Positions 1 to 64,000 of a stretch of DNA of 64,000 nucleotides are shown here, one piece after another. Below the pieces are notes generated by a model, which saw only the letters and a program-made list of their open reading frames with translations, did no database searches and was not told the DNA's origin. The DNA comes from Candidatus Dojkabacteria bacterium. GTDB taxonomy: Bacteria > Patescibacteriota > Dojkabacteria > B142 > OLB20. Location of the stretch: positions 12,141 to 76,140 of the forward strand of contig JBHHUN010000001.1 of the NCBI GenBank assembly GCA_046753765.1, written 5' to 3'. Numbering within the stretch: position 1 is the first letter of the stretch; each line of letters begins with the position of its first letter. A program made the translations under genes and the position numbers.

Positions 1-1
1 T

Positions 2-283
2 CAGCCTGTAGTTGGACTTGGAGCCTTAAGCTTCTTTGCTTCAGTCGTAGCGGTAGAGTTAATTGTACGGTTGGGTACTTTTATTTCAGCCGAGAGCCAT
101 ATGCTTAAATCATTTCTTGTTTTTGTTGGAGCGTTAGTGATATATCACTTGCTGTCGCTGCTTTTCGGATACCACAATATTCAGCTTGACGCAGCGGTCA
201 TCTTTGTGAACCTGCTGGTATTCCTGGTAGTTATGTTAATCTACGGTAAACTAAAGCAACCGGAAAATGCATTTAAAACCTAG
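2..283 (+). CDS. 3' part of a polytopic membrane protein, possibly rod-shape protein MreD (5' end lies outside the window)
   Basis: Frame 2 is open from the window edge to TAA at 281-283. Hydrophobic helices are present (FLVFVGALVIYHLLSLLFG, AVIFVNLLVFLVVMLIYG). It sits directly upstream of PBP2 and overlaps it, as mreD does in mreBCD-mrdA clusters. No diagnostic motif, so the assignment is positional. Confidence 0.35.
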   Translation, partial: QPVVGLGALSFFASVVAVELIVRLGTFISAESHMLKSFLVFVGALVIYHLLSLLFGYHNIQLDAAVIFVNLLVFLVVMLIYGKLKQPENAFKT

Positions 284-2168
284 CCGCCAGCGCAACCGTA
301 TCGATTTTCTTTCCGTATCAGAGTCAAACTCTAGAAGTGGGATTGGTGGTTTTAACTGGAGGTTTGTCTCAGTGTACATACTCACAATTCTTGTCTTCAG
401 CTTTCTTTTTTATAATCTCTTTGACCTACAGATAATTGAAGGCAGCCAGAATCTGTTAATTGCCAGCAGAATCAACCAGATCAGTAGCAGGGTTCTTCCG
501 CCACGTGGGCTGATATTTGATACTCAGGGGCGTAAGCTTGCATATAACGTCCCGGCGTATTCTTTGTACGTCAATACATATGAGCTTGATAGCGAACAGG
601 AGGAGGGGCTCATAACAAAGGTAGCAGGTGTAATGAATGTGAATGCGAAACAGCTTACGAAAACATTCAGGTCAAAAGTATATAAAGATGGAGAGAGGAT
701 CTTGGCAAACAGGATTACGCTTAATGCAGATTTAAGGTTTGACCAGTATCTTGGTTTAGTGACCGTTCTTGACGAGCTGCCGGGTTTCAAGATAAATGTT
801 GAGCCAATAAGAAGATACGTCGACAGTAATTACTTCGCTCACCTGATCGGGTACGTTGGGGACCCCACACAAAGTGATGTTGAAAACGGCACTTATTCTG
901 AGTCGCAGATCGGTAAGGTTGGTATAGAGCTTTACTATGACGATGTTCTTAGAGGTGTAGAAGGAATCGAGGTAACTGAACAGGGCATCCTGGATAGTAG
1001 AGAAAGAGTGTATACACCCCAAGAGGCAAAATATGGTGACAATCTGTTTCTGACTGTCGACTCAAAGTGGCAGAAAAAGCTGACCAGTATAATGCGATCG
1101 CAACTGGACGAGGTCAAGGCCTTCGCAAGCTCAGGGGTAATAATGAACAGCGATACTGGTGAGATCAAAGCAATGGTGAGTATCCCCAGTTTCGACAACA
1201 ACCTGTTTGCAGGCGGTATTAGCGGAAAGGATTTTGCAAACCTGATTAATGATCCCAAAACACCACTGCTTAACAGAGCTATTGGTCTCCAGTTACCGCC
1301 GGGTTCGGTTTGGAAGGTGATAGGTGCAACGGCAGGTCTCGAAGAAGGTGTTATAACCGAACACACACGTTTTCTATCAGATCGGTGCCTGGAACTCCCG
1401 GGTGACGTTTTCTTCTGCGAGGCTGACAGTGGCTACATTGGTGAGGTAGACGTCAAAGAGGCAATAGCCCAATCAAGTAACATCTTTTTTTGTAAGGTTG
1501 CTCTTGAGCTGAACTCAGAGAGAAAAGGCATAAGAACTCTTATTGACTATGCTGAGCGCTACGGACTGGGGCAGACTACAGGTGTTGATCTGCCTGCTGA
1601 ACAGAAAGGAACAATGGCGTCCCCGGAGCTTAAGAATAAACTCTGGAATGAGCCTTGGTATCTTGGGGACGAGTGCAACACAATAATTGGGCAGGGGCTT
1701 GTTACGGTCACGCCAATCCAGATGGTAGTCGTTGCATCAGCGATCAACAATGGGGGGAAAGTAATCGAACCACACCTCCTCTCTAGGGTTGAGGACCAGT
1801 CAGGGAAGGTGGTTCTTGAGAAGGAAAAAAGTGTCGTTCGGAACCTTAACGTATCTGCAAATACGCTCCGGATAATTAAGGAGGGAATGCGTAGCTCTGC
1901 ACTTCATGGTACTGCGCAGAGTCTTGGAGGGCTTCCTGGAAACGTAGTTGCTAAAACGGGGTCATCAGATGCAGGTGAGTATATTCAGGGGAAGTATTAC
2001 GCGGGGGCCCACTCCTGGGTGATCGGTTGTTTCGACTATAACGGTGAGAATTTCTGTTTTATCACAATGCAGCAATGGGGTGGTCGCGGATACAAAACTG
2101 TACCAATTATGAAAAAATTCATAAATTGTCTTTACAATGACTTCCGAGGCAACTGTGAAAATATATGA
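267..2168 (+). CDS. mrdA: Penicillin-binding protein 2 (peptidoglycan D,D-transpeptidase)
   Basis: N-terminal TM helix (FVSVYILTILVFSFLFYNLF). All three transpeptidase motifs are present: SxxK (GSVWK), SxN (SSN) and KTG (VAKTGSS). The 633 aa length fits class B PBPs. It follows the mreD-like ORF. Confidence 0.8.
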   Translation: MHLKPSRQRNRIDFLSVSESNSRSGIGGFNWRFVSVYILTILVFSFLFYNLFDLQIIEGSQNLLIASRINQISSRVLPPRGLIFDTQGRKLAYNVPAYSLYVNTYELDSEQEEGLITKVAGVMNVNAKQLTKTFRSKVYKDGERILANRITLNADLRFDQYLGLVTVLDELPGFKINVEPIRRYVDSNYFAHLIGYVGDPTQSDVENGTYSESQIGKVGIELYYDDVLRGVEGIEVTEQGILDSRERVYTPQEAKYGDNLFLTVDSKWQKKLTSIMRSQLDEVKAFASSGVIMNSDTGEIKAMVSIPSFDNNLFAGGISGKDFANLINDPKTPLLNRAIGLQLPPGSVWKVIGATAGLEEGVITEHTRFLSDRCLELPGDVFFCEADSGYIGEVDVKEAIAQSSNIFFCKVALELNSERKGIRTLIDYAERYGLGQTTGVDLPAEQKGTMASPELKNKLWNEPWYLGDECNTIIGQGLVTVTPIQMVVVASAINNGGKVIEPHLLSRVEDQSGKVVLEKEKSVVRNLNVSANTLRIIKEGMRSSALHGTAQSLGGLPGNVVAKTGSSDAGEYIQGKYYAGAHSWVIGCFDYNGENFCFITMQQWGGRGYKTVPIMKKFINCLYNDFRGNCENI

Positions 2169-3214
2169 CCAGAAAAGAGAAGATTCTTCGCTTACAGCTA
2201 TCGCAAGTTGCCGGCATAGGGCCGGCTACATTCGTTAAGGTGCTCGAAAAGTTCGGCACCGTATCATCTTTCCTTGAGTGTGATTCCAGAGTAAAGAGTA
2301 AAATTATGCGAAATTGTCGTCTGTCGGGTAGTCTGGTGGGTTACGATTTTGATACGAGCGATTTTCTTGTTCTCGGTGAGCAGAACTACCCACATTTGCT
2401 CTCACAAATGAACGACCCACCGCCAGTAATTTTTAAATCCGGGAGTATTTCGGATCTTAATAACTGCAACTTTTTGAGTATAGTCGGTACCAGAAAACCG
2501 AGTGACTATGGAAATGAAATGGCGAGACAGATTACAACCCGTGCTGTCGAAAAAGGGTTCGTGGTTGTGAGTGGACTCGCGCTTGGTATAGATTCGGTTG
2601 CTCACAGGGCGGCCCTTGAGGCTGGGGGAGAGACGGTGGCAATACTCGGAACGGGAATAAGAAATGTGTATCCCAGAACCAATATTCCTCTTGCCAGCAA
2701 AGTCAAGAATAAGGGGCTCTTACTATCAGAGTTTCATAATCCACCCGATACCCAGAAACACCTTTTTCCAAGGCGAAACAGAATTATCGCTGGTATATCA
2801 ACGGCGACAATCGTCGTAGAAGCCCCTGAAAAAAGTGGGGCACTTATAACTGCAGACTTTGCATTTAACTACAATCGTTTTGTTTACGCTGTTCCTTCAA
2901 ATGCCAGCTCTTTTAGGGGAAGGGGCGGAAATAAGTTGATCCAGAGCAACAAAGCGAAGTTGTTCACGTCCATTGAAGATATCTTGGTTGACCTATCTCC
3001 AACCCTGACGGGTGACAGCCGACAATTGGATGAAAACCATGAAGACCCTCTTGTCACTGTTTTATGCTCAGGCGCCTCGAACTTTGATGAAATTTTAAAA
3101 TCTGTTAATATGACAGCTGCAAAGCTCAGGCAAAGCCTTACAGATCTTGAACTTAGGGGTGTAATTGCCAAAGACGTACTAGGTAACTATACTGTCCTGA
3201 CCACAAAATCATGA
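2165..3214 (+). CDS. dprA: DNA processing protein DprA (Smf)
   Basis: Rossmann-like DprA core (GLALGIDSVAHRAALEAGGETVAILGTGI...YP) and a C-terminal winged-helix-like tail. ATGA overlap with the PBP2 stop. Confidence 0.8.
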   Translation: MTRKEKILRLQLSQVAGIGPATFVKVLEKFGTVSSFLECDSRVKSKIMRNCRLSGSLVGYDFDTSDFLVLGEQNYPHLLSQMNDPPPVIFKSGSISDLNNCNFLSIVGTRKPSDYGNEMARQITTRAVEKGFVVVSGLALGIDSVAHRAALEAGGETVAILGTGIRNVYPRTNIPLASKVKNKGLLLSEFHNPPDTQKHLFPRRNRIIAGISTATIVVEAPEKSGALITADFAFNYNRFVYAVPSNASSFRGRGGNKLIQSNKAKLFTSIEDILVDLSPTLTGDSRQLDENHEDPLVTVLCSGASNFDEILKSVNMTAAKLRQSLTDLELRGVIAKDVLGNYTVLTTKS

Positions 3215-5451
3215 AATTAGTAATAGTCGAATCGCCTTCCAAGGCAAAAACAATCGAAAAGTATCTGGGGAAAGACTATAAGGTGATGGCCTCAAAGGGA
3301 CATATTGTAGACTTGCCCAAATCAGAGATAGGGATTAATGTGGACAATAAGTTCAAACCGACTTATGTAGTTACTAAAGAAGCATCTCTTAAGAAGCTTA
3401 AGGCTGCATTTAAAGATGCGGACGAGCTTGTACTGGCAGTTGATCCGGACAGGGAAGGAGAGGCAATTGGTTGGCATGTGGCACGTGAGCTTAAATTATT
3501 AAACGAGAAGGGGGATACTGTAAGGAGAGGCCGAAAGCTCAAAAGGATAGTCTTTACAGAGATAACAGAAGAAGCTGTTAGGCACGCAATCGCTAACCCC
3601 AGAGAGATAAACCTTAACTTAGTGAATGCACAGCAGGCCAGAAGAATCCTTGACAGACTTGTCGGGTACAAGCTTTCGCCTTTGCTTTGGAAGAAGATAC
3701 GGTTTGGTCTTTCGGCCGGGCGTGTTCAGTCTGTTGCTGTTAAATTGATCGTTGATAGAGAGCGTGAGCGTGATTTATTTAAGGCAGACGAGTATTGGGA
3801 TATTACTGCATTTCTGTCTCAAAGTGATGGAAAAGGCAGAGTCAAAGAGATAGTTAGAAAGGGCGAAGAGGAAAAGCCTGAATTTGATGCAAAGCTACTG
3901 CCATTTTTGCTTACAAAGATCAATGCAAAAAAGGCTGAGGTTGGTAACCATAAGGCTGTAGAGGGTATTTTTGCAAAACTTCGTGGACAGAAATGGATTA
4001 TTGATGGTATTGAGAGCAAAGAGGTGAAGCGTTCTCCAAAGCCACCATTCACAACGAGCACCCTACAGCAGGCGGCAGCGAACCGCTTTGGGATGACTGC
4101 GAGACAAACAATGAGTCTTGCACAGAAACTTTACGAATCCGGGCTTATAACTTACATGAGAACCGATTCGGTTACTTTGTCTAAAGCGGCCATCAATGAC
4201 GCAAGGAAGTACATCGGCAGCAAATTTGGTGACAAATTCATGCCTGGGCAACCAAGAGCGTATAAAACGAAATCAAAAGCCAGTCAGGAGGCACACGAGG
4301 CTGTTAGGCCGACCAACTTCAAGAAGCAGCCTGGAGAGTTCAAGCTTGAAGCCAAACAGGCAAAGATATACAAATTAATCTGGCAGCGTGCTCTGGCCTC
4401 ACAGATGGAAAACGCTAAACTAGAAAGCTCGGTTGTGAAGATAAAGATAGCGGAATATCTTTTTCAGTTGAATGGTCAGAAAATCCTGTTTCCGGGATTC
4501 CTTAAGGTGTACTCAGAAAAGGTGAGCGAGACTATTCTGCCATCCCTTAAAGAGGGACAGGAGCTTTATGCGAACACGGTCTTTGGTGACCAGCACTTCA
4601 CAAAACCTCCAGCAAGGTACTCAGAAGCGTCTCTTATTAAAGCACTCGAGGCAGCTGGTATCGGACGACCATCTACCTACGCCCCGATTATCTCAACAAT
4701 AATGACACGAAAATATGTTGAAAAAGATGGTCGCTACTTCTTCCCGACAGACACAGGAATAGTAGTTACAAAACTCCTTGAGACGCACTTTGAGGACATC
4801 GTTGATACCGATTTCACTGCAGAAATGGAAACGAGCCTTGATAAGATCGCCAGTGGAGAGCAGGATTGGGTGAAAATGCTTAGTGATTTCTACAAGCCAT
4901 TTATCAAAAACCTCGAAAAGAAAGATAAAGAGATAAAAAGGGAAGACTTCACAAAACTTGGTGACAGCGATAAAAAGTGTCCCCTCTGTAAAAAACCAAT
5001 GATAATCAAGCTGGGACGGTATGGTAGATTTTTAAGTTGTAGCGATTTTCCAGACTGCAAGGGAATGACATCAATGGATGGAAAAACTGAGGAAGATATC
5101 GCTCATGAGGCGCATACAGAGAAGTTCCTTGCGATTTATGCTCCTGCTCCCAAGACTGATGATGATAGGGATTATATCCTGAAGATTGGAAGATATGGAA
5201 AGTTCTTTGCTCATCCTGACTATCCGAAAGTTAAGGATGCTCGTCCACTTGAATACAACACAAAAATATTCAAAAAGGTCTATGGAACAGCACCCAAAGC
5301 AAAAGATGGAACTAAAATGATACTGCGGCGCGGACGTTTCGGTGAGTTTTGGGCCCATCCCGACTATCCTGACAAGAAGGAAGTTGTAAGAATTAACAAG
5401 AAAGAGATTGCAGCAAAAAAAGAGGAATTGGGAATCGCTTCTACTAACTAA
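3211..5451 (+). CDS. topA: DNA topoisomerase I
   Basis: Toprim N-terminus (MKLVIVESPSKAKTIEKYLG). Active-site Tyr context (GLITYMRTDS). C-terminal Cys4 zinc ribbons (CPLCKKPM...CSDFPDCKG). ATGA overlap with dprA. Confidence 0.9.
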   Translation: MKLVIVESPSKAKTIEKYLGKDYKVMASKGHIVDLPKSEIGINVDNKFKPTYVVTKEASLKKLKAAFKDADELVLAVDPDREGEAIGWHVARELKLLNEKGDTVRRGRKLKRIVFTEITEEAVRHAIANPREINLNLVNAQQARRILDRLVGYKLSPLLWKKIRFGLSAGRVQSVAVKLIVDRERERDLFKADEYWDITAFLSQSDGKGRVKEIVRKGEEEKPEFDAKLLPFLLTKINAKKAEVGNHKAVEGIFAKLRGQKWIIDGIESKEVKRSPKPPFTTSTLQQAAANRFGMTARQTMSLAQKLYESGLITYMRTDSVTLSKAAINDARKYIGSKFGDKFMPGQPRAYKTKSKASQEAHEAVRPTNFKKQPGEFKLEAKQAKIYKLIWQRALASQMENAKLESSVVKIKIAEYLFQLNGQKILFPGFLKVYSEKVSETILPSLKEGQELYANTVFGDQHFTKPPARYSEASLIKALEAAGIGRPSTYAPIISTIMTRKYVEKDGRYFFPTDTGIVVTKLLETHFEDIVDTDFTAEMETSLDKIASGEQDWVKMLSDFYKPFIKNLEKKDKEIKREDFTKLGDSDKKCPLCKKPMIIKLGRYGRFLSCSDFPDCKGMTSMDGKTEEDIAHEAHTEKFLAIYAPAPKTDDDRDYILKIGRYGKFFAHPDYPKVKDARPLEYNTKIFKKVYGTAPKAKDGTKMILRRGRFGEFWAHPDYPDKKEVVRINKKEIAAKKEELGIASTN

Positions 5452-5465
5452 ACACTTGCTTAGTG

Positions 5466-5474
5466 TGCTATAAT
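5466..5474 (+). promoter_or_regulatory. Extended -10 promoter element TGcTATAAT upstream of rpsB
   Basis: TG at 5466-5467 followed by TATAAT at 5469-5474, about 100 nt upstream of the rpsB ATG. The -35 is weak (aactaa). Confidence 0.35.
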
Positions 5475-5571
5475 CATTCCAAATTCACACACCCCTTTAA
5501 TTTATATTCCTTGTCACTTGAGGCATATGTCAAAGTGATCACAGGGGTGGAGGCGGAAAGGAGTAACAAGT

Positions 5572-6588
5572 ATGGCTACAACAAAAAAGACCGCTGCGTC
5601 TTCGAAAAAAGCAGCAAAGGCAGCGACTAAAGCTACCCCAAAAAGTTCTACCGTTAAGATGCCCGAAGTTCAGGAGTTCCTCAAAGCGGGGGTTCAGTTT
5701 GGACATCAATCTAAGAAATGGAACCCTAAGATGAAGAAGTTCATCTTCACAAAAAGGGATCAGATTCATATCATTGATATCTCGAAAACCCTCCCTGCAC
5801 TTGAGAAGGCGCTGATCTTCTTGCAACAGGTTGCCGAGAAAGGCAGTGTACTTTTCGTTGGAACCAAAAGACAGGCGGCAGAAATTACAAGGGAGCTTGC
5901 AATTGATGCTGGTGCTTTTTACATCAATCACAGGTGGCCTGGAGGACTACTGACTAACTTCAATATGCTTAAGAAAAGTTTAAAGGTCTTTAATGAACTT
6001 GAGGCCGAATTTGAGAGTGGGATTGAAGACCGTACAAAATTTGAGGTCTCACAGATGAAGAAGGAATGGGAAAAGATGAGCAGGCTCTATGAGGGGATCA
6101 AATCGATGGTTGACTTCCCAAAGGCTATTGTCGTTGTTGATACAAAATACGAGAGAAACACAATCAGAGAGGCAAAAAGTAAAGGAATTCCTGTTATTGG
6201 AATGGTCGACACAAATAGTGATCCGGCCAATATCGACTACCCGATCCCCGCCAATGACGATGCAGTCAGGTCTCTTAGATTGATACTTGGACTGTTGGCA
6301 GAAGCCGTTAAAAAGGGAAACAAGGGTAATGGGGTGAAGCACAAACTCAAAGATTATTCCAAGTTTGAAGTTAAACTGATTAAGACTGAAGTCAAGGCAG
6401 AAGACAAGGTTGAGATTGAAGTGGAATCGAGACCAGAACCGAAGGTGGTTAAACCAATTAAAGTTGTACCGACCGAAAGAAAGAAAGCGAAATCAACTGA
6501 AGGGAAGGGGCTTCTGGAACAAATGCAGGAAGAATCAGAAACCGCAAAAAGAAAAAAGGCTAAAAAGGTGAGAAGGGTAAAAAAATAG
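5572..6588 (+). CDS. rpsB: 30S ribosomal protein S2 with a roughly 90-aa Lys-rich C-terminal extension
   Basis: S2 core (FLKAGVQFGHQSKKWNPKMKKFIF...IHIIDISKT). AAGGAG Shine-Dalgarno 9 nt upstream. The C-terminal 90 aa are K/E-rich and have no counterpart in E. coli S2. Confidence 0.9.
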   Translation: MATTKKTAASSKKAAKAATKATPKSSTVKMPEVQEFLKAGVQFGHQSKKWNPKMKKFIFTKRDQIHIIDISKTLPALEKALIFLQQVAEKGSVLFVGTKRQAAEITRELAIDAGAFYINHRWPGGLLTNFNMLKKSLKVFNELEAEFESGIEDRTKFEVSQMKKEWEKMSRLYEGIKSMVDFPKAIVVVDTKYERNTIREAKSKGIPVIGMVDTNSDPANIDYPIPANDDAVRSLRLILGLLAEAVKKGNKGNGVKHKLKDYSKFEVKLIKTEVKAEDKVEIEVESRPEPKVVKPIKVVPTERKKAKSTEGKGLLEQMQEESETAKRKKAKKVRRVKK

Positions 6589-6619
6589 GCTAAAATACTT
6601 TTTATTATTAGGTTACAAA

Positions 6620-7231
6620 ATGAAGATTACATTAGATCAGATCAAAGAGCTCCGTACTAGAACAGGTGCTGGCGTCACGGCAGTTAAGCAGGCGCTCGAA
6701 GAGAGCAAGGGTGACACAGAAAAAGCCATAGCATCACTTCGTGAGAAGGGTATTGCAAAGGCTGCTAAAAGGGCAGATAAGCGTGCCAACAACGGTTTTA
6801 TTGCTCACTATATCCATGGAAATGGAAGCATGGGGGTTCTGCTTGAGCTAAATTCCGAAACAGACTTTGCAGCACGTAGTGAAGAGTTTCAAGAGTTGGC
6901 CAGGGAATTAGCAGTTCATGTTGCCGCTATGGATCCCGAGTACATAGCCATTGAGCACGTACCTCCTGAGGTTATTGAAAAAGAGGTTGAAATTGCTAAG
7001 AAAAGCGTTGATAAGGGCAAGCCAGATGAGGTTGTCAACAAGATCGTGGAAGGCAAGCTTGAGAAATTCTATAAAGAAGTCGTGCTACTCGAACAGGCAT
7101 ACGTTAAAGACGATAGTAAGCAGGTCAAAGATCTTTTAAACGAGGCTTTGGCAGCTATCGGTGAAAAGATTGAAGTCGGCAGGTTCTGTAGATTTAAGAT
7201 TGCAGGATCAGCAACAGCTTGTAACCTTTAA
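6620..7231 (+). CDS. tsf: Elongation factor Ts
   Basis: N-terminal UBA-like EF-Ts signature (IKELRTRTGAGVTAVKQALEES...EKAIASLREKG). Canonical rpsB-tsf-frr order. Confidence 0.9.
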   Translation: MKITLDQIKELRTRTGAGVTAVKQALEESKGDTEKAIASLREKGIAKAAKRADKRANNGFIAHYIHGNGSMGVLLELNSETDFAARSEEFQELARELAVHVAAMDPEYIAIEHVPPEVIEKEVEIAKKSVDKGKPDEVVNKIVEGKLEKFYKEVVLLEQAYVKDDSKQVKDLLNEALAAIGEKIEVGRFCRFKIAGSATACNL

Positions 7232-7233
7232 GC

Positions 7234-7788
7234 ATGAGTATACCTTTCGACAAAGCAGAATCGAAGTTTAAGGAGGTCGTTGAATTTCTAGGCTCCGAAC
7301 TTGTAGGAATGCGTGCAGGGAGAGCAAGTCCTGCCCTTGTTGAGAATATCCAGGTAGAAGCATACAGTCAGAAGATGCCGTTAAATCAGCTGGCAAACAT
7401 CATTGTTGTCGATGCCACGCTTATCACAGTAAAGCCTTGGGATAAGGCTACAATCGATGCTATAGAGAAGGCTCTCAAAGCGGCTGATCTTGGTATCAAA
7501 GTCCAGGCTGACGGCGAGCAATTAAGGTTACCAATCCCCCCGCTTACTGAGGAGCGCAGACAGGAATACGTAAAACTCATGAAAACGAAGCTTGAAGAGT
7601 CCAGAATTGCTATAAGACAGATAAGAAAAGATGTCCTTGACGGGCTTGAAGCAGACCAGGATAGAAAACTCATTACTGAAGACGATCACACAAGGCTTGA
7701 AAAAGAGTTACAGGGTCTTGTTGACAAGTATAACGACCAAATCAAAGAGATCGGAAAAGATAAGGAGGCAGAATTACTCGAAGTTTAG
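7234..7788 (+). CDS. frr: Ribosome recycling factor
   Basis: RRF signature (RAGRASPALVENIQVEAYSQKMPLNQLANI). 184 aa. Follows tsf. Confidence 0.9.
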   Translation: MSIPFDKAESKFKEVVEFLGSELVGMRAGRASPALVENIQVEAYSQKMPLNQLANIIVVDATLITVKPWDKATIDAIEKALKAADLGIKVQADGEQLRLPIPPLTEERRQEYVKLMKTKLEESRIAIRQIRKDVLDGLEADQDRKLITEDDHTRLEKELQGLVDKYNDQIKEIGKDKEAELLEV

Positions 7789-7803
7789 TTAGGATTCAAA
7801 TAT

Positions 7804-9399
7804 ATGGAGTTTGTTCTCTCTATTGCCATTTTTTTTCTTCTACTTGGACTGCTCATATTCGTTCATGAGCTGGGACATTTTTTGGCTGCCAAATGGTCGG
7901 GGGTTGTTGTGCAGGAATTCGCATTCGGGTTTGGGCCCTTGCTTTTCGCCAAACGGTTTAAGGGTACTGAATACCAGTTAAGGCTCTTCCCGTTAGGAGG
8001 GTTCGTAAAAATGCTGGGCGACCAGGATGCTACCAGTTTCTCAAGATACACTGCAAAAAAGTATGCCCGGTCAGACAAGAGGTATGCGCTTAAAGTTCTT
8101 AAAGAGGCTGGAATTGATCCTGTAAAAGATCCTTTCAGCAAAGTTGAAAACTTTGTCAAAGATGCCGGGAAGGAGCTCGAAAAAGATGACTTCATCAAAC
8201 TCAATAACTATTACGCTTTTGAGTATATTCCGTCTCACCCTGGTAACTATGATAACAAGAGAACAAGAAGCAGAATAATTATCAACGTTGCGGGTGTTGT
8301 AATGAACTTCTTTTTGGGTGCGTTGATTTTTTACCTGCTGTTCCAGTTTACTAATTACACGTCTGACCTTATTAAAATAGGTACGCCACCTCTGATTGGC
8401 GTCGAAACGTCGTCTCCACCTGCAATATTTAAGGTCTATACCGAAAGCAATGCAGACCTTGAGGGCGGAGTAATACTTATGGCAAACGGTGAAACCGTGA
8501 CCTCAGAAGATGAGTTTATAGCGTTAGTTGAGGCGAATGAGAATCAATCGGTAGAGATTGAGGTGTTCACACAGAACGGGTACGTTAGGCGACCAGTTGT
8601 CTTAAGTGGTGACGGTGTACAGACTAACTTTGACTCCGATGTCAGGGACAAGATAATTGTGCTTAGCGTTCAGGATGATTCTGCTGCAAGCGCAGCAGGG
8701 TTAGAGGCAGACAGTGTGATCATTGCCTTTAATGGCGAAGAGCTTGAAACAACTGATCGCATGCTGGAGCTACTCGATAGCAATCGTGGACAGGAGGTTG
8801 AGCTTGGGTACTATGACTCCAATGGTGACCTGCAAACCGCTGTTACTCAGCTTCCTGATCCGGCCGAAGGTGAGCCAATCCTCGGTGCATCCCTGGCATC
8901 TAACGATCCGTTTTACAGGGGGGCAGTCAGGGTTTCGTATCAAAACAACAAGCTGCTCAGCGGCCTATTACATGCTTTAAATACAGGAGCTTACACACTT
9001 ACAGGACTTGGTGAGCTGATCGGGCAGTCAATTGCACAGCGTAGTCTACAGCCTGTCTCGCAAGGCGTGAGTAGTATCGTTGGTGTGGCTGATATTATTT
9101 ATTCGCTGGTTCAGATCGATGATTTTCTGAATATTCTAAACTTCACGGGGCTTATAAGTATCACCTTGGCTGTCATGAACATTTTGCCAATACCGTTGTT
9201 AGACGGTGGTAATCTAGTCTTCATTCTTCTTGAAAAATTCAGAGGCAGGCCACTTTCAGAGAAAAAACAGGAGATAATTTCCAGATACACATTCTACATT
9301 CTGATCGTCCTATTCCTGCTTGTAATAGTCAAAGACGTATTTCAGTTCGACTGGCCTGGCCGGATTCTGGGGCTTATCAGGGGTATATTTGGAGGCTAG
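7804..9399 (+). CDS. rseP: RseP-like site-2 protease (M50 zinc metalloprotease with PDZ domain)
   Basis: HExxH in the first TM (VHELGHFLAA). Second zinc motif near the C-terminus (NILPIPLLDGG). A PDZ-like segment lies between them. Multiple TM helices. Confidence 0.8.
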   Translation: MEFVLSIAIFFLLLGLLIFVHELGHFLAAKWSGVVVQEFAFGFGPLLFAKRFKGTEYQLRLFPLGGFVKMLGDQDATSFSRYTAKKYARSDKRYALKVLKEAGIDPVKDPFSKVENFVKDAGKELEKDDFIKLNNYYAFEYIPSHPGNYDNKRTRSRIIINVAGVVMNFFLGALIFYLLFQFTNYTSDLIKIGTPPLIGVETSSPPAIFKVYTESNADLEGGVILMANGETVTSEDEFIALVEANENQSVEIEVFTQNGYVRRPVVLSGDGVQTNFDSDVRDKIIVLSVQDDSAASAAGLEADSVIIAFNGEELETTDRMLELLDSNRGQEVELGYYDSNGDLQTAVTQLPDPAEGEPILGASLASNDPFYRGAVRVSYQNNKLLSGLLHALNTGAYTLTGLGELIGQSIAQRSLQPVSQGVSSIVGVADIIYSLVQIDDFLNILNFTGLISITLAVMNILPIPLLDGGNLVFILLEKFRGRPLSEKKQEIISRYTFYILIVLFLLVIVKDVFQFDWPGRILGLIRGIFGG

Positions 9400-9454
9400 T
9401 ATCTGATATAATTAATCTCTCACTTGATTTCTTCTAGAACGGAGGTGTTAGTAA

Positions 9455-9667
9455 ATGTCAGTTATCGTTCATGATGACATGCCCATAGATCAGGCACTCA
9501 AGATGCTCTGGCGTGAGGCAAATAGAGAAAATATACCAGTTGAATTGTTAAAGAACCGTTACAGGGTCAAACCTGCTTCTGCCCGTCACGAGTTCAAGAA
9601 GTACTGGGAAAAAACCAAAAGGCGCCGAAAATCTGCTAAACGCAGACGCATCAGAGCAGGTAAATAA
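9455..9667 (+). CDS. rpsU: 30S ribosomal protein S21
   Basis: 70 aa. Aligns to S21 (VIVHDDMPIDQALKMLWRE...RYRVKPASARHEFKK + basic tail). GGAGGTG Shine-Dalgarno upstream. Confidence 0.75.
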   Translation: MSVIVHDDMPIDQALKMLWREANRENIPVELLKNRYRVKPASARHEFKKYWEKTKRRRKSAKRRRIRAGK

Positions 9668-9700
9668 AGCTTACCAAATCAACCAATTTACGATTATAAG

Positions 9701-11200
9701 ATGCCACAGGTTCTGTACCGCAAGTATAGATCACAGGATTTCTCGGAAGTTTACGGACAACAACAGGTTGTCAAGGTACTTAGGCAGGCTGTCAAAGACA
9801 GTTCTGTTGCACACGCGTACCTTTTTACCGGACCAAGGGGGACGGGGAAGACAAGCCTGGCTCGTATCCTTGCGAAAGCTGTAAACTGTCTTAGCTCCAA
9901 GAAGGGTGAACCCTGCAACAAGTGTGATAACTGCAATGCTATCAACGATAGCAGATTTTTGGACCTCGTAGAGATTGACGCAGCATCCAACAGGGGTATC
10001 GATGAGATTCGTGAGCTAAAAGAAAGGGTTGAATTCCTCCCGGCGGAAGGCAAGTTTAAGGTATACATCATAGATGAGGTGCATATGTTGACTCCTGAGG
10101 CATTCAACGCTCTCCTCAAGACATTGGAGGAGCCACCTGCAAAGGTTGTTTTTATTTTGGCAACAACAGAGGTACACAAGCTTCCCCTGACAATTATCTC
10201 ACGTACACAGAGGTTCGATTTCAGGCTGGCTAGTGATAATGACCTCAAATTAAAGCTTGAGAGGGTTCTTAAAGCTGAAAAGATTAAGTTTGAGGGGTCT
10301 GCGCTTGATCTGGTGATAGAGGCTGGACAGGGTAGCTTCAGGGACGCCGAGACCATTCTTGAGAAGGTTATTGCCAGCTACGGTTACCAAAAAGATGCAG
10401 AGATCAATAGGGATGACGTTGAGAAGGTGCTGGGTTATGCTGACACTCAACTTGTTAAGAAGATCTATGATGCTGTAATGGAGGGCAAGAGTAGCGTCAG
10501 TCTTAAACTTTTTCAAGAAGCTGAAAAGGGCGGTATTAATTTTGCGCAGCTTATTAGACAGCTGCTTGAGCTTGCCCGTCAAGACCTGCTAAGCAACATC
10601 AATGAAGGTGAGTCCGAATACGATCTAAAGAGGATTACAGCATTTATTAGTGAATTCTCTCAGGCAGCCTCCGAGCTGAAGTTTGCTCTTATCCCGGTAC
10701 TACCTTTAGAGGTAGCTGCAGTGAAGCTATCGGCGGAGCCTCACTCCGGTGGTGGGAGTGTGCCTATGCAACAGGGGCCTTCTCAACCTCCAAAAGCAGC
10801 AGAGACAAATGAATCGACTCTAAAATCTACTACAAAGAAGAAGAATAGACCGAATTCGTCAGGCAGTATTGTTGATATGGAGGAGTTGAGATCGAAATGG
10901 CGCGAGGTAATGAAGGGGGCCAAGAGTTTCAACCATCAGATGGTGAGTTTTTTGACAACTGCGATGGTGTCAGGGATAGAAGATAACGTGATCTATCTGC
11001 AGGTGCCGTTCGAATTTCACAAAAAGAGGCTCGAAGCTAAACGCAGTCAGGACGCTATGAAAGAGATAACAATGGGAATCTTTGGCGTTGAACTCGCAAT
11101 GCAGTGTAAAGTAGATAAGAAGCTGAACAAGCGAAAAGTCAAGAAGGGGAATGATTCAAACAGCGATTTAGTTGAATCGGTGTTTTCTGATATGATCTAG
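9701..11200 (+). CDS. dnaX: DNA polymerase III subunit gamma/tau
   Basis: AAA+ Walker A (GPRGTGKTS). Zinc module (CNKCDNCNAI). Box VII (SFRDAE). Followed by ybaB-recR. Confidence 0.85.
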   Translation: MPQVLYRKYRSQDFSEVYGQQQVVKVLRQAVKDSSVAHAYLFTGPRGTGKTSLARILAKAVNCLSSKKGEPCNKCDNCNAINDSRFLDLVEIDAASNRGIDEIRELKERVEFLPAEGKFKVYIIDEVHMLTPEAFNALLKTLEEPPAKVVFILATTEVHKLPLTIISRTQRFDFRLASDNDLKLKLERVLKAEKIKFEGSALDLVIEAGQGSFRDAETILEKVIASYGYQKDAEINRDDVEKVLGYADTQLVKKIYDAVMEGKSSVSLKLFQEAEKGGINFAQLIRQLLELARQDLLSNINEGESEYDLKRITAFISEFSQAASELKFALIPVLPLEVAAVKLSAEPHSGGGSVPMQQGPSQPPKAAETNESTLKSTTKKKNRPNSSGSIVDMEELRSKWREVMKGAKSFNHQMVSFLTTAMVSGIEDNVIYLQVPFEFHKKRLEAKRSQDAMKEITMGIFGVELAMQCKVDKKLNKRKVKKGNDSNSDLVESVFSDMI

Positions 11201-11245
11201 GTAGTTTGAAACTCAAGTATCAATTTAATTATTAGATGAATAACA

Positions 11246-11551
11246 ATGGCAGGTGCATTTAATCAGATGAAAGACCTCTACAAGATGCAAAAAGAAGCGC
11301 GTCAGATGCAAAAAAAGATGAAGAAGGTTAGAGTTACTGGCATGTCAGACGATGAGCTGGTCCATGTCACTATTAATGGTACACAGGAGCTTGAGGAGGT
11401 TGAGGTTGATGATCAGCTACTTGATATCCATCGCAAAAAAGATCTTCTTCGCGGCTTTAAGCAGGCAATGAAAGACTCTCAGAAGCGGTTGCAGAAGGAG
11501 ATGATGAAAGATATGGATATGGACAAGCTCAAAGGCATGCTCGGAGGGTAA
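11246..11551 (+). CDS. ybaB: Nucleoid-associated protein YbaB/EbfC
   Basis: 101 aa. YbaB signature (MKDLYKMQKEARQMQKKM...GMSDDELVHVTINGTQEL). Conserved dnaX-ybaB-recR synteny. Confidence 0.8.
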   Translation: MAGAFNQMKDLYKMQKEARQMQKKMKKVRVTGMSDDELVHVTINGTQELEEVEVDDQLLDIHRKKDLLRGFKQAMKDSQKRLQKEMMKDMDMDKLKGMLGG

Positions 11552-11554
11552 AAG

Positions 11555-12163
11555 ATGTCCAAACTACCGTCTTCGGTACAAAAACTGATCGAACATTTTG
11601 GTCGATTTCCGGGTGTTGGTCCCAAGTCAGCTGCAAGGATGGTCTTCTACTTATTAAACTCCCCGACAGATAGAACAGACGAGCTGGTTGGAGCGATTGA
11701 TGAGATGAAGTCTAGTATTGGGTTTTGTGAAATCTGCAACAATCTGGCAGAAAACGATGCTCACTGTTTGATCTGTTCCGATACCGAGCGTAGAGCTAAC
11801 CAATTGATGGTCGTTGAGGATGTTCTTGACCTTATCGCATTTGAAAGAACAGGTGATTACCTTGGTAAGTACCACGTCCTGGGCGGTGTAATATCACCGG
11901 TTCTTGGCATAGGTCCGGAGGACATCAACCTTACAGGTCTTTCCAAGAGGATTAATCTGCACAAGGGTGAGCTTGAGTTGATAATAGCAACGAATCCGAA
12001 TTTAGAGGGTGAGGCTACTGGTATGTATATAAAGGAAGAGCACAAAGACAAGGATGGAATCACTATAACCAGGATCGCCCGGGGTGTTCCGACAGGTGCC
12101 GACCTCGACTATGCTGATCGATTAACTCTCAAAAGAGCTCTTTCTGGGCGCACCTCACTTTAG
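11555..12163 (+). CDS. recR: Recombination protein RecR
   Basis: HhH (FPGVGPKSAARM). C4 zinc finger (CEICNNLAENDAHCLIC). Toprim (VVEDVLDLIAFERTG). Confidence 0.9.
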   Translation: MSKLPSSVQKLIEHFGRFPGVGPKSAARMVFYLLNSPTDRTDELVGAIDEMKSSIGFCEICNNLAENDAHCLICSDTERRANQLMVVEDVLDLIAFERTGDYLGKYHVLGGVISPVLGIGPEDINLTGLSKRINLHKGELELIIATNPNLEGEATGMYIKEEHKDKDGITITRIARGVPTGADLDYADRLTLKRALSGRTSL

Positions 12164-12317
12164 ACTCACGTGACAAGTATTCCCCCCATAGACGAAATGG
12201 GTATTATCCTGTAATAATACAGGTATGTAGTTTTCTGTGTTCACTAAACTCCGAGGATGTATTGTTATTTACTACACAATACTTCCAATTATATCTCTCG
12301 CGAGTTAGAATATCTGT

Positions 12318-13775
12318 ATGTTTAAATTCTACAATACGCTAAATAGAAAAAAGGAAAGTTTCACGGTGGAGCATGAGGGAAAAGTGTCAATGTACAACTG
12401 TGGGCCCACTGTATATTCCAGGCTTACAATTGGTAACTTACGAACTAATGTTTTTTCTGACTTACTTAGACGCTCATTAGAGTACGTTGGTTTCGAAGTG
12501 AAGCAGGTAATGAACATTACTGATGTTGGCCACCTGACTATGACCGATGAGCAGAAGAGAAAAAATGTTGATGCTGAGGTGACTGATACTGACGATGGTG
12601 TGGATCGCATGGAAAAGGCAGCGAAGAGAGACAATATGACAGTGTGGGAGGTCGCCAGCCACTACACAAAACTGTTCGTTGCGGATATGGATGAATTGAA
12701 CATTAAGCGACCACATGTGATGCCAAGGGCCACAGACCATATTGCCGAGCAGGTTACGATGATCAAGCAACTGATTGACAAAGGATATGCTTATGTTACG
12801 AAAACTGCGGTGTACTTTGATACCTCAAAATTCGCTGCTTACAGTCATCTTGCGGGACAAGACCTAAATGAGAAGCAGCAAGCTGTCCGCAATGATGTAG
12901 AACAAGATGAAACAAAAAGGCATCCTGCAGACTTTAGATTGTGGCAACTCAATAGGCCTGACCATGCGATGCAGTGGGATTCGCCCTGGGGGAAGGGTTT
13001 TCCTGGGTGGCACATTGAGTGTTCTGCTATGTCGCTCAGGTATCTGGGGCAACCCATAGATATTCATACGGGGGGAACAGACCATATCCCCGTGCATCAT
13101 ACAAACGAGATAGCCCAGTCAGAGGCGGCCACAGGCTCGAAATTCGTTAATTACTGGCTGCATGGAGCCTTTCTTACTGTTGATAACAAGCGCATGGGGA
13201 AAAGTCTCGGTAATGCATATACCCTTGCCGATGTTGAAGCAGAGGGTTTTGATCCACTTGACCTGAGGTATTTCTACCTGACTGCACACTACAGGCAGAT
13301 ATTAAATTTCACCTGGGAGGCGTTAGGTGCAGCAAGTGCAAGGCTCGTGAAGCTTGAAGGTGCTGTTGAGCAGTGGAGGCGTGAGAGTGGAGGCAGATCG
13401 GGGCAGATATTAAATGTATACAAAGATAAGTTCGTGGCTGCTATAAGTGATGATCTGAATATTCCAAAAGCTTTGGGAGTGGTTTCAGAGTTATTGGATG
13501 CAGATGAGAAAGCAGAAGACAGATTGGCTACATTGCTTGATTTTGATAAAGTTCTTGGGCTTGGGCTCTATAAGATCAATCTCTCAGAAGAGCAAAGAGA
13601 GGATATTGAGACTCTAGTCTCAGAAAGAAAAGATTTGCGCCATCAAAAGCAATGGAAAAAGGCCGATGCCATTCGTGACGAGTTGTTGACAAAGTATTCT
13701 GTGGAGCTTGATGATACAGATACTGGCACACAGTGGCGATGGGTACGCCCAAAAAGAAATAATAAAGAGTTATGA
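12318..13775 (+). CDS. cysS: Cysteinyl-tRNA synthetase with a non-canonical HIGH motif
   Basis: CysRS signatures are present: CGPTVY, WHIECSAMS, PVHHTNEIAQSE and a DALR-2-like C-terminus. Where HIGH is expected the sequence reads TIGN (YSRLTIGNLRT). The KMSKS position reads RMGKS. Confidence 0.8.
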   Translation: MFKFYNTLNRKKESFTVEHEGKVSMYNCGPTVYSRLTIGNLRTNVFSDLLRRSLEYVGFEVKQVMNITDVGHLTMTDEQKRKNVDAEVTDTDDGVDRMEKAAKRDNMTVWEVASHYTKLFVADMDELNIKRPHVMPRATDHIAEQVTMIKQLIDKGYAYVTKTAVYFDTSKFAAYSHLAGQDLNEKQQAVRNDVEQDETKRHPADFRLWQLNRPDHAMQWDSPWGKGFPGWHIECSAMSLRYLGQPIDIHTGGTDHIPVHHTNEIAQSEAATGSKFVNYWLHGAFLTVDNKRMGKSLGNAYTLADVEAEGFDPLDLRYFYLTAHYRQILNFTWEALGAASARLVKLEGAVEQWRRESGGRSGQILNVYKDKFVAAISDDLNIPKALGVVSELLDADEKAEDRLATLLDFDKVLGLGLYKINLSEEQREDIETLVSERKDLRHQKQWKKADAIRDELLTKYSVELDDTDTGTQWRWVRPKRNNKEL

Positions 13776-15232
13776 TGTCTATTAGTAAAATCAAGGAGGA
13801 AATTCCGGACTACGTGTACAGGGTAGCAGATAAGCTTTTAGACAGTGGCTTTGAGGCCTTTCTTGCGGGCGGTGCCGTGAAGGATTTACTCCTTGGGAGA
13901 GAGCCGAAGGATTATGACCTCGCTACAGACGCGATTCCGAGGCAGGTAGAAAAGATCTTCCCGGGTTCAGTCGCAACAAACGCTAGGTTTGGAACGGTTC
14001 TGGTCATCATGGATGATAAGCAGGGAGAACGGTTTGATGTAGAGGTAACAACGTATCGCAAAGAAGAGGAATATGTTGGAGGAAGGTGGCCTTCAAAGGT
14101 GGAGTTCACTAGTGAGATCGAGCAGGACCTTTCAAGAAGGGACTTTACTATCAACGCAATGGCCTTGAATCTGGCAAGGATTAACTCTCCTAGTGTGACT
14201 ACCGAGGAGTTGCTTATTGATCCATTTGGAGGTCAGGATGATCTCATTAAAGCTAAGCGGTTACGGGCGGTCAGGGATCCCTTAGAACGCTTTTCTGAAG
14301 ATGGACTGAGAGGATATAGAGCATGTAGATTGGCTGCTGAGCTTGGGTTTGAGATTGATTCCAATACTTTTGGAGCCATAAGCTCAACACTTCATATTGC
14401 CAGAAAGATATCTATTGAAAGGGTGCGAGATGAGCTGATCAAGCTTCTGCAGTACGCACCAAAGCCTTCGGTTGGTATCGAACTCATGCGTGAATCTGGA
14501 TTACTTGAGCTATTTTTGCCCGAACTGTTGGAGTTGAGAGGGATTGAGCAACCTGAATGGCACGTTGAAGATGTCTATAACCACAGTTTGAATACCCTTG
14601 ATATGGCTGAGGATTCTATTAAATTGGCTTCTTTACTTCATGATGTAGGGAAGGGGCGTACCAGGTCTGAGGATGAGAAGGGTGTTCACTTTTTCAGTCA
14701 TGACGTTGTGGGTGCTGAGATGACGCGAGAGATCCTCACAAGACTGAGATTTCCGAAAAGGGTTGTTGAAAAGACTGCTTCGTTGGTTCGCTGGCACATG
14801 TTTTATTATCCTTCTGCCGATTGGCGTAAAGATAATGAGGTCGATAATTCTTTGCTCAAGTCTTCCGGAGGGTGGACTGATGGTGCAATAAGAAGGTTTA
14901 TCAAAAATGTTGGTGTAGAGCTTATTGAGGACCTGTTTCGACTTAGGATAGCCGACGCAGCATCAAATCCAAAATCAGTTTTTAACCCTTTGGAAATCCA
15001 GGCCCTAGAAAACAGAATATCAGAGGTTAGGGCAAAAGAGATGGTGTTAAAAATATCTGATCTTGATATCTCGGGGGAAGACCTTAAGGGTTTGGGGATA
15101 AAGTCTGGTCCGGTGATGGGAAATATATTGAACCAATTACTGGATCGCGTTATAGATGAACCGTTCTTAAATGAGCGCGGAAAACTGCTTGATATTGTAA
15201 CTGAGTTACGTAAAGGAATTGACACTGAGTAA
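13772..15232 (+). CDS. cca: CCA-adding tRNA nucleotidyltransferase with HD domain
   Basis: Pol-beta NTase head (GGAVKDLLLGREPKDYDLAT). HD motif (LLHDVGKG). ATGA overlap with cysS. Confidence 0.8.
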   Translation: MMSISKIKEEIPDYVYRVADKLLDSGFEAFLAGGAVKDLLLGREPKDYDLATDAIPRQVEKIFPGSVATNARFGTVLVIMDDKQGERFDVEVTTYRKEEEYVGGRWPSKVEFTSEIEQDLSRRDFTINAMALNLARINSPSVTTEELLIDPFGGQDDLIKAKRLRAVRDPLERFSEDGLRGYRACRLAAELGFEIDSNTFGAISSTLHIARKISIERVRDELIKLLQYAPKPSVGIELMRESGLLELFLPELLELRGIEQPEWHVEDVYNHSLNTLDMAEDSIKLASLLHDVGKGRTRSEDEKGVHFFSHDVVGAEMTREILTRLRFPKRVVEKTASLVRWHMFYYPSADWRKDNEVDNSLLKSSGGWTDGAIRRFIKNVGVELIEDLFRLRIADAASNPKSVFNPLEIQALENRISEVRAKEMVLKISDLDISGEDLKGLGIKSGPVMGNILNQLLDRVIDEPFLNERGKLLDIVTELRKGIDTE

Positions 15233-15402
15233 ATATGTTGATTAGAGAAAGGTCTACATGAACTTCAAATGTTTGCGCAATATCAGAATCGAGAAAATCG
15301 GAAACGTATCATTAGAAATGTTACTAATATCGTTAATCTGCTGTAGGCTGGACTTTCAGCAATTGAGTATCGTTACTTTTTAAATATCATTGGGGAACAT
15401 TT

Positions 15403-16848
15403 ATGAAGATTACATTTTTAGGAGCTGCTCGGACTGTAACAGGCTCGTCGTATCTGATTGAGACTGGAAAGACTAAATTTCTCGTTGATGGTGGTATGTT
15501 TCAAGGTCGGGATGTCGAGCTGAGAAACCTTGAGCCACTTATATATGACCCCAGGAAGATCGACTTCATCATAGTCACACATGCACACATGGACCATACC
15601 GGTTTACTCCCCAGGATTGTTAAGGAGGGATTCCGTGGTGACATATATATGACGCCTCCTACAGCAGCTCTCAGCGAGATTTTACTTATTGACGCAGCTA
15701 AAATTCAAGAGAACAACGCAAAAAGTAACCAATTGAATGAAAAGTACAGTGAGGCAATGCCATATAAAGTAAATGTTGCCCTGTACACCACTCAAGATTC
15801 GGTGGATACGATTAATATGATGAAGTCAGTGGATTTCGACGTAGAAACAAAGATAGGCAACAATATCAGTTTTACCTACTTAAGGGCAGGACACATTTTA
15901 GGCGCAGCCAGTGTCAAACTAAATGTCGAAGGTAAAACATTGGTATTCTCGGGTGATCTTGGAAGAAATGAACAGTCTATTGTGAAAAAAGCAGAACTTC
16001 CTGAAAACATTCATGCTGATGTTATAGTTATGGAGTCTTTATATGGGGGCGTAGAACATCCTCTTCGGAAGAAGAGCATAAAATCACTGCTCAGAACTAT
16101 TAATACAACGCTCAACCGTGATGGTAATGTTATTATTCCATGCTTCGCGTTGCATAGAACTCAGGAGATATTAGAAATCTTGAAATATGCTTACGAAAAG
16201 GGCTCGGTGGACCAAACTGTACAAGTATTCCTTGATAGTCCCTTAGCAATTGCTGCCACGAAGATATACACACAGCATAGTGGTTACTTTAATTCCGGCA
16301 CTGATTACATCGAAAATGACCACGGATTGAGTCAGATTACTCCAAAAGTACATAAAAACGGAGGTGATCGCGGCGTTAATAGGTTTGATTTCGAACAACT
16401 TCAAATTGTCAAGCATCACAGGCAATCGCTTAAGCTTCTAAAAAGGAAAAAATCTATAATCATTGCAGGTAGTGGGATGGCTGAGGGCGGGAGGATACTA
16501 CACCATATAGCAGCAAATGCCCCCTCGCCAGATAGTTCAATCGTATTTGTTGGCTATCAAGCTGAAGGAACACTGGGCCGCAAGATAGTGGATGGTGCTA
16601 AGACGGTTAGAATTAATAAGAGGAAAAAAAGGATCAATGCAACAGTGAAGTATATTAGAGGGTTCTCAGCACACGCTGACAACAGTGACCTTTTGGAATG
16701 GCTTGGCAACATAAAAATTAGTAAGGAAGCGAAGATCTATCTCGTGCATGCTGAGCCCGAGAGAAGTGAGGATCTGAAGGACCAACTTCTTGCAACAGGA
16801 ATCAGAACGGCTATTCCAGACTGGAAGGAAACAGTGATCATCAAGTAA
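15403..16848 (+). CDS. MBL-fold / beta-CASP family ribonuclease (RNase J or CPSF-like)
   Basis: HxHxDH motif (HAHMDHTG). The beta-CASP segment includes a conserved H near the C-terminus (FSAHAD). 481 aa. Confidence 0.7.
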   Translation: MKITFLGAARTVTGSSYLIETGKTKFLVDGGMFQGRDVELRNLEPLIYDPRKIDFIIVTHAHMDHTGLLPRIVKEGFRGDIYMTPPTAALSEILLIDAAKIQENNAKSNQLNEKYSEAMPYKVNVALYTTQDSVDTINMMKSVDFDVETKIGNNISFTYLRAGHILGAASVKLNVEGKTLVFSGDLGRNEQSIVKKAELPENIHADVIVMESLYGGVEHPLRKKSIKSLLRTINTTLNRDGNVIIPCFALHRTQEILEILKYAYEKGSVDQTVQVFLDSPLAIAATKIYTQHSGYFNSGTDYIENDHGLSQITPKVHKNGGDRGVNRFDFEQLQIVKHHRQSLKLLKRKKSIIIAGSGMAEGGRILHHIAANAPSPDSSIVFVGYQAEGTLGRKIVDGAKTVRINKRKKRINATVKYIRGFSAHADNSDLLEWLGNIKISKEAKIYLVHAEPERSEDLKDQLLATGIRTAIPDWKETVIIK

Positions 16849-16979
16849 GAAAATTGAAAACGCTCTGAGTGCCGATTTAACCCCTGTGCATTATTGAAAT
16901 AGTGATTTCGTACGAGACTATTGCTACATACTTCGGAAATGAATTATGTATTCCTAAAGCAAGTGAGAGCGACATTGAG

Positions 16980-17008
16980 TTATTAAGTTCGGCGGAATAA
17001 GGTATAAT
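16980..17008 (+). promoter_or_regulatory. Sigma70-like promoter candidate upstream of ychF (TTATTA-17-TATAAT)
   Basis: -35-like TTATTA at 16980-16985, a 17 nt spacer, then TATAAT at 17003-17008, 28 nt before the ychF ATG. Confidence 0.3.
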
Positions 17009-17035
17009 AACCAGTACACTTTAATATCAATTCCA

Positions 17036-18127
17036 ATGGGACTTTCGCTTGGCATAGTAGGTATGCCGAATGTAGGCAAGTCGACTCTATTCAACTCGTT
17101 GACGAGCAATGAGATACCTGCAGAGAACTATCCTTTCTGCACAATTGATCCAAATGTTGGCGTCGTGGAGGTTGCAGACGAAAGGATTGCTAAACTCGCG
17201 AAAATCGTCAACTCGAGCAAACAAGTTAATGCGGTGATAGAATACTATGATATCGCCGGTTTGGTGAGGGGTGCCCATAGGGGTGAGGGGCTTGGCAATG
17301 AATTTCTAGGTCACATTCGGATAACAGATGCTATTGTCCATGTTTTGCGTGACTTTGTGTCTGATGATGTTGCACACGTAGAGAAACGTATTGATCCCAG
17401 AGAAGACCGAGAAATCATTGAGACTGAGTTGATTCTTAAAGATATAGCTACAATTGAAAAGAAAATTGAGTCTCTCAACCGAGAGGTCAGAAAAGATAAA
17501 AAGTTAATACCTTTCTTGGACCATCTACAGGAACTAATGTCTGCTTTGAGTGAGGGGGAATTAGCGAGAAGTGTAAACACCCACGGGGACGGCGTTATTG
17601 CGAATAGGCAGCAGTTGTTCTTATTGACTGATAAACCAGTAATCTTTGTTATTAATGGTGACTGGGAAAATATTACAACCGAGCTTGGCAGACAGTTAAG
17701 AGAAAAAATAGGAATTGAAGATGAGTATCCAGTTCTTCCGTTAAATATCAAAATTGAGGCTGAACTTGCTCAGCTTAATGATGCTGAACGTGAAGAGTTT
17801 AAGCAAGAGTTAGGCTTGAAGTACTCTGGTCTGGAGCAATTAACACGAGAAAGTTACAAGCTTCTAAATCTGATGACATTTTTCACTGCAGGTCAACAAG
17901 AGACTCGAGCATGGACGGTTAAAAATAATTCAACTGCACCCGAAGCTGCTGGTGTAATTCATACTGATTTCCAGAAAAATTTTATTGCTGCAGAGGTCTT
18001 GTCCTATAGCGATTTTGTTGAGTATGGTGGATGGTTGGGTGCGCGTGAACACGGAAAGGTTCGTTTGGAAGGCAGAGGATATGTTGTAAGAGAAGGTGAT
18101 GTAATGAATTTTAGACACGGCGCCTGA
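17036..18127 (+). CDS. ychF: Ribosome-binding ATPase YchF (Obg-family GTPase)
   Basis: G1 motif (GIVGMPNVGKSTLFNSLT). C-terminal TGS domain. 363 aa. Confidence 0.9.
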   Translation: MGLSLGIVGMPNVGKSTLFNSLTSNEIPAENYPFCTIDPNVGVVEVADERIAKLAKIVNSSKQVNAVIEYYDIAGLVRGAHRGEGLGNEFLGHIRITDAIVHVLRDFVSDDVAHVEKRIDPREDREIIETELILKDIATIEKKIESLNREVRKDKKLIPFLDHLQELMSALSEGELARSVNTHGDGVIANRQQLFLLTDKPVIFVINGDWENITTELGRQLREKIGIEDEYPVLPLNIKIEAELAQLNDAEREEFKQELGLKYSGLEQLTRESYKLLNLMTFFTAGQQETRAWTVKNNSTAPEAAGVIHTDFQKNFIAAEVLSYSDFVEYGGWLGAREHGKVRLEGRGYVVREGDVMNFRHGA

Positions 18128-18162
18128 TTTGCTAAAAAGCCTGCAAAAACACAACATTTATC

Positions 18163-18191
18163 TTGAGAGCGTAAGTGAAATTGATTAATAT
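18163..18191 (+). promoter_or_regulatory. Promoter candidate for the giant-gene locus (TTGAGA-17-TAATAT)
   Basis: TTGAGA at 18163-18168, a 17 nt spacer, then TAATAT at 18186-18191, about 112 nt upstream of the putative TTG start of giant gene 1. Confidence 0.35.
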
Positions 18192-18303
18192 GTAGTGAGG
18201 GTCGACCTCCTATTGTTTCTGTGCCTGAAAATTTTCTTTATTTTTGAAAATAAACACAGAATTGTTTGTGAATAATTTGCCAATACATGATCGGTAACTG
18301 CCC

Positions 18304-21300
18304 TTGCACACTGTCTTTCGTATATCAAAATTGAAACGCTTTTGTAGTCAAGATTTTGTACACTGGCTGGAAACCAGTAAAGGGTTTGTATTTTTTCTTG
18401 TTTTCATCATTTCAGTATCCCCCTGGTTGTATCTTTTTGTTAATCCCCAATCTGTTTCCGCGGATGAATGGTTTAGTGACTCCTGGGCATACAGAAAGGC
18501 AATAGATATTTCTGGCAACGCATCTGATTTGACCGACATTCAGTTTCAGGTAACCGGGGTCGATACCCAGGCGCTGTTCAACAGTGGCAAAGTGCAAAGT
18601 TGGTGCGAGGATATCCGTTTCACTAACCGCAATGGTCAACTTCTCGACTACTGGATTGAAGATGACGGCACTGACTGTGACGCCGACACTAGTACAGATT
18701 TCTGGGTTAAGCTGGACAGGGCTGAATCAGAAGGGACAAGGATTTTTATGTACTACGGCAATCCACTTGCAAGAGCCTACCAGTCAGGAAGCAGAACTTT
18801 TGATTTCTTCTCAAGTTTTGACGAATGGTATGACGAGGACTGGAAATTCAGAATAAGGCTTACCATTGACCATACGAAAGTTGAAGAAACAGTAGAGGAC
18901 TTTCCTGTTTATGTTGACCTGTCTGATCTCCCCGCTTCGTTTTTTAGTAATGTCCAAAGCGATGGTAGTGACATAGTAGTCACGAGGGTCGAGGATGCAG
19001 CGAAGCTATCAAGAGAGGTTGTCGCGATTAATACCGGCGGAAGTACCGGTGAACTTTGGTTTAGCGCCCCAAAACTATATACGCAGACAGATACCAGTTT
19101 CTACATCTACTATGGTAACGCTTCTGCAACAGAAACAAACAATTCCGGTACTTGGAATTCAAACTATGATCTGGTTTTTCATATGAATGAAGATCCTTCT
19201 GTTAGTACAGATGGAGATTGTGGTGGGGGGACTGATGAGGTGTGCGACTCCACTGTCAATAATAATGATGCGGATTCAAATGGCGGTATGACCACTGGTG
19301 ATCTTGTGGGTGGGCAGTTAGGGAGTGGAATCGATTTCGATGGTGGGGACGATTATTTGTCGATGAATGATGAATCTTCATCTGCCTTCACATATTCAGC
19401 TTGGTATAAGACTATAAATGAAACTGGAACTAAAATGATCCTGCAGACCAGTAACGGTCATTTACGCCTGCAGAATAATAATCATTTATTTAGTAATTTC
19501 GATAGCAGGAATGGGACAGGAAGTACTCACGAGGCTGCGATTTTAGGAAATGCAACTCAAGATATCTGGCATCATATAGCTATGTCAGTCACGTCCGGAC
19601 ATGTTGTCCAGGTTGTTCATGACGGTACTTCAATCTATAATACAACTCCTCCAACAGGATCTTCAACCTCAAACTATGCAAATGGGAAGGTAGGTGTTCG
19701 ATACCGAACTGCCCCCTCGGCAAATTTCTACGATTATTTTGAAGGGGTTCTTGATGAAGTACGAGTTGTTAATACAAACTTAGGATCAAATTGGATAAGC
19801 ACAGAGTACAACAACCAGAGCAGCCCAGGTACTTTCTACGGAATCAGCTCACAAGAAAGGAATGTACCTGTCTTTAGTAGTCCTGACTCCTGGTACAACG
19901 AAGCGTGGGCCAAGAGAGTTAAAGTTACTGTAAATAACTCAAAAGTAGATGAGGACGTAACAGGATTTCCGGTGTATCTGGATCTATCTCTTCTGGGAAC
20001 GAGTTTCTGGAACAATGTTGATGCGCAGGGCGACGATATTGTGGTAACTTCCGGTGACGGTGCCACAAAACTAGCACGGGAATTGGTTACAATTGATACA
20101 TCCGGAAAGACAGGAGAGCTGTGGTTTAACTCTGACCTCTCGAGCACGGTTGATACGGATGTTTACATCTATTATGGAAACGCTTCCGCAACTGAAACCA
20201 ACGATACATCAACTTGGAACAGTAACTTCCAGACAGTACACCATCTCGAAGAAGACCCCGGCGGCGTAGCACCACAGATGTCAGATAGTACATCAAATGG
20301 TTACAATGGTACTGCTAATGGTGGGATGACTAATGCCGACCAGGTTGCCGGCAAGATTGGGAACGCTTCTGACTTAGATGGTAACGATTTCTTTGCTACC
20401 ACCTATCAACCATCGGGCCAGACGGAGGTAAGTTTTTCTGCGTGGGTAAATCTGAGCACGAGCGGTATTGTATTTATAAATGGTTTCAATAGTGTCACAG
20501 ACGCATTTTACTTCTACCTGAGGGACTCTGACAATCTCCTTGGATGGGGTGTTGAAGGCGCAAATTTACAGGACCTCACCCAGACGTATGCACAGAGCGA
20601 GTGGCTATATGTCGTAGGAACATTTCAAAGTGGAACCACAAGTGGGAAGAAGATCTATTTAAACGGACAATTAGTAACATCTGCAACACAGACGGCAACG
20701 ATTACAGCCGCAACTGATTATGATATTGGTCAAAGATTCTCCGGAAACACTCTGACAGGAATGATGGATGAGACGAGGGTTGTAAACGCTGTCTTAAGCG
20801 GGAACTGGATATCAACCGAATATAGCAATCAAAATTCCCCATCAACCTTTTTTACGATTGGAAGTTCGGAGAGCAACTCTGCACCCCAGGCCAGTTGGTA
20901 CAACGGTGACTGGCAGTACAGGCAAAGGATAAGTATCCGGAACAGCCAGGTAGATACAGACCTTACAGACTTTCCTGTATATGTGGATCTCTCAAATATG
21001 GGTAGTGACTTCTTCCGGGAAGTTAAAAGTGACGGAAGTGATATTGTTGTGACCAGCTCTGATGGGTTTACTAAGCTGTCAAGGGAACTGGTGGCTATAG
21101 ATACCAGTGGAAGCACAGGCGAGCTGTGGTTTAAGGCGCCAAACCTTTATGATGCGTCAAACACCAGTTTTTATATCTACTTCGGGAATTCTTCCGCCGC
21201 AGAGATAAACTCTACTTCAACCTGGAAGTCAGATTACAAAGGGATATGGCATTTAGAAGGCGTATTCACTGATTCCACAACGAATGCCAACAATGGGACT

Positions 21301-24300
21301 GATAGCGGATCGAATGCAGCCACGGGGAGATTTGGGAACGCCAGGAGTTTTCCTGATACAGCTGATTTGGTCACTTTGGGAACAAGTGGGTACAGTGCCA
21401 GCAACACATATACTGTTGCAACATGGTTGAAACCAACAATAGATATAGATGCTCACGCATGGGAGGGTGGGAGTGTACTTTCTGCTCCTTCGCTGGAGGG
21501 GACCAGTGATTCGCTTTCATACTATGTAAACGGTGTCACGTCGATTAGTACCGGGAGTTTGACGAGCGGGCAGTGGTATTACGTTGTAGCTGTTTACGAC
21601 AAGGCCGGCACAACGCAAGAACTGTATGTTGACGGTGTATCAAAGGGAACGAATTCACTTGATATCACGGATACGTTTGGTGGTAATTTCTACCTTGGCA
21701 ACAGAGGGCTTGCTGGTGGTGGTGGGACTACGCGAAACTATGGAGGAACAATTGACGAGGTCAGGGTTACTAATACAGTTGTTAGTGGCACATGGATCTC
21801 AACAGAATACAACAACCAAAGCAGTCCAGGTAATTTTTATGGTGTTGGTGGAATTGAAAGTAGCAGCAACTGGAACAGCTTTGGAGGGCCTGATGTTTCT
21901 GGAGGCACAGCAACGCTCTCCTCTGTAGGGGATACAGAGGGTCTTGTCACAAGCACCCAGTTTTTAGAAAACTCTAAACTGATAGTCAGGGCTACCCAGA
22001 GCTCAACCAGTCTCAACACTGCAAGGTTGGGTTTCTCAAACAGTGGAATCAGCAGTACGTTCACAAATGATGATTCTGCAAGTTACCTGTTTGATTCGAG
22101 TACAGGAGCAAATTTCGAAATCTCCAATAGCAATGACGGCACTGCAACTGACGGCGCAGGCACCACAGTTGAGGATACTGTCACTCACGATCTGGAGGTC
22201 GGGTGGAGAAATGCAGCAGTAGATTTCAGGCTTGATAACGGAGCAGAGGGTACTGTCTCCACTAACCCACCCAATGAAAATATGAACGTAAGACTTGAGG
22301 TAGATACGACAGATGAGAGTGTAAGCATTGAATGGGTGGCCGTGGGCAACTATGACAGTAATCCGCCTAACAGTCAAGTGATAAACAGCGAAGAGGTTGG
22401 AGGTGGAGAGCTTGTCTACCTTCCGATGGACGAAAGCAGTGGTCAGAACGTAAACAATCTTGGAAGTCAGGCGGACATTATTGGTTTACTGGGAACAAAT
22501 GCTTTGTCTGAAAGCTCAGACCCATCCAGGGTAGATGAGTGTGCGAAAGGGAACTGTCTGGATTTTGATGGAACAGACGACGTTGTAACTGTCGCGGACG
22601 ATGACAGGATAGATTTTGATACAACAGATGACTTTACCATCACGACTTGGGTAAAGATAGAAGCTGCCACAAGTGAAAAAGTAATCTTTTCAAAACGGGT
22701 TCATACGGGTGCTACACCCGAAGAGGGGTACTTTGCCAGATTGAGAGCCACAGGTGAGGTTGAGTTCGGTATTGAACAGGCGAGCAATACCACAACTGAG
22801 GTTGGTGGTGTCGGAACTACGATTATTGACGATGACAGATGGCATCAAGTCGCATTCGTAAGAGATGTCACAGCTGACATGGTCAGGTATTATCTTGATG
22901 GGGTTCTTGAAGAAGAGCTTACAGATACCACAACTGCAACGCTAGCAAACACAGAGGATTTGCTGCTAGGCAAAAGGTCAGGAACAAATCCGGATTACAT
23001 GAATGGGCAGATAGATGAATTCAGGATATTCAGGAAAGCACTTACTGCAGCAGAAATACTTGGTCAGTTTAATGAGAGTGGTTCTGTTCTGGGGACTGAT
23101 ACTAATAATCTACGGGATGGATTAGTAGGTTGGTGGAAATTGGATGAGGAAAGCTGGAACGGAACAAGTAATGAGGTTGTAGATTACAGTGGGCTGGACC
23201 ATCACGGTAATCGCAATGGGAACGCAACAACAACTGGTGGACACTTTGGGAATGCAGGAACGTTTGATGGTAATGGCGACTATGCAGGGTTTGCAGATAC
23301 AGTAGATCACGAGCCGGCTTCAACAGTTACGGTTTCTGCATGGGTATACCCAAACAATGTAGCAACTTGGCATCAAGTAGTAGTGAAGAGGTACTCCGAA
23401 GCCAGTAATCCATGGGACTCATATATGCTTGCCTCAACTGGTGTTGGAGCAAGTAATAAGTGGAGGTTTTGTGTGTCTAACGGGACTTCTGGCAGCTCAG
23501 TATGTGCGGATGATACTGAAGTAATCACTGCAAACACATGGGTCCATCTTGTAGGAAGATACGATGGAAGTGATGTAAAGCTGTTTGTTGATGGTGTGGA
23601 AAAGTCATCTGTGAGCAAGACAGGAAACATCGGATACTCTTCAATTGGGTTACGAATTGGGATCTCAACTCCAACACAACCGACCCAGTGTATGAATGGA
23701 AAGATTGATGAAGTGCGTCTGTATAACCGTGCTTTATCATTAACAGAAATTGAAACGCTCTACGAATACAGGGCCCCTTCAGTAGCACACTGGAAATTTG
23801 ACGAGACCTCTGGGACGACAGCGTATGATTCAAGCATCAACGGATACAATGGAACCCTCACCAATATGGCCGAGGCTGATCATATTGATGGGAAGGTCGG
23901 GGGAGCCCTTGATTTTGATGGAATTGATGGCTATGTCACTGCTGGAGATAATCTTGTAGGCCTAACATTTCCTGTAACTGTCAGTTTCTGGATCAATCCG
24001 GATGCCACAGAGGGCGCCAATATTTTCTCGACAGATTCGTGGAATGTCGCAGCAAACTATGCTGGGATTGCTATAGTTCTGTCTGCGACTAATCAGGTCA
24101 ATCTTATGTATGGTGATGGTACCGGTTCTGGGTCGGCAGACAGAAGATCAGGTACAACAACGGCAACTCTATCAACCGGAACTTGGCATCACGTTACGGG
24201 GATAATCAGGGGAGCGACCGATATGGAAGTGTTCATCAATGGAGTATCTTCTGCACTGACATATTCTGGAACGGGAGGATCGATGGTGCAGACAAGTGAT

Positions 24301-26457
24301 CCCATTCTCATTTCTACAACGGTGCTTCCACTTGACGGTCAGTTAGATGATATAAGGGTCTACGACTACGAACGTACTCCTGCAGAGATTGGATCGGAGT
24401 ACGCACAGGGAGCGAGGGCTGCAGTTCCACAGAACGAGTTAGTTGGTCACTGGAAGATGGATGAGTCAAGTTGGAATGGCACAGCTGATGAGGTCATAGA
24501 TTCCAGTGGACTCGGAAATCATGGGACATCTTCAAACGGAGCCACGACAACAGTTGGAAAGATCAGTAGGGCGGGTATCTTTGATGGGAGCAATGATTCG
24601 GTCACAGTGGCCGATGTGAATGAACTGGACATGGGGACAAATGATTTCTCGATCACAGCCTGGGTAAAAACAGATAATGCAGGGGCGGATATGCGTGTTA
24701 TCTTTGGGGATGGCAATATGCAAGGTGGTGGAGACAATTCCTACGCTGTTTTATTACATGATAATAAGCCTGCTTTTGAACTTTACGACAACACGACTTA
24801 TTTAAGCAGAACTACTACTGCAAGTAGCACAACCGTAAACGATGGGAAGTGGCATCATTTAGCTTTTGTTTTTGACCGGAGCGGATCCGGGTCTATCTAT
24901 ATCGATGGCGTTTTTGATAAAGCCACGAGCATATCTTCAATTGGAAGTTTGGACAACACAAGAGGAGGGGCGATTGGAAATCAACCTACCAGAGCGTTTT
25001 ATTATGCTGGGCAGATCGACGAACTGAGGGTTATCCGCAGAGTCTTAAGTGATGAAGAGGTCTATAGCTTGTATGACTCTTTTTACGATGTAACAGTCTC
25101 CGAACGAAAACAAGCGGGAGAGGAAGTGCTCTATCTGCCTCTAAACGAAAAGTCGGGCTTGACGGCGGAAGACATCAGTGGTAATGGCTACAACGGAACA
25201 CTTAACAACACAGAAGACAGTGACCATCGTTTTGGGAAAATTGACTATTCAGTAGATTTGGACGGATCAAATGAGTACATAAGTGTCTCAGATAATAATG
25301 ATTTCTCTCCCTCAGTGACCGGAGCTGTGACAATGAGTGCCTGGATTAGGCCGGATACAATTGTCGCAGGAAACACATACATACTTACAAAAGGAGACAC
25401 ATCAAACTACGAGTATGCAATATGGCTTGGTACCGGTGGAGAGGTTGGTTGCACAGCATGGACACTCGCAGGCTTAAATCACCTTGCTGTCTCAGGCTCA
25501 ACATCAACCAGTGCAAACGAGTGGCATCATGTTGCCTGTGTCATTGAGCACAATTCGGAGATGAATATATATTTGGATGGCGCATCGGAAGGAACAGATA
25601 GTACACCTTCATCTACGATGGGTAACGGTACTGCTGATGTTCAGATTGGGAAGAGAGGAGATGATGTGGGGAATGAATTTGACGGCAGGGTAGATGAAGT
25701 AAAAATCTGGGATTTTGCCCTGAGTACCCGACAGATAGCAATGGAGTACAACGGCGGAAAACCTGTTAGTCACTGGCGGATGGATAGGCGAGAAGGAAAT
25801 ATGGCATATGACTACTCTGAAAATGGAAACCATACTCAATTGATTAATATGGCTCCAGCTTCCGACTGGCTTTCGGGGACAAGTTGCAGGATGAATGGGT
25901 GCTTAGACTTTGATGGTATTAACGACAGGCTTTGGGTAGCAGACGATGATCTCTTTGATGCGTCGCTAAACGATAGAAGTTATTCAGCATGGGTGAAGAT
26001 GCCATCTGATATCAGCGCCGGGATCGGTACTATCAGAGCGATTGTCTCAAAAGTGGCTCCATCTCTGCAGGAGCCACGATTTGACGTTGACGTTCTCAAA
26101 TCTTCTGGCTTCGTTGTGTTTGAAATTGAGTCCTCAACAAACGGAGATCTTACAAATATCACTGGAACAACCGACCTTAGGGACAACCAATGGCATCATA
26201 TCGTAGCGGTCAGAGATCGCAAGAATGATGAACTGAGGCTTTACGTTGACGGTGCGCAGGATGCGTCTCCTGTGACCGATGGAGACCAGGATGCATCAAA
26301 TAGTGGAGCTCTTTACATAGGTGATTGGGCCCCCGATCTTAGTAACGGAAGGAACTTTCTGGGACAGTTGGATGAAGTGAAGGTTTTTAATTACGCATTG
26401 ACTGATGCCGATGTACTTCTAGATTATAACCTGGGGTCAGCAATCAGATATGAGTAA
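18304..26457 (+). CDS. Giant membrane-anchored surface protein (2717 aa): 4 DUF2341-like repeats plus about 10 LamG/ConA-like lectin domains
   Basis: Single ORF of 8.15 kb. A non-ATG start is needed: TTG at 18304, and the first in-frame ATG lies after the TM helix. TM anchor FVFFLVFIISVSPWLYLF. DUF2341-like repeats have the pattern W.YR..I.I...DFPV.VDL...GsDI.V....LSRELV.IDT.G.TGELWF...YIYYGN. LamG_3-like units repeat (LVGWWKLDE...DSSGngnnGT...DFDG.DDYV...SAWV...WHHVA...LYVDGV...IDEVR.YNRALS..EI). The stop overlaps the start of the next gene (ATGAGTAA). Confidence 0.75.
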   Translation: MHTVFRISKLKRFCSQDFVHWLETSKGFVFFLVFIISVSPWLYLFVNPQSVSADEWFSDSWAYRKAIDISGNASDLTDIQFQVTGVDTQALFNSGKVQSWCEDIRFTNRNGQLLDYWIEDDGTDCDADTSTDFWVKLDRAESEGTRIFMYYGNPLARAYQSGSRTFDFFSSFDEWYDEDWKFRIRLTIDHTKVEETVEDFPVYVDLSDLPASFFSNVQSDGSDIVVTRVEDAAKLSREVVAINTGGSTGELWFSAPKLYTQTDTSFYIYYGNASATETNNSGTWNSNYDLVFHMNEDPSVSTDGDCGGGTDEVCDSTVNNNDADSNGGMTTGDLVGGQLGSGIDFDGGDDYLSMNDESSSAFTYSAWYKTINETGTKMILQTSNGHLRLQNNNHLFSNFDSRNGTGSTHEAAILGNATQDIWHHIAMSVTSGHVVQVVHDGTSIYNTTPPTGSSTSNYANGKVGVRYRTAPSANFYDYFEGVLDEVRVVNTNLGSNWISTEYNNQSSPGTFYGISSQERNVPVFSSPDSWYNEAWAKRVKVTVNNSKVDEDVTGFPVYLDLSLLGTSFWNNVDAQGDDIVVTSGDGATKLARELVTIDTSGKTGELWFNSDLSSTVDTDVYIYYGNASATETNDTSTWNSNFQTVHHLEEDPGGVAPQMSDSTSNGYNGTANGGMTNADQVAGKIGNASDLDGNDFFATTYQPSGQTEVSFSAWVNLSTSGIVFINGFNSVTDAFYFYLRDSDNLLGWGVEGANLQDLTQTYAQSEWLYVVGTFQSGTTSGKKIYLNGQLVTSATQTATITAATDYDIGQRFSGNTLTGMMDETRVVNAVLSGNWISTEYSNQNSPSTFFTIGSSESNSAPQASWYNGDWQYRQRISIRNSQVDTDLTDFPVYVDLSNMGSDFFREVKSDGSDIVVTSSDGFTKLSRELVAIDTSGSTGELWFKAPNLYDASNTSFYIYFGNSSAAEINSTSTWKSDYKGIWHLEGVFTDSTTNANNGTDSGSNAATGRFGNARSFPDTADLVTLGTSGYSASNTYTVATWLKPTIDIDAHAWEGGSVLSAPSLEGTSDSLSYYVNGVTSISTGSLTSGQWYYVVAVYDKAGTTQELYVDGVSKGTNSLDITDTFGGNFYLGNRGLAGGGGTTRNYGGTIDEVRVTNTVVSGTWISTEYNNQSSPGNFYGVGGIESSSNWNSFGGPDVSGGTATLSSVGDTEGLVTSTQFLENSKLIVRATQSSTSLNTARLGFSNSGISSTFTNDDSASYLFDSSTGANFEISNSNDGTATDGAGTTVEDTVTHDLEVGWRNAAVDFRLDNGAEGTVSTNPPNENMNVRLEVDTTDESVSIEWVAVGNYDSNPPNSQVINSEEVGGGELVYLPMDESSGQNVNNLGSQADIIGLLGTNALSESSDPSRVDECAKGNCLDFDGTDDVVTVADDDRIDFDTTDDFTITTWVKIEAATSEKVIFSKRVHTGATPEEGYFARLRATGEVEFGIEQASNTTTEVGGVGTTIIDDDRWHQVAFVRDVTADMVRYYLDGVLEEELTDTTTATLANTEDLLLGKRSGTNPDYMNGQIDEFRIFRKALTAAEILGQFNESGSVLGTDTNNLRDGLVGWWKLDEESWNGTSNEVVDYSGLDHHGNRNGNATTTGGHFGNAGTFDGNGDYAGFADTVDHEPASTVTVSAWVYPNNVATWHQVVVKRYSEASNPWDSYMLASTGVGASNKWRFCVSNGTSGSSVCADDTEVITANTWVHLVGRYDGSDVKLFVDGVEKSSVSKTGNIGYSSIGLRIGISTPTQPTQCMNGKIDEVRLYNRALSLTEIETLYEYRAPSVAHWKFDETSGTTAYDSSINGYNGTLTNMAEADHIDGKVGGALDFDGIDGYVTAGDNLVGLTFPVTVSFWINPDATEGANIFSTDSWNVAANYAGIAIVLSATNQVNLMYGDGTGSGSADRRSGTTTATLSTGTWHHVTGIIRGATDMEVFINGVSSALTYSGTGGSMVQTSDPILISTTVLPLDGQLDDIRVYDYERTPAEIGSEYAQGARAAVPQNELVGHWKMDESSWNGTADEVIDSSGLGNHGTSSNGATTTVGKISRAGIFDGSNDSVTVADVNELDMGTNDFSITAWVKTDNAGADMRVIFGDGNMQGGGDNSYAVLLHDNKPAFELYDNTTYLSRTTTASSTTVNDGKWHHLAFVFDRSGSGSIYIDGVFDKATSISSIGSLDNTRGGAIGNQPTRAFYYAGQIDELRVIRRVLSDEEVYSLYDSFYDVTVSERKQAGEEVLYLPLNEKSGLTAEDISGNGYNGTLNNTEDSDHRFGKIDYSVDLDGSNEYISVSDNNDFSPSVTGAVTMSAWIRPDTIVAGNTYILTKGDTSNYEYAIWLGTGGEVGCTAWTLAGLNHLAVSGSTSTSANEWHHVACVIEHNSEMNIYLDGASEGTDSTPSSTMGNGTADVQIGKRGDDVGNEFDGRVDEVKIWDFALSTRQIAMEYNGGKPVSHWRMDRREGNMAYDYSENGNHTQLINMAPASDWLSGTSCRMNGCLDFDGINDRLWVADDDLFDASLNDRSYSAWVKMPSDISAGIGTIRAIVSKVAPSLQEPRFDVDVLKSSGFVVFEIESSTNGDLTNITGTTDLRDNQWHHIVAVRDRKNDELRLYVDGAQDASPVTDGDQDASNSGALYIGDWAPDLSNGRNFLGQLDEVKVFNYALTDADVLLDYNLGSAIRYE

Positions 26458-29400
26458 GGCAAGGTCAAAACTTAGAACGTATCCTCTCAGGCATTGGCGC
26501 TGGCTTTGGAGCACAAAGGTTCCCGTGATATTCCTCGTACTGATGTTCCTGATTGGTGCTGTATTTGGACATCTCATCACACCCCGTAAAGCAAAAGCAG
26601 AATGGTACAACGATCTCTGGGCGTACAGAAAACAGATCGATATCTCAGGTAACGCGAGCGACCTAACTGACATTCAGTTCCAGGTAACCGGAATAGACAC
26701 TAGTGCTCTGTACTCGGTCGGTAAACTCCAGGTAGATTGTCAAGATATTAGATTTACTGATGTTCAAGGGAATCTTTTGCCTTACTGGGTCGAGGATGAT
26801 GGGATTGACTGCAGTGACGATACGACAACAGATTTTTGGGTGAGACTTCAGAGAGCTGAATCAGAAGGCACAACCATCTTCATGTACTATGGGAATCCCG
26901 ATGCTGGAGCGGGAGGGTCTGGAGATAAGACATTCGAGTTTTTCGATGACTTTTCTGAATCGATCGTAGACTGGTACAGTTCGCTGTGGTCATTCAGAAT
27001 CAGGCTGAGCGTTCAGAAATCAAAGGTTGATGCGGCACTCACTGATTTCCCGGTTTTTGTTGACCTCTCGGATTTACCAGGTCACTTCTTCAGTAATGCA
27101 GATAGTGGCGGTAATGATCTTGTTGTCACATCCTCAGACGGAACGAAACTGGATAGAGAGTTGGTGAGTATTGATACCACAGCTAGAACTGGTGAGCTGT
27201 GGTTCAGGGGGGATCTCAATGCTACTACGGATACAGACTTTTTCATCTACTATGGCAATGGGTCAGCATCTGAGACAAATGCGACTGGGACGTGGACTTC
27301 AGCCTATGCAGTTGTTCAACATCTGAATGAGGATCCGTCGGGAGGTGCTCCTCAGATGCAGGATAGTACCTCTAATAACAATGACGGGACTTCCAATGGA
27401 ACCATGGCCACTAGTGACCTGGTCAATGCAGTAGTGGGAGACGGTCTTCAGTTTGATGGTTCCAATGATTACATCTCCTTAAGCGGAGTAAATGCTACGA
27501 ACAAACTGACAGTTTCAGGATGGTTCTATCTTGAGGAATACGGCGGAGCATGTGATGGTGGGATTACAAGGGCTAATGCGTCAAATCCATACGGAGGCTT
27601 CCTACTTTCTCCTTGTTCGAACGGTACGCCAGCCATATTTAATTTTGCTGTCGCTAACTCAACAACCTGGCAGGAGGTACTAAGCAGTACAGATAAGCTC
27701 ACCGGAAGATGGTATTATGTCGTGGGAGTTTACGATGCATCGGTCAGTAGTATGAAGATATACTTCGATGGGGTCCAAGATAACTCTGCAAGTGCAACCG
27801 GGAATGTGAGAGACAACAGTGAAGCATTGCGTATAGGTCTGAATCAAACTAGTTACATGAAAGGGACTATTGATGAGGTCAGAGTTACCAGCGATGCAAA
27901 ATCGGCCAATTGGATCGCTGCGGAATACAGTAATCAAATTGACCCAGGTAACTTTTATCATCTGGGAGAACCTGAGACTGAAACATCGAGAGTCCTGCGC
28001 CCACGTCAGTGGACGGATACAGGTTCACCTGCATATACCTCAGGTGCCGTTAGCTTTTCATATGCACTAGGACAGGAAGGGATCCTCTCGACTTCACAAT
28101 TTAGCTCTGATTCGAAACTAGTTTTCAGGAGTACTGAGTCAGCAACAAGTCTGGATGATGGAAGAGTAGGTTTATCTAATACAGCACTTACGACTTCGTA
28201 TAATACTGATGATGCGGCAAGCTATCTGTTTGATTCATCCACAGGGGCAAACTTTGAACGGGAAGCGGTCAATGAGGGTATAGCAACTAGTTCTGCTGGC
28301 TCTACAATTGAGGATACATCCGCGCACGACTTTGAGATCGGTTGGACAGCAACAACGGTGGATTACAGGATTGACAATGCGACGGATGGATCGATAGTCA
28401 CTAACCTTCCTGATGAAAGCATGAATATCAGGATAGAGGTTAATAATACCAGTGAGAGCTTATCTGTAGACTGGGTGGCTGTTGCAAGCTATAACTCAGA
28501 TCCACCTGATACGCAAAATGTCGGGACCGAAGAAATCGGACCGGGACCGTTAGTTTATCTGAAGCTTGATGAAGGGCAGGGGCAGACAGCTAGTAATTCT
28601 GGCAGCGGTGGATCACAGCTTGACGGATATCTTGGTGTAGATAGTTTCGGCACAAGCAACGATCCATCCTGGACAGATGAGTGTATTTCTGGCGGCTGCC
28701 TGAAATTTGATGGCGTGGACGATGCATTTGAAATCCCAGACAATGACCTGATCGATTTCGGTACGGACGATTTTAGCGTCTCAATGTGGATGAACTTCGG
28801 TGATCAAGCCGGAGGTACGCACAACTACTCAATTGCGTTTATGAAGTCTGACAAGACAAGTTCTCCTTATGCAGGTATGACTGCTTTTGTGGACACACCA
28901 TATAGTTCGCCAAATGGAGGTGTTCAATTCAGGCTCGATAGCAACAATGAGGCAGAATCTACAACAACAGGAATGGATGATAGTCGTTGGCGGCACTATG
29001 TGTTTGTAAGGAGTGGGACAACTTTGGAGATATACATTGACGGGATTCTGAATAAATCACAATCTGTGTCAAGTATTGATATTTCAGACACTGCAAATCT
29101 ACGGTTTGGTGCGAATCAGCCGGTCGTTACAGATCAGAATTTTCAGGGCATGATGGATGAAATCAAAGTGTATGACTATGCCATCGATCAAGAGAAAGTG
29201 CTTGCGGAGTTAAACACTTATGCAGATGTTCTCGGGACTGACACCAATGGGCTTCGTGATGGCCTGGTTGGCTGGTGGAAGATGGATGAAGTCAGTGCGA
29301 ATACATGTTCAGGGGGTAATAATGACTCGTGTGATTCTTCTGGAAGTGGTAATGATGCAGCTTGGGCAAATAATGTTGCTGCAACTGCAGGTATTCTGGG

Positions 29401-32400
29401 TAGTGGAACGGTGTTTGATGGAACAGACGATTACATCAGAGATTCATCTCCAGTGGGAATGCCGACAGGTGCAAGTCCAAGAACTGTTTCCGCGTGGGTC
29501 AAACTTAATGCTCTTGGGACCAAGCAAGTTATCTTCCAGTACGGACCACCTTCAATCACAAGAAACACTCTTTTGATGGATATCAGCACAGCAAATAAAC
29601 CTGAGTTTACTTCTTGGGCTGATGGTGCAACTTCTACTACATCCCTTACAACAGGAATCTGGTATCACTTAGTTGGCACATATGATGGGGATCTTACTAT
29701 GAAAATCTATATTGACGGAGATCTGGACACAACACATACACTTGGGGGACAACTGATTTCTACTGTGGACGGCACCGGTGTTAACATGGGGGCATGGCAG
29801 GCTGGGGTTTTAGATGATCTGAATGGGAGCTTGGATGAAGTACGTGTTTACAACAAAGAACTAAGTGCAGCAGAGATAGCTAAGTTATACGAATATCGAC
29901 CTGGACCAGTGGCACGCTGGAAATTTGACGAAAAAAGCGGAACAACAGCATACGACTCATCTATCAGTGCAAATAACGGTACACTTACTGGAATGGATGG
30001 TGCAACAGATTGGGTTCAGGGGAGAACGGGAGGAGCTTTAGATTTTGATGGAATAAATGATTATGTATCTGTGGCTGACGATGACGACCTGGACTTTATT
30101 GCTGGCGCAAGCTTCAGTATCGCAGCGTGGTTTAAGACTACTGGTGCGGTGGCAGCTACGCAGCAGTTGGTAGGTAAAGGTGGTTTGGGCAATTCGATTG
30201 GGTATTCACTCTATTTGGATGCAACTGGCAATGTTGTATGCGGGATAGATGATGATGCAGTAACGTTTCCTGAAGATAGTGTTACAAGTAGTGCTGATCA
30301 AGATGATAGTGCATGGCACCACGTTGCCTGTGTCAAGGATGCTGGTTCAAGCATTAGACTCTATGTTGATGGCGTAGAGACCGGAACTGCTGATACGACC
30401 ATTTCTGCAACAGGGACTTTAGCCAGTGCTGATGCAGCTGTGATTGGGGGTCAATCTGGTGCCAACTACTTTAGTGGACGTGTTGATGACGTAAGAATGT
30501 ACGATTATGATCTGACCACATCTGAAGTTTTCAATCTATATTCCAGTTCAACAAGTAGTTCTAAGAATCCGTACAAGAAAGTGATTTCACTCTCGCCATC
30601 AACGCCCTCAGCCAACTACCAGGTGAGAGTTCCTTTGACTTCAGCTGAAATCGATTACACAAAAACTCAAGATGCTGGTGAAGATATTCGATTTGAAGAT
30701 CTTGGCGGCAGTCCACTGGACTTCTGGATTGAGAGTTGGGATGAATCCGGGACGTCAGTGGTTTGGGTAGAGGCTGCAGCGTCCGGTACTTCTTCTATTG
30801 TCATGACATACGGAAATACGGCTCTGTCGTCAGCAAGCAATGGTACGAACACATTTTTGTACTTCACAGATCTTACCTCTGATCCAGGATTAACAGGTAC
30901 AAACAGCACGAACAGCTATGCGTATTATGATGGGACAAACGATCGGATCTACTTCCAGTTTCGACGTGATAGCAGCTCAAACGTGGATCGCTACTGGACC
31001 TTACCATCCGCAATTACGGAGGACTCAATTGCAACGGATTATTCTGTCCAGAGGTATTACTATATAAGTCACGGAAAATATGGGGATAAGTTTGGATCTG
31101 TAGGGCTGTCCACGGGAACGGCCGATCCACGCACCAGTATGATTGGAAGTGGGTACACGATGGATACAGACTATGGTGTAAGTGTACCGACGTTCGTGGG
31201 AAGAGTTGCCAACTCCAGCTCGTACTCTGATATTGGTCCCTGGACAGCAAGTAATACTACCGTGTACCAGATGAGTACGGGTCTAGATGGAACATACGCC
31301 AGTAAAACTGTGTATCAGAACGGTACTCAGGTTAACACCGGAAATATCACTGTTTCGGGGCAGACTGCTAGTTATACTGAGTTCAATATCTACAGGCAAA
31401 ATTACGGGCATTCGCAGGATTATGCCACTCATAGATGGTATCTGGATGATATCCGCGTACGAAAGTTTGATCAAAACGAACCCGTCGCAACAGTTGGAGA
31501 AGAGGAGGCTAATGCGGTTGCTTTGAAAGTGAACACCGAGAGAGAAGCTAGTGGCCCACTTCTTAAGTTGAATCTTGATGAGAAATCCGGGACGACAGCT
31601 ACGGATTCCAGTGGGAACGGAAATAACGGAACGCTAAATGGTTTTATGACTGACAGCGACTGGGTGCACGGGAAGGTGGGCAATGCACTGGATTTTGATG
31701 GTGTCGATGATTTTGTCGAAGTGGCTAATGAATCGTATTTTGATCAAACTACCACACTAACGGTCGCTGGCTGGGTATATCTATCGGACTCCTCAAGGAG
31801 TTCATTTGCATCGAAAGGAACTGGGGCGAGTGCGGATGGTGGCTGGAGCTGGGACTATGGTGGATTCAATGCAGGACAGGTAGAATTTGGTGTTAACGGT
31901 GGCTCCTTGATCTACATGACGGTTGGAGCTGCAATGAGTATTAACGAGTGGCATTACGTTGTTGGAGTGTTCGATAGTTCACTTTCCGGCAATAGCAGAT
32001 TATCCCTCTATATAGATGGTGTAAAACAGACCGGTACATATACGAACAGTGGGACATTCACTACAATAACCCCTAATAATAACAGTGTGATGGTCGGGTC
32101 AAAGGATGGTGCGATTAGGTTCACTGGGAAGATTGATAAGGTACGGGTATGGGATAGAGCTCTCACTGCTCGTGAGGCAGCTATTGAATACAACGGTGGA
32201 AAACCAGTAGGATGGTGGAAGATGGATAGAGGGGAGGGCAATACAGCATATGATTACTCCGGAAATGGGAACAATGGGACACTTACGAATATGGCTCCTG
32301 CGTCGGACTGGCTTGGCTCGCAAAGTTGTAAACTAAACAGCTGTTTGGATTTTGATGGTTCGGATGATTATATTGTCGGGAATCACAGCTCAAGTTTGAA

Positions 32401-32869
32401 TTTTAATCCAAACAATCAATATACGATAGAGGCTTGGGTATATCCGAGGTCAACTGCCAACAACCCTGCAATTTATAGGAAAGGTGGGTCAGGTGGAAGC
32501 GAGGTAATCATTTTGGATATTATTGCTGGGAAGTGGCGATTGGTATCCAGAAATACTGGTGGTACCGCCTATAGAGCAACCGGTAACGCCGCTGTCACCG
32601 CTAATCAATGGTCGCATCTAATTGGAGTTATGGATGGCTCAATGCTATATTTGTATGTAAATGGAAAGTTGACTGATACCGCGGCCTTTGCAGGTAGTTT
32701 GGGTACCTCAACAGTCGGTTGGGCAATAGGTAACAGACCAGACACATTCTCTGCCACACAGCAATTAGACGGAATCGTTGACGAATTAAAGGTCTATAAC
32801 TATGCGTTTTCGAAGGAAGATAGAGATAGGTCTTATATCTCGCAGGGTGCCGCCTTGAGGTTCGAATAG
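26450..32869 (+). CDS. Giant membrane-anchored surface protein, paralogue of the previous gene (2139 aa): DUF2341-like plus LamG arrays plus a unique C-proximal module
   Basis: ATG start. TM anchor VIFLVLMFLIGAVFG. The N-terminus is near-identical to gene 1 (WYNDLWAYRKQIDISGNASDLTDIQFQVTG). 2 N-terminal and 1 internal DUF2341-like units (GEDIRFEDLGGSPLDFWIESWDESGTSVVWV). About 8 LamG_3-like domains. A W/Y-rich roughly 280-aa module ends RWYLDDIRVRKF. Confidence 0.75.
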   Translation: MSKARSKLRTYPLRHWRWLWSTKVPVIFLVLMFLIGAVFGHLITPRKAKAEWYNDLWAYRKQIDISGNASDLTDIQFQVTGIDTSALYSVGKLQVDCQDIRFTDVQGNLLPYWVEDDGIDCSDDTTTDFWVRLQRAESEGTTIFMYYGNPDAGAGGSGDKTFEFFDDFSESIVDWYSSLWSFRIRLSVQKSKVDAALTDFPVFVDLSDLPGHFFSNADSGGNDLVVTSSDGTKLDRELVSIDTTARTGELWFRGDLNATTDTDFFIYYGNGSASETNATGTWTSAYAVVQHLNEDPSGGAPQMQDSTSNNNDGTSNGTMATSDLVNAVVGDGLQFDGSNDYISLSGVNATNKLTVSGWFYLEEYGGACDGGITRANASNPYGGFLLSPCSNGTPAIFNFAVANSTTWQEVLSSTDKLTGRWYYVVGVYDASVSSMKIYFDGVQDNSASATGNVRDNSEALRIGLNQTSYMKGTIDEVRVTSDAKSANWIAAEYSNQIDPGNFYHLGEPETETSRVLRPRQWTDTGSPAYTSGAVSFSYALGQEGILSTSQFSSDSKLVFRSTESATSLDDGRVGLSNTALTTSYNTDDAASYLFDSSTGANFEREAVNEGIATSSAGSTIEDTSAHDFEIGWTATTVDYRIDNATDGSIVTNLPDESMNIRIEVNNTSESLSVDWVAVASYNSDPPDTQNVGTEEIGPGPLVYLKLDEGQGQTASNSGSGGSQLDGYLGVDSFGTSNDPSWTDECISGGCLKFDGVDDAFEIPDNDLIDFGTDDFSVSMWMNFGDQAGGTHNYSIAFMKSDKTSSPYAGMTAFVDTPYSSPNGGVQFRLDSNNEAESTTTGMDDSRWRHYVFVRSGTTLEIYIDGILNKSQSVSSIDISDTANLRFGANQPVVTDQNFQGMMDEIKVYDYAIDQEKVLAELNTYADVLGTDTNGLRDGLVGWWKMDEVSANTCSGGNNDSCDSSGSGNDAAWANNVAATAGILGSGTVFDGTDDYIRDSSPVGMPTGASPRTVSAWVKLNALGTKQVIFQYGPPSITRNTLLMDISTANKPEFTSWADGATSTTSLTTGIWYHLVGTYDGDLTMKIYIDGDLDTTHTLGGQLISTVDGTGVNMGAWQAGVLDDLNGSLDEVRVYNKELSAAEIAKLYEYRPGPVARWKFDEKSGTTAYDSSISANNGTLTGMDGATDWVQGRTGGALDFDGINDYVSVADDDDLDFIAGASFSIAAWFKTTGAVAATQQLVGKGGLGNSIGYSLYLDATGNVVCGIDDDAVTFPEDSVTSSADQDDSAWHHVACVKDAGSSIRLYVDGVETGTADTTISATGTLASADAAVIGGQSGANYFSGRVDDVRMYDYDLTTSEVFNLYSSSTSSSKNPYKKVISLSPSTPSANYQVRVPLTSAEIDYTKTQDAGEDIRFEDLGGSPLDFWIESWDESGTSVVWVEAAASGTSSIVMTYGNTALSSASNGTNTFLYFTDLTSDPGLTGTNSTNSYAYYDGTNDRIYFQFRRDSSSNVDRYWTLPSAITEDSIATDYSVQRYYYISHGKYGDKFGSVGLSTGTADPRTSMIGSGYTMDTDYGVSVPTFVGRVANSSSYSDIGPWTASNTTVYQMSTGLDGTYASKTVYQNGTQVNTGNITVSGQTASYTEFNIYRQNYGHSQDYATHRWYLDDIRVRKFDQNEPVATVGEEEANAVALKVNTEREASGPLLKLNLDEKSGTTATDSSGNGNNGTLNGFMTDSDWVHGKVGNALDFDGVDDFVEVANESYFDQTTTLTVAGWVYLSDSSRSSFASKGTGASADGGWSWDYGGFNAGQVEFGVNGGSLIYMTVGAAMSINEWHYVVGVFDSSLSGNSRLSLYIDGVKQTGTYTNSGTFTTITPNNNSVMVGSKDGAIRFTGKIDKVRVWDRALTAREAAIEYNGGKPVGWWKMDRGEGNTAYDYSGNGNNGTLTNMAPASDWLGSQSCKLNSCLDFDGSDDYIVGNHSSSLNFNPNNQYTIEAWVYPRSTANNPAIYRKGGSGGSEVIILDIIAGKWRLVSRNTGGTAYRATGNAAVTANQWSHLIGVMDGSMLYLYVNGKLTDTAAFAGSLGTSTVGWAIGNRPDTFSATQQLDGIVDELKVYNYAFSKEDRDRSYISQGAALRFE

Positions 32870-33190
32870 CTCCCGAATCAAGGTGTCTTTACTAATTATT
32901 AGCAAGGGTGGCCCTCGTCTGATAATAAAGGGGGTATAAATTCCTGGTTTAGCCCAATCCTTTCTTGATCATCGTTGCATTCGTTGAACCGATAGCCCTT
33001 AAGCTAATAGCCCTTGAAGTCAGTCATTGCCATTATCTAATACTTCAAATATGCTTTGGAAGTAGAAAATTAAGAGTTTTTGTTATGAAACATTACTCAA
33101 AAACGTACAAAAGTGCACAAATGGTATTGCTACTAACCTTTTGTTGCATTAATATGTATTAGGCAACGAAATTAAGATAGGTAAATTTAT

Positions 33191-36100
33191 ATGCTGCCTT
33201 TGCATTTTACTGTCAAACAACTGCCATTTAGAGCATTCTATGGGAGATTACTCCGTGTATTCACCCTTTTTGCATCTTTCGTGATAGTCTCGGCCCTATT
33301 CCTGCTTGTATCCCAAACGGTGAGCGCTACAGTTAATAGCACAATGAACTTCCAGGGGAAGGTTGTAAATCTCTCCGACGGTACGAACATCGTAGCTGGT
33401 TCCCCGAGCTGTGTTGCAGCAGGCGCCGATACCTGTGACTTCAGGGCAAGCATATACACCGATTCTACAGGTGGAACACTCCTTTGGCAGGAACCACAAA
33501 GTAACGTTGAGCTAGGTGACTATGAGGGTGTGTTTAATCTTTCACTAAACTCTGTGTGTGCCAGCTGGAGCAGCCCCGGCGGTAGCTGTTCAGGTTCAGG
33601 CCTAACGTGGGGGAGTGATTCAACGATCTATCTGCAGATAGAGTTTGATGATGACGGTAACGGCGACTTTGTCAGTGCTGAGACATTTACCAGAAAACTG
33701 CTGACTAGTGTCCCTTACGCCTACGAGGCTGATCAGCTTGATGGTATTGACTCAACCGGGTTTGTCCAGCTTGCGCCAGGCAGTGTACAGACAACCGGGA
33801 ATACCACTAATCCATTGATCTATCTAAACGAAAATGGTACCGGAACGCCTAATTTGCTACAACTGCAAGTCGCCGGCAGTGATATCGCAACCATAAATAA
33901 TTCAGGCGATCTCACCATAACGGGTGATGCAAACATCAATGGGGGCACTATCAACTCCACCTCTGTGTTGACTTTCAACGACAGTAACACTTTGGATATT
34001 GCCTTTAGTGATGCTTCCAACACTACGTTGCCAGTAGGTACAAATTCCATTTTGCACGCATTAAATGCTGCATCTGGAGGTGGAGGCGGGCTCTGGACCA
34101 TCAATGCTAACGTAACCTATCTTACCTCCTCTGGTTCAGATCTATCGCTCGCTTCCACCTTAGTATCTGCATTCAGTGTTGATGAAAGCGAAAACCTGGT
34201 TAGAGTAGGAGACGGTTCTTCCAGCAACGGTAAGATCGACTTCTACTCATCAACTGGGGATACGGGGAGATTTGAATACATAACAGACACACTGCAGTGG
34301 AGTGGAGGGAGTGTGAGAATTGCCAATAATACGTCTGTAAATTTCGGATCCTCAGATCAGATACAGGTTCTTTACGACAGCACTACTGATACGAGGCTGG
34401 AATTTTCAGATGGCACTAATTTACTGCTCGCACTTGATGACGCGGGCACTACCGGCGATCTCCTTGTTACCGGAACTGTAAGTATCGGAGGAAGCTCAAA
34501 TGATGTGCTAGCAACCAGTGCAGCAGCGGGGGCTGCTACCAGCAGTTTATACTGGGGAAACCAGACAGTGTGTCTTGCTGACGGAACTGGTTGCAGCACT
34601 GACTACGGACTCTGGGAGGCGCTATCTTTTAATACAGGTGCCAATACTGGAACATTTGAAAACGACAACGATGTAATCGTTGGAACGTGGGCTGGTGACG
34701 ATACGCCATTGACCAATACCGGCTTTGTTTTAGACAGTACCACAGCAGACGATCTTTTTGTACTCGATCTGCTTGGTGTTGGGGATAGTTTGTACGTAGA
34801 AAACAACATCGTTGCCGGAAGTGGAGCACTTACGCTTAGTGACAGTGGTATTACAGATGGCGACTCGAATCTTGTGCTTACTGCAACGGGGGCAAATGTA
34901 GTCCAGATCAGTGATGCCCTTACTGTGACTGGCGGAACTGCTACATTCTCGGGCGGTAACGTTATTGTGCAGCATACAACACCTTATGACATCGTTATTG
35001 ATAATTCGACGGTAGGAGTTCCAACGGGAGGGAATCTGGCAAGCGATTCAGGCTACCTAACTCTCAGGGGAAACTTCTTTGACGATACCCCTGACACTGA
35101 CACTGAGCTCGACATGAGCTTGCTTATGGACGTTACTGACGGTTCCACATATCGGCTTGGATTTTATAACGATGGAAAGGCAGCTGAGATTGGAAGCCTT
35201 GATGAGTCAGGGAATCTACAGGTTGACGGAACACTTAATCTAGGTACAAACACTGCAGACGTACTTAGCGTTGGAGCTGGAACTGCAGCAAATGGTGATC
35301 TCTACTGGGGTGACGATCTGCTTTGTGATACAAGTCAGTCCAATTGTGGATGGGCAGCTGGTGGATCGACGCTCTTCACTGACGGAGGGACACTCACGTA
35401 TCTTACACAGACAGCCGATGATTTTGCCATCGGCGGAAGTGCCTTGGCCTCACCATTTAGTGTGGACACAGATATAAATACAGTGAGGATTGGTGACGGG
35501 ACTAGTGACGTTAATGATCCAACAGTGACTTTCTATGCCAGCAATGCAGTCGATTCCGGAAGTATTATCTATCTGGATGCGGACGGGTTTCAGTTTAGCG
35601 GTGGAGATGTGCTAGTAGGAGCTGCGAGCGAAACTATAGCGGGTGCAGGGTTCGTATTGAACGGGGACGATCTGTTCGTAAACGGCCAGCTTGGTGTTGA
35701 GGGAGATATCTACACAGACGCAGATCTTACACTTCAATCAGATGTAGACACGACTGGAGTAGGGGATATCACTATTAACTTCGGAGGAACGAACACGGAG
35801 ACCATTGCCTGGATAGCATCGCTTGACGGTTTCCAGGTATCGGACGATCTTTTGCCTTCCACTGATGACGCACTTGATCTTGGTTCGAATACGCTAAGAT
35901 GGCGTGATCTTTACACAGGCCCCGGGACGATACATGTAGGAACATCAACCTCAGATGAAGGTACCCTCAGCTATAACACAACCACAAATGACTTAGCCAT
36001 TGAGAGCACTGGAGATCTGGTTCTCTTAAGTGGGGGTGGATATGTAGGGATTGGAACTGCAACGACAACTGCATTTCTGGATATAACCGCTCCTACCACC

Positions 36101-39100
36101 AGTGCGGCACAGATTAACTTAAGCCCTTCTGTCGCTGTCGATCCTAGTGCTCCAGTTAATGGTGACATGTGGTACAACGGTACTAATCTCAACTTCTATA
36201 ACGGGTCAGTGACGACAGATCTACTAGCCGGGTCGTCAAGTCTATGGACTGATGGCGGAACATTGACCTATCTAACAAGCACAACAGATGATGTTGTATT
36301 TGGAGGAACAACAAGCGCAGGGCCATTCTTCTTTGATACAAGTGCTGGCAAGCTGACACTGAACACTGTTGGAGCTGGAGCGGGGATAGCTCTTGGCGAT
36401 GACACTCTACTTTATGATGGTGGAACCAATTTAATTCAGACAGCTGACTCATTCACAATAGGCGGACAGCTCACAGTGTCGTCAACGGGCTCTAGCGGTG
36501 GACTTGTCATTGGCGATGACACAAATTTGTACGACAACGGTACGAATCTGTTACAGACAGATGACTCATTCACTGTTGGTGGGGCTTTAAGTGTTACTGG
36601 TGGAGCTGCAACTGTTTCAGGTGGTGGTTTGACAGTCACTGGTGGCAATGTATTAGTGCAGGGGACAACCCCACTTGATGTAATAGTTGATAACTCTACT
36701 ACAGGCACAACAGCTAATTCTGGGGCTTTATATCTGCGGGGTAATTACTTCAATGTAAGTGATACCGAGATAGATATGAGTATCCTTCTTAATGTTACAG
36801 ATAATACCGATTACAAGATAAGTTTCTATGATGACGGCCAGGTAGCAGAAGTTGGTAGCATTGACCAGAGTGGGAATCTGCAGGTTGATGGCAATTTTAA
36901 TCTAGGAACAGATACTGCTGATGTGTTGAGTGTAGGGACAACAGGGTCGACTGCTATAGGTGATCTCTATTGGGGTGATGATCTTATTTGTGACTCAAGC
37001 CAAGCCAACTGTGGTATTGCTTTTGGCGGATCCTCACTGTTTACAGATGGAGGGGCACTCACATACTTAACTCAAACAACAGATGATTTCTCAGTTGGAG
37101 GAACAGCGCTTGCTTCGGCATTTAGCGTTGATGTTTCCGCAAACACAGTAAGGATTGGGAGTGGTGCAACAGCCGATGCAGTTTTAAGCATGTTTGCCAG
37201 TGACGCAAGTACAGGCACAATCACATTCACTACAAGTGACAGGTGGGAGTTTTCAGGCGGGGATATATTGTTATCCGATGACCAGTCAATGTTCTTTGGG
37301 ACCGATGCAGACGCTTTCTTTAGGTATGACGAGCTTACAGATAACAGGCTGGAATTTGGATTTGGCGCAAACCAGTTCGGTTACATCGATGATGTTGCTG
37401 CTCAAACATATGGCGACTTCCTCTTTAATGGAACAACTACGTTGGGAACGGGTCTGGCAGGTACTGAAACTGCTCTTTACATTAATCCGACGACCGGATT
37501 CACAGGTACGCTTCTAGATATCGATGTCAATGGTAGTGATATCTTTGCAGTTTCCACTACGGGAATTACAGCCAATGTACCTGCTACATTTGCCAGTGCA
37601 GGGGACGTACAGATAGCGAACGATCTTGCATTTACGAATTCGACTTCATCAAACATCACCTCTGATGCACCTCTATATATTACTGCAGGTGATATTGCCA
37701 GTAGCGAAGATCTGTATCTCTCCGCGAACAACGCAGGATATGTGATTGTAGATGATCGACTTGAGGTAGCAGACTTAATACACCTTGGAAATGCGAGTGC
37801 AAACAACTATCTGGCAACCAGCGTTCAGACAAATACACCGACAACAGACCTGTATTGGGGGGATAAACTCGTTTGTGATGTCAGTGAGGCAAACTGCGGG
37901 AATATCTGGACAGACTCAGGAACGGTCTCATACCTGACTAGCACAACCGATGACTTTGCAATAGGGGGAACGTCTCTTACAGCGTCTCTCAGTATGGACG
38001 TTAGTGCTAACTTGCTCCGCGTCGGAACAGGTGCAACTGCGAACGGGAAGATAGATCTATACTCATCTAATGGAAATTCAGCTAGGCTTGAGTTGACCAC
38101 GACTGATACTGTCGAACTTAATAATGCGGGGTTCGTATTCAATCAGGCCGGAGATGCTGTTGATTTTGTTATCGAAGGTGATACCGATGCAAACCTGATA
38201 ACAGCAGATGGTAGTACCGATAGGGTTGGAATCGGTGTAGCTGTGCCTGATGCATTCTTTGATGTTAAGCCTGCGACAGCCGGAAGTGCTTCGATTAACA
38301 TTTCATCTTCTGCAACAGTTAATCCTTCGGTGCCGGTAGATGGTGACATGTGGTACAACGGTACAAATTTATACTTCTATGATGGGTCTAGTACTATAGA
38401 CATCCTTGCAGGCGGATCTGGATCGAGCAAGTGGACAGATGGAGGAACGTTAACATATTTAACCAGCATTACGGATGATCTTGCAGTCGGTGCTTCAAGT
38501 GCTGTTGCTCCTTTATATATTGATGTTGATACTAACCTAATAAGAATTGGAGATGGTGCAAGTGATGTCAATGATCCTACACTGACATTTTATGCGAGTG
38601 ATGCTGTAGATAGCGGAAGTTTGATCTTCCAGGATGACGATTCATTCTTTTTAAGTGGCGGATCGGTAATGATTGGAGCTGCAGCAGAAACAATTGCCGG
38701 TACAGGCTTCGTTGTTGACGGTGACGACGTATTTATAGCAGGTATGCTCGGTGTCGAAGGTGACATCTATTCCGATGGTGATCTATATATTCAATCGGAC
38801 TTAGATACTACCCTAGCTGGAGATATATCGATCAATTTTGGGGGCACTAACACTGAGATACTTAAATGGGATGCAACTAATGATGCCTTCAGCTTATCTG
38901 ATGACTTCCTCCCTGCTACCAATGATGTCAGTACATTAGGCATAGATACACTACGTTGGGCCGACCTCTTCCTGGGGCCGAATACGTTGCACATTGGAAC
39001 CTCAACATCTGATGAAGGTACTGTCAGTTACGACACAACAGCAAATAATCTCCTGATTGATTCAACGGGTAACCTCGTCCTGCTGAATGGTGGTGGCAAC

Positions 39101-42100
39101 GTTGGTATAGGTACAACCACAACTAATGCCTTTCTTGATATTACAGCTCCAACGACAGCTTCTGCGCAACTCAATCTATCCCCATCGATAGCAGTTGATC
39201 CTTCTGCACCAGTAGATGGTGACATGTGGTACAACGGCACAAATCTATACTTCTATGATGGATCGAGTAATACAGATCTTCTAGCGGGCGGGGGTAGCAC
39301 GTTGTTTACTGACGGTGGAGCAGTGACGTACCTCACAAGTACAACAGATGACTTCGCCCTTGGTGGATCAACATTAGCAGCGTCAGTGTTTGCAGTTGAT
39401 GAGTCAACTGGAGACTTTTACTTTGGATCTGACAACACAACTGATCCCAGCTTACTCTTTGAAGCCTCAGACGCTGATGCCGGACAGATTGATTTTACTA
39501 CCAATGACCGCTTTGAACTGATCGGTGCCGGATTGCTGTTAGATGACGACCAGTCACTCTTCTTTGGCGCAAATGCAGATGCTTACTTCAGTTATGATGA
39601 GCTAACCGATGACCGTCTCGAGTTTGGCTTTGGGGCTAATCAATTCGGATACATTGATGATGTGACGGCCCAAACTTATGGAGACTTCAATTTCGCAGGA
39701 ACGACCAGCTTAGGTACGGCACTTGCAGGCACTGAAACAGCGTTGTACATCAATCCCACAACTGGATTTACTGGAACTTTACTTGATATTGATGTGGACG
39801 GGGCAGATATATTTACAGTAACTTCAACAGGCATTACAGCTGATGTCCCTGCAACATTTAACAGTGCTGGTGATGTGTCGATCGCTAACGATATCAACTT
39901 CACTAACGGCTCATCGTCAACTATCACTTCATTGGCACCGCTTTACATCACTGCTGGGGACGCAGTGAGCAACGACAGTTTGATCTTGAGTGCCCAAAAT
40001 GCTGGGTATGTAATTGTTGACGACCGCTTGCAGGTGGAGGATATAATTCATCTTGGAGGTTCAGCAGACAACTTCCTTGCAGCTTCATCACAAACTAATG
40101 CAGCAACCGATGACCTTTACTGGGGCGATAAACTGCTCTGTGACGCCAGTGTGGCAAATTGCGGATATGTAACCACAGCGCTTTGGGCTGATGGAACTAG
40201 CGGGTACTACAGCAACACAGAATCGGTAATTGTAGGTGCTGATGCAGCATTCAGTTATGTAACCACTCCCGGAGCGGGGGACTTAAAGGTGGCAGATGAT
40301 TTCGAAGCAGCAGATGATGGTTTTATAGGTGGGGATCTAGTTGTTGGTGCGTCAACAAGCTCGACAGACACAATCTCAGACGCTGGGTTTGTCCTTGGTG
40401 GAGATGACCTTTTTGTTGCTGGTCTGTTAGGGGTCGAAGGCGCTATTTATACAGATGATGATCTATATTTACAAACGGACATAGACACCACCCTGGCTGG
40501 AGATATATCGATCAATTTTGGGGGCACAAATACAGAGATATTCAAATGGGATGCAACGGCAGATGCCTTTGATCTTTCGGATGATATTACTGTAAATGGG
40601 AATATCACGATTTCTGGTGCAGCTGCCGGACTCGTCTATGCAAATGTAGCAACAGGAAGTGCGCCAACCTGTGATTCAACGACTGTCGGGACAACAATAT
40701 ACAACCGTGACGCTGCTGAGGACGGAACTATCTATCTGTGTAGGCAAAATACTGCAGGTGCATATGAGTGGAGAGACATTACAAACGGTGCTGGAACCCC
40801 TGACATAGCCGAGTTCGTTAGAACAAACGACACCACCATCGAAGCGGGTGATATTGTGAGCGTTTCACTAGAAGACTACCAAGAAGAGAATATCTACAAC
40901 CGCTTCCTTGTTGAGAAGTCAAACACTACCAATGTCGGTAGGCTTATGGGTATCATATCAACAGACCCTGGGATCTTACTTAACACGGCAAATGATCCCA
41001 ACGAACAGCAGGATCTTACAAACCTCCGCCCGCTGGCTCTTGCAGGTAGGGTACCAGTCAAAATATCAGCTGCATCAGCTGATATAGTCAAGGGTGATCC
41101 GATATCGGCTTCAGATAAGGATGGGCAGGGACAAAAACTTCAGGGCAGTGGGATGATTGTTGGTATCGCCCTTGAAGAATGGACATCTACTAGCGGAGAC
41201 ACAGATGTTATGGTGTTGATTAAGAATACTCACTATGATTCTGCGACTGAGGAAGGGACATTATATCTTGGGGAAAGTGGAAAGGGACTGATCTCCTTTA
41301 ATGAAGAGACTGGTACTTTTGAGTTTGACTCCAATGGAGACGGAATCCCAGAGATGAGCCTTGGTGAGAACAACGAGATTGAGGTTGCGCAAGATGTTCT
41401 TCCTAAGAGTTCGCCTGCGACCCTCACTGATGAGAGTGGTCAACAAATCACAGATGGAATTGATCTGGGCAGTCCGGAAGCCTATTTTGACGATGTTTAT
41501 GCAAACACATTCCATGGTCAGGATTTAGCGATCAATAATTTCGATGTTGCCGAAGAATACTTGGTTGAGGATATGACAATCATGGCAGGGGATGTGGTTA
41601 GATTCAAGAAGGACAGTTCTGACAGTCTCTTTGTTGAACGCACCGACGAAGCACAGGATAAATATGCGATTGGTGTGATAAGCACAAAGCCCGGCTTATA
41701 CTTAAAGGACTGGCAGGAAGACCGTGAGAGCGGTAGACCTGTAGCATTGGCGGGGCGTGTGCCTGTCAAAGTTACAGACGAGAATGGTCCAGTACACCGA
41801 GGTGACTTTTTGACTCCCGCAAGCACACCGGGCTACGCGATGAAGGCGGTGAGGGGTGGTGTGATAATCGGCAGGGCAATGGAAGATTTTGATCCAGATT
41901 TTTTCGATAGTGGGGACAGTGAGATGGTAACGGCCACGCTCGGGAGTGCACTCGCAACAGCTGAAGAAGAGATTGCAGAGCTGGTTGAAAGTGGGGAGCT
42001 TAGTGACGGGGAAGCAACCGAATTCTTGTACAGTATCCAGGAGGAGGTAACGGCTGAGTATGATGAACAAGAAGAAGCCGAGATGATTGAGAATGAGCTG

Positions 42101-42742
42101 ATGCAGGAAGGAACTGAAACTGCCCAACAGATAGCAAATTCCGAAAAAACCGATCCCAAAAAAGAACAGGCTCTTAAGAATCTACAAGATGACCTGGAAG
42201 CAGAGCTGCAAGACCAGGCAGAGTATACAAAAGGTCGAGTCATGATGTTTGTAGATGTCAGTTTTGTAAACAGTGAGATATTTGGTCAGAAAGATAATCT
42301 ACTATCCGCTCTAAAGATTGAAAGCTTTGCCCTTGCTAACGGAGACAATCTCTTTGAGATTAATGACAATGTGGAAAGTACAAAACTCAAGGTGAATGTC
42401 TCAGATCTGATCGTCGCCGGATCGCTCACAGTAGAAGGCGATCTAGATGTTCTTGGAATCCTCTTTGCGCAGGAGGCTGCAACAAATAGCCTATTTGTTG
42501 AACGAAAAATCAATGTCGGGACAGAAGACCACCAAGCCGCAGGCGAGGTGACTCTTAAAGGTGGTATGACAAAGATCACTGTTGAAAATAATCAAATAAC
42601 TCCATATTCCTCAGTCCATATAACAAAAGATCAGTTTGTCAATTACAGAGTCATAGACATGAAACCCGGAATTGGATTCACTATACAAATTGATGATGCT
42701 ATCGACAACGATACAGTCTTCAACTACTTCATTATTAACTAA
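33191..42742 (+). CDS. Giant secreted or anchored fibre-like protein (3183 aa) built from duplicated modules
   Basis: 9.55 kb ORF with ATG start and an N-terminal hydrophobic signal/anchor (VFTLFASFVIVSALFLLV). At least 8 copies of a LYWGDDL(L/I)CD..Q.NCG...LFTDGG.LTYLT.T.DDF..GG motif. Three large module types are each present twice at 75-85% aa identity. The C-terminus carries a twice-repeated roughly 140-aa domain (AGD.V......GVIST.PG......PLALAGRVPVKV...G.I..GD.L..S..PG.AMK), an acidic coiled-coil tract and a final roughly 160-aa domain. Confidence 0.7.
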   Translation: MLPLHFTVKQLPFRAFYGRLLRVFTLFASFVIVSALFLLVSQTVSATVNSTMNFQGKVVNLSDGTNIVAGSPSCVAAGADTCDFRASIYTDSTGGTLLWQEPQSNVELGDYEGVFNLSLNSVCASWSSPGGSCSGSGLTWGSDSTIYLQIEFDDDGNGDFVSAETFTRKLLTSVPYAYEADQLDGIDSTGFVQLAPGSVQTTGNTTNPLIYLNENGTGTPNLLQLQVAGSDIATINNSGDLTITGDANINGGTINSTSVLTFNDSNTLDIAFSDASNTTLPVGTNSILHALNAASGGGGGLWTINANVTYLTSSGSDLSLASTLVSAFSVDESENLVRVGDGSSSNGKIDFYSSTGDTGRFEYITDTLQWSGGSVRIANNTSVNFGSSDQIQVLYDSTTDTRLEFSDGTNLLLALDDAGTTGDLLVTGTVSIGGSSNDVLATSAAAGAATSSLYWGNQTVCLADGTGCSTDYGLWEALSFNTGANTGTFENDNDVIVGTWAGDDTPLTNTGFVLDSTTADDLFVLDLLGVGDSLYVENNIVAGSGALTLSDSGITDGDSNLVLTATGANVVQISDALTVTGGTATFSGGNVIVQHTTPYDIVIDNSTVGVPTGGNLASDSGYLTLRGNFFDDTPDTDTELDMSLLMDVTDGSTYRLGFYNDGKAAEIGSLDESGNLQVDGTLNLGTNTADVLSVGAGTAANGDLYWGDDLLCDTSQSNCGWAAGGSTLFTDGGTLTYLTQTADDFAIGGSALASPFSVDTDINTVRIGDGTSDVNDPTVTFYASNAVDSGSIIYLDADGFQFSGGDVLVGAASETIAGAGFVLNGDDLFVNGQLGVEGDIYTDADLTLQSDVDTTGVGDITINFGGTNTETIAWIASLDGFQVSDDLLPSTDDALDLGSNTLRWRDLYTGPGTIHVGTSTSDEGTLSYNTTTNDLAIESTGDLVLLSGGGYVGIGTATTTAFLDITAPTTSAAQINLSPSVAVDPSAPVNGDMWYNGTNLNFYNGSVTTDLLAGSSSLWTDGGTLTYLTSTTDDVVFGGTTSAGPFFFDTSAGKLTLNTVGAGAGIALGDDTLLYDGGTNLIQTADSFTIGGQLTVSSTGSSGGLVIGDDTNLYDNGTNLLQTDDSFTVGGALSVTGGAATVSGGGLTVTGGNVLVQGTTPLDVIVDNSTTGTTANSGALYLRGNYFNVSDTEIDMSILLNVTDNTDYKISFYDDGQVAEVGSIDQSGNLQVDGNFNLGTDTADVLSVGTTGSTAIGDLYWGDDLICDSSQANCGIAFGGSSLFTDGGALTYLTQTTDDFSVGGTALASAFSVDVSANTVRIGSGATADAVLSMFASDASTGTITFTTSDRWEFSGGDILLSDDQSMFFGTDADAFFRYDELTDNRLEFGFGANQFGYIDDVAAQTYGDFLFNGTTTLGTGLAGTETALYINPTTGFTGTLLDIDVNGSDIFAVSTTGITANVPATFASAGDVQIANDLAFTNSTSSNITSDAPLYITAGDIASSEDLYLSANNAGYVIVDDRLEVADLIHLGNASANNYLATSVQTNTPTTDLYWGDKLVCDVSEANCGNIWTDSGTVSYLTSTTDDFAIGGTSLTASLSMDVSANLLRVGTGATANGKIDLYSSNGNSARLELTTTDTVELNNAGFVFNQAGDAVDFVIEGDTDANLITADGSTDRVGIGVAVPDAFFDVKPATAGSASINISSSATVNPSVPVDGDMWYNGTNLYFYDGSSTIDILAGGSGSSKWTDGGTLTYLTSITDDLAVGASSAVAPLYIDVDTNLIRIGDGASDVNDPTLTFYASDAVDSGSLIFQDDDSFFLSGGSVMIGAAAETIAGTGFVVDGDDVFIAGMLGVEGDIYSDGDLYIQSDLDTTLAGDISINFGGTNTEILKWDATNDAFSLSDDFLPATNDVSTLGIDTLRWADLFLGPNTLHIGTSTSDEGTVSYDTTANNLLIDSTGNLVLLNGGGNVGIGTTTTNAFLDITAPTTASAQLNLSPSIAVDPSAPVDGDMWYNGTNLYFYDGSSNTDLLAGGGSTLFTDGGAVTYLTSTTDDFALGGSTLAASVFAVDESTGDFYFGSDNTTDPSLLFEASDADAGQIDFTTNDRFELIGAGLLLDDDQSLFFGANADAYFSYDELTDDRLEFGFGANQFGYIDDVTAQTYGDFNFAGTTSLGTALAGTETALYINPTTGFTGTLLDIDVDGADIFTVTSTGITADVPATFNSAGDVSIANDINFTNGSSSTITSLAPLYITAGDAVSNDSLILSAQNAGYVIVDDRLQVEDIIHLGGSADNFLAASSQTNAATDDLYWGDKLLCDASVANCGYVTTALWADGTSGYYSNTESVIVGADAAFSYVTTPGAGDLKVADDFEAADDGFIGGDLVVGASTSSTDTISDAGFVLGGDDLFVAGLLGVEGAIYTDDDLYLQTDIDTTLAGDISINFGGTNTEIFKWDATADAFDLSDDITVNGNITISGAAAGLVYANVATGSAPTCDSTTVGTTIYNRDAAEDGTIYLCRQNTAGAYEWRDITNGAGTPDIAEFVRTNDTTIEAGDIVSVSLEDYQEENIYNRFLVEKSNTTNVGRLMGIISTDPGILLNTANDPNEQQDLTNLRPLALAGRVPVKISAASADIVKGDPISASDKDGQGQKLQGSGMIVGIALEEWTSTSGDTDVMVLIKNTHYDSATEEGTLYLGESGKGLISFNEETGTFEFDSNGDGIPEMSLGENNEIEVAQDVLPKSSPATLTDESGQQITDGIDLGSPEAYFDDVYANTFHGQDLAINNFDVAEEYLVEDMTIMAGDVVRFKKDSSDSLFVERTDEAQDKYAIGVISTKPGLYLKDWQEDRESGRPVALAGRVPVKVTDENGPVHRGDFLTPASTPGYAMKAVRGGVIIGRAMEDFDPDFFDSGDSEMVTATLGSALATAEEEIAELVESGELSDGEATEFLYSIQEEVTAEYDEQEEAEMIENELMQEGTETAQQIANSEKTDPKKEQALKNLQDDLEAELQDQAEYTKGRVMMFVDVSFVNSEIFGQKDNLLSALKIESFALANGDNLFEINDNVESTKLKVNVSDLIVAGSLTVEGDLDVLGILFAQEAATNSLFVERKINVGTEDHQAAGEVTLKGGMTKITVENNQITPYSSVHITKDQFVNYRVIDMKPGIGFTIQIDDAIDNDTVFNYFIIN
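34940..35500 (+). repeat. Intragenic duplicated module C, copy 1 (copy 2 at about 36605-37165)
   Basis: The protein segment ATFSGGNVIVQHTTPYDIVIDNST...LYWGDDLLCDTSQSNCG...VRIGDG is repeated as ATVSGG...VLVQGTTPLDVIVDNST...LYWGDDLICDSSQANCG...VRIGSG. Coordinates are approximate, within about 15 nt. Confidence 0.6.
35485..36205 (+). repeat. Intragenic duplicated module B, copy 1 (copy 2 at about 38541-39265; partial third copy at about 40440-40600)
   Basis: VRIGDGTSDVNDPTVTFYASNAVDSG...INFGGTNTE...LRWRDLY...GDMWYNGTNLNFYNG versus IRIGDGASDVNDPTLTFYASDAVDSG...INFGGTNTE...LRWADLF...GDMWYNGTNLYFYDG. A stretch of more than 30 bp is DNA-identical (38816-38848 = 40496-40528). Confidence 0.65.
37195..37880 (+). 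repeat. Intragenic duplicated module A, copy 1 (copy 2 at about 39462-40150)
   Basis: ASDASTGTITFTTSDRWEF...LEFGFGANQFGYIDDVAAQTYGDF...ALYINPTTGFTGTLLDIDVNGSDIF...DLYWGDKLVCD versus ASDADAGQIDFTTNDRFEL...LEFGFGANQFGYIDDVTAQTYGDF...ALYINPTTGFTGTLLDIDVDGADIF...DLYWGDKLLCD. Confidence 0.65.
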
Positions 42743-42808
42743 CCAGAGCCTTTGGGTGAAGTGTGCACTTTCTTTCGGTGTATCTTGAGTGGCAAATGCA
42801 GTGGTTTA

Positions 42809-42837
42809 TTGACACTTCGATGGTGTCGTTGTAGTGT
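42809..42837 (+). promoter_or_regulatory. Promoter candidate upstream of 42859 (perfect -35 TTGACA, weak -10)
   Basis: TTGACA at 42809-42814. 17 nt downstream the -10 reads only tagtgt. A TATATA-rich stretch follows. Confidence 0.2.
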
Positions 42838-42858
42838 ATATGTTATATAAATCCTCCT

Positions 42859-43353
42859 ATGTATCAACAAAGTCAAAGAGAAGTGATTGGCACTCTGGAC
42901 AGTGATTCTGGGCGTTTAGTCGAGGGGTTGTTAAAACTGATCCTGCTAGTAGTGATCTTTTTGCTTGGTGGTCTTGCATATAAGTTAGCTAATGAGGGTG
43001 GAGTACTTCCTGAACAGTTGTCATCTGGTTCCCGATCGAGTGAGAATGTCAGCGCAGGAGGCAACAGTAGTAGCGAGTTGTCAGTGGAGGAGGCTGTTGA
43101 AAAGATAATGTTGATCTCAACAGATGAAACACCAACGGTTGCGACAATTGTTGATAGTGAAAAACTCAAACAAGCCAACCCGGATTTCTACCAGAACACA
43201 CTAGATGGAGACCAGCTGCTGATTTACAGCAACCGGGCGATCATTTACAGGGCTCAGGACGGTCTGATCATCAATGTCCTCCCCATCACGAGGGATGATC
43301 TAAAGGATTCGGTAACACAAGTTGCTGGGGAAGAGACGGAAGCTCTCGAATAA
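42859..43353 (+). CDS. Single-pass membrane protein with one copy of a roughly 55-aa repeat shared with 43740..44444 and 52657..53781
   Basis: N-terminal TM helix (LKLILLVVIFLLGGLAYKLA). The C-terminal region VATIVDSEKLKQANPDFYQNTLDGDQLLIYSNRAIIYRAQDGLIINVLPI matches the repeats in the other two proteins. No known-family match recognised. Confidence 0.5.
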   Translation: MYQQSQREVIGTLDSDSGRLVEGLLKLILLVVIFLLGGLAYKLANEGGVLPEQLSSGSRSSENVSAGGNSSSELSVEEAVEKIMLISTDETPTVATIVDSEKLKQANPDFYQNTLDGDQLLIYSNRAIIYRAQDGLIINVLPITRDDLKDSVTQVAGEETEALE

Positions 43354-43493
43354 GTCCCCTTGTTCATATCATTTGATCGGATATTTAGGCTGAATAGTGC
43401 ACTTGTTATCAGTTTCTTTCGGTCTCATATGACTCTCGGATAGAGTCTTTTTACAATAATGCATAAAAAATATCTTTTTTCTTGTACTAAATC

Positions 43494-43519
43494 TTGACTC
43501 GACTGAATATATCTATAAT
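43494..43519 (+). promoter_or_regulatory. Orphan promoter-like element TTGACT-14-TATAAT in a long intergenic region
   Basis: TTGACT at 43494-43499 and TATAAT at 43514-43519. The 14 nt spacer is shorter than optimal. It lies about 50 nt upstream of a strong hairpin terminator. Confidence 0.2.
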
Positions 43520-43569
43520 AATGAATTAGCTTTTTGCACTTGTAACTATTTTAGCTGCCTAAGCTTTAC

Positions 43570-43610
43570 AAAAAATTCAAGCCTGCACAGCTTGAATTTT
43601 TTCTTTTTAC
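43570..43610. terminator. Rho-independent (bidirectional) terminator hairpin
   Basis: Perfect 13-bp inverted repeat AAAAAATTCAAGC (43570-43582) / GCTTGAATTTTTT (43590-43602) around a 7-nt loop. It is flanked by an A-run on the 5' side and TTCTTTTT on the 3' side. Confidence 0.5.
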
Positions 43611-43739
43611 CCACAAACGAGCATTCAATATTTGTGAATATTATGTTGGCATAGACCTCTTGATCTGATAGTCTGTATCTACACCCAATTTTTACTGTTT
43701 GTTTGGTACTTCTTATTCATAAATATTAGAATCACAACA

Positions 43740-44444
43740 ATGCACGCACAAAACTTGCCCACAAACAATCAACCCACTGCAAATCAGATGGGGCATCCCT
43801 CACCAACTTCGGCTCCCTCTAGAGGAAGCAAAATAGCTGTCCTCTTTGGAATTGCAGTTGTCTTGTTTGTCCTTCAATTGGTAACACTGTATTTAGTAGT
43901 GAATCCGCCTTACCTTGCTCAGCAGAACCTTACAAGACAGGTAATAGATGAGGTATCCCAGATGGTCGAAGTAAATCCATTTGAAACACCTATTGTTAGT
44001 GTTGTTGCAGATGCGGAAAGCTTAAGGTCCGCTAATAACATCCAGGGAGATGTCTATGCAAACGCACAGGACGGTGACTATGTTCTTGGATTTTCAGATA
44101 AGATGGTAATCTATCGAAGAGAGACTGGAGAGGTTGTTTATGAGGGGGAGAGTCCCGGATCGATACTAAATAAAAACCAACAGAATCTTAGACAGAGCGT
44201 TATCAACGCAGCTCAAACAAAGGGTCTTATCCCTGAGGGAGAAGAGGTAAATCCACAAATGTCTGTGGTCACAGATCCTGCGGTACTGCGTAGCCAGGAT
44301 GCCAGTTTCTACGCAAACGTACAGGAAGGTGACGTTATTGCTGTATTTCCTAGCAAACAACTGATAGTGCTTGTAAGGGCAAATGAGTCAGGAACATCGG
44401 TTATACAGTCAGGAAGCTATACAACCTCAATAAACTCTAACTAA
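43740..44444 (+). CDS. Single-pass membrane protein with two copies of the shared roughly 55-aa repeat
   Basis: TM helix (IAVLFGIAVVLFVLQLVTLYLVV). Repeat 1: IVSVVADAESLRSANNIQGDVYANAQDGDYVLGFSDKMVIYRRETGEVVYEG. Repeat 2: MSVVTDPAVLRSQDASFYANVQEGDVIAVFPSKQLIVLVRANESGTSVIQSG. Confidence 0.5.
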   Translation: MHAQNLPTNNQPTANQMGHPSPTSAPSRGSKIAVLFGIAVVLFVLQLVTLYLVVNPPYLAQQNLTRQVIDEVSQMVEVNPFETPIVSVVADAESLRSANNIQGDVYANAQDGDYVLGFSDKMVIYRRETGEVVYEGESPGSILNKNQQNLRQSVINAAQTKGLIPEGEEVNPQMSVVTDPAVLRSQDASFYANVQEGDVIAVFPSKQLIVLVRANESGTSVIQSGSYTTSINSN

Positions 44445-44462
44445 AGTTCTGCTGCACGGATG

Positions 44463-44491
44463 TTCAAATTTTTGGATAAGTGTGGTATTAT
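44463..44491 (+). promoter_or_regulatory. Promoter candidate for the rpsF-ssb-rpsR operon (TTCAAA-17-TGgTATTAT, extended -10)
   Basis: TTCAAA at 44463-44468, a 17 nt spacer, a TG at 44483-44484, then TATTAT at 44486-44491, about 55 nt upstream of the rpsF ATG. Confidence 0.4.
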
Positions 44492-44545
44492 CACTGCAAC
44501 TACCCAAACAGATATAATTTATAGATAATAAAGAGCTGGAAGCGC

Positions 44546-44824
44546 ATGAAATATGAATTGATGGTGATCCTGAAGCCCTTACTTCCCGAAGATATCCGCA
44601 CAGGAATCCAAAAAAAGCTCGAAGCTTTAGTGAAGAAGGCTAAGGGGGCAATGGTCTCACAGGATGTGTGGGGGAAAAGGCACCTTGCATACCCGATCAC
44701 AAACCACAACGAGGGTTACTACATAGTGTACAACCTCGAGCTGGAACCTGCCTTAATTGATGAGTTCGAGAAAGAGCTCAAGCTTATGGGTGATGTGTTG
44801 AGGTATCTTCTGGCTAAGAAATAA
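44546..44824 (+). CDS. rpsF: 30S ribosomal protein S6
   Basis: 92 aa. S6 signature (YELMVILKP...WGKRHLAYPI...GYY). Followed by ssb and rpsR. Confidence 0.85.
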   Translation: MKYELMVILKPLLPEDIRTGIQKKLEALVKKAKGAMVSQDVWGKRHLAYPITNHNEGYYIVYNLELEPALIDEFEKELKLMGDVLRYLLAKK

Positions 44825-44849
44825 TATTTAACCTTTTACTTAAGAAGAG

Positions 44850-45401
44850 ATGGCTACATCGAGATCACTAAATAAGGTTTTGTTAATTGGTAATCTGACC
44901 AGAAACCCTGTGCTCCGAAGCACGGCAAACAATGCCACAGTATGTACGTTTGGTCTTGCAACCAACGATTCCTGGAAAGACTCAAGCGGAAACCTTCAAG
45001 AGAGGACTGAATTTCACAATCTAGTCTCATGGAATAAACTGGCTGAGATCTGCGCACAGATATTGGCAACAGGAATGCTTGTCTGGATAGAAGGAGAGCT
45101 TCGAACCAGAACATGGGAAGATATGAACGGCAATCGCAGATACAAAACAGAGATCAAGATCAACGATATGAAGTTACTTGATGATAAAGGGAAAAAGGGA
45201 GTTGGTATTGAAGCAGCCAAGGCTGAAGGCGAAGGGGGAGGGGCCACTAACGCTGGCGAGGACAGCAAATCTGTGGATAAAGGAAACGATTCTGATGATT
45301 CAAAGTCCGAAGAAAAGACCAAAAGCACGAAAGTCTCCGAAGTCGCAGAAGAAGACCCAGCGGAAGATGCTACAGAAGATGACGGAGAAGATCTATTCTA
45401 A
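44850..45401 (+). CDS. ssb: Single-stranded DNA-binding protein
   Basis: OB fold (VLLIGNLTRNPVLRSTANNATVCTFGLATN...RTEFHNLVSWNKLAE). G-rich linker. Acidic tail ending EDDGEDLF. Confidence 0.85.
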   Translation: MATSRSLNKVLLIGNLTRNPVLRSTANNATVCTFGLATNDSWKDSSGNLQERTEFHNLVSWNKLAEICAQILATGMLVWIEGELRTRTWEDMNGNRRYKTEIKINDMKLLDDKGKKGVGIEAAKAEGEGGGATNAGEDSKSVDKGNDSDDSKSEEKTKSTKVSEVAEEDPAEDATEDDGEDLF

Positions 45402-45410
45402 ACTAGAAAC

Positions 45411-45653
45411 ATGGCAAAGACTCACAAAAAGAAAAAACTCAAGAAATTTCATAAGCCATCGTGTCCCTTTAAGGGCAGAACAGAGCTTATTGATTATAAG
45501 GATGTATACAGGTTAAAGAAGTTTGTAACAACTCGTGGCAGAATGCTGCCACCCGAACGCACTGGAGTGAGTCCTAGGTGCCAGCGCAAGTTAGCTGTTG
45601 AGATAAAAAAGGCAAGATATATGGCACTGTTGCCATATAACGAATTGATCTGA
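45411..45653 (+). CDS. rpsR: 30S ribosomal protein S18
   Basis: 80 aa. S18 signature ([52 protein letters not shown]). Confidence 0.85.
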
Positions 45654-45681
45654 CGCCCATTAGTTAAAATCAGGACTGTCC

Positions 45682-47754
45682 ATGGCTAAACAGCTACATA
45701 ATCTCCTTCTTGGAAAACATTTCGGGATTGAGACAACGCTAGTGGATCATAAAGACAGCGGATACAAATTAAAGAACGCCACCCTATTCAGAATTCCTCA
45801 GTACCTAACACCCAAGCATTTAGACGATTCAGAAACGATTGGGCGTGACATCATTTATGCTAACGATGCAGACACCTGGGGGACAAAACTGTCGGCCAGG
45901 TATATGATTGTACCAAACCAATCGAGCAGTGTAGAGATTTCTCAGCTTAGTCAGGTACTTGATAGAAAACTGGCGGTGATCGAGCTGACGTTTGACTACA
46001 TAAAAATAACGTCAGACTCTGACGACGTGATGATCCCCTTTGACGGTGAACAGCTCTCCCTCACGAAGAGCGTGCGAAAGTTAGCTAAGGATATGGGACT
46101 CAGTAACTCAAAATTGACATCGGCGCTAATTAACGCTCCCGTAGTTGCAACAGACGTTCTCTCAAAAGTGTTTAACGCACGGTTGCTGATGCAGATTCTG
46201 CGTTCCCAATCTATACAACTTTTAGAGTTTGAGCAGGTGATATTTACTGGTGAGATGGTCTGGAGTAGATGGGTTGATATCTCAGGGATACTTGCGATAT
46301 TTGAGCTTATCTTTGCAGGCAGAAAAGTTGAGATTCTCATTGACTTCAACGCGATTTTTCAACTTTTACTAATGTCAGAATTGAAGATAAAAGAATTGAG
46401 TCGACTGAACGGTGAGCTCCTGAAGCCTCAGGTTACGTGGATAGATGACAGGTCGCTTCTGACCAAAAATCGAAAACTGCATGAGTTGGATCTCAAGAAA
46501 AAGGGGGGAGAAAAAAAACTAATCCTTACGAAAGACAGGATCGGACTGTTTGATCTTAGAGAGAGTGGATATAAGTTAGCTGGAAGAGAAATTACGAGGT
46601 ATATCTATATCAATGTGTTCGTTAGTGTTGCTAGGCTTGTCGATAGCGCGAATACAAAAAAATACGAACAGGCATGGGTGCAACCGTTGGAATGGGATAG
46701 TCAGTATGCAAATGTAAAATATTGGCCTCTGCCAAGACTATGGGTAGATGAGTCACAACACATGTTGAGCCAAAGTGATTTCTCGAGCTACAGTCTGGAT
46801 CTCAATAAGGGAAGCAAGGTAAGCGACAATCAAGACTTTGGAAAGTATACAAGTAGTACAATGACGGTTTTCAATTACCAAAGTCATGCCGGTGAAATTA
46901 AAAGTCACTTGCAGGTTAACGATCACCAGCATGTAAAAAAGGGATCGCGGCTAACGATAGTTCCTACACTGGGAGGTGTCTGGGATAAGTACCTAACTGC
47001 GCCACACGACGGCAGAATTGATCTCAGGCTCATTGATGATGGAATAATTCTTCTTAAGGTAGATGAAGAAAAAGCTCTTAACTTCAGGTTTCCGATGCAT
47101 ATTAGTAACAAGCTGAAATCGGGTGGATTTGTTTTTAAAGCAACATCACTAAACTTCCCCCTGGCACAGTGGTCTGGCAGACAGGTCTCTGGCTATTTGG
47201 CATCTTCTGTCACAGAGGTTGATTCTGGTCAGAAGATCATAATAATGGACGATGTTTCAGAGTTTGACTTGAGCATTGAGAAGATATTTGAGAGGCAGAT
47301 CGCCGCGATTCTATTTCGCAGGTCTTCACGAAACTCATATGTAAACTTCATAAAATCCAATATCAGGCAGTTGAAGGTCTTGTCCTTTGGATTGCTAACT
47401 GGGTTTGAAGAGAAGATGGAAGCAGAGATAAAACTAAAGCTAGAAGAGTATCTGGGCGAGTTTGCTTTGATCGATAGGGGAGCACTCAGTATTCCATTAA
47501 ATGTCTCTAGATCAAAATTTGTAATGGGTAATAGTGACGACACTCGGCAGTTAAGCTTTAGTCTAAAGGATTTTACCGGTCAGCTTTGTAAGGGAGAAAC
47601 AATCAAAGTTTTTAGTTATCTTGACACAGAAGCTTATGTTAGAATAGAGAAGGTTCATTCCGACAGTGATGCACTTGGGGTTAATAGCACAGGTGCATTT
47701 GACTTTAATATCATTAATTCACAGCCCTTAATCTTAAGATATGGAACAGACTAA
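45682..47754 (+). CDS. Hypothetical protein (690 aa), no recognisable domain
   Basis: Long clean ORF with ATG start, no TM or signal peptide. It sits where rplI would be expected after rpsR. Its 3' end overlaps the ctpA start by 14 nt. No motif I can assign. Confidence 0.5.
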   Translation: MAKQLHNLLLGKHFGIETTLVDHKDSGYKLKNATLFRIPQYLTPKHLDDSETIGRDIIYANDADTWGTKLSARYMIVPNQSSSVEISQLSQVLDRKLAVIELTFDYIKITSDSDDVMIPFDGEQLSLTKSVRKLAKDMGLSNSKLTSALINAPVVATDVLSKVFNARLLMQILRSQSIQLLEFEQVIFTGEMVWSRWVDISGILAIFELIFAGRKVEILIDFNAIFQLLLMSELKIKELSRLNGELLKPQVTWIDDRSLLTKNRKLHELDLKKKGGEKKLILTKDRIGLFDLRESGYKLAGREITRYIYINVFVSVARLVDSANTKKYEQAWVQPLEWDSQYANVKYWPLPRLWVDESQHMLSQSDFSSYSLDLNKGSKVSDNQDFGKYTSSTMTVFNYQSHAGEIKSHLQVNDHQHVKKGSRLTIVPTLGGVWDKYLTAPHDGRIDLRLIDDGIILLKVDEEKALNFRFPMHISNKLKSGGFVFKATSLNFPLAQWSGRQVSGYLASSVTEVDSGQKIIIMDDVSEFDLSIEKIFERQIAAILFRRSSRNSYVNFIKSNIRQLKVLSFGLLTGFEEKMEAEIKLKLEEYLGEFALIDRGALSIPLNVSRSKFVMGNSDDTRQLSFSLKDFTGQLCKGETIKVFSYLDTEAYVRIEKVHSDSDALGVNSTGAFDFNIINSQPLILRYGTD

Positions 47755-48967
47755 CAGCCCCAAAACAGCCACAAGAGTACTACTTATATTTATCGGCTTG
47801 GTAATATTTTTTGTGGTTGGGTTTTACCTCGGGAGGGTTGATTTAAACAATGCTGTGGCGGGTGGCCCCGAAGTGGATGGATATACGATTAGTGGTGAGC
47901 TAAAAGAGACCAGGGACAACGTCAACGTTAACCTCCTGTGGGAGGTCTGGTCACTTCTTGAGAGGGAGTACATTGAAAAGACAATCGTTGGTCAAGAGCT
48001 TCTGTATGGCTCAGTCAGGGGGTTAGTTTCAGGGCTAAACGACCCATACACAGCTTTCTTAACCCCAACGGAAACAAATGACTACTTCAGCGCGAACAAA
48101 GGTGAGTTTGAAGGTATTGGAACAACACTTCGTCAGGATGGTGAATTCGTCGCTGTCGAAAGCCCTATTGATGGTGCTCCAGCACAAAAAGCTGGGCTTG
48201 AACCGGGGGACCTGATTCTTGAGGTAGATGGTGAGGATATGCAGGGGATATCAGTATTCGAGGTGGCTGCGACTATCCGTGGAGAAGCAGGTACAGATGT
48301 AACGCTTTCGATCTTTCGACCGAAGAACAGTGAGCAATTTGATGTCACAATAAACAGGGCAAAGATCGATATTGATAATATTTCACTTGAACATCTTGAG
48401 GACGATCTTTACAAAGTTAAAATCTTTAAGTTTACAGAAGAATCTGTTCAGGCCTTCAATAACCAATGGGATGATGTCGTTTCACAGATAGAGAAAAAAA
48501 ACGCTAAAGCATTGGTCATTGACCTTCGCAATAATCCAGGTGGATTTGTAAACTCCGTTGAGTATGTACTTGGTGACTTCCTTAAAAAAGGTACACTGAT
48601 ATTCAGTGAAGAGGATAGAAATAGTAAAAAAGTTGAGCACAGAGTCGATAGAAATGGGAGACTCACAGATATGCCAATAGTTGTGATTGTTAACCAAGGA
48701 AGTGCATCTGCCTCAGAGATCTTTGCCGGCGCTCTCCAAGACCATAAGAGAGCCGAAGTGATTGGTACAGAGACTGTTGGAAAAGGCGTAGAGCAGCGCC
48801 TCATCACATTAAGTGATGGTTCAACACTACAGTTGGTATTTCAGAAGTGGCTTACACCAAGTGGGAAAAATATAAGTGAAGATGATCCTATTATGCCTGA
48901 CGAGGAAGTTAAGGAGTATCAGGAACAGGAGGATAAAGCGCTCGAGAAAATTAAATCACTATTATAA
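47741..48967 (+). CDS. ctpA: Carboxy-terminal processing protease (S41, Ctp/Prc) with PDZ
   Basis: N-terminal TM. PDZ (GLEPGDLILEVDGEDMQG). S41 motifs (DLRNNPGGFVNSV; GSASASEIFAGALQDHKRA). Confidence 0.85.
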   Translation: MEQTNSPKTATRVLLIFIGLVIFFVVGFYLGRVDLNNAVAGGPEVDGYTISGELKETRDNVNVNLLWEVWSLLEREYIEKTIVGQELLYGSVRGLVSGLNDPYTAFLTPTETNDYFSANKGEFEGIGTTLRQDGEFVAVESPIDGAPAQKAGLEPGDLILEVDGEDMQGISVFEVAATIRGEAGTDVTLSIFRPKNSEQFDVTINRAKIDIDNISLEHLEDDLYKVKIFKFTEESVQAFNNQWDDVVSQIEKKNAKALVIDLRNNPGGFVNSVEYVLGDFLKKGTLIFSEEDRNSKKVEHRVDRNGRLTDMPIVVIVNQGSASASEIFAGALQDHKRAEVIGTETVGKGVEQRLITLSDGSTLQLVFQKWLTPSGKNISEDDPIMPDEEVKEYQEQEDKALEKIKSLL

Positions 48968-48985
48968 TTTGAGTGTAGACTATCA

Positions 48986-50218
48986 ATGAACGAAGCGAAC
49001 AAGATTAAAACCGATAAGGCAGAAGATTCCAAAAAAAAGAGGAAAGGGCTTGGATTTAAGAGAAAGCTAACCTGCTCAGTGGTGGTGTTATTCATCGTTA
49101 CAATCTGTTTCTCAGTGTTTGGAATACTTTGGTATGGCGGATTCATCAGGCAGTTCACCTGTGACAGGGTGGTCGCTGGTTCACAGATTCACACTTCATT
49201 CGATTGTGATTTAAGCTCTTCGAATGATGATCAAAGTAGATCTGAGTACGTTACCAAACAACTTGAACCGAGGGACGATATCGTTGTTTCCGATCTTGAA
49301 GAGGTTATTACGAAAGTATTTAATGAAGCAAGTCCTGCTGTCGTGGGAATTGGAATCAAAGGCAATGACTTTGGTGCCGATCAGGTGATAGGTACTGGCT
49401 TCTTGGTCACCGAGAACGGTCTGATAGTAACAAATCGGCATGTTGTCGAATCAACCAAAGAAGACTACTTTGTCAACCTCAAGGACAGTGAAGAGAGTAT
49501 TTCCGTAACTGAGATATTCCGCGATCCAGTGAATGATCTGGCTCTTATTAGAATCGAAAAGGATGAGCTTTCTTCCCTTCCGCTCGGAGATTCCGATAAC
49601 CTTATGCAGGGCCAGACAGTAATTGCAATTGGCAACCCTCTAGGAAAGTACTCGGGAACTGTAACTTCGGGTATCATTAGCGGTCTTAACCGTGAGGTTG
49701 ACATCAGTGAGGGATTTTTTTCAAGCGCCTTCGAGACCTATGAAGATGTCATTCAGACTGACGCCGCTATCAACCCCGGAAATTCAGGCGGTCCACTGCT
49801 AAATTCGAACGGCGAGGTCATCGGAATTAACTTTGCGACTGTCTCGGGCGCAGACAATCTTTCTTTTGCCATTCCAATTAACAGAATTAAAAGCAGGATA
49901 TCCGAGTTGAATGAACATGGGCGGTTCAGGATACCGTTTGTAGGCGTTGAATACCGTATGCGGATAGTCTTCCTTGATAATACCTCAACTATTGGTGCAG
50001 AAGTCAGCAGGGTGCTGAAGGGAGAGTCGGCCGACAAGGCAGGGCTAAAGCGTGGTGATATTATCGTTGAGTTCAATGGATCTGATCTTGAAGACGAGAG
50101 TTTGTTCTCACTCATTCAAAAAACTGAGATCGGTGATGAGGTAGATCTGGTTATCCTGCGAGCAGGAAAAACCTTCAATGCAACGCTTAAAATTGGGGAG
50201 AGGGGTTCTGATTTTTAA
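48986..50218 (+). CDS. htrA: HtrA/DegP-family serine protease with C-terminal PDZ
   Basis: Catalytic triad contexts (TNRHVV; DLALIRI; GNSGGPLLN). PDZ (GLKRGDIIVEFNG). N-terminal TM anchor. Confidence 0.85.
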   Translation: MNEANKIKTDKAEDSKKKRKGLGFKRKLTCSVVVLFIVTICFSVFGILWYGGFIRQFTCDRVVAGSQIHTSFDCDLSSSNDDQSRSEYVTKQLEPRDDIVVSDLEEVITKVFNEASPAVVGIGIKGNDFGADQVIGTGFLVTENGLIVTNRHVVESTKEDYFVNLKDSEESISVTEIFRDPVNDLALIRIEKDELSSLPLGDSDNLMQGQTVIAIGNPLGKYSGTVTSGIISGLNREVDISEGFFSSAFETYEDVIQTDAAINPGNSGGPLLNSNGEVIGINFATVSGADNLSFAIPINRIKSRISELNEHGRFRIPFVGVEYRMRIVFLDNTSTIGAEVSRVLKGESADKAGLKRGDIIVEFNGSDLEDESLFSLIQKTEIGDEVDLVILRAGKTFNATLKIGERGSDF

Positions 50219-51105
50219 GGCTTTGTGATCTCGAAGACCCTGTCATGGCCGGCAAGATCTTTGTGTAGTGACAGATTAAGTTTTAAGTCAGGTATATTGT
50301 TCGCCAGGGCTTTTATCCGCTCTTCAGTCTCTTGAGCTAAAGTGCTATGTATCTCAGCTAAAGCAATCCCTCCCATTGCAAGATTCTTGCTGAGTATTCT
50401 TATTAGCAGGGGAAAGTACTTTAGTCCGTCTTCTCCGCCGTCTAGAGCAGCTACAGGCTCATATTTACGCACTGTTACACTTAGGTCTGGCAATTCGTCT
50501 GTGGGTATATAGGGAAGATTGGCCGTGATTATGTCATACTGATTGTTTGTTTGAAAATCATTAATATCTTCCTGGATAAATCGTACCTGCCCTGAAACAC
50601 TTTGAGTGTTTACGTTTCTCTTGGCAACAGAGATTGCTCCTGTGGATACATCAACTGCGTCAAAAATGGTCTTTTTGGGAGAGGACTTCGCGATGCTAAT
50701 GGGGATATTACCGCTTCCAGTAGCAAGATCCAACCCGAAGAGCTGTTCTTTGTTGCTGCTCTCAATATGTTTCAAGGCAAGCTCAACTACTAATTCAGTT
50801 TCCGGCCTCGGGATCAGTGTGTCCCTGTTGACCTCGAATTTAAGTCCCCAGAATTCTTTTGAGCCTTCAATGTATGCAAGTGGCTCTCCGTGGGTACGTC
50901 TAGTGATGAGTTTCTTGAGTCCGGAGAGCTGGTCCTCAGTAAGTACTTCTTCGCCATGGGCGATGATATATTCTCGTGGTCGCCTCAGCAAGTGAGATAT
51001 CAGCAGCTCAGCATCCAGTTGCGGACTTTCGCTTTGTTTCAATTGGGAGACGGTTACTCGTAATGCTTCCCCGATTGTACTTGCTGTTGTGTTCTCGGGT
51101 CTCAT
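50215..51105 (-). CDS. prmC: Release-factor glutamine N5-methyltransferase PrmC/HemK
   Basis: SAM-binding motif (LDLATGSGNIPIS). The motif IV position reads NLPY (ITANLPYIP) instead of NPPY. It lies immediately downstream of prfA, with a 4-nt overlap. Confidence 0.8.
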   Translation of the reverse strand: MRPENTTASTIGEALRVTVSQLKQSESPQLDAELLISHLLRRPREYIIAHGEEVLTEDQLSGLKKLITRRTHGEPLAYIEGSKEFWGLKFEVNRDTLIPRPETELVVELALKHIESSNKEQLFGLDLATGSGNIPISIAKSSPKKTIFDAVDVSTGAISVAKRNVNTQSVSGQVRFIQEDINDFQTNNQYDIITANLPYIPTDELPDLSVTVRKYEPVAALDGGEDGLKYFPLLIRILSKNLAMGGIALAEIHSTLAQETEERIKALANNIPDLKLNLSLHKDLAGHDRVFEITKP

Positions 51106-52151
51106 TGTGCCTTGATGAGCTCTTCACTTGTTGCTGTAATCACATCTTCAAGGTCTCCATCCAGTATTCCGCTCAAATTATGCCAGCTTTTTTTGATTCT
51201 GTGGTCTGTAACTCTGCTCTGTGGAAAGTTATATGTTCGTATCTTCGCAGAGCGATCCCCACCACGAATGGCGGATTGTCGTTGATCCCTTTCCTCATCC
51301 ATCTGTTTTTGTGTCTCGAGGTCGTAAAGTCTGCTTTTTAAAACCTTTAGCGCCTTAGTCCTGTTTTTTAGCTGGGACTTTTCATCCTGGCACGTGACAA
51401 CGATTCCCGTTGGAACGTGTGTCATCCTCACGGCTGAGTCAGTAGTATTCACACTTTGCCCACCAGGCCCGCTGGAACGGTAAACATCAACTTTCAGATC
51501 CTCATCTTTAACCTCAATCTCAACATCATCTACCTCGGGCATTACAACTACTGAGGCAGCTGAGGTATGGATCCTCCCTGATGATTCTGTAGCAGGGACT
51601 CGTTGTACACGGTGCACTCCGCTTTCATACTTAAGCTTTCCATAGACACTTTCACCTCTCACAAAGAAGATAATCTCTTTGAATCCGCCTGTATCCGATG
51701 GAGCGTCACTTATAAGTTCGATCTTCCAATTCATCTTTTCTGCAAAACGACTATACATTCTGAAAAGCTCAGCGGCAAACAGTGCTGCCTCTTCACCACC
51801 GGCACCTGCTCTGATCTCAACTATACTATCGCGGATATCATTGGGGTCAGTTACTCTTGTAAGTTCTGTGAAATCACTGTGAAGATTATTTAGGGTCGCT
51901 TCGTTTTGAGCGAGTTCGTCGGCATAGAAAGCCAGAAGCTCCTGGGATTTTTCGTCTTTTATTAACTGCGTTGTTTCCTTTATCTCTCTATTCAGGTCTG
52001 TGATTTCTTGTGCAAGTGCGTACCTGTCGGCTAGTGCAGCGCGTTCGCGTGACAGCTTCTGAAGCAGGGCAGAATTGCTCACTACCTTCGGGTCCGACAA
52101 CATTTTTGTTAGTTCATCGTACCTGGTTACTGTTTCGGCAATTGTGTCCAT
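51102..52151 (-). CDS. prfA: Peptide chain release factor 1
   Basis: GGQ motif (GPGGQSVNTTDSAVRMTH). PxT-type tripeptide region (PATESSGRIHTSAASV). 349 aa. Confidence 0.9.
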   Translation of the reverse strand: MDTIAETVTRYDELTKMLSDPKVVSNSALLQKLSRERAALADRYALAQEITDLNREIKETTQLIKDEKSQELLAFYADELAQNEATLNNLHSDFTELTRVTDPNDIRDSIVEIRAGAGGEEAALFAAELFRMYSRFAEKMNWKIELISDAPSDTGGFKEIIFFVRGESVYGKLKYESGVHRVQRVPATESSGRIHTSAASVVVMPEVDDVEIEVKDEDLKVDVYRSSGPGGQSVNTTDSAVRMTHVPTGIVVTCQDEKSQLKNRTKALKVLKSRLYDLETQKQMDEERDQRQSAIRGGDRSAKIRTYNFPQSRVTDHRIKKSWHNLSGILDGDLEDVITATSEELIKAQ

Positions 52152-52199
52152 GAGAGATATCGCACCTTTATTAGTGCAATTGTAACAATTAGAGGTGGG

Positions 52200-52526
52200 T
52201 TATTGAAGCTGCTTGAGCATGTCGCGCAGAGTGAGGTTTTTGCTGCCATCGACTTTTTTCACTTTACCCTTGTTCCTGCGTTTCTTCGCCTTTTCGCGTT
52301 TGCTGACACGCTTTGTGCCAGAAGCAGACTTACGTTTCTTTTCGAATTTCTTTACCAAGTTTTCAGTGTCAACGATCCTGTGTTTGCCTGTGTAGAAGGG
52401 ATGTGAGGTACTAGTCACCTCAACGGTGATCTCTTCTTTTGTGCTGGCCAGGTTGAAACTCTTCCCAGTGGAAAGATCTGTTACTTTGGCGTTTGTATGT
52501 GTTGTTGGGTGGATTCCTTTTTTCAC
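52200..52526 (-). CDS. rpmE: 50S ribosomal protein L31 (non-zinc type) with a Lys-rich C-terminal extension
   Basis: MKKGIHPTTHT...HPFYTGK matches L31. No CxxC motifs. About 45 extra K/R-rich residues at the C-terminus. Confidence 0.75.
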   Translation of the reverse strand: MKKGIHPTTHTNAKVTDLSTGKSFNLASTKEEITVEVTSTSHPFYTGKHRIVDTENLVKKFEKKRKSASGTKRVSKREKAKKRRNKGKVKKVDGSKNLTLRDMLKQLQ

Positions 52527-52656
52527 AAAATATTTGTCCCAAGTTAATCAGGTAGATGCAATTATAGCAGCTAAAACACCTTCCCGGCAAGCTCACATTC
52601 TTGACTATACGTCCTTTTTTATGTAGTTTGAGTGTACATTTAAAGATAAATCTGCC

Positions 52657-53781
52657 ATGGCAAAAAAAGCCCCAAAAAGTAAGAAAACTAGCAAAAGAAA
52701 ATCTAGTAAAGCAAAAAAGTCAGAGAAAGAGACAGTAAAAAGGTCGGCAGAGAAAGATAAAGCAGAAAACTCAGATAAGTTTGTTCCTACGTTTCTTGGT
52801 GGTGCCAAGTCAAAAGCAGCCGCTAAGGCCAAGAAGGTGGAAGAGGTGGAAGAGGATGTTGTCGAAGAAGCCCCTGCCGAAGAAGAAGCCCCTGCTGAAG
52901 TTTCTGAGGAGAGTGAAGTAATAGGGAAAGAAACCGAAACAAATGCAGAGCCAGAAGATCAACCAGCAGGAAGCAGATTCAGTTCTCTTATGCGGGCAAA
53001 AGGTGAGGCAGACGAGGGTGCGATCGGTGGAGATGAGGAGGAAGACAAGGGGGAGAAAAAAAGCAAGAAGAGTTTCTATATCGTTGTTGGAGTATCACTT
53101 GTTTTAATAGTAATTGCTTTTGCCTATTTGCTTATTTCCCGGAATAATCAAACTTCAGAAGTAACACCAACGGATGATCAGATGACGACCGACACAACTG
53201 AGGTCGAACTTGTTCGGAGTACAGTCGATCTGTTGGCAGAGGTTGCTGAGCTCCCCAATGAGATCCCACTTGTTGCAACTATCAACGATTTGGAACAGTT
53301 TAAAGAAGTCGATGCAGCTTTTTATGCGAAAGCCTATATTGGTTATAAGGTTATCATATATCAAGAGTCAAATATGGTTTTTCTGTTCAATGAGACTACC
53401 AATAAGGTTGTAAATATCGGGACGCTAAGTCAGGTGCCGTCAATAGATGAGATTGAACTCGAAGAAACAACTGGCACGGTTGATGAGATTTCCGGACTAA
53501 CAATCTTGATTTTGAATGGAACAACAGCTCCTGGTATAACCCTCGGCTATCAAGGGGAGATAGAAGATCTTAGTGGCGATTACACTGTCACCGACAGGGC
53601 CACAGCTGAGATCCTTGGGTATGCTGAAACAAAGCTGTATGACCTCACAGATGGTACAAAAGAAAACAATATTAAAACTCTTGCAGATGCTCTTGGGATT
53701 GAAGTGGTCGAAGGTCTACCTAATGCCGAACTAGAATCAGATACGGATGTCGTGATAATCTTGGGAGAAGACAGGATTTAG
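52657..53781 (+). CDS. Membrane protein with K/E-rich N-terminal tail, one copy of the shared roughly 55-aa repeat and a C-terminal LytR_C-like domain
   Basis: The N-terminal 130 aa are Lys/Glu/Ala-rich and of low complexity. TM helix (FYIVVGVSLVLIVIAFAYLLI). Repeat: LVATINDLEQFKEVDAAFYAKAYIGYKVIIYQESNMVFLFNETTNKVVNIG. The C-terminus LTILILNGTTAPGIT...TKLYD...TDVVIILGED resembles the LytR_C pattern (V.VLNGtg..G.A......v.vvLG.D). Confidence 0.55.
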   Translation: MAKKAPKSKKTSKRKSSKAKKSEKETVKRSAEKDKAENSDKFVPTFLGGAKSKAAAKAKKVEEVEEDVVEEAPAEEEAPAEVSEESEVIGKETETNAEPEDQPAGSRFSSLMRAKGEADEGAIGGDEEEDKGEKKSKKSFYIVVGVSLVLIVIAFAYLLISRNNQTSEVTPTDDQMTTDTTEVELVRSTVDLLAEVAELPNEIPLVATINDLEQFKEVDAAFYAKAYIGYKVIIYQESNMVFLFNETTNKVVNIGTLSQVPSIDEIELEETTGTVDEISGLTILILNGTTAPGITLGYQGEIEDLSGDYTVTDRATAEILGYAETKLYDLTDGTKENNIKTLADALGIEVVEGLPNAELESDTDVVIILGEDRI

Positions 53782-53875
53782 TTTTCAACTGCCCTCAAAT
53801 ACTGCCATCTTGCTTTTAACGCCCATCAAGAATCGGGTATAATATCAAACCTCGTTAATTTATTAATTGATTTAG

Positions 53876-54433
53876 ATGGTTTTACGCAATGTAAAAGGAA
53901 ACCTAGTCCTTGAAGGTAAGGACGTTAAGGTGTTAGTAGCTACAGCCAAGGGCAAGGATGCCGGAGGCAAGGTTGAACCTGACATCATACTGTCAAACAG
54001 AGATGATTTACAGCCTACGGAGGGCCAGAGTTTAATAGATTCCGCTGGTGAATATGAGATTAAAGATGTTTTTGTTTATGCATTAAGTACAAATGGAGAT
54101 AAATTAGTAGATCTGTTCAGCATCGACCTTGAGAATATAAAGATAGTATATGTTGATGAGCAGACCCGCCAGATAGGAAAGAAGGTGCTTGACCAGGTAG
54201 GTATAGCGAATATTGTAGTGATCGATATGGAAAACAGTAGTCTCGAAGAGAAGGTGAATGTTATCCGTGTGCTCGATCCTGAGTATCTAATACCTCTTGG
54301 TTCGCAAGAAGTGATTAAAAAGCTGGCCAAGCAGTTGGAGCTTGAAATTCCTGATACAGAGAAGAAATTCAAGATCAGGAGTTCAGAATTGAGCGAAGAA
54401 GATTATGGGCTGAAGCTGGTACTATTGCAATAA
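53876..54433 (+). CDS. Hypothetical protein (185 aa), histidine-free, weak resemblance to a degenerate MBL-fold
   Basis: ORF with ATG start directly upstream of dnaB, in the position rplI usually occupies. No L9 signature. The pattern KVLVATAKG...PDIIL / GEYEIKDVFV loosely recalls small MBL-fold hydrolases, but the protein contains no His at all. Confidence 0.4.
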   Translation: MVLRNVKGNLVLEGKDVKVLVATAKGKDAGGKVEPDIILSNRDDLQPTEGQSLIDSAGEYEIKDVFVYALSTNGDKLVDLFSIDLENIKIVYVDEQTRQIGKKVLDQVGIANIVVIDMENSSLEEKVNVIRVLDPEYLIPLGSQEVIKKLAKQLELEIPDTEKKFKIRSSELSEEDYGLKLVLLQ

Positions 54434-54437
54434 TATA

Positions 54438-55772
54438 TTGATGAGCGATTTAAAGTTACCGCCACAGAACCTCGAAGTAGAACAATCAGTTCTTGGGGCT
54501 CTTCTTATCGACGAGGATGCCATATACAAAATCGCTGAATTTTTGCTACCTGAACATTTCTACCGTGAGACACATCAGAAGATCTATGCAGTAATGCAGG
54601 GGCTCGTATCTCAGCAGAAGGCTATCGATGTACTAACTGTTTCGGCGGAGCTTAAAAAGAAGCGACAACTTAAACAGGTCGGGGGAACTGCATTTTTGTC
54701 TGAACTTGTAGCTAACGTCCCTACTGCGGGGCATATTGAGGAGTACGGTCATATTATCAAGGATGCAAGTGTAAGACGAAAGCTCATTGGTGTTGCAGCA
54801 ATGCTTGATGAGATGGCATACAAAGAAGACGAAGAACTGATTGACCTGCTCGATAAGGCAGAAAGGGACCTACTTGGGATAGCAGAATCGCATACAGACA
54901 GTGACTTTGTACATGTAGCAAAGCTTCTCGAGGAATCATATGAACGTGCCGAAGAACTTAACAAAGACCCCGGAAAATTAAGGGGAATCGCATGTGGTTT
55001 CAACTACCTGGATGGAATCCTGGGGGGCTTTCAGGAGTCAGACTTAGTAATACTTGCTGCAAGACCCTCTGTCGGAAAGACTGCGCTGGCTCTGGATATT
55101 GCAAGGCATGCTTCAGTTACTGAAGGGAAGAATATTGGTATCTTCTCTCTTGAGATGTCGAACACGCAATTAATGGATAGACTGTTGTCGATGCAGGTTG
55201 GAGTTGGACTATGGAACCTGCGTATGGGAAAGATATCTGATGACGCCTTTTCAAGGCTTGCTGAAGCGATGGGAGTTCTTTCAGAAGCAAATCTCTACAT
55301 TGATGACACTCCGGGAATTGGAATAATGGAGATGCGCACAAAAGCCAGACGACTGAAGGTCGAAAAAGGTTTGGATATGGTAATTGTCGACTATCTACAG
55401 CTGATGGCGGGACGTCGCCAGGAGAGCAGGGTGCAAGAGGTGTCTGAGATCTCAAGATTTCTCAAATCGATGGCGAGGGAGCTTGAGATTCCTGTTCTTG
55501 CGCTTTCTCAACTTAGTAGATCGGTTGAGCAGCGAGGTGGCGATGGTGTGCCACAACTTTCCGATCTTCGTGACTCAGGATCCATTGAACAGGACGCTGA
55601 TGTTGTTATATTTCTGAGCAAAATGGGGGGAGGCGAAGAAGAAGAGGTTAATGAAAACAGAATGCTGACAGTTGCAAAACACAGAAACGGTCCGACAGGT
55701 GCGGTTGAGCTCTTTTTTGTTGGTGAGCAGGCGCGTTTTCGGGAACTCGATAAACATCACGGTAGCACCTAG
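54438..55772 (+). CDS. dnaB: Replicative DNA helicase DnaB
   Basis: N-terminal DnaB domain (PPQNLEVEQSVLGALLIDEDA). Walker A (AARPSVGKTALALDIA). Walker B/RecA fold (IVDYLQLM). Arginine finger region. No intein. Confidence 0.9.
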   Translation: MMSDLKLPPQNLEVEQSVLGALLIDEDAIYKIAEFLLPEHFYRETHQKIYAVMQGLVSQQKAIDVLTVSAELKKKRQLKQVGGTAFLSELVANVPTAGHIEEYGHIIKDASVRRKLIGVAAMLDEMAYKEDEELIDLLDKAERDLLGIAESHTDSDFVHVAKLLEESYERAEELNKDPGKLRGIACGFNYLDGILGGFQESDLVILAARPSVGKTALALDIARHASVTEGKNIGIFSLEMSNTQLMDRLLSMQVGVGLWNLRMGKISDDAFSRLAEAMGVLSEANLYIDDTPGIGIMEMRTKARRLKVEKGLDMVIVDYLQLMAGRRQESRVQEVSEISRFLKSMARELEIPVLALSQLSRSVEQRGGDGVPQLSDLRDSGSIEQDADVVIFLSKMGGGEEEEVNENRMLTVAKHRNGPTGAVELFFVGEQARFRELDKHHGST

Positions 55773-55840
55773 ACGGTTAGCGACAAATATCTTATCATAA
55801 AGCTATCTCATATCCAGTTTTAGATTAGACGTAGGGTTTT

Positions 55841-56206
55841 ATGGGGAAGAAACTACTAATTGTTGAGGACGAGAAGCCCATAGCACGCGCGTTGGAGCTG
55901 AAGCTTTCTAACTCGGGGTTCGAAGTGACTGTAGCCCTAGATGGCCAGAAGGCGATTGATCTGGTAGATAACGGTGAGTTTGACCTCATCCTACTGGATC
56001 TGGTTATGCCAAATCTGGATGGCTTTGGATTTCTCACGCAGCTGAAAGAGAAAGGGAAAAAGATCCCCGTTATTGTAACTTCCAACCTAAGCCAGGATGA
56101 AGACATCGAGAAGGCCAAACAGATGGGGGCAGTTGGATACTACGTGAAATCTAACACACCGCTCGCTGATATCGTAGATAAAATCAATCAATATTTCGCT
56201 AAATGA
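55841..56206 (+). CDS. Stand-alone response-regulator receiver domain (CheY/PilH-like)
   Basis: 121 aa. Receiver motifs (LIVEDEKP; DLILLDLVMPNLDG; VIVTSNL...K). No output domain. ATGA overlap with pilB. Confidence 0.8.
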   Translation: MGKKLLIVEDEKPIARALELKLSNSGFEVTVALDGQKAIDLVDNGEFDLILLDLVMPNLDGFGFLTQLKEKGKKIPVIVTSNLSQDEDIEKAKQMGAVGYYVKSNTPLADIVDKINQYFAK

Positions 56207-57864
56207 GACTGGATGACAAACGCATACGGGATCTACTGCTCAAGAACAGTTACGTAAGTAAAGACGACATCAAAGCAGCTGAGAAGTATGCAAAAGAAAG
56301 AAATGCGACCGTTGTAGACTACCTGCTCAAGGAGGAATTGATTAATAAGGACCTTCTGGGGCAGGCGATAGCAGAGTTCTACAAGGTAAATTATGCTGAC
56401 CTTAACACTAACATCCCTACCCGTGAAGATGTACTTAAGATTCCTGCAGATATTGGAAAGAAATATCGGCTGGTCATAGCAAACCAAACCACAGACAGCT
56501 ATACGATTGCAACTGATAATCCTCAACAAAAAGGACTGTTACCGGCACTTAAAGATCTTTTCAGAAATAAAAAAATAACTCTAGCATTCTCAATCCCAGA
56601 AGACATCGATGCGTCTCTTGTGCATTATCGTGAACCCCTCGAAACCAGGTTTAAGAAGATTCTTGAGAACTCTGAGAGTGTTGCGCCTGAGGTTGTAGTT
56701 GAGATAATTGATGATGCAATAGTTGATGGGGCCTCGGATATTCATTTTGAACCACAGGAGAAAGATGTTCTAATCCGTGTCAGAATCGATGGTGTATTGC
56801 GTGAAGCTGCCCGTATAGGTAAAAAGTACTACGACAATATTCTAAACCTGATCAAAGTAAACGCACATATGAGAATCGATGAGCACAATGCAGCCCAAGA
56901 TGGTTCGATGCGAATTGTTAAGGGCGACAGGAGAGTTGACATGCGTGTGTCTGTCATGCCCACCCTCGACGGTGAGAAGATCACTGTCAGGATACTCTCG
57001 GAATATGTAAGCAAGTTCTCCCTCTCTGACATAGGTTTGTCCGAACGAGACCAGGATCTGTTTATCGAAGCCGGAAAGAAGCCATTTGGGATGATTCTGG
57101 TTACTGGTCCAACTGGGTCAGGAAAAACGAGTAGCCTATACTCTCTAATCAGGATTTTAAACACTCCAGAGGTAAATGTAACGACAATCGAAGATCCTGT
57201 TGAATACAAAATCAAAGGCGTGAATCACATTCAGGTTAACACTCAAACAGAACTTACTTTTGCAAAGGGTTTGAGGTCAATCGTCAGGCAAGATCCTGAT
57301 ATCATCCTAGTTGGAGAGATACGTGACCAGGAGACAGCCGAAATAGCTGTTAACGCTGCACTGACCGGACATCTTCTATTATCAACATTTCATGCTAATG
57401 ACGCTGCAACCTCTATTCCGAGATTGCTTGACATGGGAATTGAATCGTTTCTGCTTGCATCAACCTTAGAGCTGGTTGTGGCACAAAGACTGGTCAGAAA
57501 GATCTGCCTTGCTTGTCGTATCAGCAGAAAATACACAAGAGCAGCTCTTGTAAAAGAGCATCCCTTTCTCGATGATTATCTATCTAAGAAGAAGAAAGAG
57601 TTTACACTCTATGACACAAAGCCCTGCAAAGCGTGTCCGGGGGGTGGTTTTCAGGGAAGGACTGCAATCTTTGAGTTCATTAAAGTGACAAGGGAGATGC
57701 GGGATTTAATCCTTCAGGACCCCTCTACAAATGAGATTCTTGACCTGGCAAAAAAACAGGGTTTTGTCACAATGTTCGAAGATGGTTTGGATAAGGTTTT
57801 CAATGGAATTACCACATTGGATGAGCTTTTGCGTGTGGCTAAGCCACCGGAGACCCATGCTTAA
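56203..57864 (+). CDS. pilB: Type IV pilus assembly ATPase PilB (GspE family)
   Basis: N-terminal GSPII_E_N region. Walker A (GPTGSGKTS). Walker B/Asp box (DPDIILVGEIRD). His box (LLSTFHAND). Tetracysteine (CLACR...CKACPGGG). Confidence 0.9.
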   Translation: MRLDDKRIRDLLLKNSYVSKDDIKAAEKYAKERNATVVDYLLKEELINKDLLGQAIAEFYKVNYADLNTNIPTREDVLKIPADIGKKYRLVIANQTTDSYTIATDNPQQKGLLPALKDLFRNKKITLAFSIPEDIDASLVHYREPLETRFKKILENSESVAPEVVVEIIDDAIVDGASDIHFEPQEKDVLIRVRIDGVLREAARIGKKYYDNILNLIKVNAHMRIDEHNAAQDGSMRIVKGDRRVDMRVSVMPTLDGEKITVRILSEYVSKFSLSDIGLSERDQDLFIEAGKKPFGMILVTGPTGSGKTSSLYSLIRILNTPEVNVTTIEDPVEYKIKGVNHIQVNTQTELTFAKGLRSIVRQDPDIILVGEIRDQETAEIAVNAALTGHLLLSTFHANDAATSIPRLLDMGIESFLLASTLELVVAQRLVRKICLACRISRKYTRAALVKEHPFLDDYLSKKKKEFTLYDTKPCKACPGGGFQGRTAIFEFIKVTREMRDLILQDPSTNEILDLAKKQGFVTMFEDGLDKVFNGITTLDELLRVAKPPETHA

Positions 57865-59261
57865 TGAAAATTGATAAAACTGCCCCCAAAAAGAAAAAGA
57901 AGTTAACTTTTGCTTCTAAAGTAAAGAGGGTGCTTACAACTCCTATAGGGGGACTAACTAAAGAAAAGGAGTTGTTTATCCAAAACCTCTCAATGCTTAT
58001 TACCTCTGGGCTGGATGTAATAACAGCTTTGAAAGCCACGCAGTTTGATATCCGTTCCAGACGAATGCGTGAGCTGACGGATCAGATTACCGCAGATGTT
58101 AACGCGGGATCGCCTATGTGGAAAGCATTTGAAGAAAATAATCTTCTCCCCAGCTATATGGTTGCTCTTGTTAGAATTGGTGAAGAGACCGGGAAGCTCC
58201 CCGAGAACTTAATAATCATTGTTGAACAGCAACAAAAAACAAGACTGTTCAAATCGAAAATCATTTCAGCAATGATCTACCCTGCGATAATATTTGGCCT
58301 GAGTATCTTTATAGGGATCGGGATCTTTGTATTTGTCCTGCCGAGACTTTCTAACGTCTATAACGCACTTGGTATTGATCTTCCTTTTATCACAAAGGTA
58401 ATGATATTTACAGGGACGTTTCTGCGTGACTACGGAATTATCGTTTTACCTCTTGCTGGTTTATTAATAGCAATAGTCTTTTACTTCCTTTTTGTGAGAG
58501 AGCGGAGTAAGCATGTTGGCCAGCGAATGATCTTTTCGATCCCTGCGTTGAGAGGGATCGTCAGGAATATCGAGATTGCCAGGTTTGGCTTTATGTTCTC
58601 AACTTTGCTTGAAGCAGGACTGCCAATCCTGGATGCAATTTCATCTTTAGGCAGGTCAACAGGTTACTATAACTACAGTAAATTCTATCGCCATCTCGAA
58701 CGGATGATTGAGGAGGGCTATACTTTTCAACAGGCGTTCAAGAGATTTAAAAAAATAGAAAAGATCTTTCCGGTACCAATACAACAGATTGTAATTGCCG
58801 CTGAAAACTCTGGAAGGCTAATGAAATCTTCTTCGCAGATAGGCACAAGTTTTGAAGAGAAGATCGACTCCTCGAGCAAGAATCTTGCAGTCGTTCTTGA
58901 ACCATTAATGCTCATTATCGTGTGGCTGGGTGTTGTGTTTGTGGCTCTTTCGGTCATATTCCCTGTTTATAATCTTGTTGGTGGAGTTGGTCAAAGTAAC
59001 GGTAATGGGTCGGTTTCGTCTCCAGTGGTTGATTTCAACAAAGCAGGAACACTCACAGTCGTGTCTGATCAGGAGCAGGTAAATGTATACAAAGACCCAG
59101 CAGACGAATCTCCCGTAGAAAGTACAATTGAGAGTGGAATTACCCTAAGATTCACGGCGACAAAAGACGGTTGGGTGAAAATTGTGATTGATGAAACTAC
59201 TCAGGATACAGGATGGATTCAAGAAGAACTGGTTCAAATAATAGTTGATCTATCAGAATAG
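57864..59261 (+). CDS. pilC: Type IV pilus platform protein PilC (GspF family) with a C-terminal SH3b-like extension
   Basis: Two GspF repeats (LSMLITSGLDVITAL...; LLEAGLPILDAISSL...). 3 TM segments. An extra roughly 85 aa follow the last TM (VNVYKDPADESPVESTIESGITLRFTATKDGWVKIVIDETTQDTGWIQEELV). TAATG overlap with pilB. Confidence 0.85.
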   Translation: MKIDKTAPKKKKKLTFASKVKRVLTTPIGGLTKEKELFIQNLSMLITSGLDVITALKATQFDIRSRRMRELTDQITADVNAGSPMWKAFEENNLLPSYMVALVRIGEETGKLPENLIIIVEQQQKTRLFKSKIISAMIYPAIIFGLSIFIGIGIFVFVLPRLSNVYNALGIDLPFITKVMIFTGTFLRDYGIIVLPLAGLLIAIVFYFLFVRERSKHVGQRMIFSIPALRGIVRNIEIARFGFMFSTLLEAGLPILDAISSLGRSTGYYNYSKFYRHLERMIEEGYTFQQAFKRFKKIEKIFPVPIQQIVIAAENSGRLMKSSSQIGTSFEEKIDSSSKNLAVVLEPLMLIIVWLGVVFVALSVIFPVYNLVGGVGQSNGNGSVSSPVVDFNKAGTLTVVSDQEQVNVYKDPADESPVESTIESGITLRFTATKDGWVKIVIDETTQDTGWIQEELVQIIVDLSE

Positions 59262-59263
59262 CG

Positions 59264-59710
59264 ATGACAAAGCAAAGACTACAGCAAGCGTTTACATTAT
59301 TCGAGCTACTCCTGTCGATGTCGCTGTTGGCAATGGTTGCAGCTTTTTCAGTACCGCTCTACCAGAGTTTTCAGACCAGCAACGATCTTGAGTTGACGGC
59401 CGATATAACTACTCAGTCACTCAGAAGAGCGCAGTCATTGGCTATGAGTGGTGATGGTGATGCAAATTGGGGTGTATATATCCAGAACGGGAGTGTCACG
59501 TTATTTCAAGGTGACGATTACGCCACGAGGGATACAAGCTTTGATGAAGACCTGGAGATTAGCGACAAGATAAACCTCTCAGGGCTAAGTGAGCTCGTTT
59601 ATGAGAAATTTACGGGTGATCCTTCAGCGACAGGTACGATCAATCTCTCCATAGCCAGTGGCGAAACAAGAATTATTACGATTAATTCAAGGGGTACAGT
59701 AGATTTCTAA
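59264..59710 (+). CDS. Prepilin-type minor pilin/pseudopilin (GspH/FimT-like)
   Basis: Class III signal: MTKQRLQQA | FTLFELLLSMSLLAMVAAF, with Glu at +5. 148 aa. Confidence 0.7.
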   Translation: MTKQRLQQAFTLFELLLSMSLLAMVAAFSVPLYQSFQTSNDLELTADITTQSLRRAQSLAMSGDGDANWGVYIQNGSVTLFQGDDYATRDTSFDEDLEISDKINLSGLSELVYEKFTGDPSATGTINLSIASGETRIITINSRGTVDF

Positions 59711-59711
59711 G

Positions 59712-62261
59712 ATGAACCGGAACAAGAAATTAAAATCATTTAGTCTTGTAGAAGTACTGTTGGCAATGACGTTGCTGGGTATTATCATGATGTCGTTGGC
59801 TGGAGCTCTTGGCTTCGGTCAAGAGAGCAGCCTTGCTGCTGGCAATACTGCAAGAGCAAGTTTGATCGCTGATGAGGGGGTTGAGGCTGTAGATAATATT
59901 GCCGATGAGGACTTTGCGAATCTTGTCGATGGTACGTACGGACTTGCTGTGTCAGGAGGGGTCTGGACGTTCTCGGGAACGAGTGATACTACAGATATTT
60001 TCGAGAGAGTAGTCACGATTTCAACGGTTGATACGTATACTAAGCAGGTAACATCTGAGGTCACCTGGAGCCAGGGGGCAGGTCAGCTACCACGAGTAGT
60101 TACGGTTGACTCGTACGTCTCTGACTGGTCTCGACTTGTGGTTACATCAAATAGCACATTCCGAGCAACCGAATACTACCTGGGAACTGGCGTTTTTTCG
60201 GGAAATTCGTATAGCCTTACTTTGAATCAGGACCTTGAAAGTAATTACTTTGTTATCGTTCAGGGGAGTGACGGCAACGGAAGTCGCAGAGGGACCCGTG
60301 GACCAGATGAAAATTACGTCTCGCTTACAGCTGACCCATTTGGGACAGGTGCCCTCGGAACATCGGGAGGAACGGCTATCCTTGGTTTCACTAGACAGAA
60401 CAGTGTTAACAGCTGGGTAGGGGTAGTAACAGTTGTTGAGTGTCTTGGAGACTGTAATGCCTCTGGGTTTGAACTGTTGGATGTTGAGAGGGTGACTCAT
60501 TCAGGCACAGCAACATCGGGTAGTGTTACAACTACTTCCTGGTCAGATATTGGTCAGGTGATGTTGATGGGTGGGTTCAATGGTTCGGGTTGTGACACAA
60601 CCCAGACAAGGAGTTTTAGGTCCAAAGTGTGTCATGTGAGGATGTATCCTTCAGGATCAAATACAGTAAACTGGACTCGTAACTCCGGTGGTGCCTCGTT
60701 GAGAACTGCAACCAGCACAACGATGGTAGTAGAGTGGGGCAGTGAGTGGACCATCCAGAGGGCAAACGTGACAGGAAACAACGGTGGTAACGGTGCTGAT
60801 GCCACTGGAGAGTACTCAAACGGGGCCATTTCAGGTGTTGCCAGAGATAACACCTGGGTGTGGGGCACTGGACACACTAACGACCAGGGGATCGGTGATG
60901 CAGCCGAAGGCGTGCTGGTTACTCTGGGTGACGGGGTCAATCAGAATGGAACAGAAACGCAGGTGTCCGTTGGAATGGAGTACGGAGGGAATTCCATGAA
61001 TTTCGAGGTTTATGCGCTCACACATCCCGATCTGGCAGTTGACTATCGCTTCAAGGCAGATGGGCATGCTGGCAATCTGACACTAGATACTACAGTAGAC
61101 TCTGCGTCGGATGTTGATGCGCGCATGGCGTTGATTTATAACGGCCAGAACGGGACCGGAAACGCCTATCCACGTCCGCACTTCTCGGCGCGGTACATAA
61201 ACAACACTACGGTCAGGGCTGAACGAAGACGCACAGGCCAAAACTGGCCTGCATGGATTCAGGGGATTAACTTCTCTGCTATTACCTATAGTACGGGGGG
61301 CGGTGGTACCGGCGACTGGAGTGCACCGCTTCAGCAAAGCCAGATCAACCTGGCAGGCAATGAAAACGCTCTGGGGGTTAGGGTGCAGGGAAATTACGCT
61401 TACGTTGTAAGGGACATCGCCGGCACAAATTTCGTAGTTGTAGATATCAGTAACCTATCAACCCCTTTGGTAGTTGGATCCCTGAGTTTACCTGATAAAC
61501 CGACATCTGTTGCTGTGGGTAGTGCTTATGTAGGCAGCAAAAGTAATTCGGGGGAGTTGCAAATAGTTGATGTTTCAACACCATCCAGTCCGAGCCATGT
61601 CGGAACATACAATGCTGCTGGAGACAAAGATGCTAAGGCGCTAACTGTTGATGGAACAACGGTTTATCTTGTTAAGAAGAAGGAAGGTGGTGGTGATGAG
61701 CTGTTTATTATTAATGTTTCGATACCGGCCAGTCCATCGCTAATCAGTTCACTTGAGCTGGGTGACGAAGCGAAAGGTGTGGTTAAGATAGGCAACTATC
61801 TCTACATTGGAAATAAAAGCAACTCCCAGGAACTGCAGGTTATCGATGTAACTACTCCCGCAACCCCAAGCATTGCAGGCAGCCTGGACTTGAGCGGGAA
61901 TGACGATCCTGAATCTATTGATGGTGCCGGATCAATGATAATACTTGGCCGAAGAAACGATGTTTACGTAATTGATATCTCAACCCCAACTTCACCAACT
62001 GTATTAGGCTCATTCAATGCCGGTGGCAAAGTAAAGGGTGTATCATACCATCCTTCATCAGATTACATTTTTCTGGCAACCGAGAACGGCTCACAGGAGT
62101 TTCAGGTCGTTGACATCTCATCCCCTGCAAGTATTACTTTGGTAGGAGGACTTAATGTTTCCGGGAAACTAAAGGGCATTGACTACTCTCCGGGACTGGA
62201 TAGGGCGTTTGGGGCAAGTGATTCAAACTCAGAAGAATTTATTATCTTTCAGCCACAGTAA
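59712..62261 (+). CDS. Giant PilV-like prepilin (849 aa) fused to an LVIVD-repeat beta-propeller
   Basis: Class III signal: MNRNKKLKS | FSLVEVLLAMTLLGIIMMSLAGALGFGQ (PilV-like). The C-terminal roughly 330 aa carry at least 5 LVIVD-type repeats (GNYAYVVRD..., FVVVDISNLSTP, LQIVDVSTPSSP, LQVIDVTTPATP, VYVIDISTPTSP, FQVVDISSPASI). Confidence 0.7.
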   Translation: MNRNKKLKSFSLVEVLLAMTLLGIIMMSLAGALGFGQESSLAAGNTARASLIADEGVEAVDNIADEDFANLVDGTYGLAVSGGVWTFSGTSDTTDIFERVVTISTVDTYTKQVTSEVTWSQGAGQLPRVVTVDSYVSDWSRLVVTSNSTFRATEYYLGTGVFSGNSYSLTLNQDLESNYFVIVQGSDGNGSRRGTRGPDENYVSLTADPFGTGALGTSGGTAILGFTRQNSVNSWVGVVTVVECLGDCNASGFELLDVERVTHSGTATSGSVTTTSWSDIGQVMLMGGFNGSGCDTTQTRSFRSKVCHVRMYPSGSNTVNWTRNSGGASLRTATSTTMVVEWGSEWTIQRANVTGNNGGNGADATGEYSNGAISGVARDNTWVWGTGHTNDQGIGDAAEGVLVTLGDGVNQNGTETQVSVGMEYGGNSMNFEVYALTHPDLAVDYRFKADGHAGNLTLDTTVDSASDVDARMALIYNGQNGTGNAYPRPHFSARYINNTTVRAERRRTGQNWPAWIQGINFSAITYSTGGGGTGDWSAPLQQSQINLAGNENALGVRVQGNYAYVVRDIAGTNFVVVDISNLSTPLVVGSLSLPDKPTSVAVGSAYVGSKSNSGELQIVDVSTPSSPSHVGTYNAAGDKDAKALTVDGTTVYLVKKKEGGGDELFIINVSIPASPSLISSLELGDEAKGVVKIGNYLYIGNKSNSQELQVIDVTTPATPSIAGSLDLSGNDDPESIDGAGSMIILGRRNDVYVIDISTPTSPTVLGSFNAGGKVKGVSYHPSSDYIFLATENGSQEFQVVDISSPASITLVGGLNVSGKLKGIDYSPGLDRAFGASDSNSEEFIIFQPQ

Positions 62262-62263
62262 AG

Positions 62264-62779
62264 ATGAGAAAACCCAGAACAAGAAAAGCATTTACTTTGG
62301 TTGAAATTATCCTTTATGTCGGACTGGTCTCCATGCTTTTGGTTGTAGTGGCCGGATTCCTCACATCTGTGCTTCAGTCGCGAGAACGTTCTGAAACAGT
62401 ATCAGAGGTGGACAGTCAGGGCGTGAAGGTTATGCAGGACATAATTCAGACAGTTAGAAACGCACAGGCAATAAACTCTCCAACACAAGGTAACTCGGCT
62501 GCAACACTTTCGCTTGATGTTGTCGATGGTGGGGCAGACCCTACTGTCTACGACCTGTCAGGTGGAGCACTCACAATCACCGAAGGAGGCGGCGCGGTAG
62601 TAGACCTGACTTCTGGCAGGGTTACTGCCTCGGGGCTTGTGTTTGAAAATTTGACTCGCCCGGGCACAGACGGCATAGTAAGAATAGAATTCACCCTCAC
62701 CCACGTTAATCCTGAAGGCAGATTTGAGTACGATTATGCGCAAATATTTTACGGCTCAGCAAATCTGAAACAGAATTAA
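62264..62779 (+). CDS. Prepilin-type minor pilin/pseudopilin
   Basis: Class III signal: MRKPRTRKA | FTLVEIILYVGLVSMLLVVVAGF. 171 aa. Confidence 0.7.
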   Translation: MRKPRTRKAFTLVEIILYVGLVSMLLVVVAGFLTSVLQSRERSETVSEVDSQGVKVMQDIIQTVRNAQAINSPTQGNSAATLSLDVVDGGADPTVYDLSGGALTITEGGGAVVDLTSGRVTASGLVFENLTRPGTDGIVRIEFTLTHVNPEGRFEYDYAQIFYGSANLKQN

Positions 62780-62782
62780 AAT

Positions 62783-63166
62783 ATGAAGGCATACATATCT
62801 TTAATAACAGTAATAATAGTGAGCTTTGTCGCAGTGGGCATCACTGTCACATTTATTATGCTTGGTATTGGGGCGACGCAAACAAGTGAATCACTCGAAC
62901 TTTCAATAAAGGCAAAAGCCCTTGCAGATGCCTGTGCTCAGGATGGGCTCGAAACTATAAGGGAGAACACAAGCTACACTGGTACAACTAATTTATCACT
63001 TGGTGAAGGTAACTGTTCTTTCACTGTGACAAATCAGGGTGGTGAGGTACGTAGAATTGAAGTAACTGGCACGGTCGACACAGTTATCCGTAAGGTACTA
63101 ATTACAACAAGTCAGCTAAACCCACAGATACTGATTTCAAGCTGGCAGGAAGTTGCAGATTTTTGA
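62783..63166 (+). CDS. PilX-like minor pilin (PilX_N-type N-terminus)
   Basis: An N-terminal hydrophobic segment is followed by GATQTSESLELSIKAKALADACAQDGLE, which matches the PilX_N pattern (Q.S......A...AEAGLE). 127 aa. Last gene of the pilin run. Confidence 0.45.
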   Translation: MKAYISLITVIIVSFVAVGITVTFIMLGIGATQTSESLELSIKAKALADACAQDGLETIRENTSYTGTTNLSLGEGNCSFTVTNQGGEVRRIEVTGTVDTVIRKVLITTSQLNPQILISSWQEVADF

Positions 63167-63282
63167 GTAATCACAAATTGAATAAAAGACTGTCCGAACA
63201 AATAAATGAGCTTCTTGGCGATGATTATCAGGTTCCTCCCGAACTGGAGGGAATATTTGAGAAAATAAATTCTCAATATGAT

Positions 63283-64000
63283 ATGTGCGATAAACACTCG
63301 CTTTACGAGATGATTTTCAACAACGTTGGAGATATCATCACTTATGTTAGCAAGACCGGTAAGATCCTGGATGTTAATAAGAAAGTCGAAGACATTCTCG
63401 GCTATAAAGCAGATGAACTCATAGGTCAGAACTTCCTCACTCTTGGAATTCTCAATTCAGACAATCTCAAGAGGATGGCGGCTTTGTTCAAAGAGGGGAT
63501 GATGAAAGGCATAGTTCAAAACCCGGTCGAGGTAGCAATAAACGCAAGGGATGGTCATCTCGTCCATTTTGAAGTTCGTACAGGCGTTATTAAAAAGGAG
63601 GGAAAGGTTGTTTCAATGTTCAGTATCCTTCGAGATATCACAATTAAGAAGCTTGCCGAAAAAAAGGAGAAAGAGGTTACGCAGCAACTATCAGAAAATA
63701 ACTCCATACTGAAGATCATTGCGGACACTTCGACTAGTTTTGTCAACGTCCAATCTGGTGAATTGACTAATAAGATTAGTGAAGCACTGGAGCTGCTCGG
63801 TAATTCTACGGATGCTGACAGGTGCTACATCATAATGTACTCCGATGATTTGACGACAATGACGAATACGCACGAGTGGGTAAGAGAGGGTATATCATCT
63901 CAGAAAGAGCACCTCCAAGCAATAGCCTCTGATAGTTTTCCCTGGATGCTTGAGAAGATGAAGAGAAGTGAAAAGGTTATGTTCTCCAATCTTGATGATA
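63283..64000 (+). CDS. PAS-domain sensor protein (probable histidine-kinase N-terminus), 3'-truncated by the window edge
   Basis: The frame is open from 63163 to the window end. First ATG at 63283. An alternative TTG at 63163 overlaps the upstream stop. PAS-like segments (YEMIFNNVGDIITYVSKTGKILDVNKKVEDILGYKADELIGQNF; DADRCYIIMYSDDLTTMTNTHEWVREG). Confidence 0.55.
   Translation, partial: MCDKHSLYEMIFNNVGDIITYVSKTGKILDVNKKVEDILGYKADELIGQNFLTLGILNSDNLKRMAALFKEGMMKGIVQNPVEVAINARDGHLVHFEVRTGVIKKEGKVVSMFSILRDITIKKLAEKKEKEVTQQLSENNSILKIIADTSTSFVNVQSGELTNKISEALELLGNSTDADRCYIIMYSDDLTTMTNTHEWVREGISSQKEHLQAIASDSFPWMLEKMKRSEKVMFSNLDD

What the first reader, a model, noticed from the sequence alone, without database searches (positions are those of the whole stretch)
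42859..44444. Small family of single-pass membrane proteins sharing a roughly 55-aa repeat (third member at 52657-53781, fused to a LytR_C-like domain)
Three proteins begin with one TM helix and carry the same module 1, 2 and 1 times. The module pattern is (V/I)(A/V)T(I/V).D.E.L(K/R)..(N/D)..FY.N.Q.GD..(L/I)......(I/V)IY......V, for example:
- VATIVDSEKLKQANPDFYQNTLDGDQLLIYSNRAIIYRAQDG
- VVADAESLRSANNIQGDVYANAQDGDYVLGFSDKMVIYRRETG
- VVTDPAVLRSQDASFYANVQEGDVIAVFPSKQLIVLVRANESG
- VATINDLEQFKEVDAAFYAKAYIGYKVIIYQESNMVFLFNETT

The 52657 member adds a Lys/Glu-rich cytoplasmic tail and a C-terminal LytR_C-like domain, which hints at a cell-envelope role. I do not recognise the 55-aa module as a named domain.
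Basis: seen in the sequence. Interest (0 to 1): 0.5.

Follow-up and report, generated by a model that had tools for sequence, protein, structure and literature searches.

The report
Uncatalogued envelope module of CPR bacteria
Three membrane-anchored proteins in this Dojkabacteria (CPR) window share a real, well-folded outer-surface module that no domain database lists, that is very widespread in ultra-small CPR bacteria, and that often sits directly after genes for giant fibre-like surface proteins, which suggests a helper or anchor role.

Summary
Three ORFs each have one TM helix and carry the same module once, twice and once: A at 42859-43353, B at 43740-44444 and C at 52657-53781. All six pairwise comparisons beat 2000 of 2000 shuffles. 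A profile built only from foreign homologues recognises all four copies (HHalign 95-99.5%).

It is not a small family. There are 6687 cluster representatives, almost all from Patescibacteria, in three recurring architectures that mirror A, B and C.

A new finding is the gene order. About a quarter to a third of module genes, including A, lie directly downstream of a giant fibre-like gene. These giants carry a Peptidase_G2-like domain and a shared C-terminal domain.

My best reading is a non-catalytic, membrane-tethered extracytoplasmic adaptor for envelope or fibre assembly. The function is inferred, not shown. It is a new domain family of moderate interest.

The parts
42859..43353 (+). Gene A, 164 aa: one TM helix plus one module. 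It lies 117 nt downstream of the 3183-aa giant ORF on the same strand.
   Evidence: NCBI: hypothetical protein ACE5DX_00195
42919..42975 (+). A: the only hydrophobic (TM) segment, residues 21-39
   Evidence: KD19 = 2.43; AF2 helix 18-45
43078..43296 (+). A: module, residues about 74-146. Elements are helix 76-83, b1 93-96, helix 100-106, b2 119-122, b3 126-131 and b4 136-142.
   Evidence: pLDDT is 92-96 over residues about 91-140.
43431..43602 (+). Non-coding spacer between A and B. It holds two terminator-like hairpins (43431-43447, 43570-43602) and a promoter-like site (43494-43522), so B is probably transcribed separately from A.
   Evidence: consensus scans only; no Rfam family
43740..44444 (+). 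Gene B, 234 aa: one TM helix (residues 32-50) plus two modules in tandem
   Evidence: An orthologue with 45% identity over both modules is in L168.
43926..44180 (+). B: module 1, residues about 63-147
   Evidence: (95.3 bits)
44184..44441 (+). B: module 2, residues about 149-234
   Evidence: (81.0 bits)
52657..53781 (+). Gene C, 374 aa: Lys/Glu-rich tail, TM helix, module, linker and LytR_C domain
52657..53061 (+). C: N-terminal Lys/Glu-rich tail, presumed cytoplasmic, residues 1-135 (29 K+R, 34 D+E). The 40 aligned proteins have much shorter N-termini.
53080..53136 (+). C: TM helix, residues 142-160
53206..53448 (+). C: module, residues about 184-264. The conserved GD motif is replaced by GY.
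53497..53772 (+). C: LytR_C domain, residues 281-372
33191..42742 (+). Giant ORF, 3183 aa, directly upstream of A. It has an N-terminal hydrophobic anchor or signal and no Pfam family. It is the likely partner of A.
40802..41182 (+). Giant: first copy of the 120-aa 'DxAE...GRVPVK' domain (Peptidase_G2-like), residues 2538-2664
41531..41905 (+). Giant: second copy of the same domain, residues 2781-2905. It is 37-51% identical over 111-126 aligned residues to 13 giants that precede module genes in other genomes, and more weakly similar to a 14th (36% over 90 aa).
   Evidence: Close homologues pass Pfam's cut-off for PF11962.
42449..42739 (+). Giant: extreme C-terminal domain ('GFTI...FNY/W'). 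It is shared with fibre-type proteins that carry either the G2-like or the S74 domain upstream of module genes.

Best explanation
A, B and C are members of a very large, uncatalogued protein family that is essentially restricted to Patescibacteria (CPR). They are bitopic membrane proteins with the N-terminus inside the cell and the C-terminus outside. The outer part is made of one or more copies of a 75-80-aa non-catalytic alpha/beta module: a helix followed by beta-alpha-beta-beta-beta.

I propose that the module is a binding or scaffolding unit of the cell envelope.
- In proteins like A, it is tethered to the membrane directly after a giant fibre-like surface protein gene. There it acts as that fibre's extracytoplasmic partner, in docking, anchoring or assembly help.
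- In proteins like C, the same module is joined to a LytR_C domain. In mycobacteria that domain links LytR_C-solo proteins (VirR, Cei) to cell-wall LCP ligases. C-type proteins would therefore couple the module's ligand to the wall machinery.
- B is the tandem two-module version.

Shown here: homology of the four copies, the fold, the distribution of the family, its architectures, the identity of the LytR_C domain, and the gene-order association.

Inferred, not shown: the topology, the lack of enzymatic activity, and the partnership with the fibre.
For: Homology and family size:
- The four copies are homologous.
- An exhaustive profile search finds 6687 representatives at E<=1e-3 and 5344 at E<=1e-10.
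- Among the 265 proteins fetched there are 173 with one module, 50 with two, 40 with one module plus a C-terminal extension, and one each with three and four modules. 31 of the 41 proteins in the alignment of C with the 40 extension proteins hit PF13399 LytR_C.
- The record titles of 80 GTDB loci are overwhelmingly Saccharibacteria, Gottesman-, Nomura-, Kaiser-, Paceibacterota and similar groups.

Fold:
- The AF2 models are confident: module pLDDT is above 90 in A, and 89-95 for the module and 91-98 for LytR_C in C.
- No catalytic family matches.
- Tandem repetition (1-4 copies) is typical of binding or spacer modules.

Topology:
- Each protein has a single hydrophobic segment, and in B and C the Lys/Arg residues lie before it.
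- The LytR_C domain is extracytoplasmic in characterised proteins (PMC11832169).

Gene order, starting from the module (80 GTDB loci):
- The upstream neighbour is at least 700 aa in 27 of 83 cases. The figure is 7 of 83 for the downstream neighbour and 9% for all genes (binomial p = 4e-9).
- 23 of 84 upstream neighbours carry the fibre G2-like domain and/or the shared C-terminal domain.
- Proper gene calls on 5 contigs show the same pattern.

Gene order, starting from the giant's domain (80 metagenome loci found without using the module):
- 27 of about 77 giants with downstream sequence have a module gene as the very next gene. It is on the same strand, with gaps of -3 to 124 nt.
- Only about 1-2% of other genes in those loci are module genes.

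The giants:
- The window giant shares this domain with those giants at 37-51% identity.
- Close homologues of the domain pass Pfam's threshold for PF11962, the Peptidase_G2 IMC autoproteolytic domain.
- A B-type orthologue lies two genes downstream of a Peptidase_S74 (endosialidase-chaperone) fibre protein.
Against: - No experiment or interaction prediction links the module to the fibre. I could not run co-folding.
- Two thirds or more of module genes, including C and most LytR_C-type members, are not next to a giant gene. The fibre partnership therefore cannot be the family's only role.
- The 80 giant-seeded loci were ranked by similarity to one giant whose own locus contains a module gene. 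That may inflate the 35% figure.
- The gene calls for the statistics came from my own simple ORF picker.
- The positive-inside signal for A is weak.
- Neither PHROGs nor the viral structure library gave a match between the module and any phage protein.
Confidence: 0.5

Rival explanations
1. The module is a general cell-wall or membrane-proximal binding or spacer module, comparable in role to SPOR, LysM, PASTA or POTRA-type repeats. It has no specific tie to fibres. Its position after giant genes only reflects clustering and co-regulation of surface-protein genes.
For: - Most family members are not adjacent to giants.
- The LytR_C fusion points to the wall rather than to fibres.
- Tandem repeats of 1-4 copies occur.
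- Other secreted or TM families and a Beta-lactamase2-type protein recur in the same neighbourhoods.
Against: - The adjacency is directional. The giant is upstream in 27 of 83 cases and downstream in 7 of 83.
- The module gene is the immediately next gene, with short gaps, in 27 of about 77 loci seeded from the giant. That is tighter than loose clustering.
- The module shows no sequence or fold match to any known wall-binding domain.
Confidence: 0.25
2. The module is a PepSY-like or cystatin-like regulatory domain. It holds a secreted hydrolase or synthase in check or in place, as the bitopic PepSY-type proteins YpeB (with SleB) and YpmB/TseB do in Bacillus. The Bacillus examples come from my own knowledge and were not tested here.
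- The overall layout is the same: one TM helix followed by small alpha+beta modules, sometimes in tandem.
- One JGI record names a family member 'YpmB'.
- A Beta-lactamase2-type serine hydrolase recurs nearby.
Against: - No PepSY hit (PF03413) appears in any of 122+41 members, even at E<=1.
- No PDB sequence hit to YpeB or YpmB appears with either profile.
Confidence: 0.15
3. The module is a diverged half of a LytR_C domain.
For: - The two domains are fused in about 15% of members.
- Both begin beta-alpha-beta-beta at the level of secondary structure.
Against: - Profile-profile comparison of the module against the whole LytR_C domain, its first half and its second half gives probabilities of 0.2-6.4%.
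- The LytR_C part of the C model matches solved LytR_C proteins. The module part matches other folds.
Confidence: 0.03
4. The similarity among the four segments is due to chance or composition.
For: Some single-sequence HHalign pairs are weak: A-B2 27%, B1-C 3% and B2-C 9%.
Against: - 0 of 2000 shuffles reach the observed score for any pair.
- All four copies are recognised by an independent profile at 95.5-99.5%.
- Thousands of homologues exist.
Confidence: 0.01

Closest known systems
LytR_C-solo proteins VirR (Rv0431) and Cei (Rv2700) of Mycobacterium tuberculosis
   Same: - Gene C has the same layout: an N-terminal TM anchor, an extracytoplasmic LytR_C domain and no LCP catalytic domain.
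- These proteins maintain envelope integrity and contact LCP ligases through LytR_C (PMC11832169).
   Different: - C carries the extra module between the TM helix and LytR_C, and a 135-aa Lys/Glu-rich tail.
- A and B have no LytR_C domain at all.
- Sequence identity to Rv2700 is only 16%.
- Whether this genome encodes an LCP enzyme was not determined.
Bitopic PepSY-type proteins (YpeB, YpmB/TseB) and cystatin-like domains
   Same: - Both have a single TM helix followed by one or more small helix-on-sheet modules outside the membrane.
   Different: - There is no sequence-profile relationship.
- The conserved motif ETPTVAT.xD...FF..A.nGDkvLIY...ailY is unique to this family.
Fibre gene followed by a small helper gene in phages (tail fibre plus tail-fibre assembly protein), and tailspikes with intramolecular chaperones (phi29 gp12 Peptidase_G2, endosialidase Peptidase_S74)
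   Same: - The gene order is the same: a large fibre-type gene followed at once by a small gene on the same strand.
- The upstream giants carry a domain whose close homologues pass Pfam's cut-off for Peptidase_G2, or a Peptidase_S74 domain.
   Different: - The small protein here is membrane-anchored and cellular.
- It has no PHROG or BFVD match.
- The window giant itself does not reach any Pfam threshold, and the G2 match covers only profile positions about 28-100 of 228.
- The comparison with Tfa-type chaperones rests on gene order only. It comes from my own knowledge and is not a tested relationship.

Membership tests
LytR_C (PF13399), for the C-terminal domain of gene C | Match to the Pfam profile at or above the gathering score | tested here: inconclusive
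   C alone scores 15.2 bits against a cut-off of 22.2 (E 0.043), but the match spans profile positions 2-85 of 86. 31 of the 41 proteins in the alignment of C with 40 module-plus-extension proteins match PF13399, with a best E of 3.8e-11.
LytR_C (PF13399), for the C-terminal domain of gene C | Same fold as solved LytR_C domains | tested here: met
LCP (LytR-CpsA-Psr) glycopolymer ligases | Presence of the catalytic LCP domain | tested here: not met
   No LCP-domain hit appears in A, B or C, even at E<=10. C is therefore a LytR_C-solo type protein.
PepSY (PF03413), for the module | Profile match | tested here: not met
   No PepSY-domain hit appears for A, B or C at E<=10. PF03413 is also not among the 25 most frequent families that one search lists for 122 members at E<=1, nor among the families that one search lists for 41 members at E<=0.01. 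Only PepSY_TM (the TM region) appears, in 7 members.
PepSY (PF03413), for the module | Fold match to solved PepSY-type domains | tested here: inconclusive
LytR_C half-domain, for the module | Detectable profile-profile similarity of the module to LytR_C or to either of its halves | tested here: not met
   hhalign probabilities are 0.2-6.4%.
Peptidase_G2 / IMC autoproteolytic domain (PF11962), for the giant upstream of A | Profile match at or above the gathering score | tested here: inconclusive
   The window giant has no Pfam hit. Proteins that match the domain profile at E of about 1e-36 to 1e-40 score 26.9-32.2 bits against a cut-off of 25, but the match covers only about positions 16-100 of the 228-position profile.
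Peptidase_G2 / IMC autoproteolytic domain (PF11962), for the giant upstream of A | Autoproteolytic cleavage site and release of the chaperone part | not testable with these tools
   This needs protein chemistry.
Phage tail-fibre assembly proteins, for A | Sequence or fold similarity to known Tfa or chaperone families | tested here: not met
   PHROGs gives 0 families for A, B and C. BFVD Foldseek gives no hit with E<=0.001.

The most novel reading that the evidence does not exclude
The module proteins are the membrane-tethered, extracytoplasmic docking or assembly factors of a CPR-specific system. That system builds giant trimeric fibre proteins, which carry phage-tailspike-type intramolecular chaperone domains, on the surface of ultra-small episymbiotic bacteria. 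The LytR_C-fused paralogues tie the same system to the cell wall. If so, a single uncatalogued domain would mark the loci for the host-attachment apparatus across Patescibacteria.
Probability: 0.25. Interest if true: 0.7.

Novelty: new variant of a known kind. Interest (0 to 1): 0.5.

Why it matters
CPR/Patescibacteria make up a large share of bacterial diversity, live attached to other microbes, and encode many giant surface proteins whose biogenesis is unknown.

This domain is found in thousands of these genomes. It folds confidently, has no database entry, and has two informative links. One is a fusion to LytR_C, which points to the cell wall. The other is a position directly after fibre-type giant genes. 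Together these give a concrete handle for two things:
- naming a new domain family, which is an annotation gain for thousands of 'hypothetical proteins';
- designing experiments on how episymbionts assemble and anchor their attachment fibres, for example in cultivable Saccharibacteria.

If the fibre link turns out to be incidental, the result is still a well-defined new envelope domain, but of ordinary interest.

Tried and rejected
- Domain libraries: Pfam, NCBIfam and PHROGs scans of A, B and C, and Pfam scans of 122+41 relatives, gave nothing for the module. The scattered weak hits (DUF6377, SpoIIIAH, SoxE_N, PepSY_TM) most likely reflect the TM region.
- PDB sequence search with two profiles gave nothing significant. 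A weak bulb-lectin hit (E 0.11) was dismissed as chance.
- LytR_C half-domain idea: rejected by hhalign.
- First GTDB scan: the alignment was too diverse for pattern extraction. I repeated it with a closer set. That biases the 80 loci towards members carrying the ETPTVATVxD motif, so two-module (B-type) genes are absent from that sample.
- From memory, the recurrent neighbour families looked like WxL, DUF916 or cohesin proteins. Pfam did not support this, so I dropped the idea.
- The 185-aa ORF after C has a homologue next to the B-type gene in L168. Apart from that, only one weak hit appeared in the 166 loci. I treat this as an unconfirmed lead.
- Literature searches for this family in CPR, and for giant-protein chaperones in CPR, found nothing relevant.
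- Rfam and tRNA scans of the window found nothing.

Full report
**What is there**

The window comes from a Candidatus Dojkabacteria (CPR/Patescibacteria) MAG. NCBI calls A (42859-43353, 164 aa), B (43740-44444, 234 aa) and the 3183-aa ORF before A 'hypothetical protein' ACE5DX_00195, ACE5DX_00200 and ACE5DX_00190. C is at 52657-53781 (374 aa). Each of the three proteins has exactly one strongly hydrophobic segment.

**Check of the observation**

- In Smith-Waterman comparisons of the four module segments, no pair was reached by any of 2000 shuffles. The z scores run from 7.0 to 19.2.
- Single-sequence HHalign is strong for A-B1 (95%), B1-B2 (88%) and A-C (80%), but weak for the other three pairs.
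- I therefore built a profile from 116 database homologues only. It recognises A, B1, B2 and C at 99.5, 97.2, 95.5 and 98.9%.
- A six-frame scan of the window with the module HMM finds these four copies and nothing else.
An amphipathic helix ('VGKLILLP' in most members) precedes the core, giving 75-80 aa.

**Size and spread of the family**

- A word-indexed search with A found only 5 relatives. The profile found 416.
- The exhaustive HMMER search of 1.84 billion representatives found 6687 at E<=1e-3 and 5344 at E<=1e-10.
- The 265 proteins fetched fall into these classes:
  - 173 with one module (about 125-170 aa, like A);
  - 50 with two modules (about 210-250 aa, like B);
  - 40 with one module plus a C-terminal extension (like C);
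  - one each with three and four modules.
- All source names are 'hypothetical' or obviously spurious.
- The 80 GTDB species-representative loci are almost all Patescibacteria: Saccharibacteria, Gottesman-, Nomura-, Kaiser-, Yanofsky-, Giovannonibacteria, Paceibacterota, Microgenomates and Levyibacteriota.
- A few are labelled Gammaproteobacteria, Nitrospira, Burkholderiaceae or Babeliales. The 13 such loci I checked have 35-49% G+C, like the rest of the set, so mis-binning or mislabelling is likely. I did not prove this.

**What the module is not**

- It has no Pfam-A, NCBIfam or PHROG family.
- It has no PDB sequence relative with either profile.
- It is not a LytR_C half. hhalign of the module profile against the LytR_C part of the same proteins, whole or in halves, gives 0.2-6.4%.

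**Structure**

- AF2 with a 122-sequence alignment gives pLDDT 92-96 over A residues about 91-140. The elements are helix 76-83, b1 93-96, helix 100-106, b2 119-122, b3 126-131 and b4 136-142.
- The C model (41 sequences) repeats this fold and adds a linker of low confidence and a LytR_C domain at pLDDT 91-98.
  - This is a generic helix-on-sheet resemblance of PepSY/cystatin type, not evidence of homology.
- 31 of the 41 proteins in the alignment of C with 40 module-plus-extension proteins hit PF13399.
- C's C-terminal domain is therefore a LytR_C domain, although C alone is below Pfam's cut-off.

**Conservation**

Numbering follows A, and the values come from 319 modules (positions +3).

| Position | Most common residue | Frequency |
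|---|---|---|
| P92 | Pro | 97% |
| D118 | Asp | 97% |
| Y130 | Tyr | 97% |
| G117 | Gly | 92% |
| D99 | Asp | 91% |
| E90 | Glu | 88% |
| L103 | Leu | 88% |
| A114 | Ala | 87% |
| F110 | Phe | 82% |
| 111 | Phe or Tyr | 100% aromatic |

C is unusual because it has Tyr in place of D118.

**Topology (inferred)**

- In B and C, the Lys/Arg residues lie before the TM segment.
- LytR_C is extracytoplasmic in characterised proteins (PMC11832169).
- The modules should therefore face outwards.

**Gene neighbourhood: the new information**

- A starts 117 nt after the stop of the 3183-aa ORF. No terminator-like site lies between them. Two terminator-like hairpins and a promoter-like site lie between A and B.
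- With public gene calls, 4 of 5 single-module homologues on long contigs follow a large protein directly. The sizes are 1701, 1465, at least 2539 and 782 aa. The fifth has a 1525-aa Collagen+Peptidase_S74 protein two genes downstream.
- In the 80 GTDB loci found through the module:
  - the upstream neighbour is at least 700 aa in 27 of 83 cases;
  - the downstream neighbour is at least 700 aa in 7 of 83 cases;
  - the background for all genes is 9% (p = 4e-9).
- The window giant and 14 of these 30 upstream large (at least 600 aa) proteins share a 120-aa domain, 'GADLAExY...GDVVSLD...GVISTxPG...ALAGRVPVKV.TENGPI..GD.LT.SS.PGVAMKA'.
  - The window giant has two copies, at residues 2538-2664 and 2781-2905.
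  - Many also share a C-terminal 'GFTI...FSW' domain.
  - The window giant has no Pfam hit. Proteins closely matching the domain profile pass Pfam's cut-off for PF11962, the Peptidase_G2 IMC autoproteolytic domain, over profile positions about 16-100.
- Reciprocal test: 80 metagenome loci were retrieved with the giant's domain alone.
  - 27 of about 77 giants with sequence downstream have a module gene as the next gene, on the same strand, with gaps of -3 to 124 nt.
  - 6 more have a module gene elsewhere in the locus.
  - Both single-module and LytR_C-type genes occupy this slot.
- A B-type orthologue (45% identical to B) lies two genes after a fibre protein with a bona fide Peptidase_S74 domain.
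- The association is real and directional, but partial. Roughly a quarter to a third of module genes show it, and C does not.

**Interpretation**

The data fit a non-catalytic, membrane-tethered extracytoplasmic adaptor.
- A is the partner of the upstream fibre-type giant.
- C is a VirR/Cei-like LytR_C-solo protein with the extra module.
- B is a two-module variant.

The fibre partnership is an inference from gene order. A general envelope-binding role and a PepSY-like regulatory role remain open.

**Novelty**

The family is absent from the domain libraries tested, and the literature searches found no description of it. It is a new domain family within a familiar class, namely bitopic envelope proteins with small repeatable ectodomains. 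I therefore rate it as a new variant of a known kind, with moderate interest.

Noticed in passing
window 18304-26457, 26450-32869, 33191-42742 (+): Three giant ORFs in a row (2717, 2139 and 3183 aa). The first two contain 9 and 6 Laminin_G_3 repeats plus DUF2341. The first also has Toxin_R_bind_N and sialidase-N-like stretches. The third has no Pfam family at all.
   Followed up: partly
window 40802-41182, 41531-41905 and 42449-42739 (+): The 3183-aa protein has two copies of an uncatalogued 120-aa 'DxAE...GRVPVK' domain and a C-terminal 'GFTI...FNY' domain. Both are shared with many large CPR proteins, and with some proteins labelled Elusimicrobiota, Omnitrophota, Bipolaricaulia and Nanoarchaeota. 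Close homologues of the first domain reach Pfam PF11962 (Peptidase_G2). PHROG 6427 (unknown function) matches at E 2.6e-14.
   Followed up: partly
L168 1221-1667; L128 gene 1; L048 gene 2; L031 gene 3: A second, unrelated family of small single-TM proteins (about 148-156 aa, no Pfam) sits in the same position downstream of fibre-type genes. It sometimes appears instead of the module gene and sometimes next to it.
   Followed up: partly
window 52657-53061 (+): C has a 135-aa Lys/Glu-rich N-terminal tail (29 K+R, 34 D+E), whereas the 40 aligned proteins have much shorter N-termini. C's exact sequence is not in the 15-billion-protein collection, so its start may have been called differently; Met112 is the only other Met before the TM helix.
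   Followed up: no
window 53876-54433 (+): A 185-aa ORF directly after C has no Pfam family. A homologue (26.6% identity over 192 aa, E 2e-4) lies directly after the B-type gene in L168. Apart from that, only one weak hit appeared in the 166 loci.
   Followed up: partly
window 43354-43739: A 386-nt AT-rich non-coding spacer lies between A and B. It has two terminator-like hairpins and a 10-of-12 promoter-like site. No Rfam family and no tRNA were found anywhere in the window.
   Followed up: partly
L007-L166 (neighbours of module genes): Several neighbour families recur:
- at +1, a secreted Thr/Ala-rich protein of about 360-450 aa (36 members in 29 loci);
- at +2/+3, a protein of about 320 aa with a signal peptide and a C-terminal TM helix (29 members in 16 loci);
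- a 334-aa TM protein with a Beta-lactamase2 domain;
- a protein of about 336 aa with a signal peptide and a C-terminal TM helix.
None of the four has a BLAST match (E<=1e-4) in this window.
   Followed up: partly
window 45682-47754 (+); 47741-48967; 48986-50218: A 690-aa ORF after the rpsF-ssb-rpsR-like genes has no Pfam family. It is followed by an S41 (CtpB-like) protease with a PDZ domain and an HtrA-like trypsin-PDZ protease.
   Followed up: no
L021, L030, L034, L036, L042, L043, L047, L052, L054, L063, L074, L075, L085: The GTDB records carrying the module that are labelled Gammaproteobacteria, Nitrospira, Burkholderiaceae or Babeliales have 35-49% G+C, like the CPR loci. This suggests mislabelled or mis-binned contigs.
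   Followed up: partly

Follow-up and report, generated by a model that had tools for sequence, protein, structure and literature searches.

A type IV pilus operon of a Candidatus Dojkabacteria bacterium with four minor pilin genes and no major pilin gene at the locus

Described type IV pilus systems and the Dojkabacteria locus

Among the organelles by which CPR/Patescibacteria may attach to hosts and take up DNA, type IV pili are the leading candidates. Cultivated Saccharibacteria have type IV pilus (T4P) genes in four loci and a propeller-bearing minor pilin, PilX2, that is required for host binding and not for filament extrusion (PMC11623550). Modular CPR pilins with LVIVD domains have already been catalogued by Raynaud et al. 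2021 (PMC8179133), among them a Candidatus Falkowbacteria pilin of 860 residues that contains 12 LVIVD (IPR013211) motifs. Complexes of the HIJK type, capped by a subunit without Glu5, prime filament assembly (PMC10191384).

The operon described here is situated at positions 55841 to 64000, on the forward strand, of a 64-kb stretch of DNA (the window) from a Candidatus Dojkabacteria (CPR/Patescibacteria) bacterium. The locus resembles T4P-1 and T4P-2 of Nanosynbacter lyticus TM7x (PMC11623550, PMC9894109) in its CPR lineage, in combining PilB and PilC with several minor pilins similar to T2SS pseudopilins, and in possessing one large minor pilin, which in TM7x bears a beta-propeller in the case of PilX2 and a jelly-roll-like domain in that of PilX1. 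Further likenesses are the spread of T4P genes across several loci and large pilins whose signal peptides are non-canonical. The TM7x loci have PilM, PilN and PilO, with PilT and PilD additionally at locus 1, whereas none of these is present at the window locus. The propeller is of the LVIVD type in the window and of the RCC1 type in TM7x, and the large pilin of the window is an I-type subunit with a recognisable cleavage motif and Glu5. Furthermore, neither the receiver gene at the head of the operon nor the fusion of PilC with SH3b occurs in the text of PMC11623550 as retrieved by term search.

Compared to the modular pilins (S. sanguinis PilB/PilC; PMC8179133), the large pilin has an extra 380-aa domain between pilin and propeller. 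Likeness to the HIJK systems (GspH-I-J-K, FimU-PilV-PilW-PilX and ComGD-E-F-G) was identified in four consecutive genes of the same order, in I- and K-type folds matching GspI and GspK, and in a last subunit without Glu5. The differences are a minimal K-type subunit (127 aa) lacking the GspK alpha-domain insertion, a putative adhesin that forms part of the I-type subunit and is not a separate PilY1-type protein, and a major pilin that follows the set in relatives, and is absent here, instead of preceding it. The PilY1/PilC tip adhesins of T4aP offer a functional analogy, with a beta-propeller at the tip by way of a minor pilin complex; however, PilY1 itself is no pilin and has a propeller of another family (IPR008707), while the LVIVD propeller of the window lies within the polypeptide of a pilin. 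No homologue of PilY1 was found. The locus also differs from the Com pilus (comG), having no ComGA-type ATPase with the major pilin ComGC as first pilin gene, and from the type II secretion system, as neither the secretin GspD nor GspC/L/M was found among the window ORFs scanned.

Gene content and prepilin signals

The operon was found to consist of packed or overlapping genes, as follows.

55841..56206, forward strand: receiver (stand-alone response regulator), 121 aa; PF00072, E 2.6e-24
56203..57864, forward strand: PilB-type extension ATPase, 553 aa; T2SSE, E 4e-119
57864..59261, forward strand: PilC/GspF platform, 465 aa; two T2SSF, E 9e-42; SH3_4/SH3_3
59264..59710, forward strand: H-type minor pilin (GspH/FimU/ComGD-like), 148 aa; N_methyl
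59712..62261, forward strand: I-type minor pilin (GspI/PilV-like), trimodular, 849 aa; N_methyl
62264..62779, forward strand: J-type minor pilin (GspJ/PilW/ComGF-like), 171 aa; weak N_methyl
62783..63166, forward strand: K-type minimal pilin (GspK/PilX/ComGG-like), 127 aa; N-terminus MKA/YISLI (slash before residue +1)
63163..64000 (window part), forward strand: PAS-GAF protein; PAS_9, E 4.7e-12; TIGR00229, E 1.5e-21

A gene for a Cache-HAMP-PAS sensor follows the PAS-GAF gene just past the window end, bringing the total to nine. The ORFs and gene order given in a first-pass annotation of the same DNA were all recovered, with lengths and coordinates verified for the seven genes from 55841 to 63166. 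That annotation had described genes overlapping or abutting by 1-4 nt; the overlaps are indeed of 4 nt or 1 nt, while the remaining junctions are gaps of 1-3 nt. Its reading of a type IV pilus module between a receiver and a PAS sensor, in which an assembly ATPase and a platform are accompanied by pilins of the minor type only, gained HMM support, and PilB and PilC were confirmed by the T2SSE and T2SSF matches listed above.

The receiver is CheY-like, without an output domain, and its stop codon overlaps the start of pilB by 4 nt. Its key residues are present (acidic pocket EDE, phospho-acceptor Asp53, T80/S81 and K103), and 44 of 54 related loci (about four-fifths) have a receiver gene immediately 5' of pilB. 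PilB scored 484 bits against the PilB model TIGR02538, which is under the equivalog cut-off of 676, followed by GspE (455), ComGA (253) and PilT (170). Both the Walker A motif GPTGSGKT and the tetracysteine motif CLAC...CKAC, a zinc-binding feature of the GspE/PilB family, were identified, along with an MshEN/GspE-N-like N-terminal domain of approximately 150 aa, for which the MshEN match was marginal (23.2 bits).

PilC has three transmembrane helices (141-159, 192-210 and 348-366), with a C-terminal linker of approximately 30 aa leading to a bacterial SH3 domain at aa 404-457 (nt 59073-59234). The tail carries a net negative charge, and K/R residues are abundant in both T2SSF regions; the SH3b domain is predicted to be extracytoplasmic. 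Tails of 90-153 aa were present in 29 of 83 related PilC proteins (35%), and all 26 distinct PilC tails matched SH3_3.

The PAS-GAF gene begins with a TTG codon at 63163, overlapping the stop codon of the K-type gene by 4 nt, with a frame open to the window end. The complete gene and the one following it were read on Logan contig L001/L003. The protein was found to be 398 aa at full length, ending at window-equivalent position 64359 by mapping to L001, and its gene overlaps by 17 nt with the Cache-HAMP-PAS gene, which lies outside the window and is cut at the contig end.

Three prepilin N-termini with Glu at +5 had been claimed, and all three were found, with N_methyl in the 148-, 849- and 171-aa proteins: MTKQRLQQA/FTLFE (H-type), MNRNKKLKS/FSLVE (I-type) and MRKPRTRKA/FTLVE (J-type), with GCG, TCA and GCA as the respective codons for the residue at -1. 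A six-frame motif scan identified these as the only such signals with Glu5 in the whole 64 kb. The K-type protein has a fourth prepilin-type N-terminus, without Glu5; in the column of its -1 Ala, at least 90% of 70 homologues carry Gly.

The -1 residues of the four pilin-like genes are thus Ala, Ser, Ala and Ala, while Gly occupies this position in 32/33, 117/119 and at least 90% of the homologues of three of the families. The non-Gly residues highlighted in the first-pass annotation are therefore real, and extend to the K-type gene, but they represent a minority state and not an anomaly. Approximately 9% of the pilins of related CPR operons are non-Gly at -1, and some operons mix Gly and non-Gly; in locus L081 Ser is found in four of five pilins, and both Ser and Gly occur in L026 and in L027. 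Ser and Ala are also used by other CPR operons that retain a major pilin. Given this proportion and the existence of mixed Gly/Ser operons, no special peptidase is needed. A class III signal peptide has a short hydrophilic leader before some 20 hydrophobic residues, usually with Glu5. According to a review (PMC10191384), the class III leader ends in Gly or Ala, making Ala a recognised alternative; the Ser of the I-type pilin lies outside this rule and recurs in related CPR operons.

The minor pilin set and related CPR loci

The four pilin genes appear to constitute the H-I-J-K core minor pilin set in conserved order. The H-type protein, which takes the first pilin slot after pilC in approximately 75 related loci, has as best NCBIfam matches ComGD (1e-6) and, along its full length, PRK10506 (4.5e-6), both under curated cut-offs. 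Fold comparison identified a GspI/PilV-type pilin module in the 849-aa protein and a GspK/PilX-type fold in the K-type protein, bearing out the earlier labels of PilV-like and PilX-like. The J-type assignment of the 171-aa protein is positional only, with no match to ComGF, PRK10557 or T2SS protein J at E 0.01; of the 39 orthologues that related operons supplied, 29 match ComGF (NCBIfam), 27 PRK10557 and two T2SS protein J, and the place between the I- and K-type genes is conserved in related loci. PDB profile searches with the H- and J-type proteins recognised the N-terminal helix alone. The conserved gene order suggests that the four minor pilins may form one complex at the filament tip, of which the K-type subunit is the predicted cap.

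The I-type protein has an N-terminal pilin followed by domains not specific to pilus biology, as in modular pilins, and is divided as follows.

59712-60149 (aa 1-146), forward strand: pilin module; N_methyl
60150-61289 (aa 147-526), forward strand: X domain, unannotated, all-beta
61302-62258 (aa ~531-849), forward strand: full LVIVD beta-propeller

The X domain (380 aa) has no signature in Pfam or NCBIfam and retains every invariant residue of its family. It is strongly matched by 222 representative clusters (E <= 1e-30), with 316 at E <= 0.001, from several phyla and at 35-67% identity among the matches listed. It was also found outside pilins, in giant surface proteins from other phyla, and the matches named by NCBI include Verrucomicrobia, Acidobacteriota and Acidimicrobiia. 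The three-part pilin-X-LVIVD form was seen in the window and in locus L005 only, among 68 I-type pilins in the 83 loci examined (81 related loci and the window). X and LVIVD would be placed at the pilus tip as a putative adhesin.

Comparison with about 80-83 related metagenome loci (the window being included in the 83) showed a standard CPR order of receiver, PilB, PilC, H, I, J, K and major pilin, which was observed in approximately 50 independent metagenome loci and in two close relatives. The major pilin, which belongs to a CPR PilA family of very high conservation (more than 4800 matches), comes directly after the K-type gene at 43 of 46 related loci and is absent at the window locus. No related locus has a PilT near the operon.

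When all remaining large ORFs of the 64-kb window were scanned against Pfam, no PilD, PilT, PilM/N/O/Q or further pilin was identified, and no A24 peptidase was matched among the scanned ORFs. Neither a major pilin nor a prepilin peptidase, PilT or PilMNO was found in the 64 kb or in a further 1.9 kb downstream and 2 kb upstream. The reported absence of a major pilin, peptidase and retraction ATPase from the window was thus upheld by motif scan and Pfam, although the lack of PilT, PilD and PilMNO, also stressed at the time, is the norm for this operon family, and that of the major pilin alone is unusual (3/46). As none of these genes occurs in the sequence read, the capacity to build a filament is putative. 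A proposed link to an island of giant proteins 13 kb upstream found no support, since the genes between are housekeeping genes and an ORF of at least 1000 aa lies within 10 kb in only 3 of the 83 related loci. The locus is an ordinary member of a widespread CPR type IV pilus operon, unusual only in its missing main pilin gene and a few sequence details.

Proposed role of the operon and alternative readings

The locus is likely (a probability of about 0.8) to be the assembly-and-priming operon of a T4aP-like, secretin-less type IV pilus of the Dojkabacteria, with PilB, PilC, the receiver and the three class III signal peptides being supported by HMM and motif evidence. A prepilin peptidase encoded elsewhere would cut the prepilins after Ala or Ser, and the four minor pilins would form a tip or priming complex on PilC, beneath which PilB would then polymerise a major pilin, also encoded elsewhere. 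The filament tip would display the X domain and LVIVD propeller as an adhesin for contact with a host cell or substrate. The SH3b domain of PilC may tether the platform to peptidoglycan in a cell without PilMNOPQ genes at the locus, and the translationally coupled receiver may act with the PAS-GAF and Cache-HAMP-PAS sensors encoded downstream to toggle PilB activity on a signal.

The best named matches of the H-, I- and J-type proteins lie among ComGD, ComGE and ComGF, and, by a table in PMC10191384, the genes present are those of comGA-GG except for the major pilin. These would fit a competence (Com-like) DNA-uptake pilus or pseudopilus, a short filament catching environmental DNA for a cell unable to make nucleotides, which would be compatible with adhesion. 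Saccharibacteria are naturally competent (abstract of PMC10187176), and dprA occurs in the window at 2165-3214, although 53 kb away and amid housekeeping genes. However, the ATPase is of the full-length PilB/GspE type with an N-terminal domain (484/455 bits, against 253 for ComGA), the major pilin of relatives is last and not first in the operon, and the tip pilin has adhesin-type domains and no known DNA-binding module, leaving such a system an unlikely reading. Still less probable is a decaying remnant that lost its major pilin and builds no pili, with the drift from Gly to Ala/Ser reflecting relaxed selection. The missing gene, which 43 of 46 relatives have, and the departure of all four -1 sites from the prevailing Gly would suit such decay. 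Against this, the operon genes are all intact with translational coupling kept, as are Glu5 in three pilins, the hydrophobic helices, the X-domain invariant residues and the full LVIVD propeller; moreover, Ala is an accepted -1 residue (PMC10191384), and CPR operons with a major pilin use Ser/Ala (L081; mixed in L026 and L027).

A T2SS-like pseudopilus piston, consisting mainly of the four minor pilins and exporting proteins instead of making a long fibre, is very improbable. The scores of the GspE and GspF models are only slightly below those of the PilB and PilC models, the best structural matches of the I- and K-type subunits are T2SS pseudopilins, and the major pilin is missing from the locus. 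These structural matches, however, mirror which minor pilins were crystallised, a canonical PilA-type major pilin is part of the relatives' operon, and the secretin and GspC, L and M were not found among the window ORFs scanned. CPR cells are not known to have an outer membrane for such a piston to cross.

A bolder and rather doubtful proposal is that of a self-sufficient minimal CPR pilus machine, in which the PilC-SH3b fusion would replace the PilMNOP alignment complex by peptidoglycan anchoring and X would be an all-beta adhesin fold not described before, one that has moved between the tip pilins of CPR bacteria and the giant surface proteins of other phyla. The HIJK set, in a genome with no major pilin in the operon and with all four sites changed from Gly to Ala/Ser, would then either pair with a filament subunit that is encoded differently or serve as a short adhesive stub.

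None of these findings overturns current understanding. The comparative work defines a recurrent CPR operon grammar of receiver, PilB, PilC, H-I-J-K and major pilin, to which this locus adds a Dojkabacteria example. The PilC-SH3b fusion, the leading receiver and the X domain provide experimental handles on how pili are anchored, regulated and targeted in the smallest bacteria.

Gene content, layout and regulation of the pilus operon

The first-pass annotation correctly read the locus as a CPR type IV pilus operon, and the gene list given there was reproduced exactly by the ORF list.

Features of the pilus operon, with model matches in brackets
55841-56206, forward strand, stand-alone receiver, 121 aa (Pfam Response_reg, 2.6e-24)
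56203-57864, forward strand, PilB ATPase, 553 aa (T2SSE, 4e-119)
57864-59261, forward strand, PilC platform, 465 aa (two T2SSF stretches, 9e-42)
59264-59710, forward strand, putative H-type pilin, 148 aa (N_methyl)
59712-62261, forward strand, I-type giant pilin, 849 aa (N_methyl; LVIVD, 1.4e-27)
62264-62779, forward strand, putative J-type pilin, 171 aa (N_methyl)
62783-63166, forward strand, K-type pilin, 127 aa
63163 to the end of the window, forward strand, PAS-GAF gene, open frame from a TTG codon (PAS, Pfam/NCBIfam)

The overlapping or abutting of these genes noted previously was borne out by the ORF list, the junctions being overlaps of 4 nt or 1 nt, or else gaps of 1-3 nt. HMM matches likewise upheld the proposed identities of PilB and PilC, together with the receiver and PAS sensor described as flanking the pilus genes. 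Scores of the ATPase against NCBIfam models were 484 bits for PilB, 455 for GspE, 253 for ComGA and 170 for PilT, and it possesses a Walker A motif and the CxxC...CxxC motif typical for extension ATPases. Its Pfam match to MshEN was marginal, the 23.2 bits barely exceeding the cut-off of 23.1, and an MshEN c-di-GMP motif is not claimed, as the motif glycines were found to be replaced on inspection by eye.

The 849-aa and 127-aa products match, at 100% identity, proteins of NCBI metagenome-assembled genomes that carry the label Candidatus Dojkabacteria (CPR, formerly WS6). Logan contigs of up to 25 kb were used to read 1.9 kb downstream and 2 kb upstream of the window. The last operon gene was identified in full on the downstream side as encoding a 398-aa PAS-GAF protein, followed with a 17-nt overlap by a gene for a Cache-HAMP-PAS sensor that is truncated by the contig end. 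The receiver retains the acidic pocket, Asp53, Thr/Ser and Lys, and its gene shows translational coupling with pilB. The pilin genes are coupled to those for the PAS-GAF and Cache-HAMP-PAS proteins, the stop codon of the K-type gene overlapping the PAS-GAF start. Receivers and Cache proteins were found to flank related operons too, and it is plausible that the phosphorylated receiver would control PilB directly. Counts of promoter and terminator signals in the operon were not above shuffled expectation.

PilC was found to have three transmembrane segments followed by an acidic 99-residue tail with an SH3_4/SH3_3 domain (aa 404-457, window 59073-59234). The topology of GspF proteins is established and, on this basis together with the positive-inside rule, the tail is predicted to lie outside the membrane. 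Tail length was bimodal among 83 related proteins, with 54 having tails of 31 aa or fewer (8 aa or fewer in 52) and 29 having tails of 90-153 aa. All 26 distinct long tails match SH3_3 behind a Pro/Ser/Thr-rich linker, the fusion being seen in loci L005, L007, L008 and L010 among others. In line with the usual function of SH3b domains, the tail may anchor the platform to the cell wall. A literature search for PilC, SH3 and peptidoglycan together found no paper; both the PilC-SH3b fusion and the receiver at the head of the operon belong to the family rather than to this locus alone, and neither turned up in the literature passages searched.

Related operons and the missing major pilin

Metagenomes were scanned with a PilC alignment, giving 80 loci, each of which was mapped by ORF and HMM. 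The consensus gene order was receiver, PilB, PilC, H-, I-, J- and K-type pilins and major pilin, often with a further receiver next, and a receiver was situated immediately 5' of pilB in 44 of the 54 loci with enough sequence. No second T2SSE ATPase was found within 10 kb in any of 78 loci (the window included), so the absence of PilT beside the operon is normal for the family. Of 46 loci, 43 have the major pilin gene next after the K-type gene (the exceptions being the window, L080 and L083), and its absence is therefore the unusual point of the window locus.

The giant pilin has close relatives in L005 (54% identity) and L006; both are encoded in operons of the same gene order, in which the K-type gene is followed by a fifth pilin gene (L005 7839-8306; L006 13278-13736). 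This gene encodes a canonical pilin of 152-155 aa (KG/FTLLEILLVIGLLAILAAIV..., the slash marking the cleavage site) belonging to a CPR PilA family that has over 4800 database matches at E <= 1e-5. Nearly all of the 120 matches listed (P0223-P0342) share 62-74% full-length identity, a conservation that is unusually high for a pilin. Variation of pilin content was also observed elsewhere among the loci. In L018 (11403-14574) and its near-duplicate L069, pilC is separated from the H-type gene by six tandem paralogues encoding a pilin of 164-197 aa, two of them with Ala at -1; a seventh copy lies between the I-type and J-type genes. L021, L055, L066 and L068 encode proteins of 553-570 aa that match the major-pilin family at the N-terminus and are large modular major-type pilins beside a normal 146-151-aa copy.

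The earlier statement that the window lacks a major pilin, PilD, PilT and PilMNOQ was confirmed by a six-frame motif scan, in which only the three prepilin signals of the H-, I- and J-type genes were found in the 64 kb, and by Pfam searches of the large ORFs. No type IV pilus genes were present in the 1.9 kb downstream or the 2 kb upstream, the latter containing MreC and neighbouring genes. Contigs of GTDB genomes were also scanned with PilC, the sole match being an unrelated Desulfobacterales locus. When the relatives' major pilin was used as query and matches with Ala or Ser at -1 were selected, only P0305 among the 120 matches listed of more than 4800 had Ala at -1; as its sources are JGI/ENA, this protein probably belongs to another genome and was not accepted as the missing major pilin.

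Other large ORFs of the window encode housekeeping proteins (PBP2, DprA, TopA, S2, Tsf, RRF, RseP, DnaX, RecR, CysS, CCA, YchF, SSB, two proteases, PrmC, PrfA, L31 and DnaB). Pilus genes aside, dprA (DNA-processing protein A; 2165-3214, between PBP2 and topA) was the sole gene related to competence that was seen in the window. No Pfam match at E <= 0.01 was obtained for ORFs 42859-43353 (164 aa), 43740-44444 (234 aa), 45682-47754 (690 aa), 52657-53781 (374 aa) and 53876-54433 (185 aa), the 374-aa product having one hydrophobic segment and, at its N-terminus, low-complexity sequence rich in Lys and Glu.

The minor pilins and the modular giant pilin

In view of the conserved gene order as well, these four genes are read as an H-I-J-K core set of minor pilins. 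The best named matches of the 148-aa protein were ComGD and PRK10506, at full length and below curated cut-offs, which weakly suggests that it is of the H-type. The J-type assignment of the 171-aa protein is mainly positional: it had no specific match itself, while 29 of 39 orthologues matched ComGF. Fold comparison bore out the I-type and K-type assignments. When the 849-aa protein and profiles of the H, J and K types were compared with PDB sequences, the pilin N-terminal helix was all that was recognised.

Module borders of the giant pilin were determined by BLAST against 119 homologues, giving a pilin module (aa 1-146), an X domain (aa 147-526, window 60150-61289) and an LVIVD propeller (aa ~531-849). 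Among 68 I-type pilins of related loci, LVIVD was present in 37 and X in only four, and the two were combined only in the window and L005. Other forms of homologues were pilin+X (~525 aa), pilin+LVIVD (~470 aa), pilin+X+FN3 and pilin+LVIVD+X, this variety being domain shuffling upon one pilin scaffold. The catalogue of Raynaud et al. (2021, PMC8179133) includes a CPR pilin bearing 12 LVIVD motifs, and host binding in TM7x requires the propeller-bearing PilX2 (PMC11623550). Because of these two cases, a role of the giant pilin as an adhesin at the pilus tip is well precedented, and the protein may act in this manner.

The X domain had no match in Pfam or NCBIfam and no sequence relative in the PDB. 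It is modelled with very high confidence as all-beta, its structural matches were only weak, and no internal repeat was detected. A search of 1.84 billion representative clusters gave 316 with the domain, 222 of which matched at E < 1e-30; the 150 matches listed show identities of 35-67%. Weak matches were almost absent, indicating a tight, sharply bounded family. Most carriers are surface proteins of 1000-5000 aa with DUF11, LamG, cadherin-like or FN3 domains, and NCBI-named matches were from CPR, Verrucomicrobia, Acidobacteriota, Acidimicrobiia, Planctomycetes and others.

In the giant-protein island (18304-42742) three ORFs follow one another, their products having 2717, 2139 and 3183 aa. 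LamG_3 and DUF2341 domains abound in the first two, the first also having a clostridial-neurotoxin receptor-binding-like region, while the third (33191-42742) had no Pfam match at all. The suggestion that island and pilus form one surface-attachment neighbourhood was not supported, since the X domain is absent from the island, 13 kb of housekeeping genes lie between the two, and the presence of giant ORFs near the operon is not conserved, only 3 of 83 loci having one within 10 kb.

The residue at the prepilin cleavage site

The reported Ala, Ser and Ala at -1 in place of Gly are encoded by GCG, TCA and GCA in the H-, I- and J-type genes, and with the K-type included all four pilin-like proteins of the window have a non-Gly residue at this position. 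Gly was found in 32 of 33 giant-pilin homologues, in 117 of 119 members of the major pilin family among the matches listed, and in at least 90% of 70 K-type homologues. Across related operons, 25 of 262 Glu5-bearing pilins (~9%, the window's three included) have Ala or Ser. L081 (10518-13345) has Ser in the I-, J- and K-type and major pilins with Gly kept in the H-type, and represents a second genome-wide shift of this residue. In L026 and L027, Ser (H-type, I-type) occurs in one operon together with Gly (in L027, in the J-type, K-type and major pilins), and therefore the same peptidase must accept both. Archaeal PibD accepts Gly, Ala and Ser, and in the work of Strom and Lory (1991) the PilD of P. 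aeruginosa reportedly accepted Ala, and in part Ser, at this position. Leaders ending in Gly or Ala are described in a review (PMC10191384). The non-Gly residues of the window pilins are real, cluster by genome and are not unprecedented.

The locus belongs, as a standard member, to a widespread type of CPR operon comprising a motor, a platform and a predicted HIJK priming/tip complex with a modular, putative adhesin pilin. Peculiar to it are the loss of the in-operon major pilin, the four non-Gly cleavage sites and the extra domain in the predicted tip pilin.

Follow-up and report, generated by a model that had tools for sequence, protein, structure and literature searches.

To our knowledge, the one attachment organelle of the ultrasmall Patescibacteria so far demonstrated by experiment is the type IV pilus, in Saccharibacteria, and how these cells find and hold their hosts is little understood.

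Several described systems provide a frame for pilins that carry additional domains. Raynaud et al. (2021, PNAS) defined the 'modular pilins', which comprise more than 1,200 proteins in 264 architectures and include an 860-aa pilin of Candidatus Falkowbacteria in which IPR013211 occurs 12 times (PMC8179133). This signature denotes the LVIVD repeat, the function of which is unknown (PMC8179133, PMC10210494). Dataset S1 of the same study already lists architectures that combine IPR012902 with IPR013211, but these LVIVD pilins appear there only as bearers of a 'motif of unknown function' and were not studied (PMC8179133); our literature search found no study dedicated to them. In TM7x (Nanosynbacter lyticus), the minor pilin PilX2 carries a seven-bladed propeller of the RCC1 type, has no predicted PilD signal and is required for binding the host efficiently, although filaments are extruded without it, and PilX1 bears a lectin-like jelly-roll domain that is absent from domain databases (PMC11623550). 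In type IVa pili (T4aP), the large propeller protein PilY1/PilC is located at the minor-pilin tip complex and acts in adhesion (PMC8179133; in part established knowledge).

Here we analyze a gene located in a 64,000-nucleotide stretch of DNA (the window) from Candidatus Dojkabacteria, a lineage of the CPR. An earlier note on this stretch had described the gene product as a PilV-like prepilin fused to an LVIVD beta-propeller and had put it forward as a candidate pilus-tip adhesin. Our results reveal a genuine pilin-propeller fusion within a type IV pilus operon, and they identify as its new element a domain of approximately 380 residues, undescribed in databases, which we designate domain B. 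On balance, we judge it probable that the protein is a tip-displayed modular minor pilin of a Patescibacteria type IV pilus with two ligand-binding heads.

Gene, modules and operon

The open reading frame starts with ATG and encodes 849 aa (ORF listing), with coordinates, strand and length exactly as first reported. The same protein is deposited at NCBI from a Candidatus Dojkabacteria MAG (MFQ5492587.1), where it is labeled 'prepilin-type N-terminal cleavage/methylation domain-containing protein' and nothing further is annotated. The features of the locus, all on the plus strand, are listed below with the evidence for each.

55841..56206 (+): response-regulator receiver (REC), first gene of the conserved operon, a position kept in L001-L004 (PF00072, E=2.6e-24)
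56203..57864 (+): PilB/GspE-type assembly ATPase (PF00437, E=4e-119)
57864..59261 (+): PilC/GspF platform protein with a C-terminal SH3 domain (PF00482, E=9e-42; SH3_4/SH3_3)
59264..59710 (+): 148-aa minor pilin, ComGD/GspH-like, with Ala at -1 (N_methyl, 23.6 bits)
59712..62261 (+): tri-modular type IV minor pilin under study, composed of pilin, domain B and LVIVD propeller (ORF listing, AF2)
59712..59909 (+): class III-type signal (MNRNKKLKS/FSLVE, the slash marking the predicted cleavage site) and alpha1 helix (aa 12-66) of this protein (Pfam N_methyl, AF2)
59910..60131 (+): its pilin head, a six-stranded beta-sheet (aa 74-137) that completes the 'lollipop' (AF2)
60147..61289 (+): its domain B (aa 146-526), all-beta, starting with FRxTEY and containing 4 Cys (BLAST module limits, alignment, AF2)
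61314..62258 (+): its LVIVD seven-bladed beta-propeller (aa 535-849) (PF08309, AF2)
62264..62779 (+): 171-aa pilin-like protein (RKA/FTLVE) in the ComGF/PilW/GspJ position (N_methyl, 17.3 bits, under the cutoff)
62783..63166 (+): 127-aa protein that has a hydrophobic helix at its N-terminus but lacks Glu at +5, in the ComGG/PilX/GspK position (sequence)

BLAST comparison of the protein with 119 homologues resolves three modules with independent distribution: a pilin module (A, aa 1 to approximately 143), domain B (aa 146-526) and the LVIVD propeller (C, aa 535-849). The full-length AF2 model (pLDDT 87.8, pTM 0.58) contains low-confidence linkers at aa 141-145 and 528-533. Proteins composed of pilin and LVIVD propeller match aa 1-145 and 535-849, the gap between the two parts coinciding cleanly with B, and alignments with proteins composed of pilin and B cover A and B only. 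Among 5.8 billion clusters, the full tri-modular layout was found only in this protein and in P0002 (847 aa), an orthologue from an independent sample that is encoded in the same operon and shares 54% identity over 99% coverage, with 38% in the helix, 51% in the pilin head, 68% in B and 42% in the propeller. The bimodular view of the earlier note had overlooked aa 146-526, which form a separate conserved domain.

A fusion of this kind could in principle arise if a frameshift or mis-assembly had joined an ordinary minor pilin with one or two genes that are in fact separate. The open frame is unbroken, however, and nothing splits the gene; an identical protein is present on two contigs, the three-module orthologue P0002 shows an equal layout with matching neighbors in another sample, and fusions of the pilin+LVIVD type number several hundred in our searches, those of the pilin+B type dozens. 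The probability of such an artefact is negligible and, with no supporting sign found, we rule it out.

The gene occupies the fifth place of an operon (REC, PilB, PilC, pilin, this gene, pilin, 127-aa protein) in which gaps or overlaps between genes do not exceed 4 nt, the gene for the 148-aa pilin ending 1 nt ahead of it. The order of the four minor-pilin genes equals that of GspH-I-J-K, FimU-PilV-PilW-PilX and ComGD-GE-GF-GG, and the same operon order is found in four other Patescibacteria loci (L001-L004), the last of them in the complete genome of Ca. Moraniibacteriota (CP064974). The SH3 domain of PilC/GspF is kept in all four loci, and counterparts of 130-147 aa to the 127-aa ORF, which itself matches no Pfam or NCBIfam family, are present in L001, L003 and L004. 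A PAS-like ORF located 3' of the gene for the 127-aa protein runs off the end of the window. The remainder of the window consists of housekeeping genes, dprA among them, and scans of the window for Rfam families and tRNAs were empty.

This arrangement also bears on the nature of the filament, which might be a competence (Com-type) pseudopilus with a large pilin serving DNA or nutrient uptake instead of host adhesion. The gene order fits comGD-GE-GF-GG, dprA lies within the same window, and Patescibacteria are thought to scavenge nucleotides. The top NCBIfam matches of the three pilins are likewise ComGD (148-aa pilin, E=1.1e-6), ComGE (the protein under study, E=0.003) and ComGF (171-aa protein, with weak ComGD/ComGF matches), but none of them reaches its curated cutoff, and most of what is matched is the N-terminal helix. 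Known DNA-binding modules of pilins resemble neither the propeller nor B, and the mutants of the TM7x thin pilus (T4P-2) that were tested equaled the wild type in competence (PMC11623550). We consider a competence pseudopilus quite unlikely as the sole explanation; competence and adhesion are not mutually exclusive.

A large pilin is encoded at the corresponding position of all four related loci, and it carries B and LVIVD in L001 (P0002), B alone in L002 and LVIVD alone in L003 and L004; overall, the payloads found at this position are B, LVIVD, B+fn3 and B+LVIVD. Since the priming of assembly is a task of core minor pilins in T4aP and T2SS (PMC7541494, PMC11623550), and since the core position of the large pilin is conserved throughout the related operons, the protein might be a priming or structural minor pilin only, with its bulky domains lying near the envelope as a stopper or cell-wall spacer and not acting as adhesins. 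The same modules nevertheless occur on non-pilus surface proteins and on phage tail proteins, and free exchange of the payload at the large-pilin position is what would be expected of a variable ligand-binding role and not of a structural one. We accordingly assign a low probability to a purely structural function and retain the tip-displayed, ligand-binding pilin as the preferred reading.

Pilin module and LVIVD propeller

The N-terminus of the protein reads MNRNKKLKS, followed after the predicted cleavage site by FSLVEVLLAMTLLGIIMMSLAG, and thus presents a basic leader, a small residue at -1, Phe at +1, Glu at +5 and the hydrophobic stretch of a class III signal. The earlier note described this signal as textbook. 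It is credible but falls short of that description: the residue at -1 is a non-canonical Ser in place of the canonical Gly, and of the curated methylation-motif models, Pfam N_methyl (PF07963) scores barely over its cutoff (22.1 against 21.2 bits) and TIGR02532 stays under its own (12.1 against 16.3 bits). In a motif scan of full-length homologues with a recognizable motif, Gly was found at -1 in 33 of 34, and the two flanking pilins have Ala at this position. AF2 predicts a 55-residue helix (aa 12-66) and six strands (aa 74-81, 84-88, 92-94, 97-107, 110-119 and 128-137) with pLDDT of approximately 80-96, in the lollipop arrangement of a pilin. The head shows a median identity of 45% to the heads of both the pilin+B and the pilin+LVIVD families.

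Sequence models do not bear out the designation 'PilV-like', as TIGR02523 (PilV) reaches 13.7 bits against a cutoff of 52.2. Other minor-pilin models behave similarly (ComGE, 17.7 against 49 bits; XpsI, 14.7 against 150 bits), and membership in the PilV, GspI or ComGE family has no support from sequence, with all models far under their cutoffs. Only gene order supports the assignment: as the product of the second of four minor-pilin genes, the protein is a PilV equivalent by position. One pilin+LVIVD homologue bears the JGI name PilV.

The propeller was anticipated correctly. PF08309 scores 95.2 bits against a threshold of 20.2 (E=1.4e-27, 5 scored stretches), well above gathering, and AF2 predicts seven blades over aa 535-849, built from 28 strands as seven four-stranded blades in a closed propeller (pLDDT 92-98). 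The earlier count of at least five LVIVD repeats has to be raised to seven, with a period of approximately 44 aa: inspection by eye and regular expression locates six full motifs at aa 574, 616, 664, 708, 751 and 797, and the seventh, terminal strand is EEFIIF at aa 842. The motif LFIINVS at aa 664 and the last strand had been overlooked. Homology of the propeller to PilY1 (IPR008707, PilY1/PilC adhesins) was considered and rejected.

A search with the LVIVD part returned 702 proteins, and nearly all of the best 120 are Patescibacteria pilin+LVIVD proteins of approximately 450-490 aa. The same fusion is thus amply represented in related genomes and is no oddity: several hundred Patescibacteria homologues of approximately 470 aa occupy the same operon position, and pilin+LVIVD is the common, already known state of this gene in the group.

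Domain B and its carriers

Domain B is the most conserved module of the protein. It contains four Cys (244, 248, 294 and 307), two of which are nearly invariant, and its content of Gly, Ala, Ser and Thr amounts to 42%, a composition that fits an extracellular domain. An alignment of 49 non-redundant copies has a mean column identity of 53%, with 29 invariant and approximately 60 nearly invariant positions that include Glu, Arg, Tyr, Trp, His and Asp, and with the conserved motifs FRVTEY, QGSDG, DPFGTGDL, VVTVVEC, RxNTWVWGTG, TLGDGV, DYRFKxDG and ERRRSGQ.

All 49 members were scanned against Pfam-A and NCBIfam without a match. Profile comparison of B with the PDB gave none, PDB sequence searches with each module of the protein returned nothing useful, and Foldseek against BFVD yielded low-TM matches only. 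The structure of B is predicted confidently and has no close solved relative. Its fold similarities, all of them weak, point without exception to elements that bind receptors: the receptor-binding domains of phage tailspikes, pyocin fibers, H-type lectins and the single-chain adiponectin trimer.

B belongs to a rare family with sharp limits: when 1.84 billion cluster representatives were searched exhaustively with a profile, it was recovered in only 353 proteins, 250 of them with E-values below 1e-30. Besides pilins, the carriers include DUF11-repeat proteins with a signal peptide (Gracilibacteria, Peribacteria) and long chains, reaching 5,378 aa, in which LamG, cadherin-like, SdrD-like or fn3 domains are present. 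B often stands at the extreme C- or N-terminus of its carrier. In individual proteins it follows a pilin, a pilin with further domains or a plain signal peptide, it forms the C-terminal end of cadherin/LamG/DUF11 giants, or it occurs in tandem; such varied settings fit a distal head on a stalk.

In species-representative genomes B is encoded at 132 loci, in Patescibacteria, Acidobacteriota, Desulfobacterota, Gammaproteobacteria MAGs, Verrucomicrobiota, Kiritimatiellota, Lentisphaerota, Planctomycetota and Myxococcota, and the complete genome of Luteolibacter sp. AS25 (Verrucomicrobiota) harbors it in two adjacent genes. Identity to the Dojkabacteria copy ranges from 43 to 66% among the best 80 of the 132 loci and does not evidently follow taxonomy.

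The domain is encoded on five IMG/VR contigs as well. On two of them (L084 and L087), B forms the N-terminus of a protein of 1,892 and 1,467 aa, respectively, that starts right after a tape-measure gene, and in the case of L084, homology over the full length of B is confirmed by hhalign (probability 100%, E=2e-53, 38% identity). A third contig (L083) was left out as phage evidence: the region looks bacterial (DUF1501, LamG, Ig-like), and the neighbors of its B-carrying gene had no match in PHROGs.

The strongest rival to a binding function is that B is an enzyme, for instance one that degrades or modifies glycan or peptidoglycan, which would be carried by the pilus tip, phage tails and giant surface proteins to act on the target envelope, while the propeller binds. 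B is better conserved in P0002 than its neighboring modules (68% against 38-51%) and remains 45-66% identical across unrelated phyla. Adhesins usually diversify, and so many invariant and nearly invariant positions would be less typical of them than of a catalytic domain. This high conservation (45-68% across phyla), with many invariant Glu, Arg, Tyr and Trp, would suit an enzyme as well and counts against our model. B nonetheless matches no catalytic family in Pfam or NCBIfam, and we regard the enzymatic alternative as unlikely.

A broader reading, which we offer as a tentative possibility, takes B to be a horizontally mobile 'contact head' that recognizes or acts on a widely conserved envelope component. 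It might have been recruited independently to Patescibacteria pilus tips, to giant adhesins of Acidobacteriota, Desulfobacterota, Verrucomicrobiota and Kiritimatiellota, and to phage tail tips, forming together with the LVIVD propeller a two-headed host-recognition device in the Dojkabacteria protein.

Proposed function and comparison with known systems

If modular pilins (PMC8179133) and PilX2 of TM7x (PMC11623550) are taken as analogues, the role of tip adhesin would be the most reasonable reading of this protein. The interpretation in the earlier note is supported in part: the fusion of pilin and propeller is real and the adhesin role is reasonable by analogy, but 'PilV-like' has the backing of gene order only, the fusion is common, and the modules number three instead of two.

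In the model we favor, the prepilin-like N-terminus would be cleaved, and the alpha1 helix and small beta-sheet head would enter the filament together with the neighboring minor pilins of 148, 171 and 127 aa. These four minor pilins would serve to prime the filament and would finally lie at its tip, a location that we infer for our protein purely from its size and from gene order. Domain B and the seven-bladed LVIVD propeller would extend from the pilin head on short flexible linkers as independent globular payloads, and both may bind ligands and thereby fix the pilus to a surface, for which the envelope of the bacterium that hosts such ultrasmall cells is the likeliest candidate. Architecture, predicted folds, synteny and the exchange of modules are results of this analysis, whereas processing, tip location and binding are proposed on the model of modular pilins and PilX2. 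The non-canonical Ser at -1 speaks against this model, as does the content of the window, within which no prepilin peptidase, PilT or obvious major pilin was seen.

With a payload that is swapped between lineages at a single operon position, the gene is a candidate determinant of target specificity. B is a common element of pilus tips, giant adhesins and phage tail proteins, and once defined as a family it would offer a tractable soluble domain for ligand screening; defining the family would also enable censuses of modular pilins to find members that are now missed.

Comparison with the described systems places the protein among the modular pilins, as it combines the pilin motif, the linker and the non-T4P domain by which these are defined (PMC8179133). 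Like PilB and PilC of Streptococcus sanguinis, it joins a pilin module through a short linker to a module that is not pilus-specific, and a tip adhesin has been proposed. It differs from the modular pilins of Raynaud et al. (2021) in having two payloads and in that B lacks a database signature, so a census based on domain databases could not detect B. The minor pilins of approximately 470 aa composed of pilin and LVIVD propeller (P0255 of Ca. Moraniibacteriota CP064974; P0064) hold the same operon position but lack the 380-residue B between pilin and propeller; across all aligned homologues, identity is 23-67% in the head (median 45%), and in the propeller it is 25-51% (median 45%). It shares with PilX2 the nature of a patescibacterial minor pilin with a C-terminal seven-bladed propeller, which is of the LVIVD type here and of the RCC1 type in PilX2. 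Like PilY1/PilC, it is a large protein with a propeller for which, by analogy, display at the tip may be proposed. The phage minor tail proteins of L084 and L087 also contain a full-length domain B, located at their N-terminus, but at 1467-1892 aa they have neither a pilin module nor an LVIVD propeller.

Giant ORFs and other genes of the window

Three consecutive giant ORFs together take up 38% of the window, which also carries dprA and several smaller ORFs:

18304-42742, +: three consecutive giant ORFs (2717, 2139 and 3183 aa)
2165-3214, +: dprA (DNA_processg_A, E=3e-71)
45682-47754, 52657-53781, 53876-54433 and 42859-44444, +: ORFs of 690, 374, 185, 164 and 234 aa

Pfam assigned nine LamG_3 stretches, DUF2341 and Toxin_R_bind_N to the 2717-aa giant ORF and six LamG_3 stretches with DUF2341 to the 2139-aa one, and returned no matches at E<=1e-3 for the 3183-aa ORF. 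The giant ORFs are probably surface proteins of the Dojkabacteria episymbiont. The five smaller ORFs had zero Pfam matches; the N-terminal half of the 374-aa ORF is Lys/Glu-rich and is followed by a hydrophobic segment. That the window holds both dprA and the pilus operon bears on a possible role of the pilus in DNA uptake.

Domain B in a cultured verrucomicrobium and in viral contigs

Matches to domain B, the conserved all-beta domain of the 849-aa minor pilin, were found in the cultured verrucomicrobium Luteolibacter sp. AS25 (NZ_CP151837.1) and in IMG/VR contigs:

L061 2701-7131 and 7594-12531, and L062: B-domain region of AS25
L084 345-10679 and L087 323-9361: tape-measure gene and B-carrying ORF

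AS25 has two matches about 9 kb apart. One is located C-terminally in a 1476-aa ORF that had zero Pfam matches; the adjoining ORF, of 1645 aa, has a LamG domain. This organism could serve as a tractable system for work on domain B. Both viral contigs are high-GC and have, directly after a tape-measure gene (PhageMin_Tail), an ORF of 1892 or 1467 aa; a full-length domain B homologue occupies the first ~400 residues of this ORF. Several cluster representatives of ~1,900 aa (e.g. P0129, P0165 and P0183) carry domain B at residues 3-405 and may be proteins of this type as well.

The pilus operon and related Patescibacteria loci

57864-59261, +: PilC/GspF platform protein with C-terminal SH3 domain (SH3_4/SH3_3)
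63170-64000, +: ORF with PAS-like sequence (frame of 63151), cut by the window end
59264-59290, 59712-59750 and 62264-62300: class III signals of three pilin-like genes (QQA/FTLFE, LKS/FSLVE and RKA/FTLVE)
L002 7193-9103: 636-aa Laminin_G_3 protein

The SH3 domain of PilC/GspF is kept in all four related operons examined (L001-L004). Related loci carry one or two N_methyl pilins of ~150 aa, probable major pilins, between the equivalent of the 127-aa gene and a PAS histidine kinase gene, followed by a receiver; in the window the PAS-like ORF lies directly 3' of the 127-aa gene, with no such pilin between them. The 636-aa protein, encoded inside the L002 pilin cluster two genes downstream of the large pilin carrying domain B only, may be a second modular pilin.

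In the window operon, position -1 is Ala or Ser, not Gly, in each of the three pilin-like genes, whereas most homologues elsewhere have Gly, a difference that may reflect a prepilin peptidase specificity particular to the lineage.
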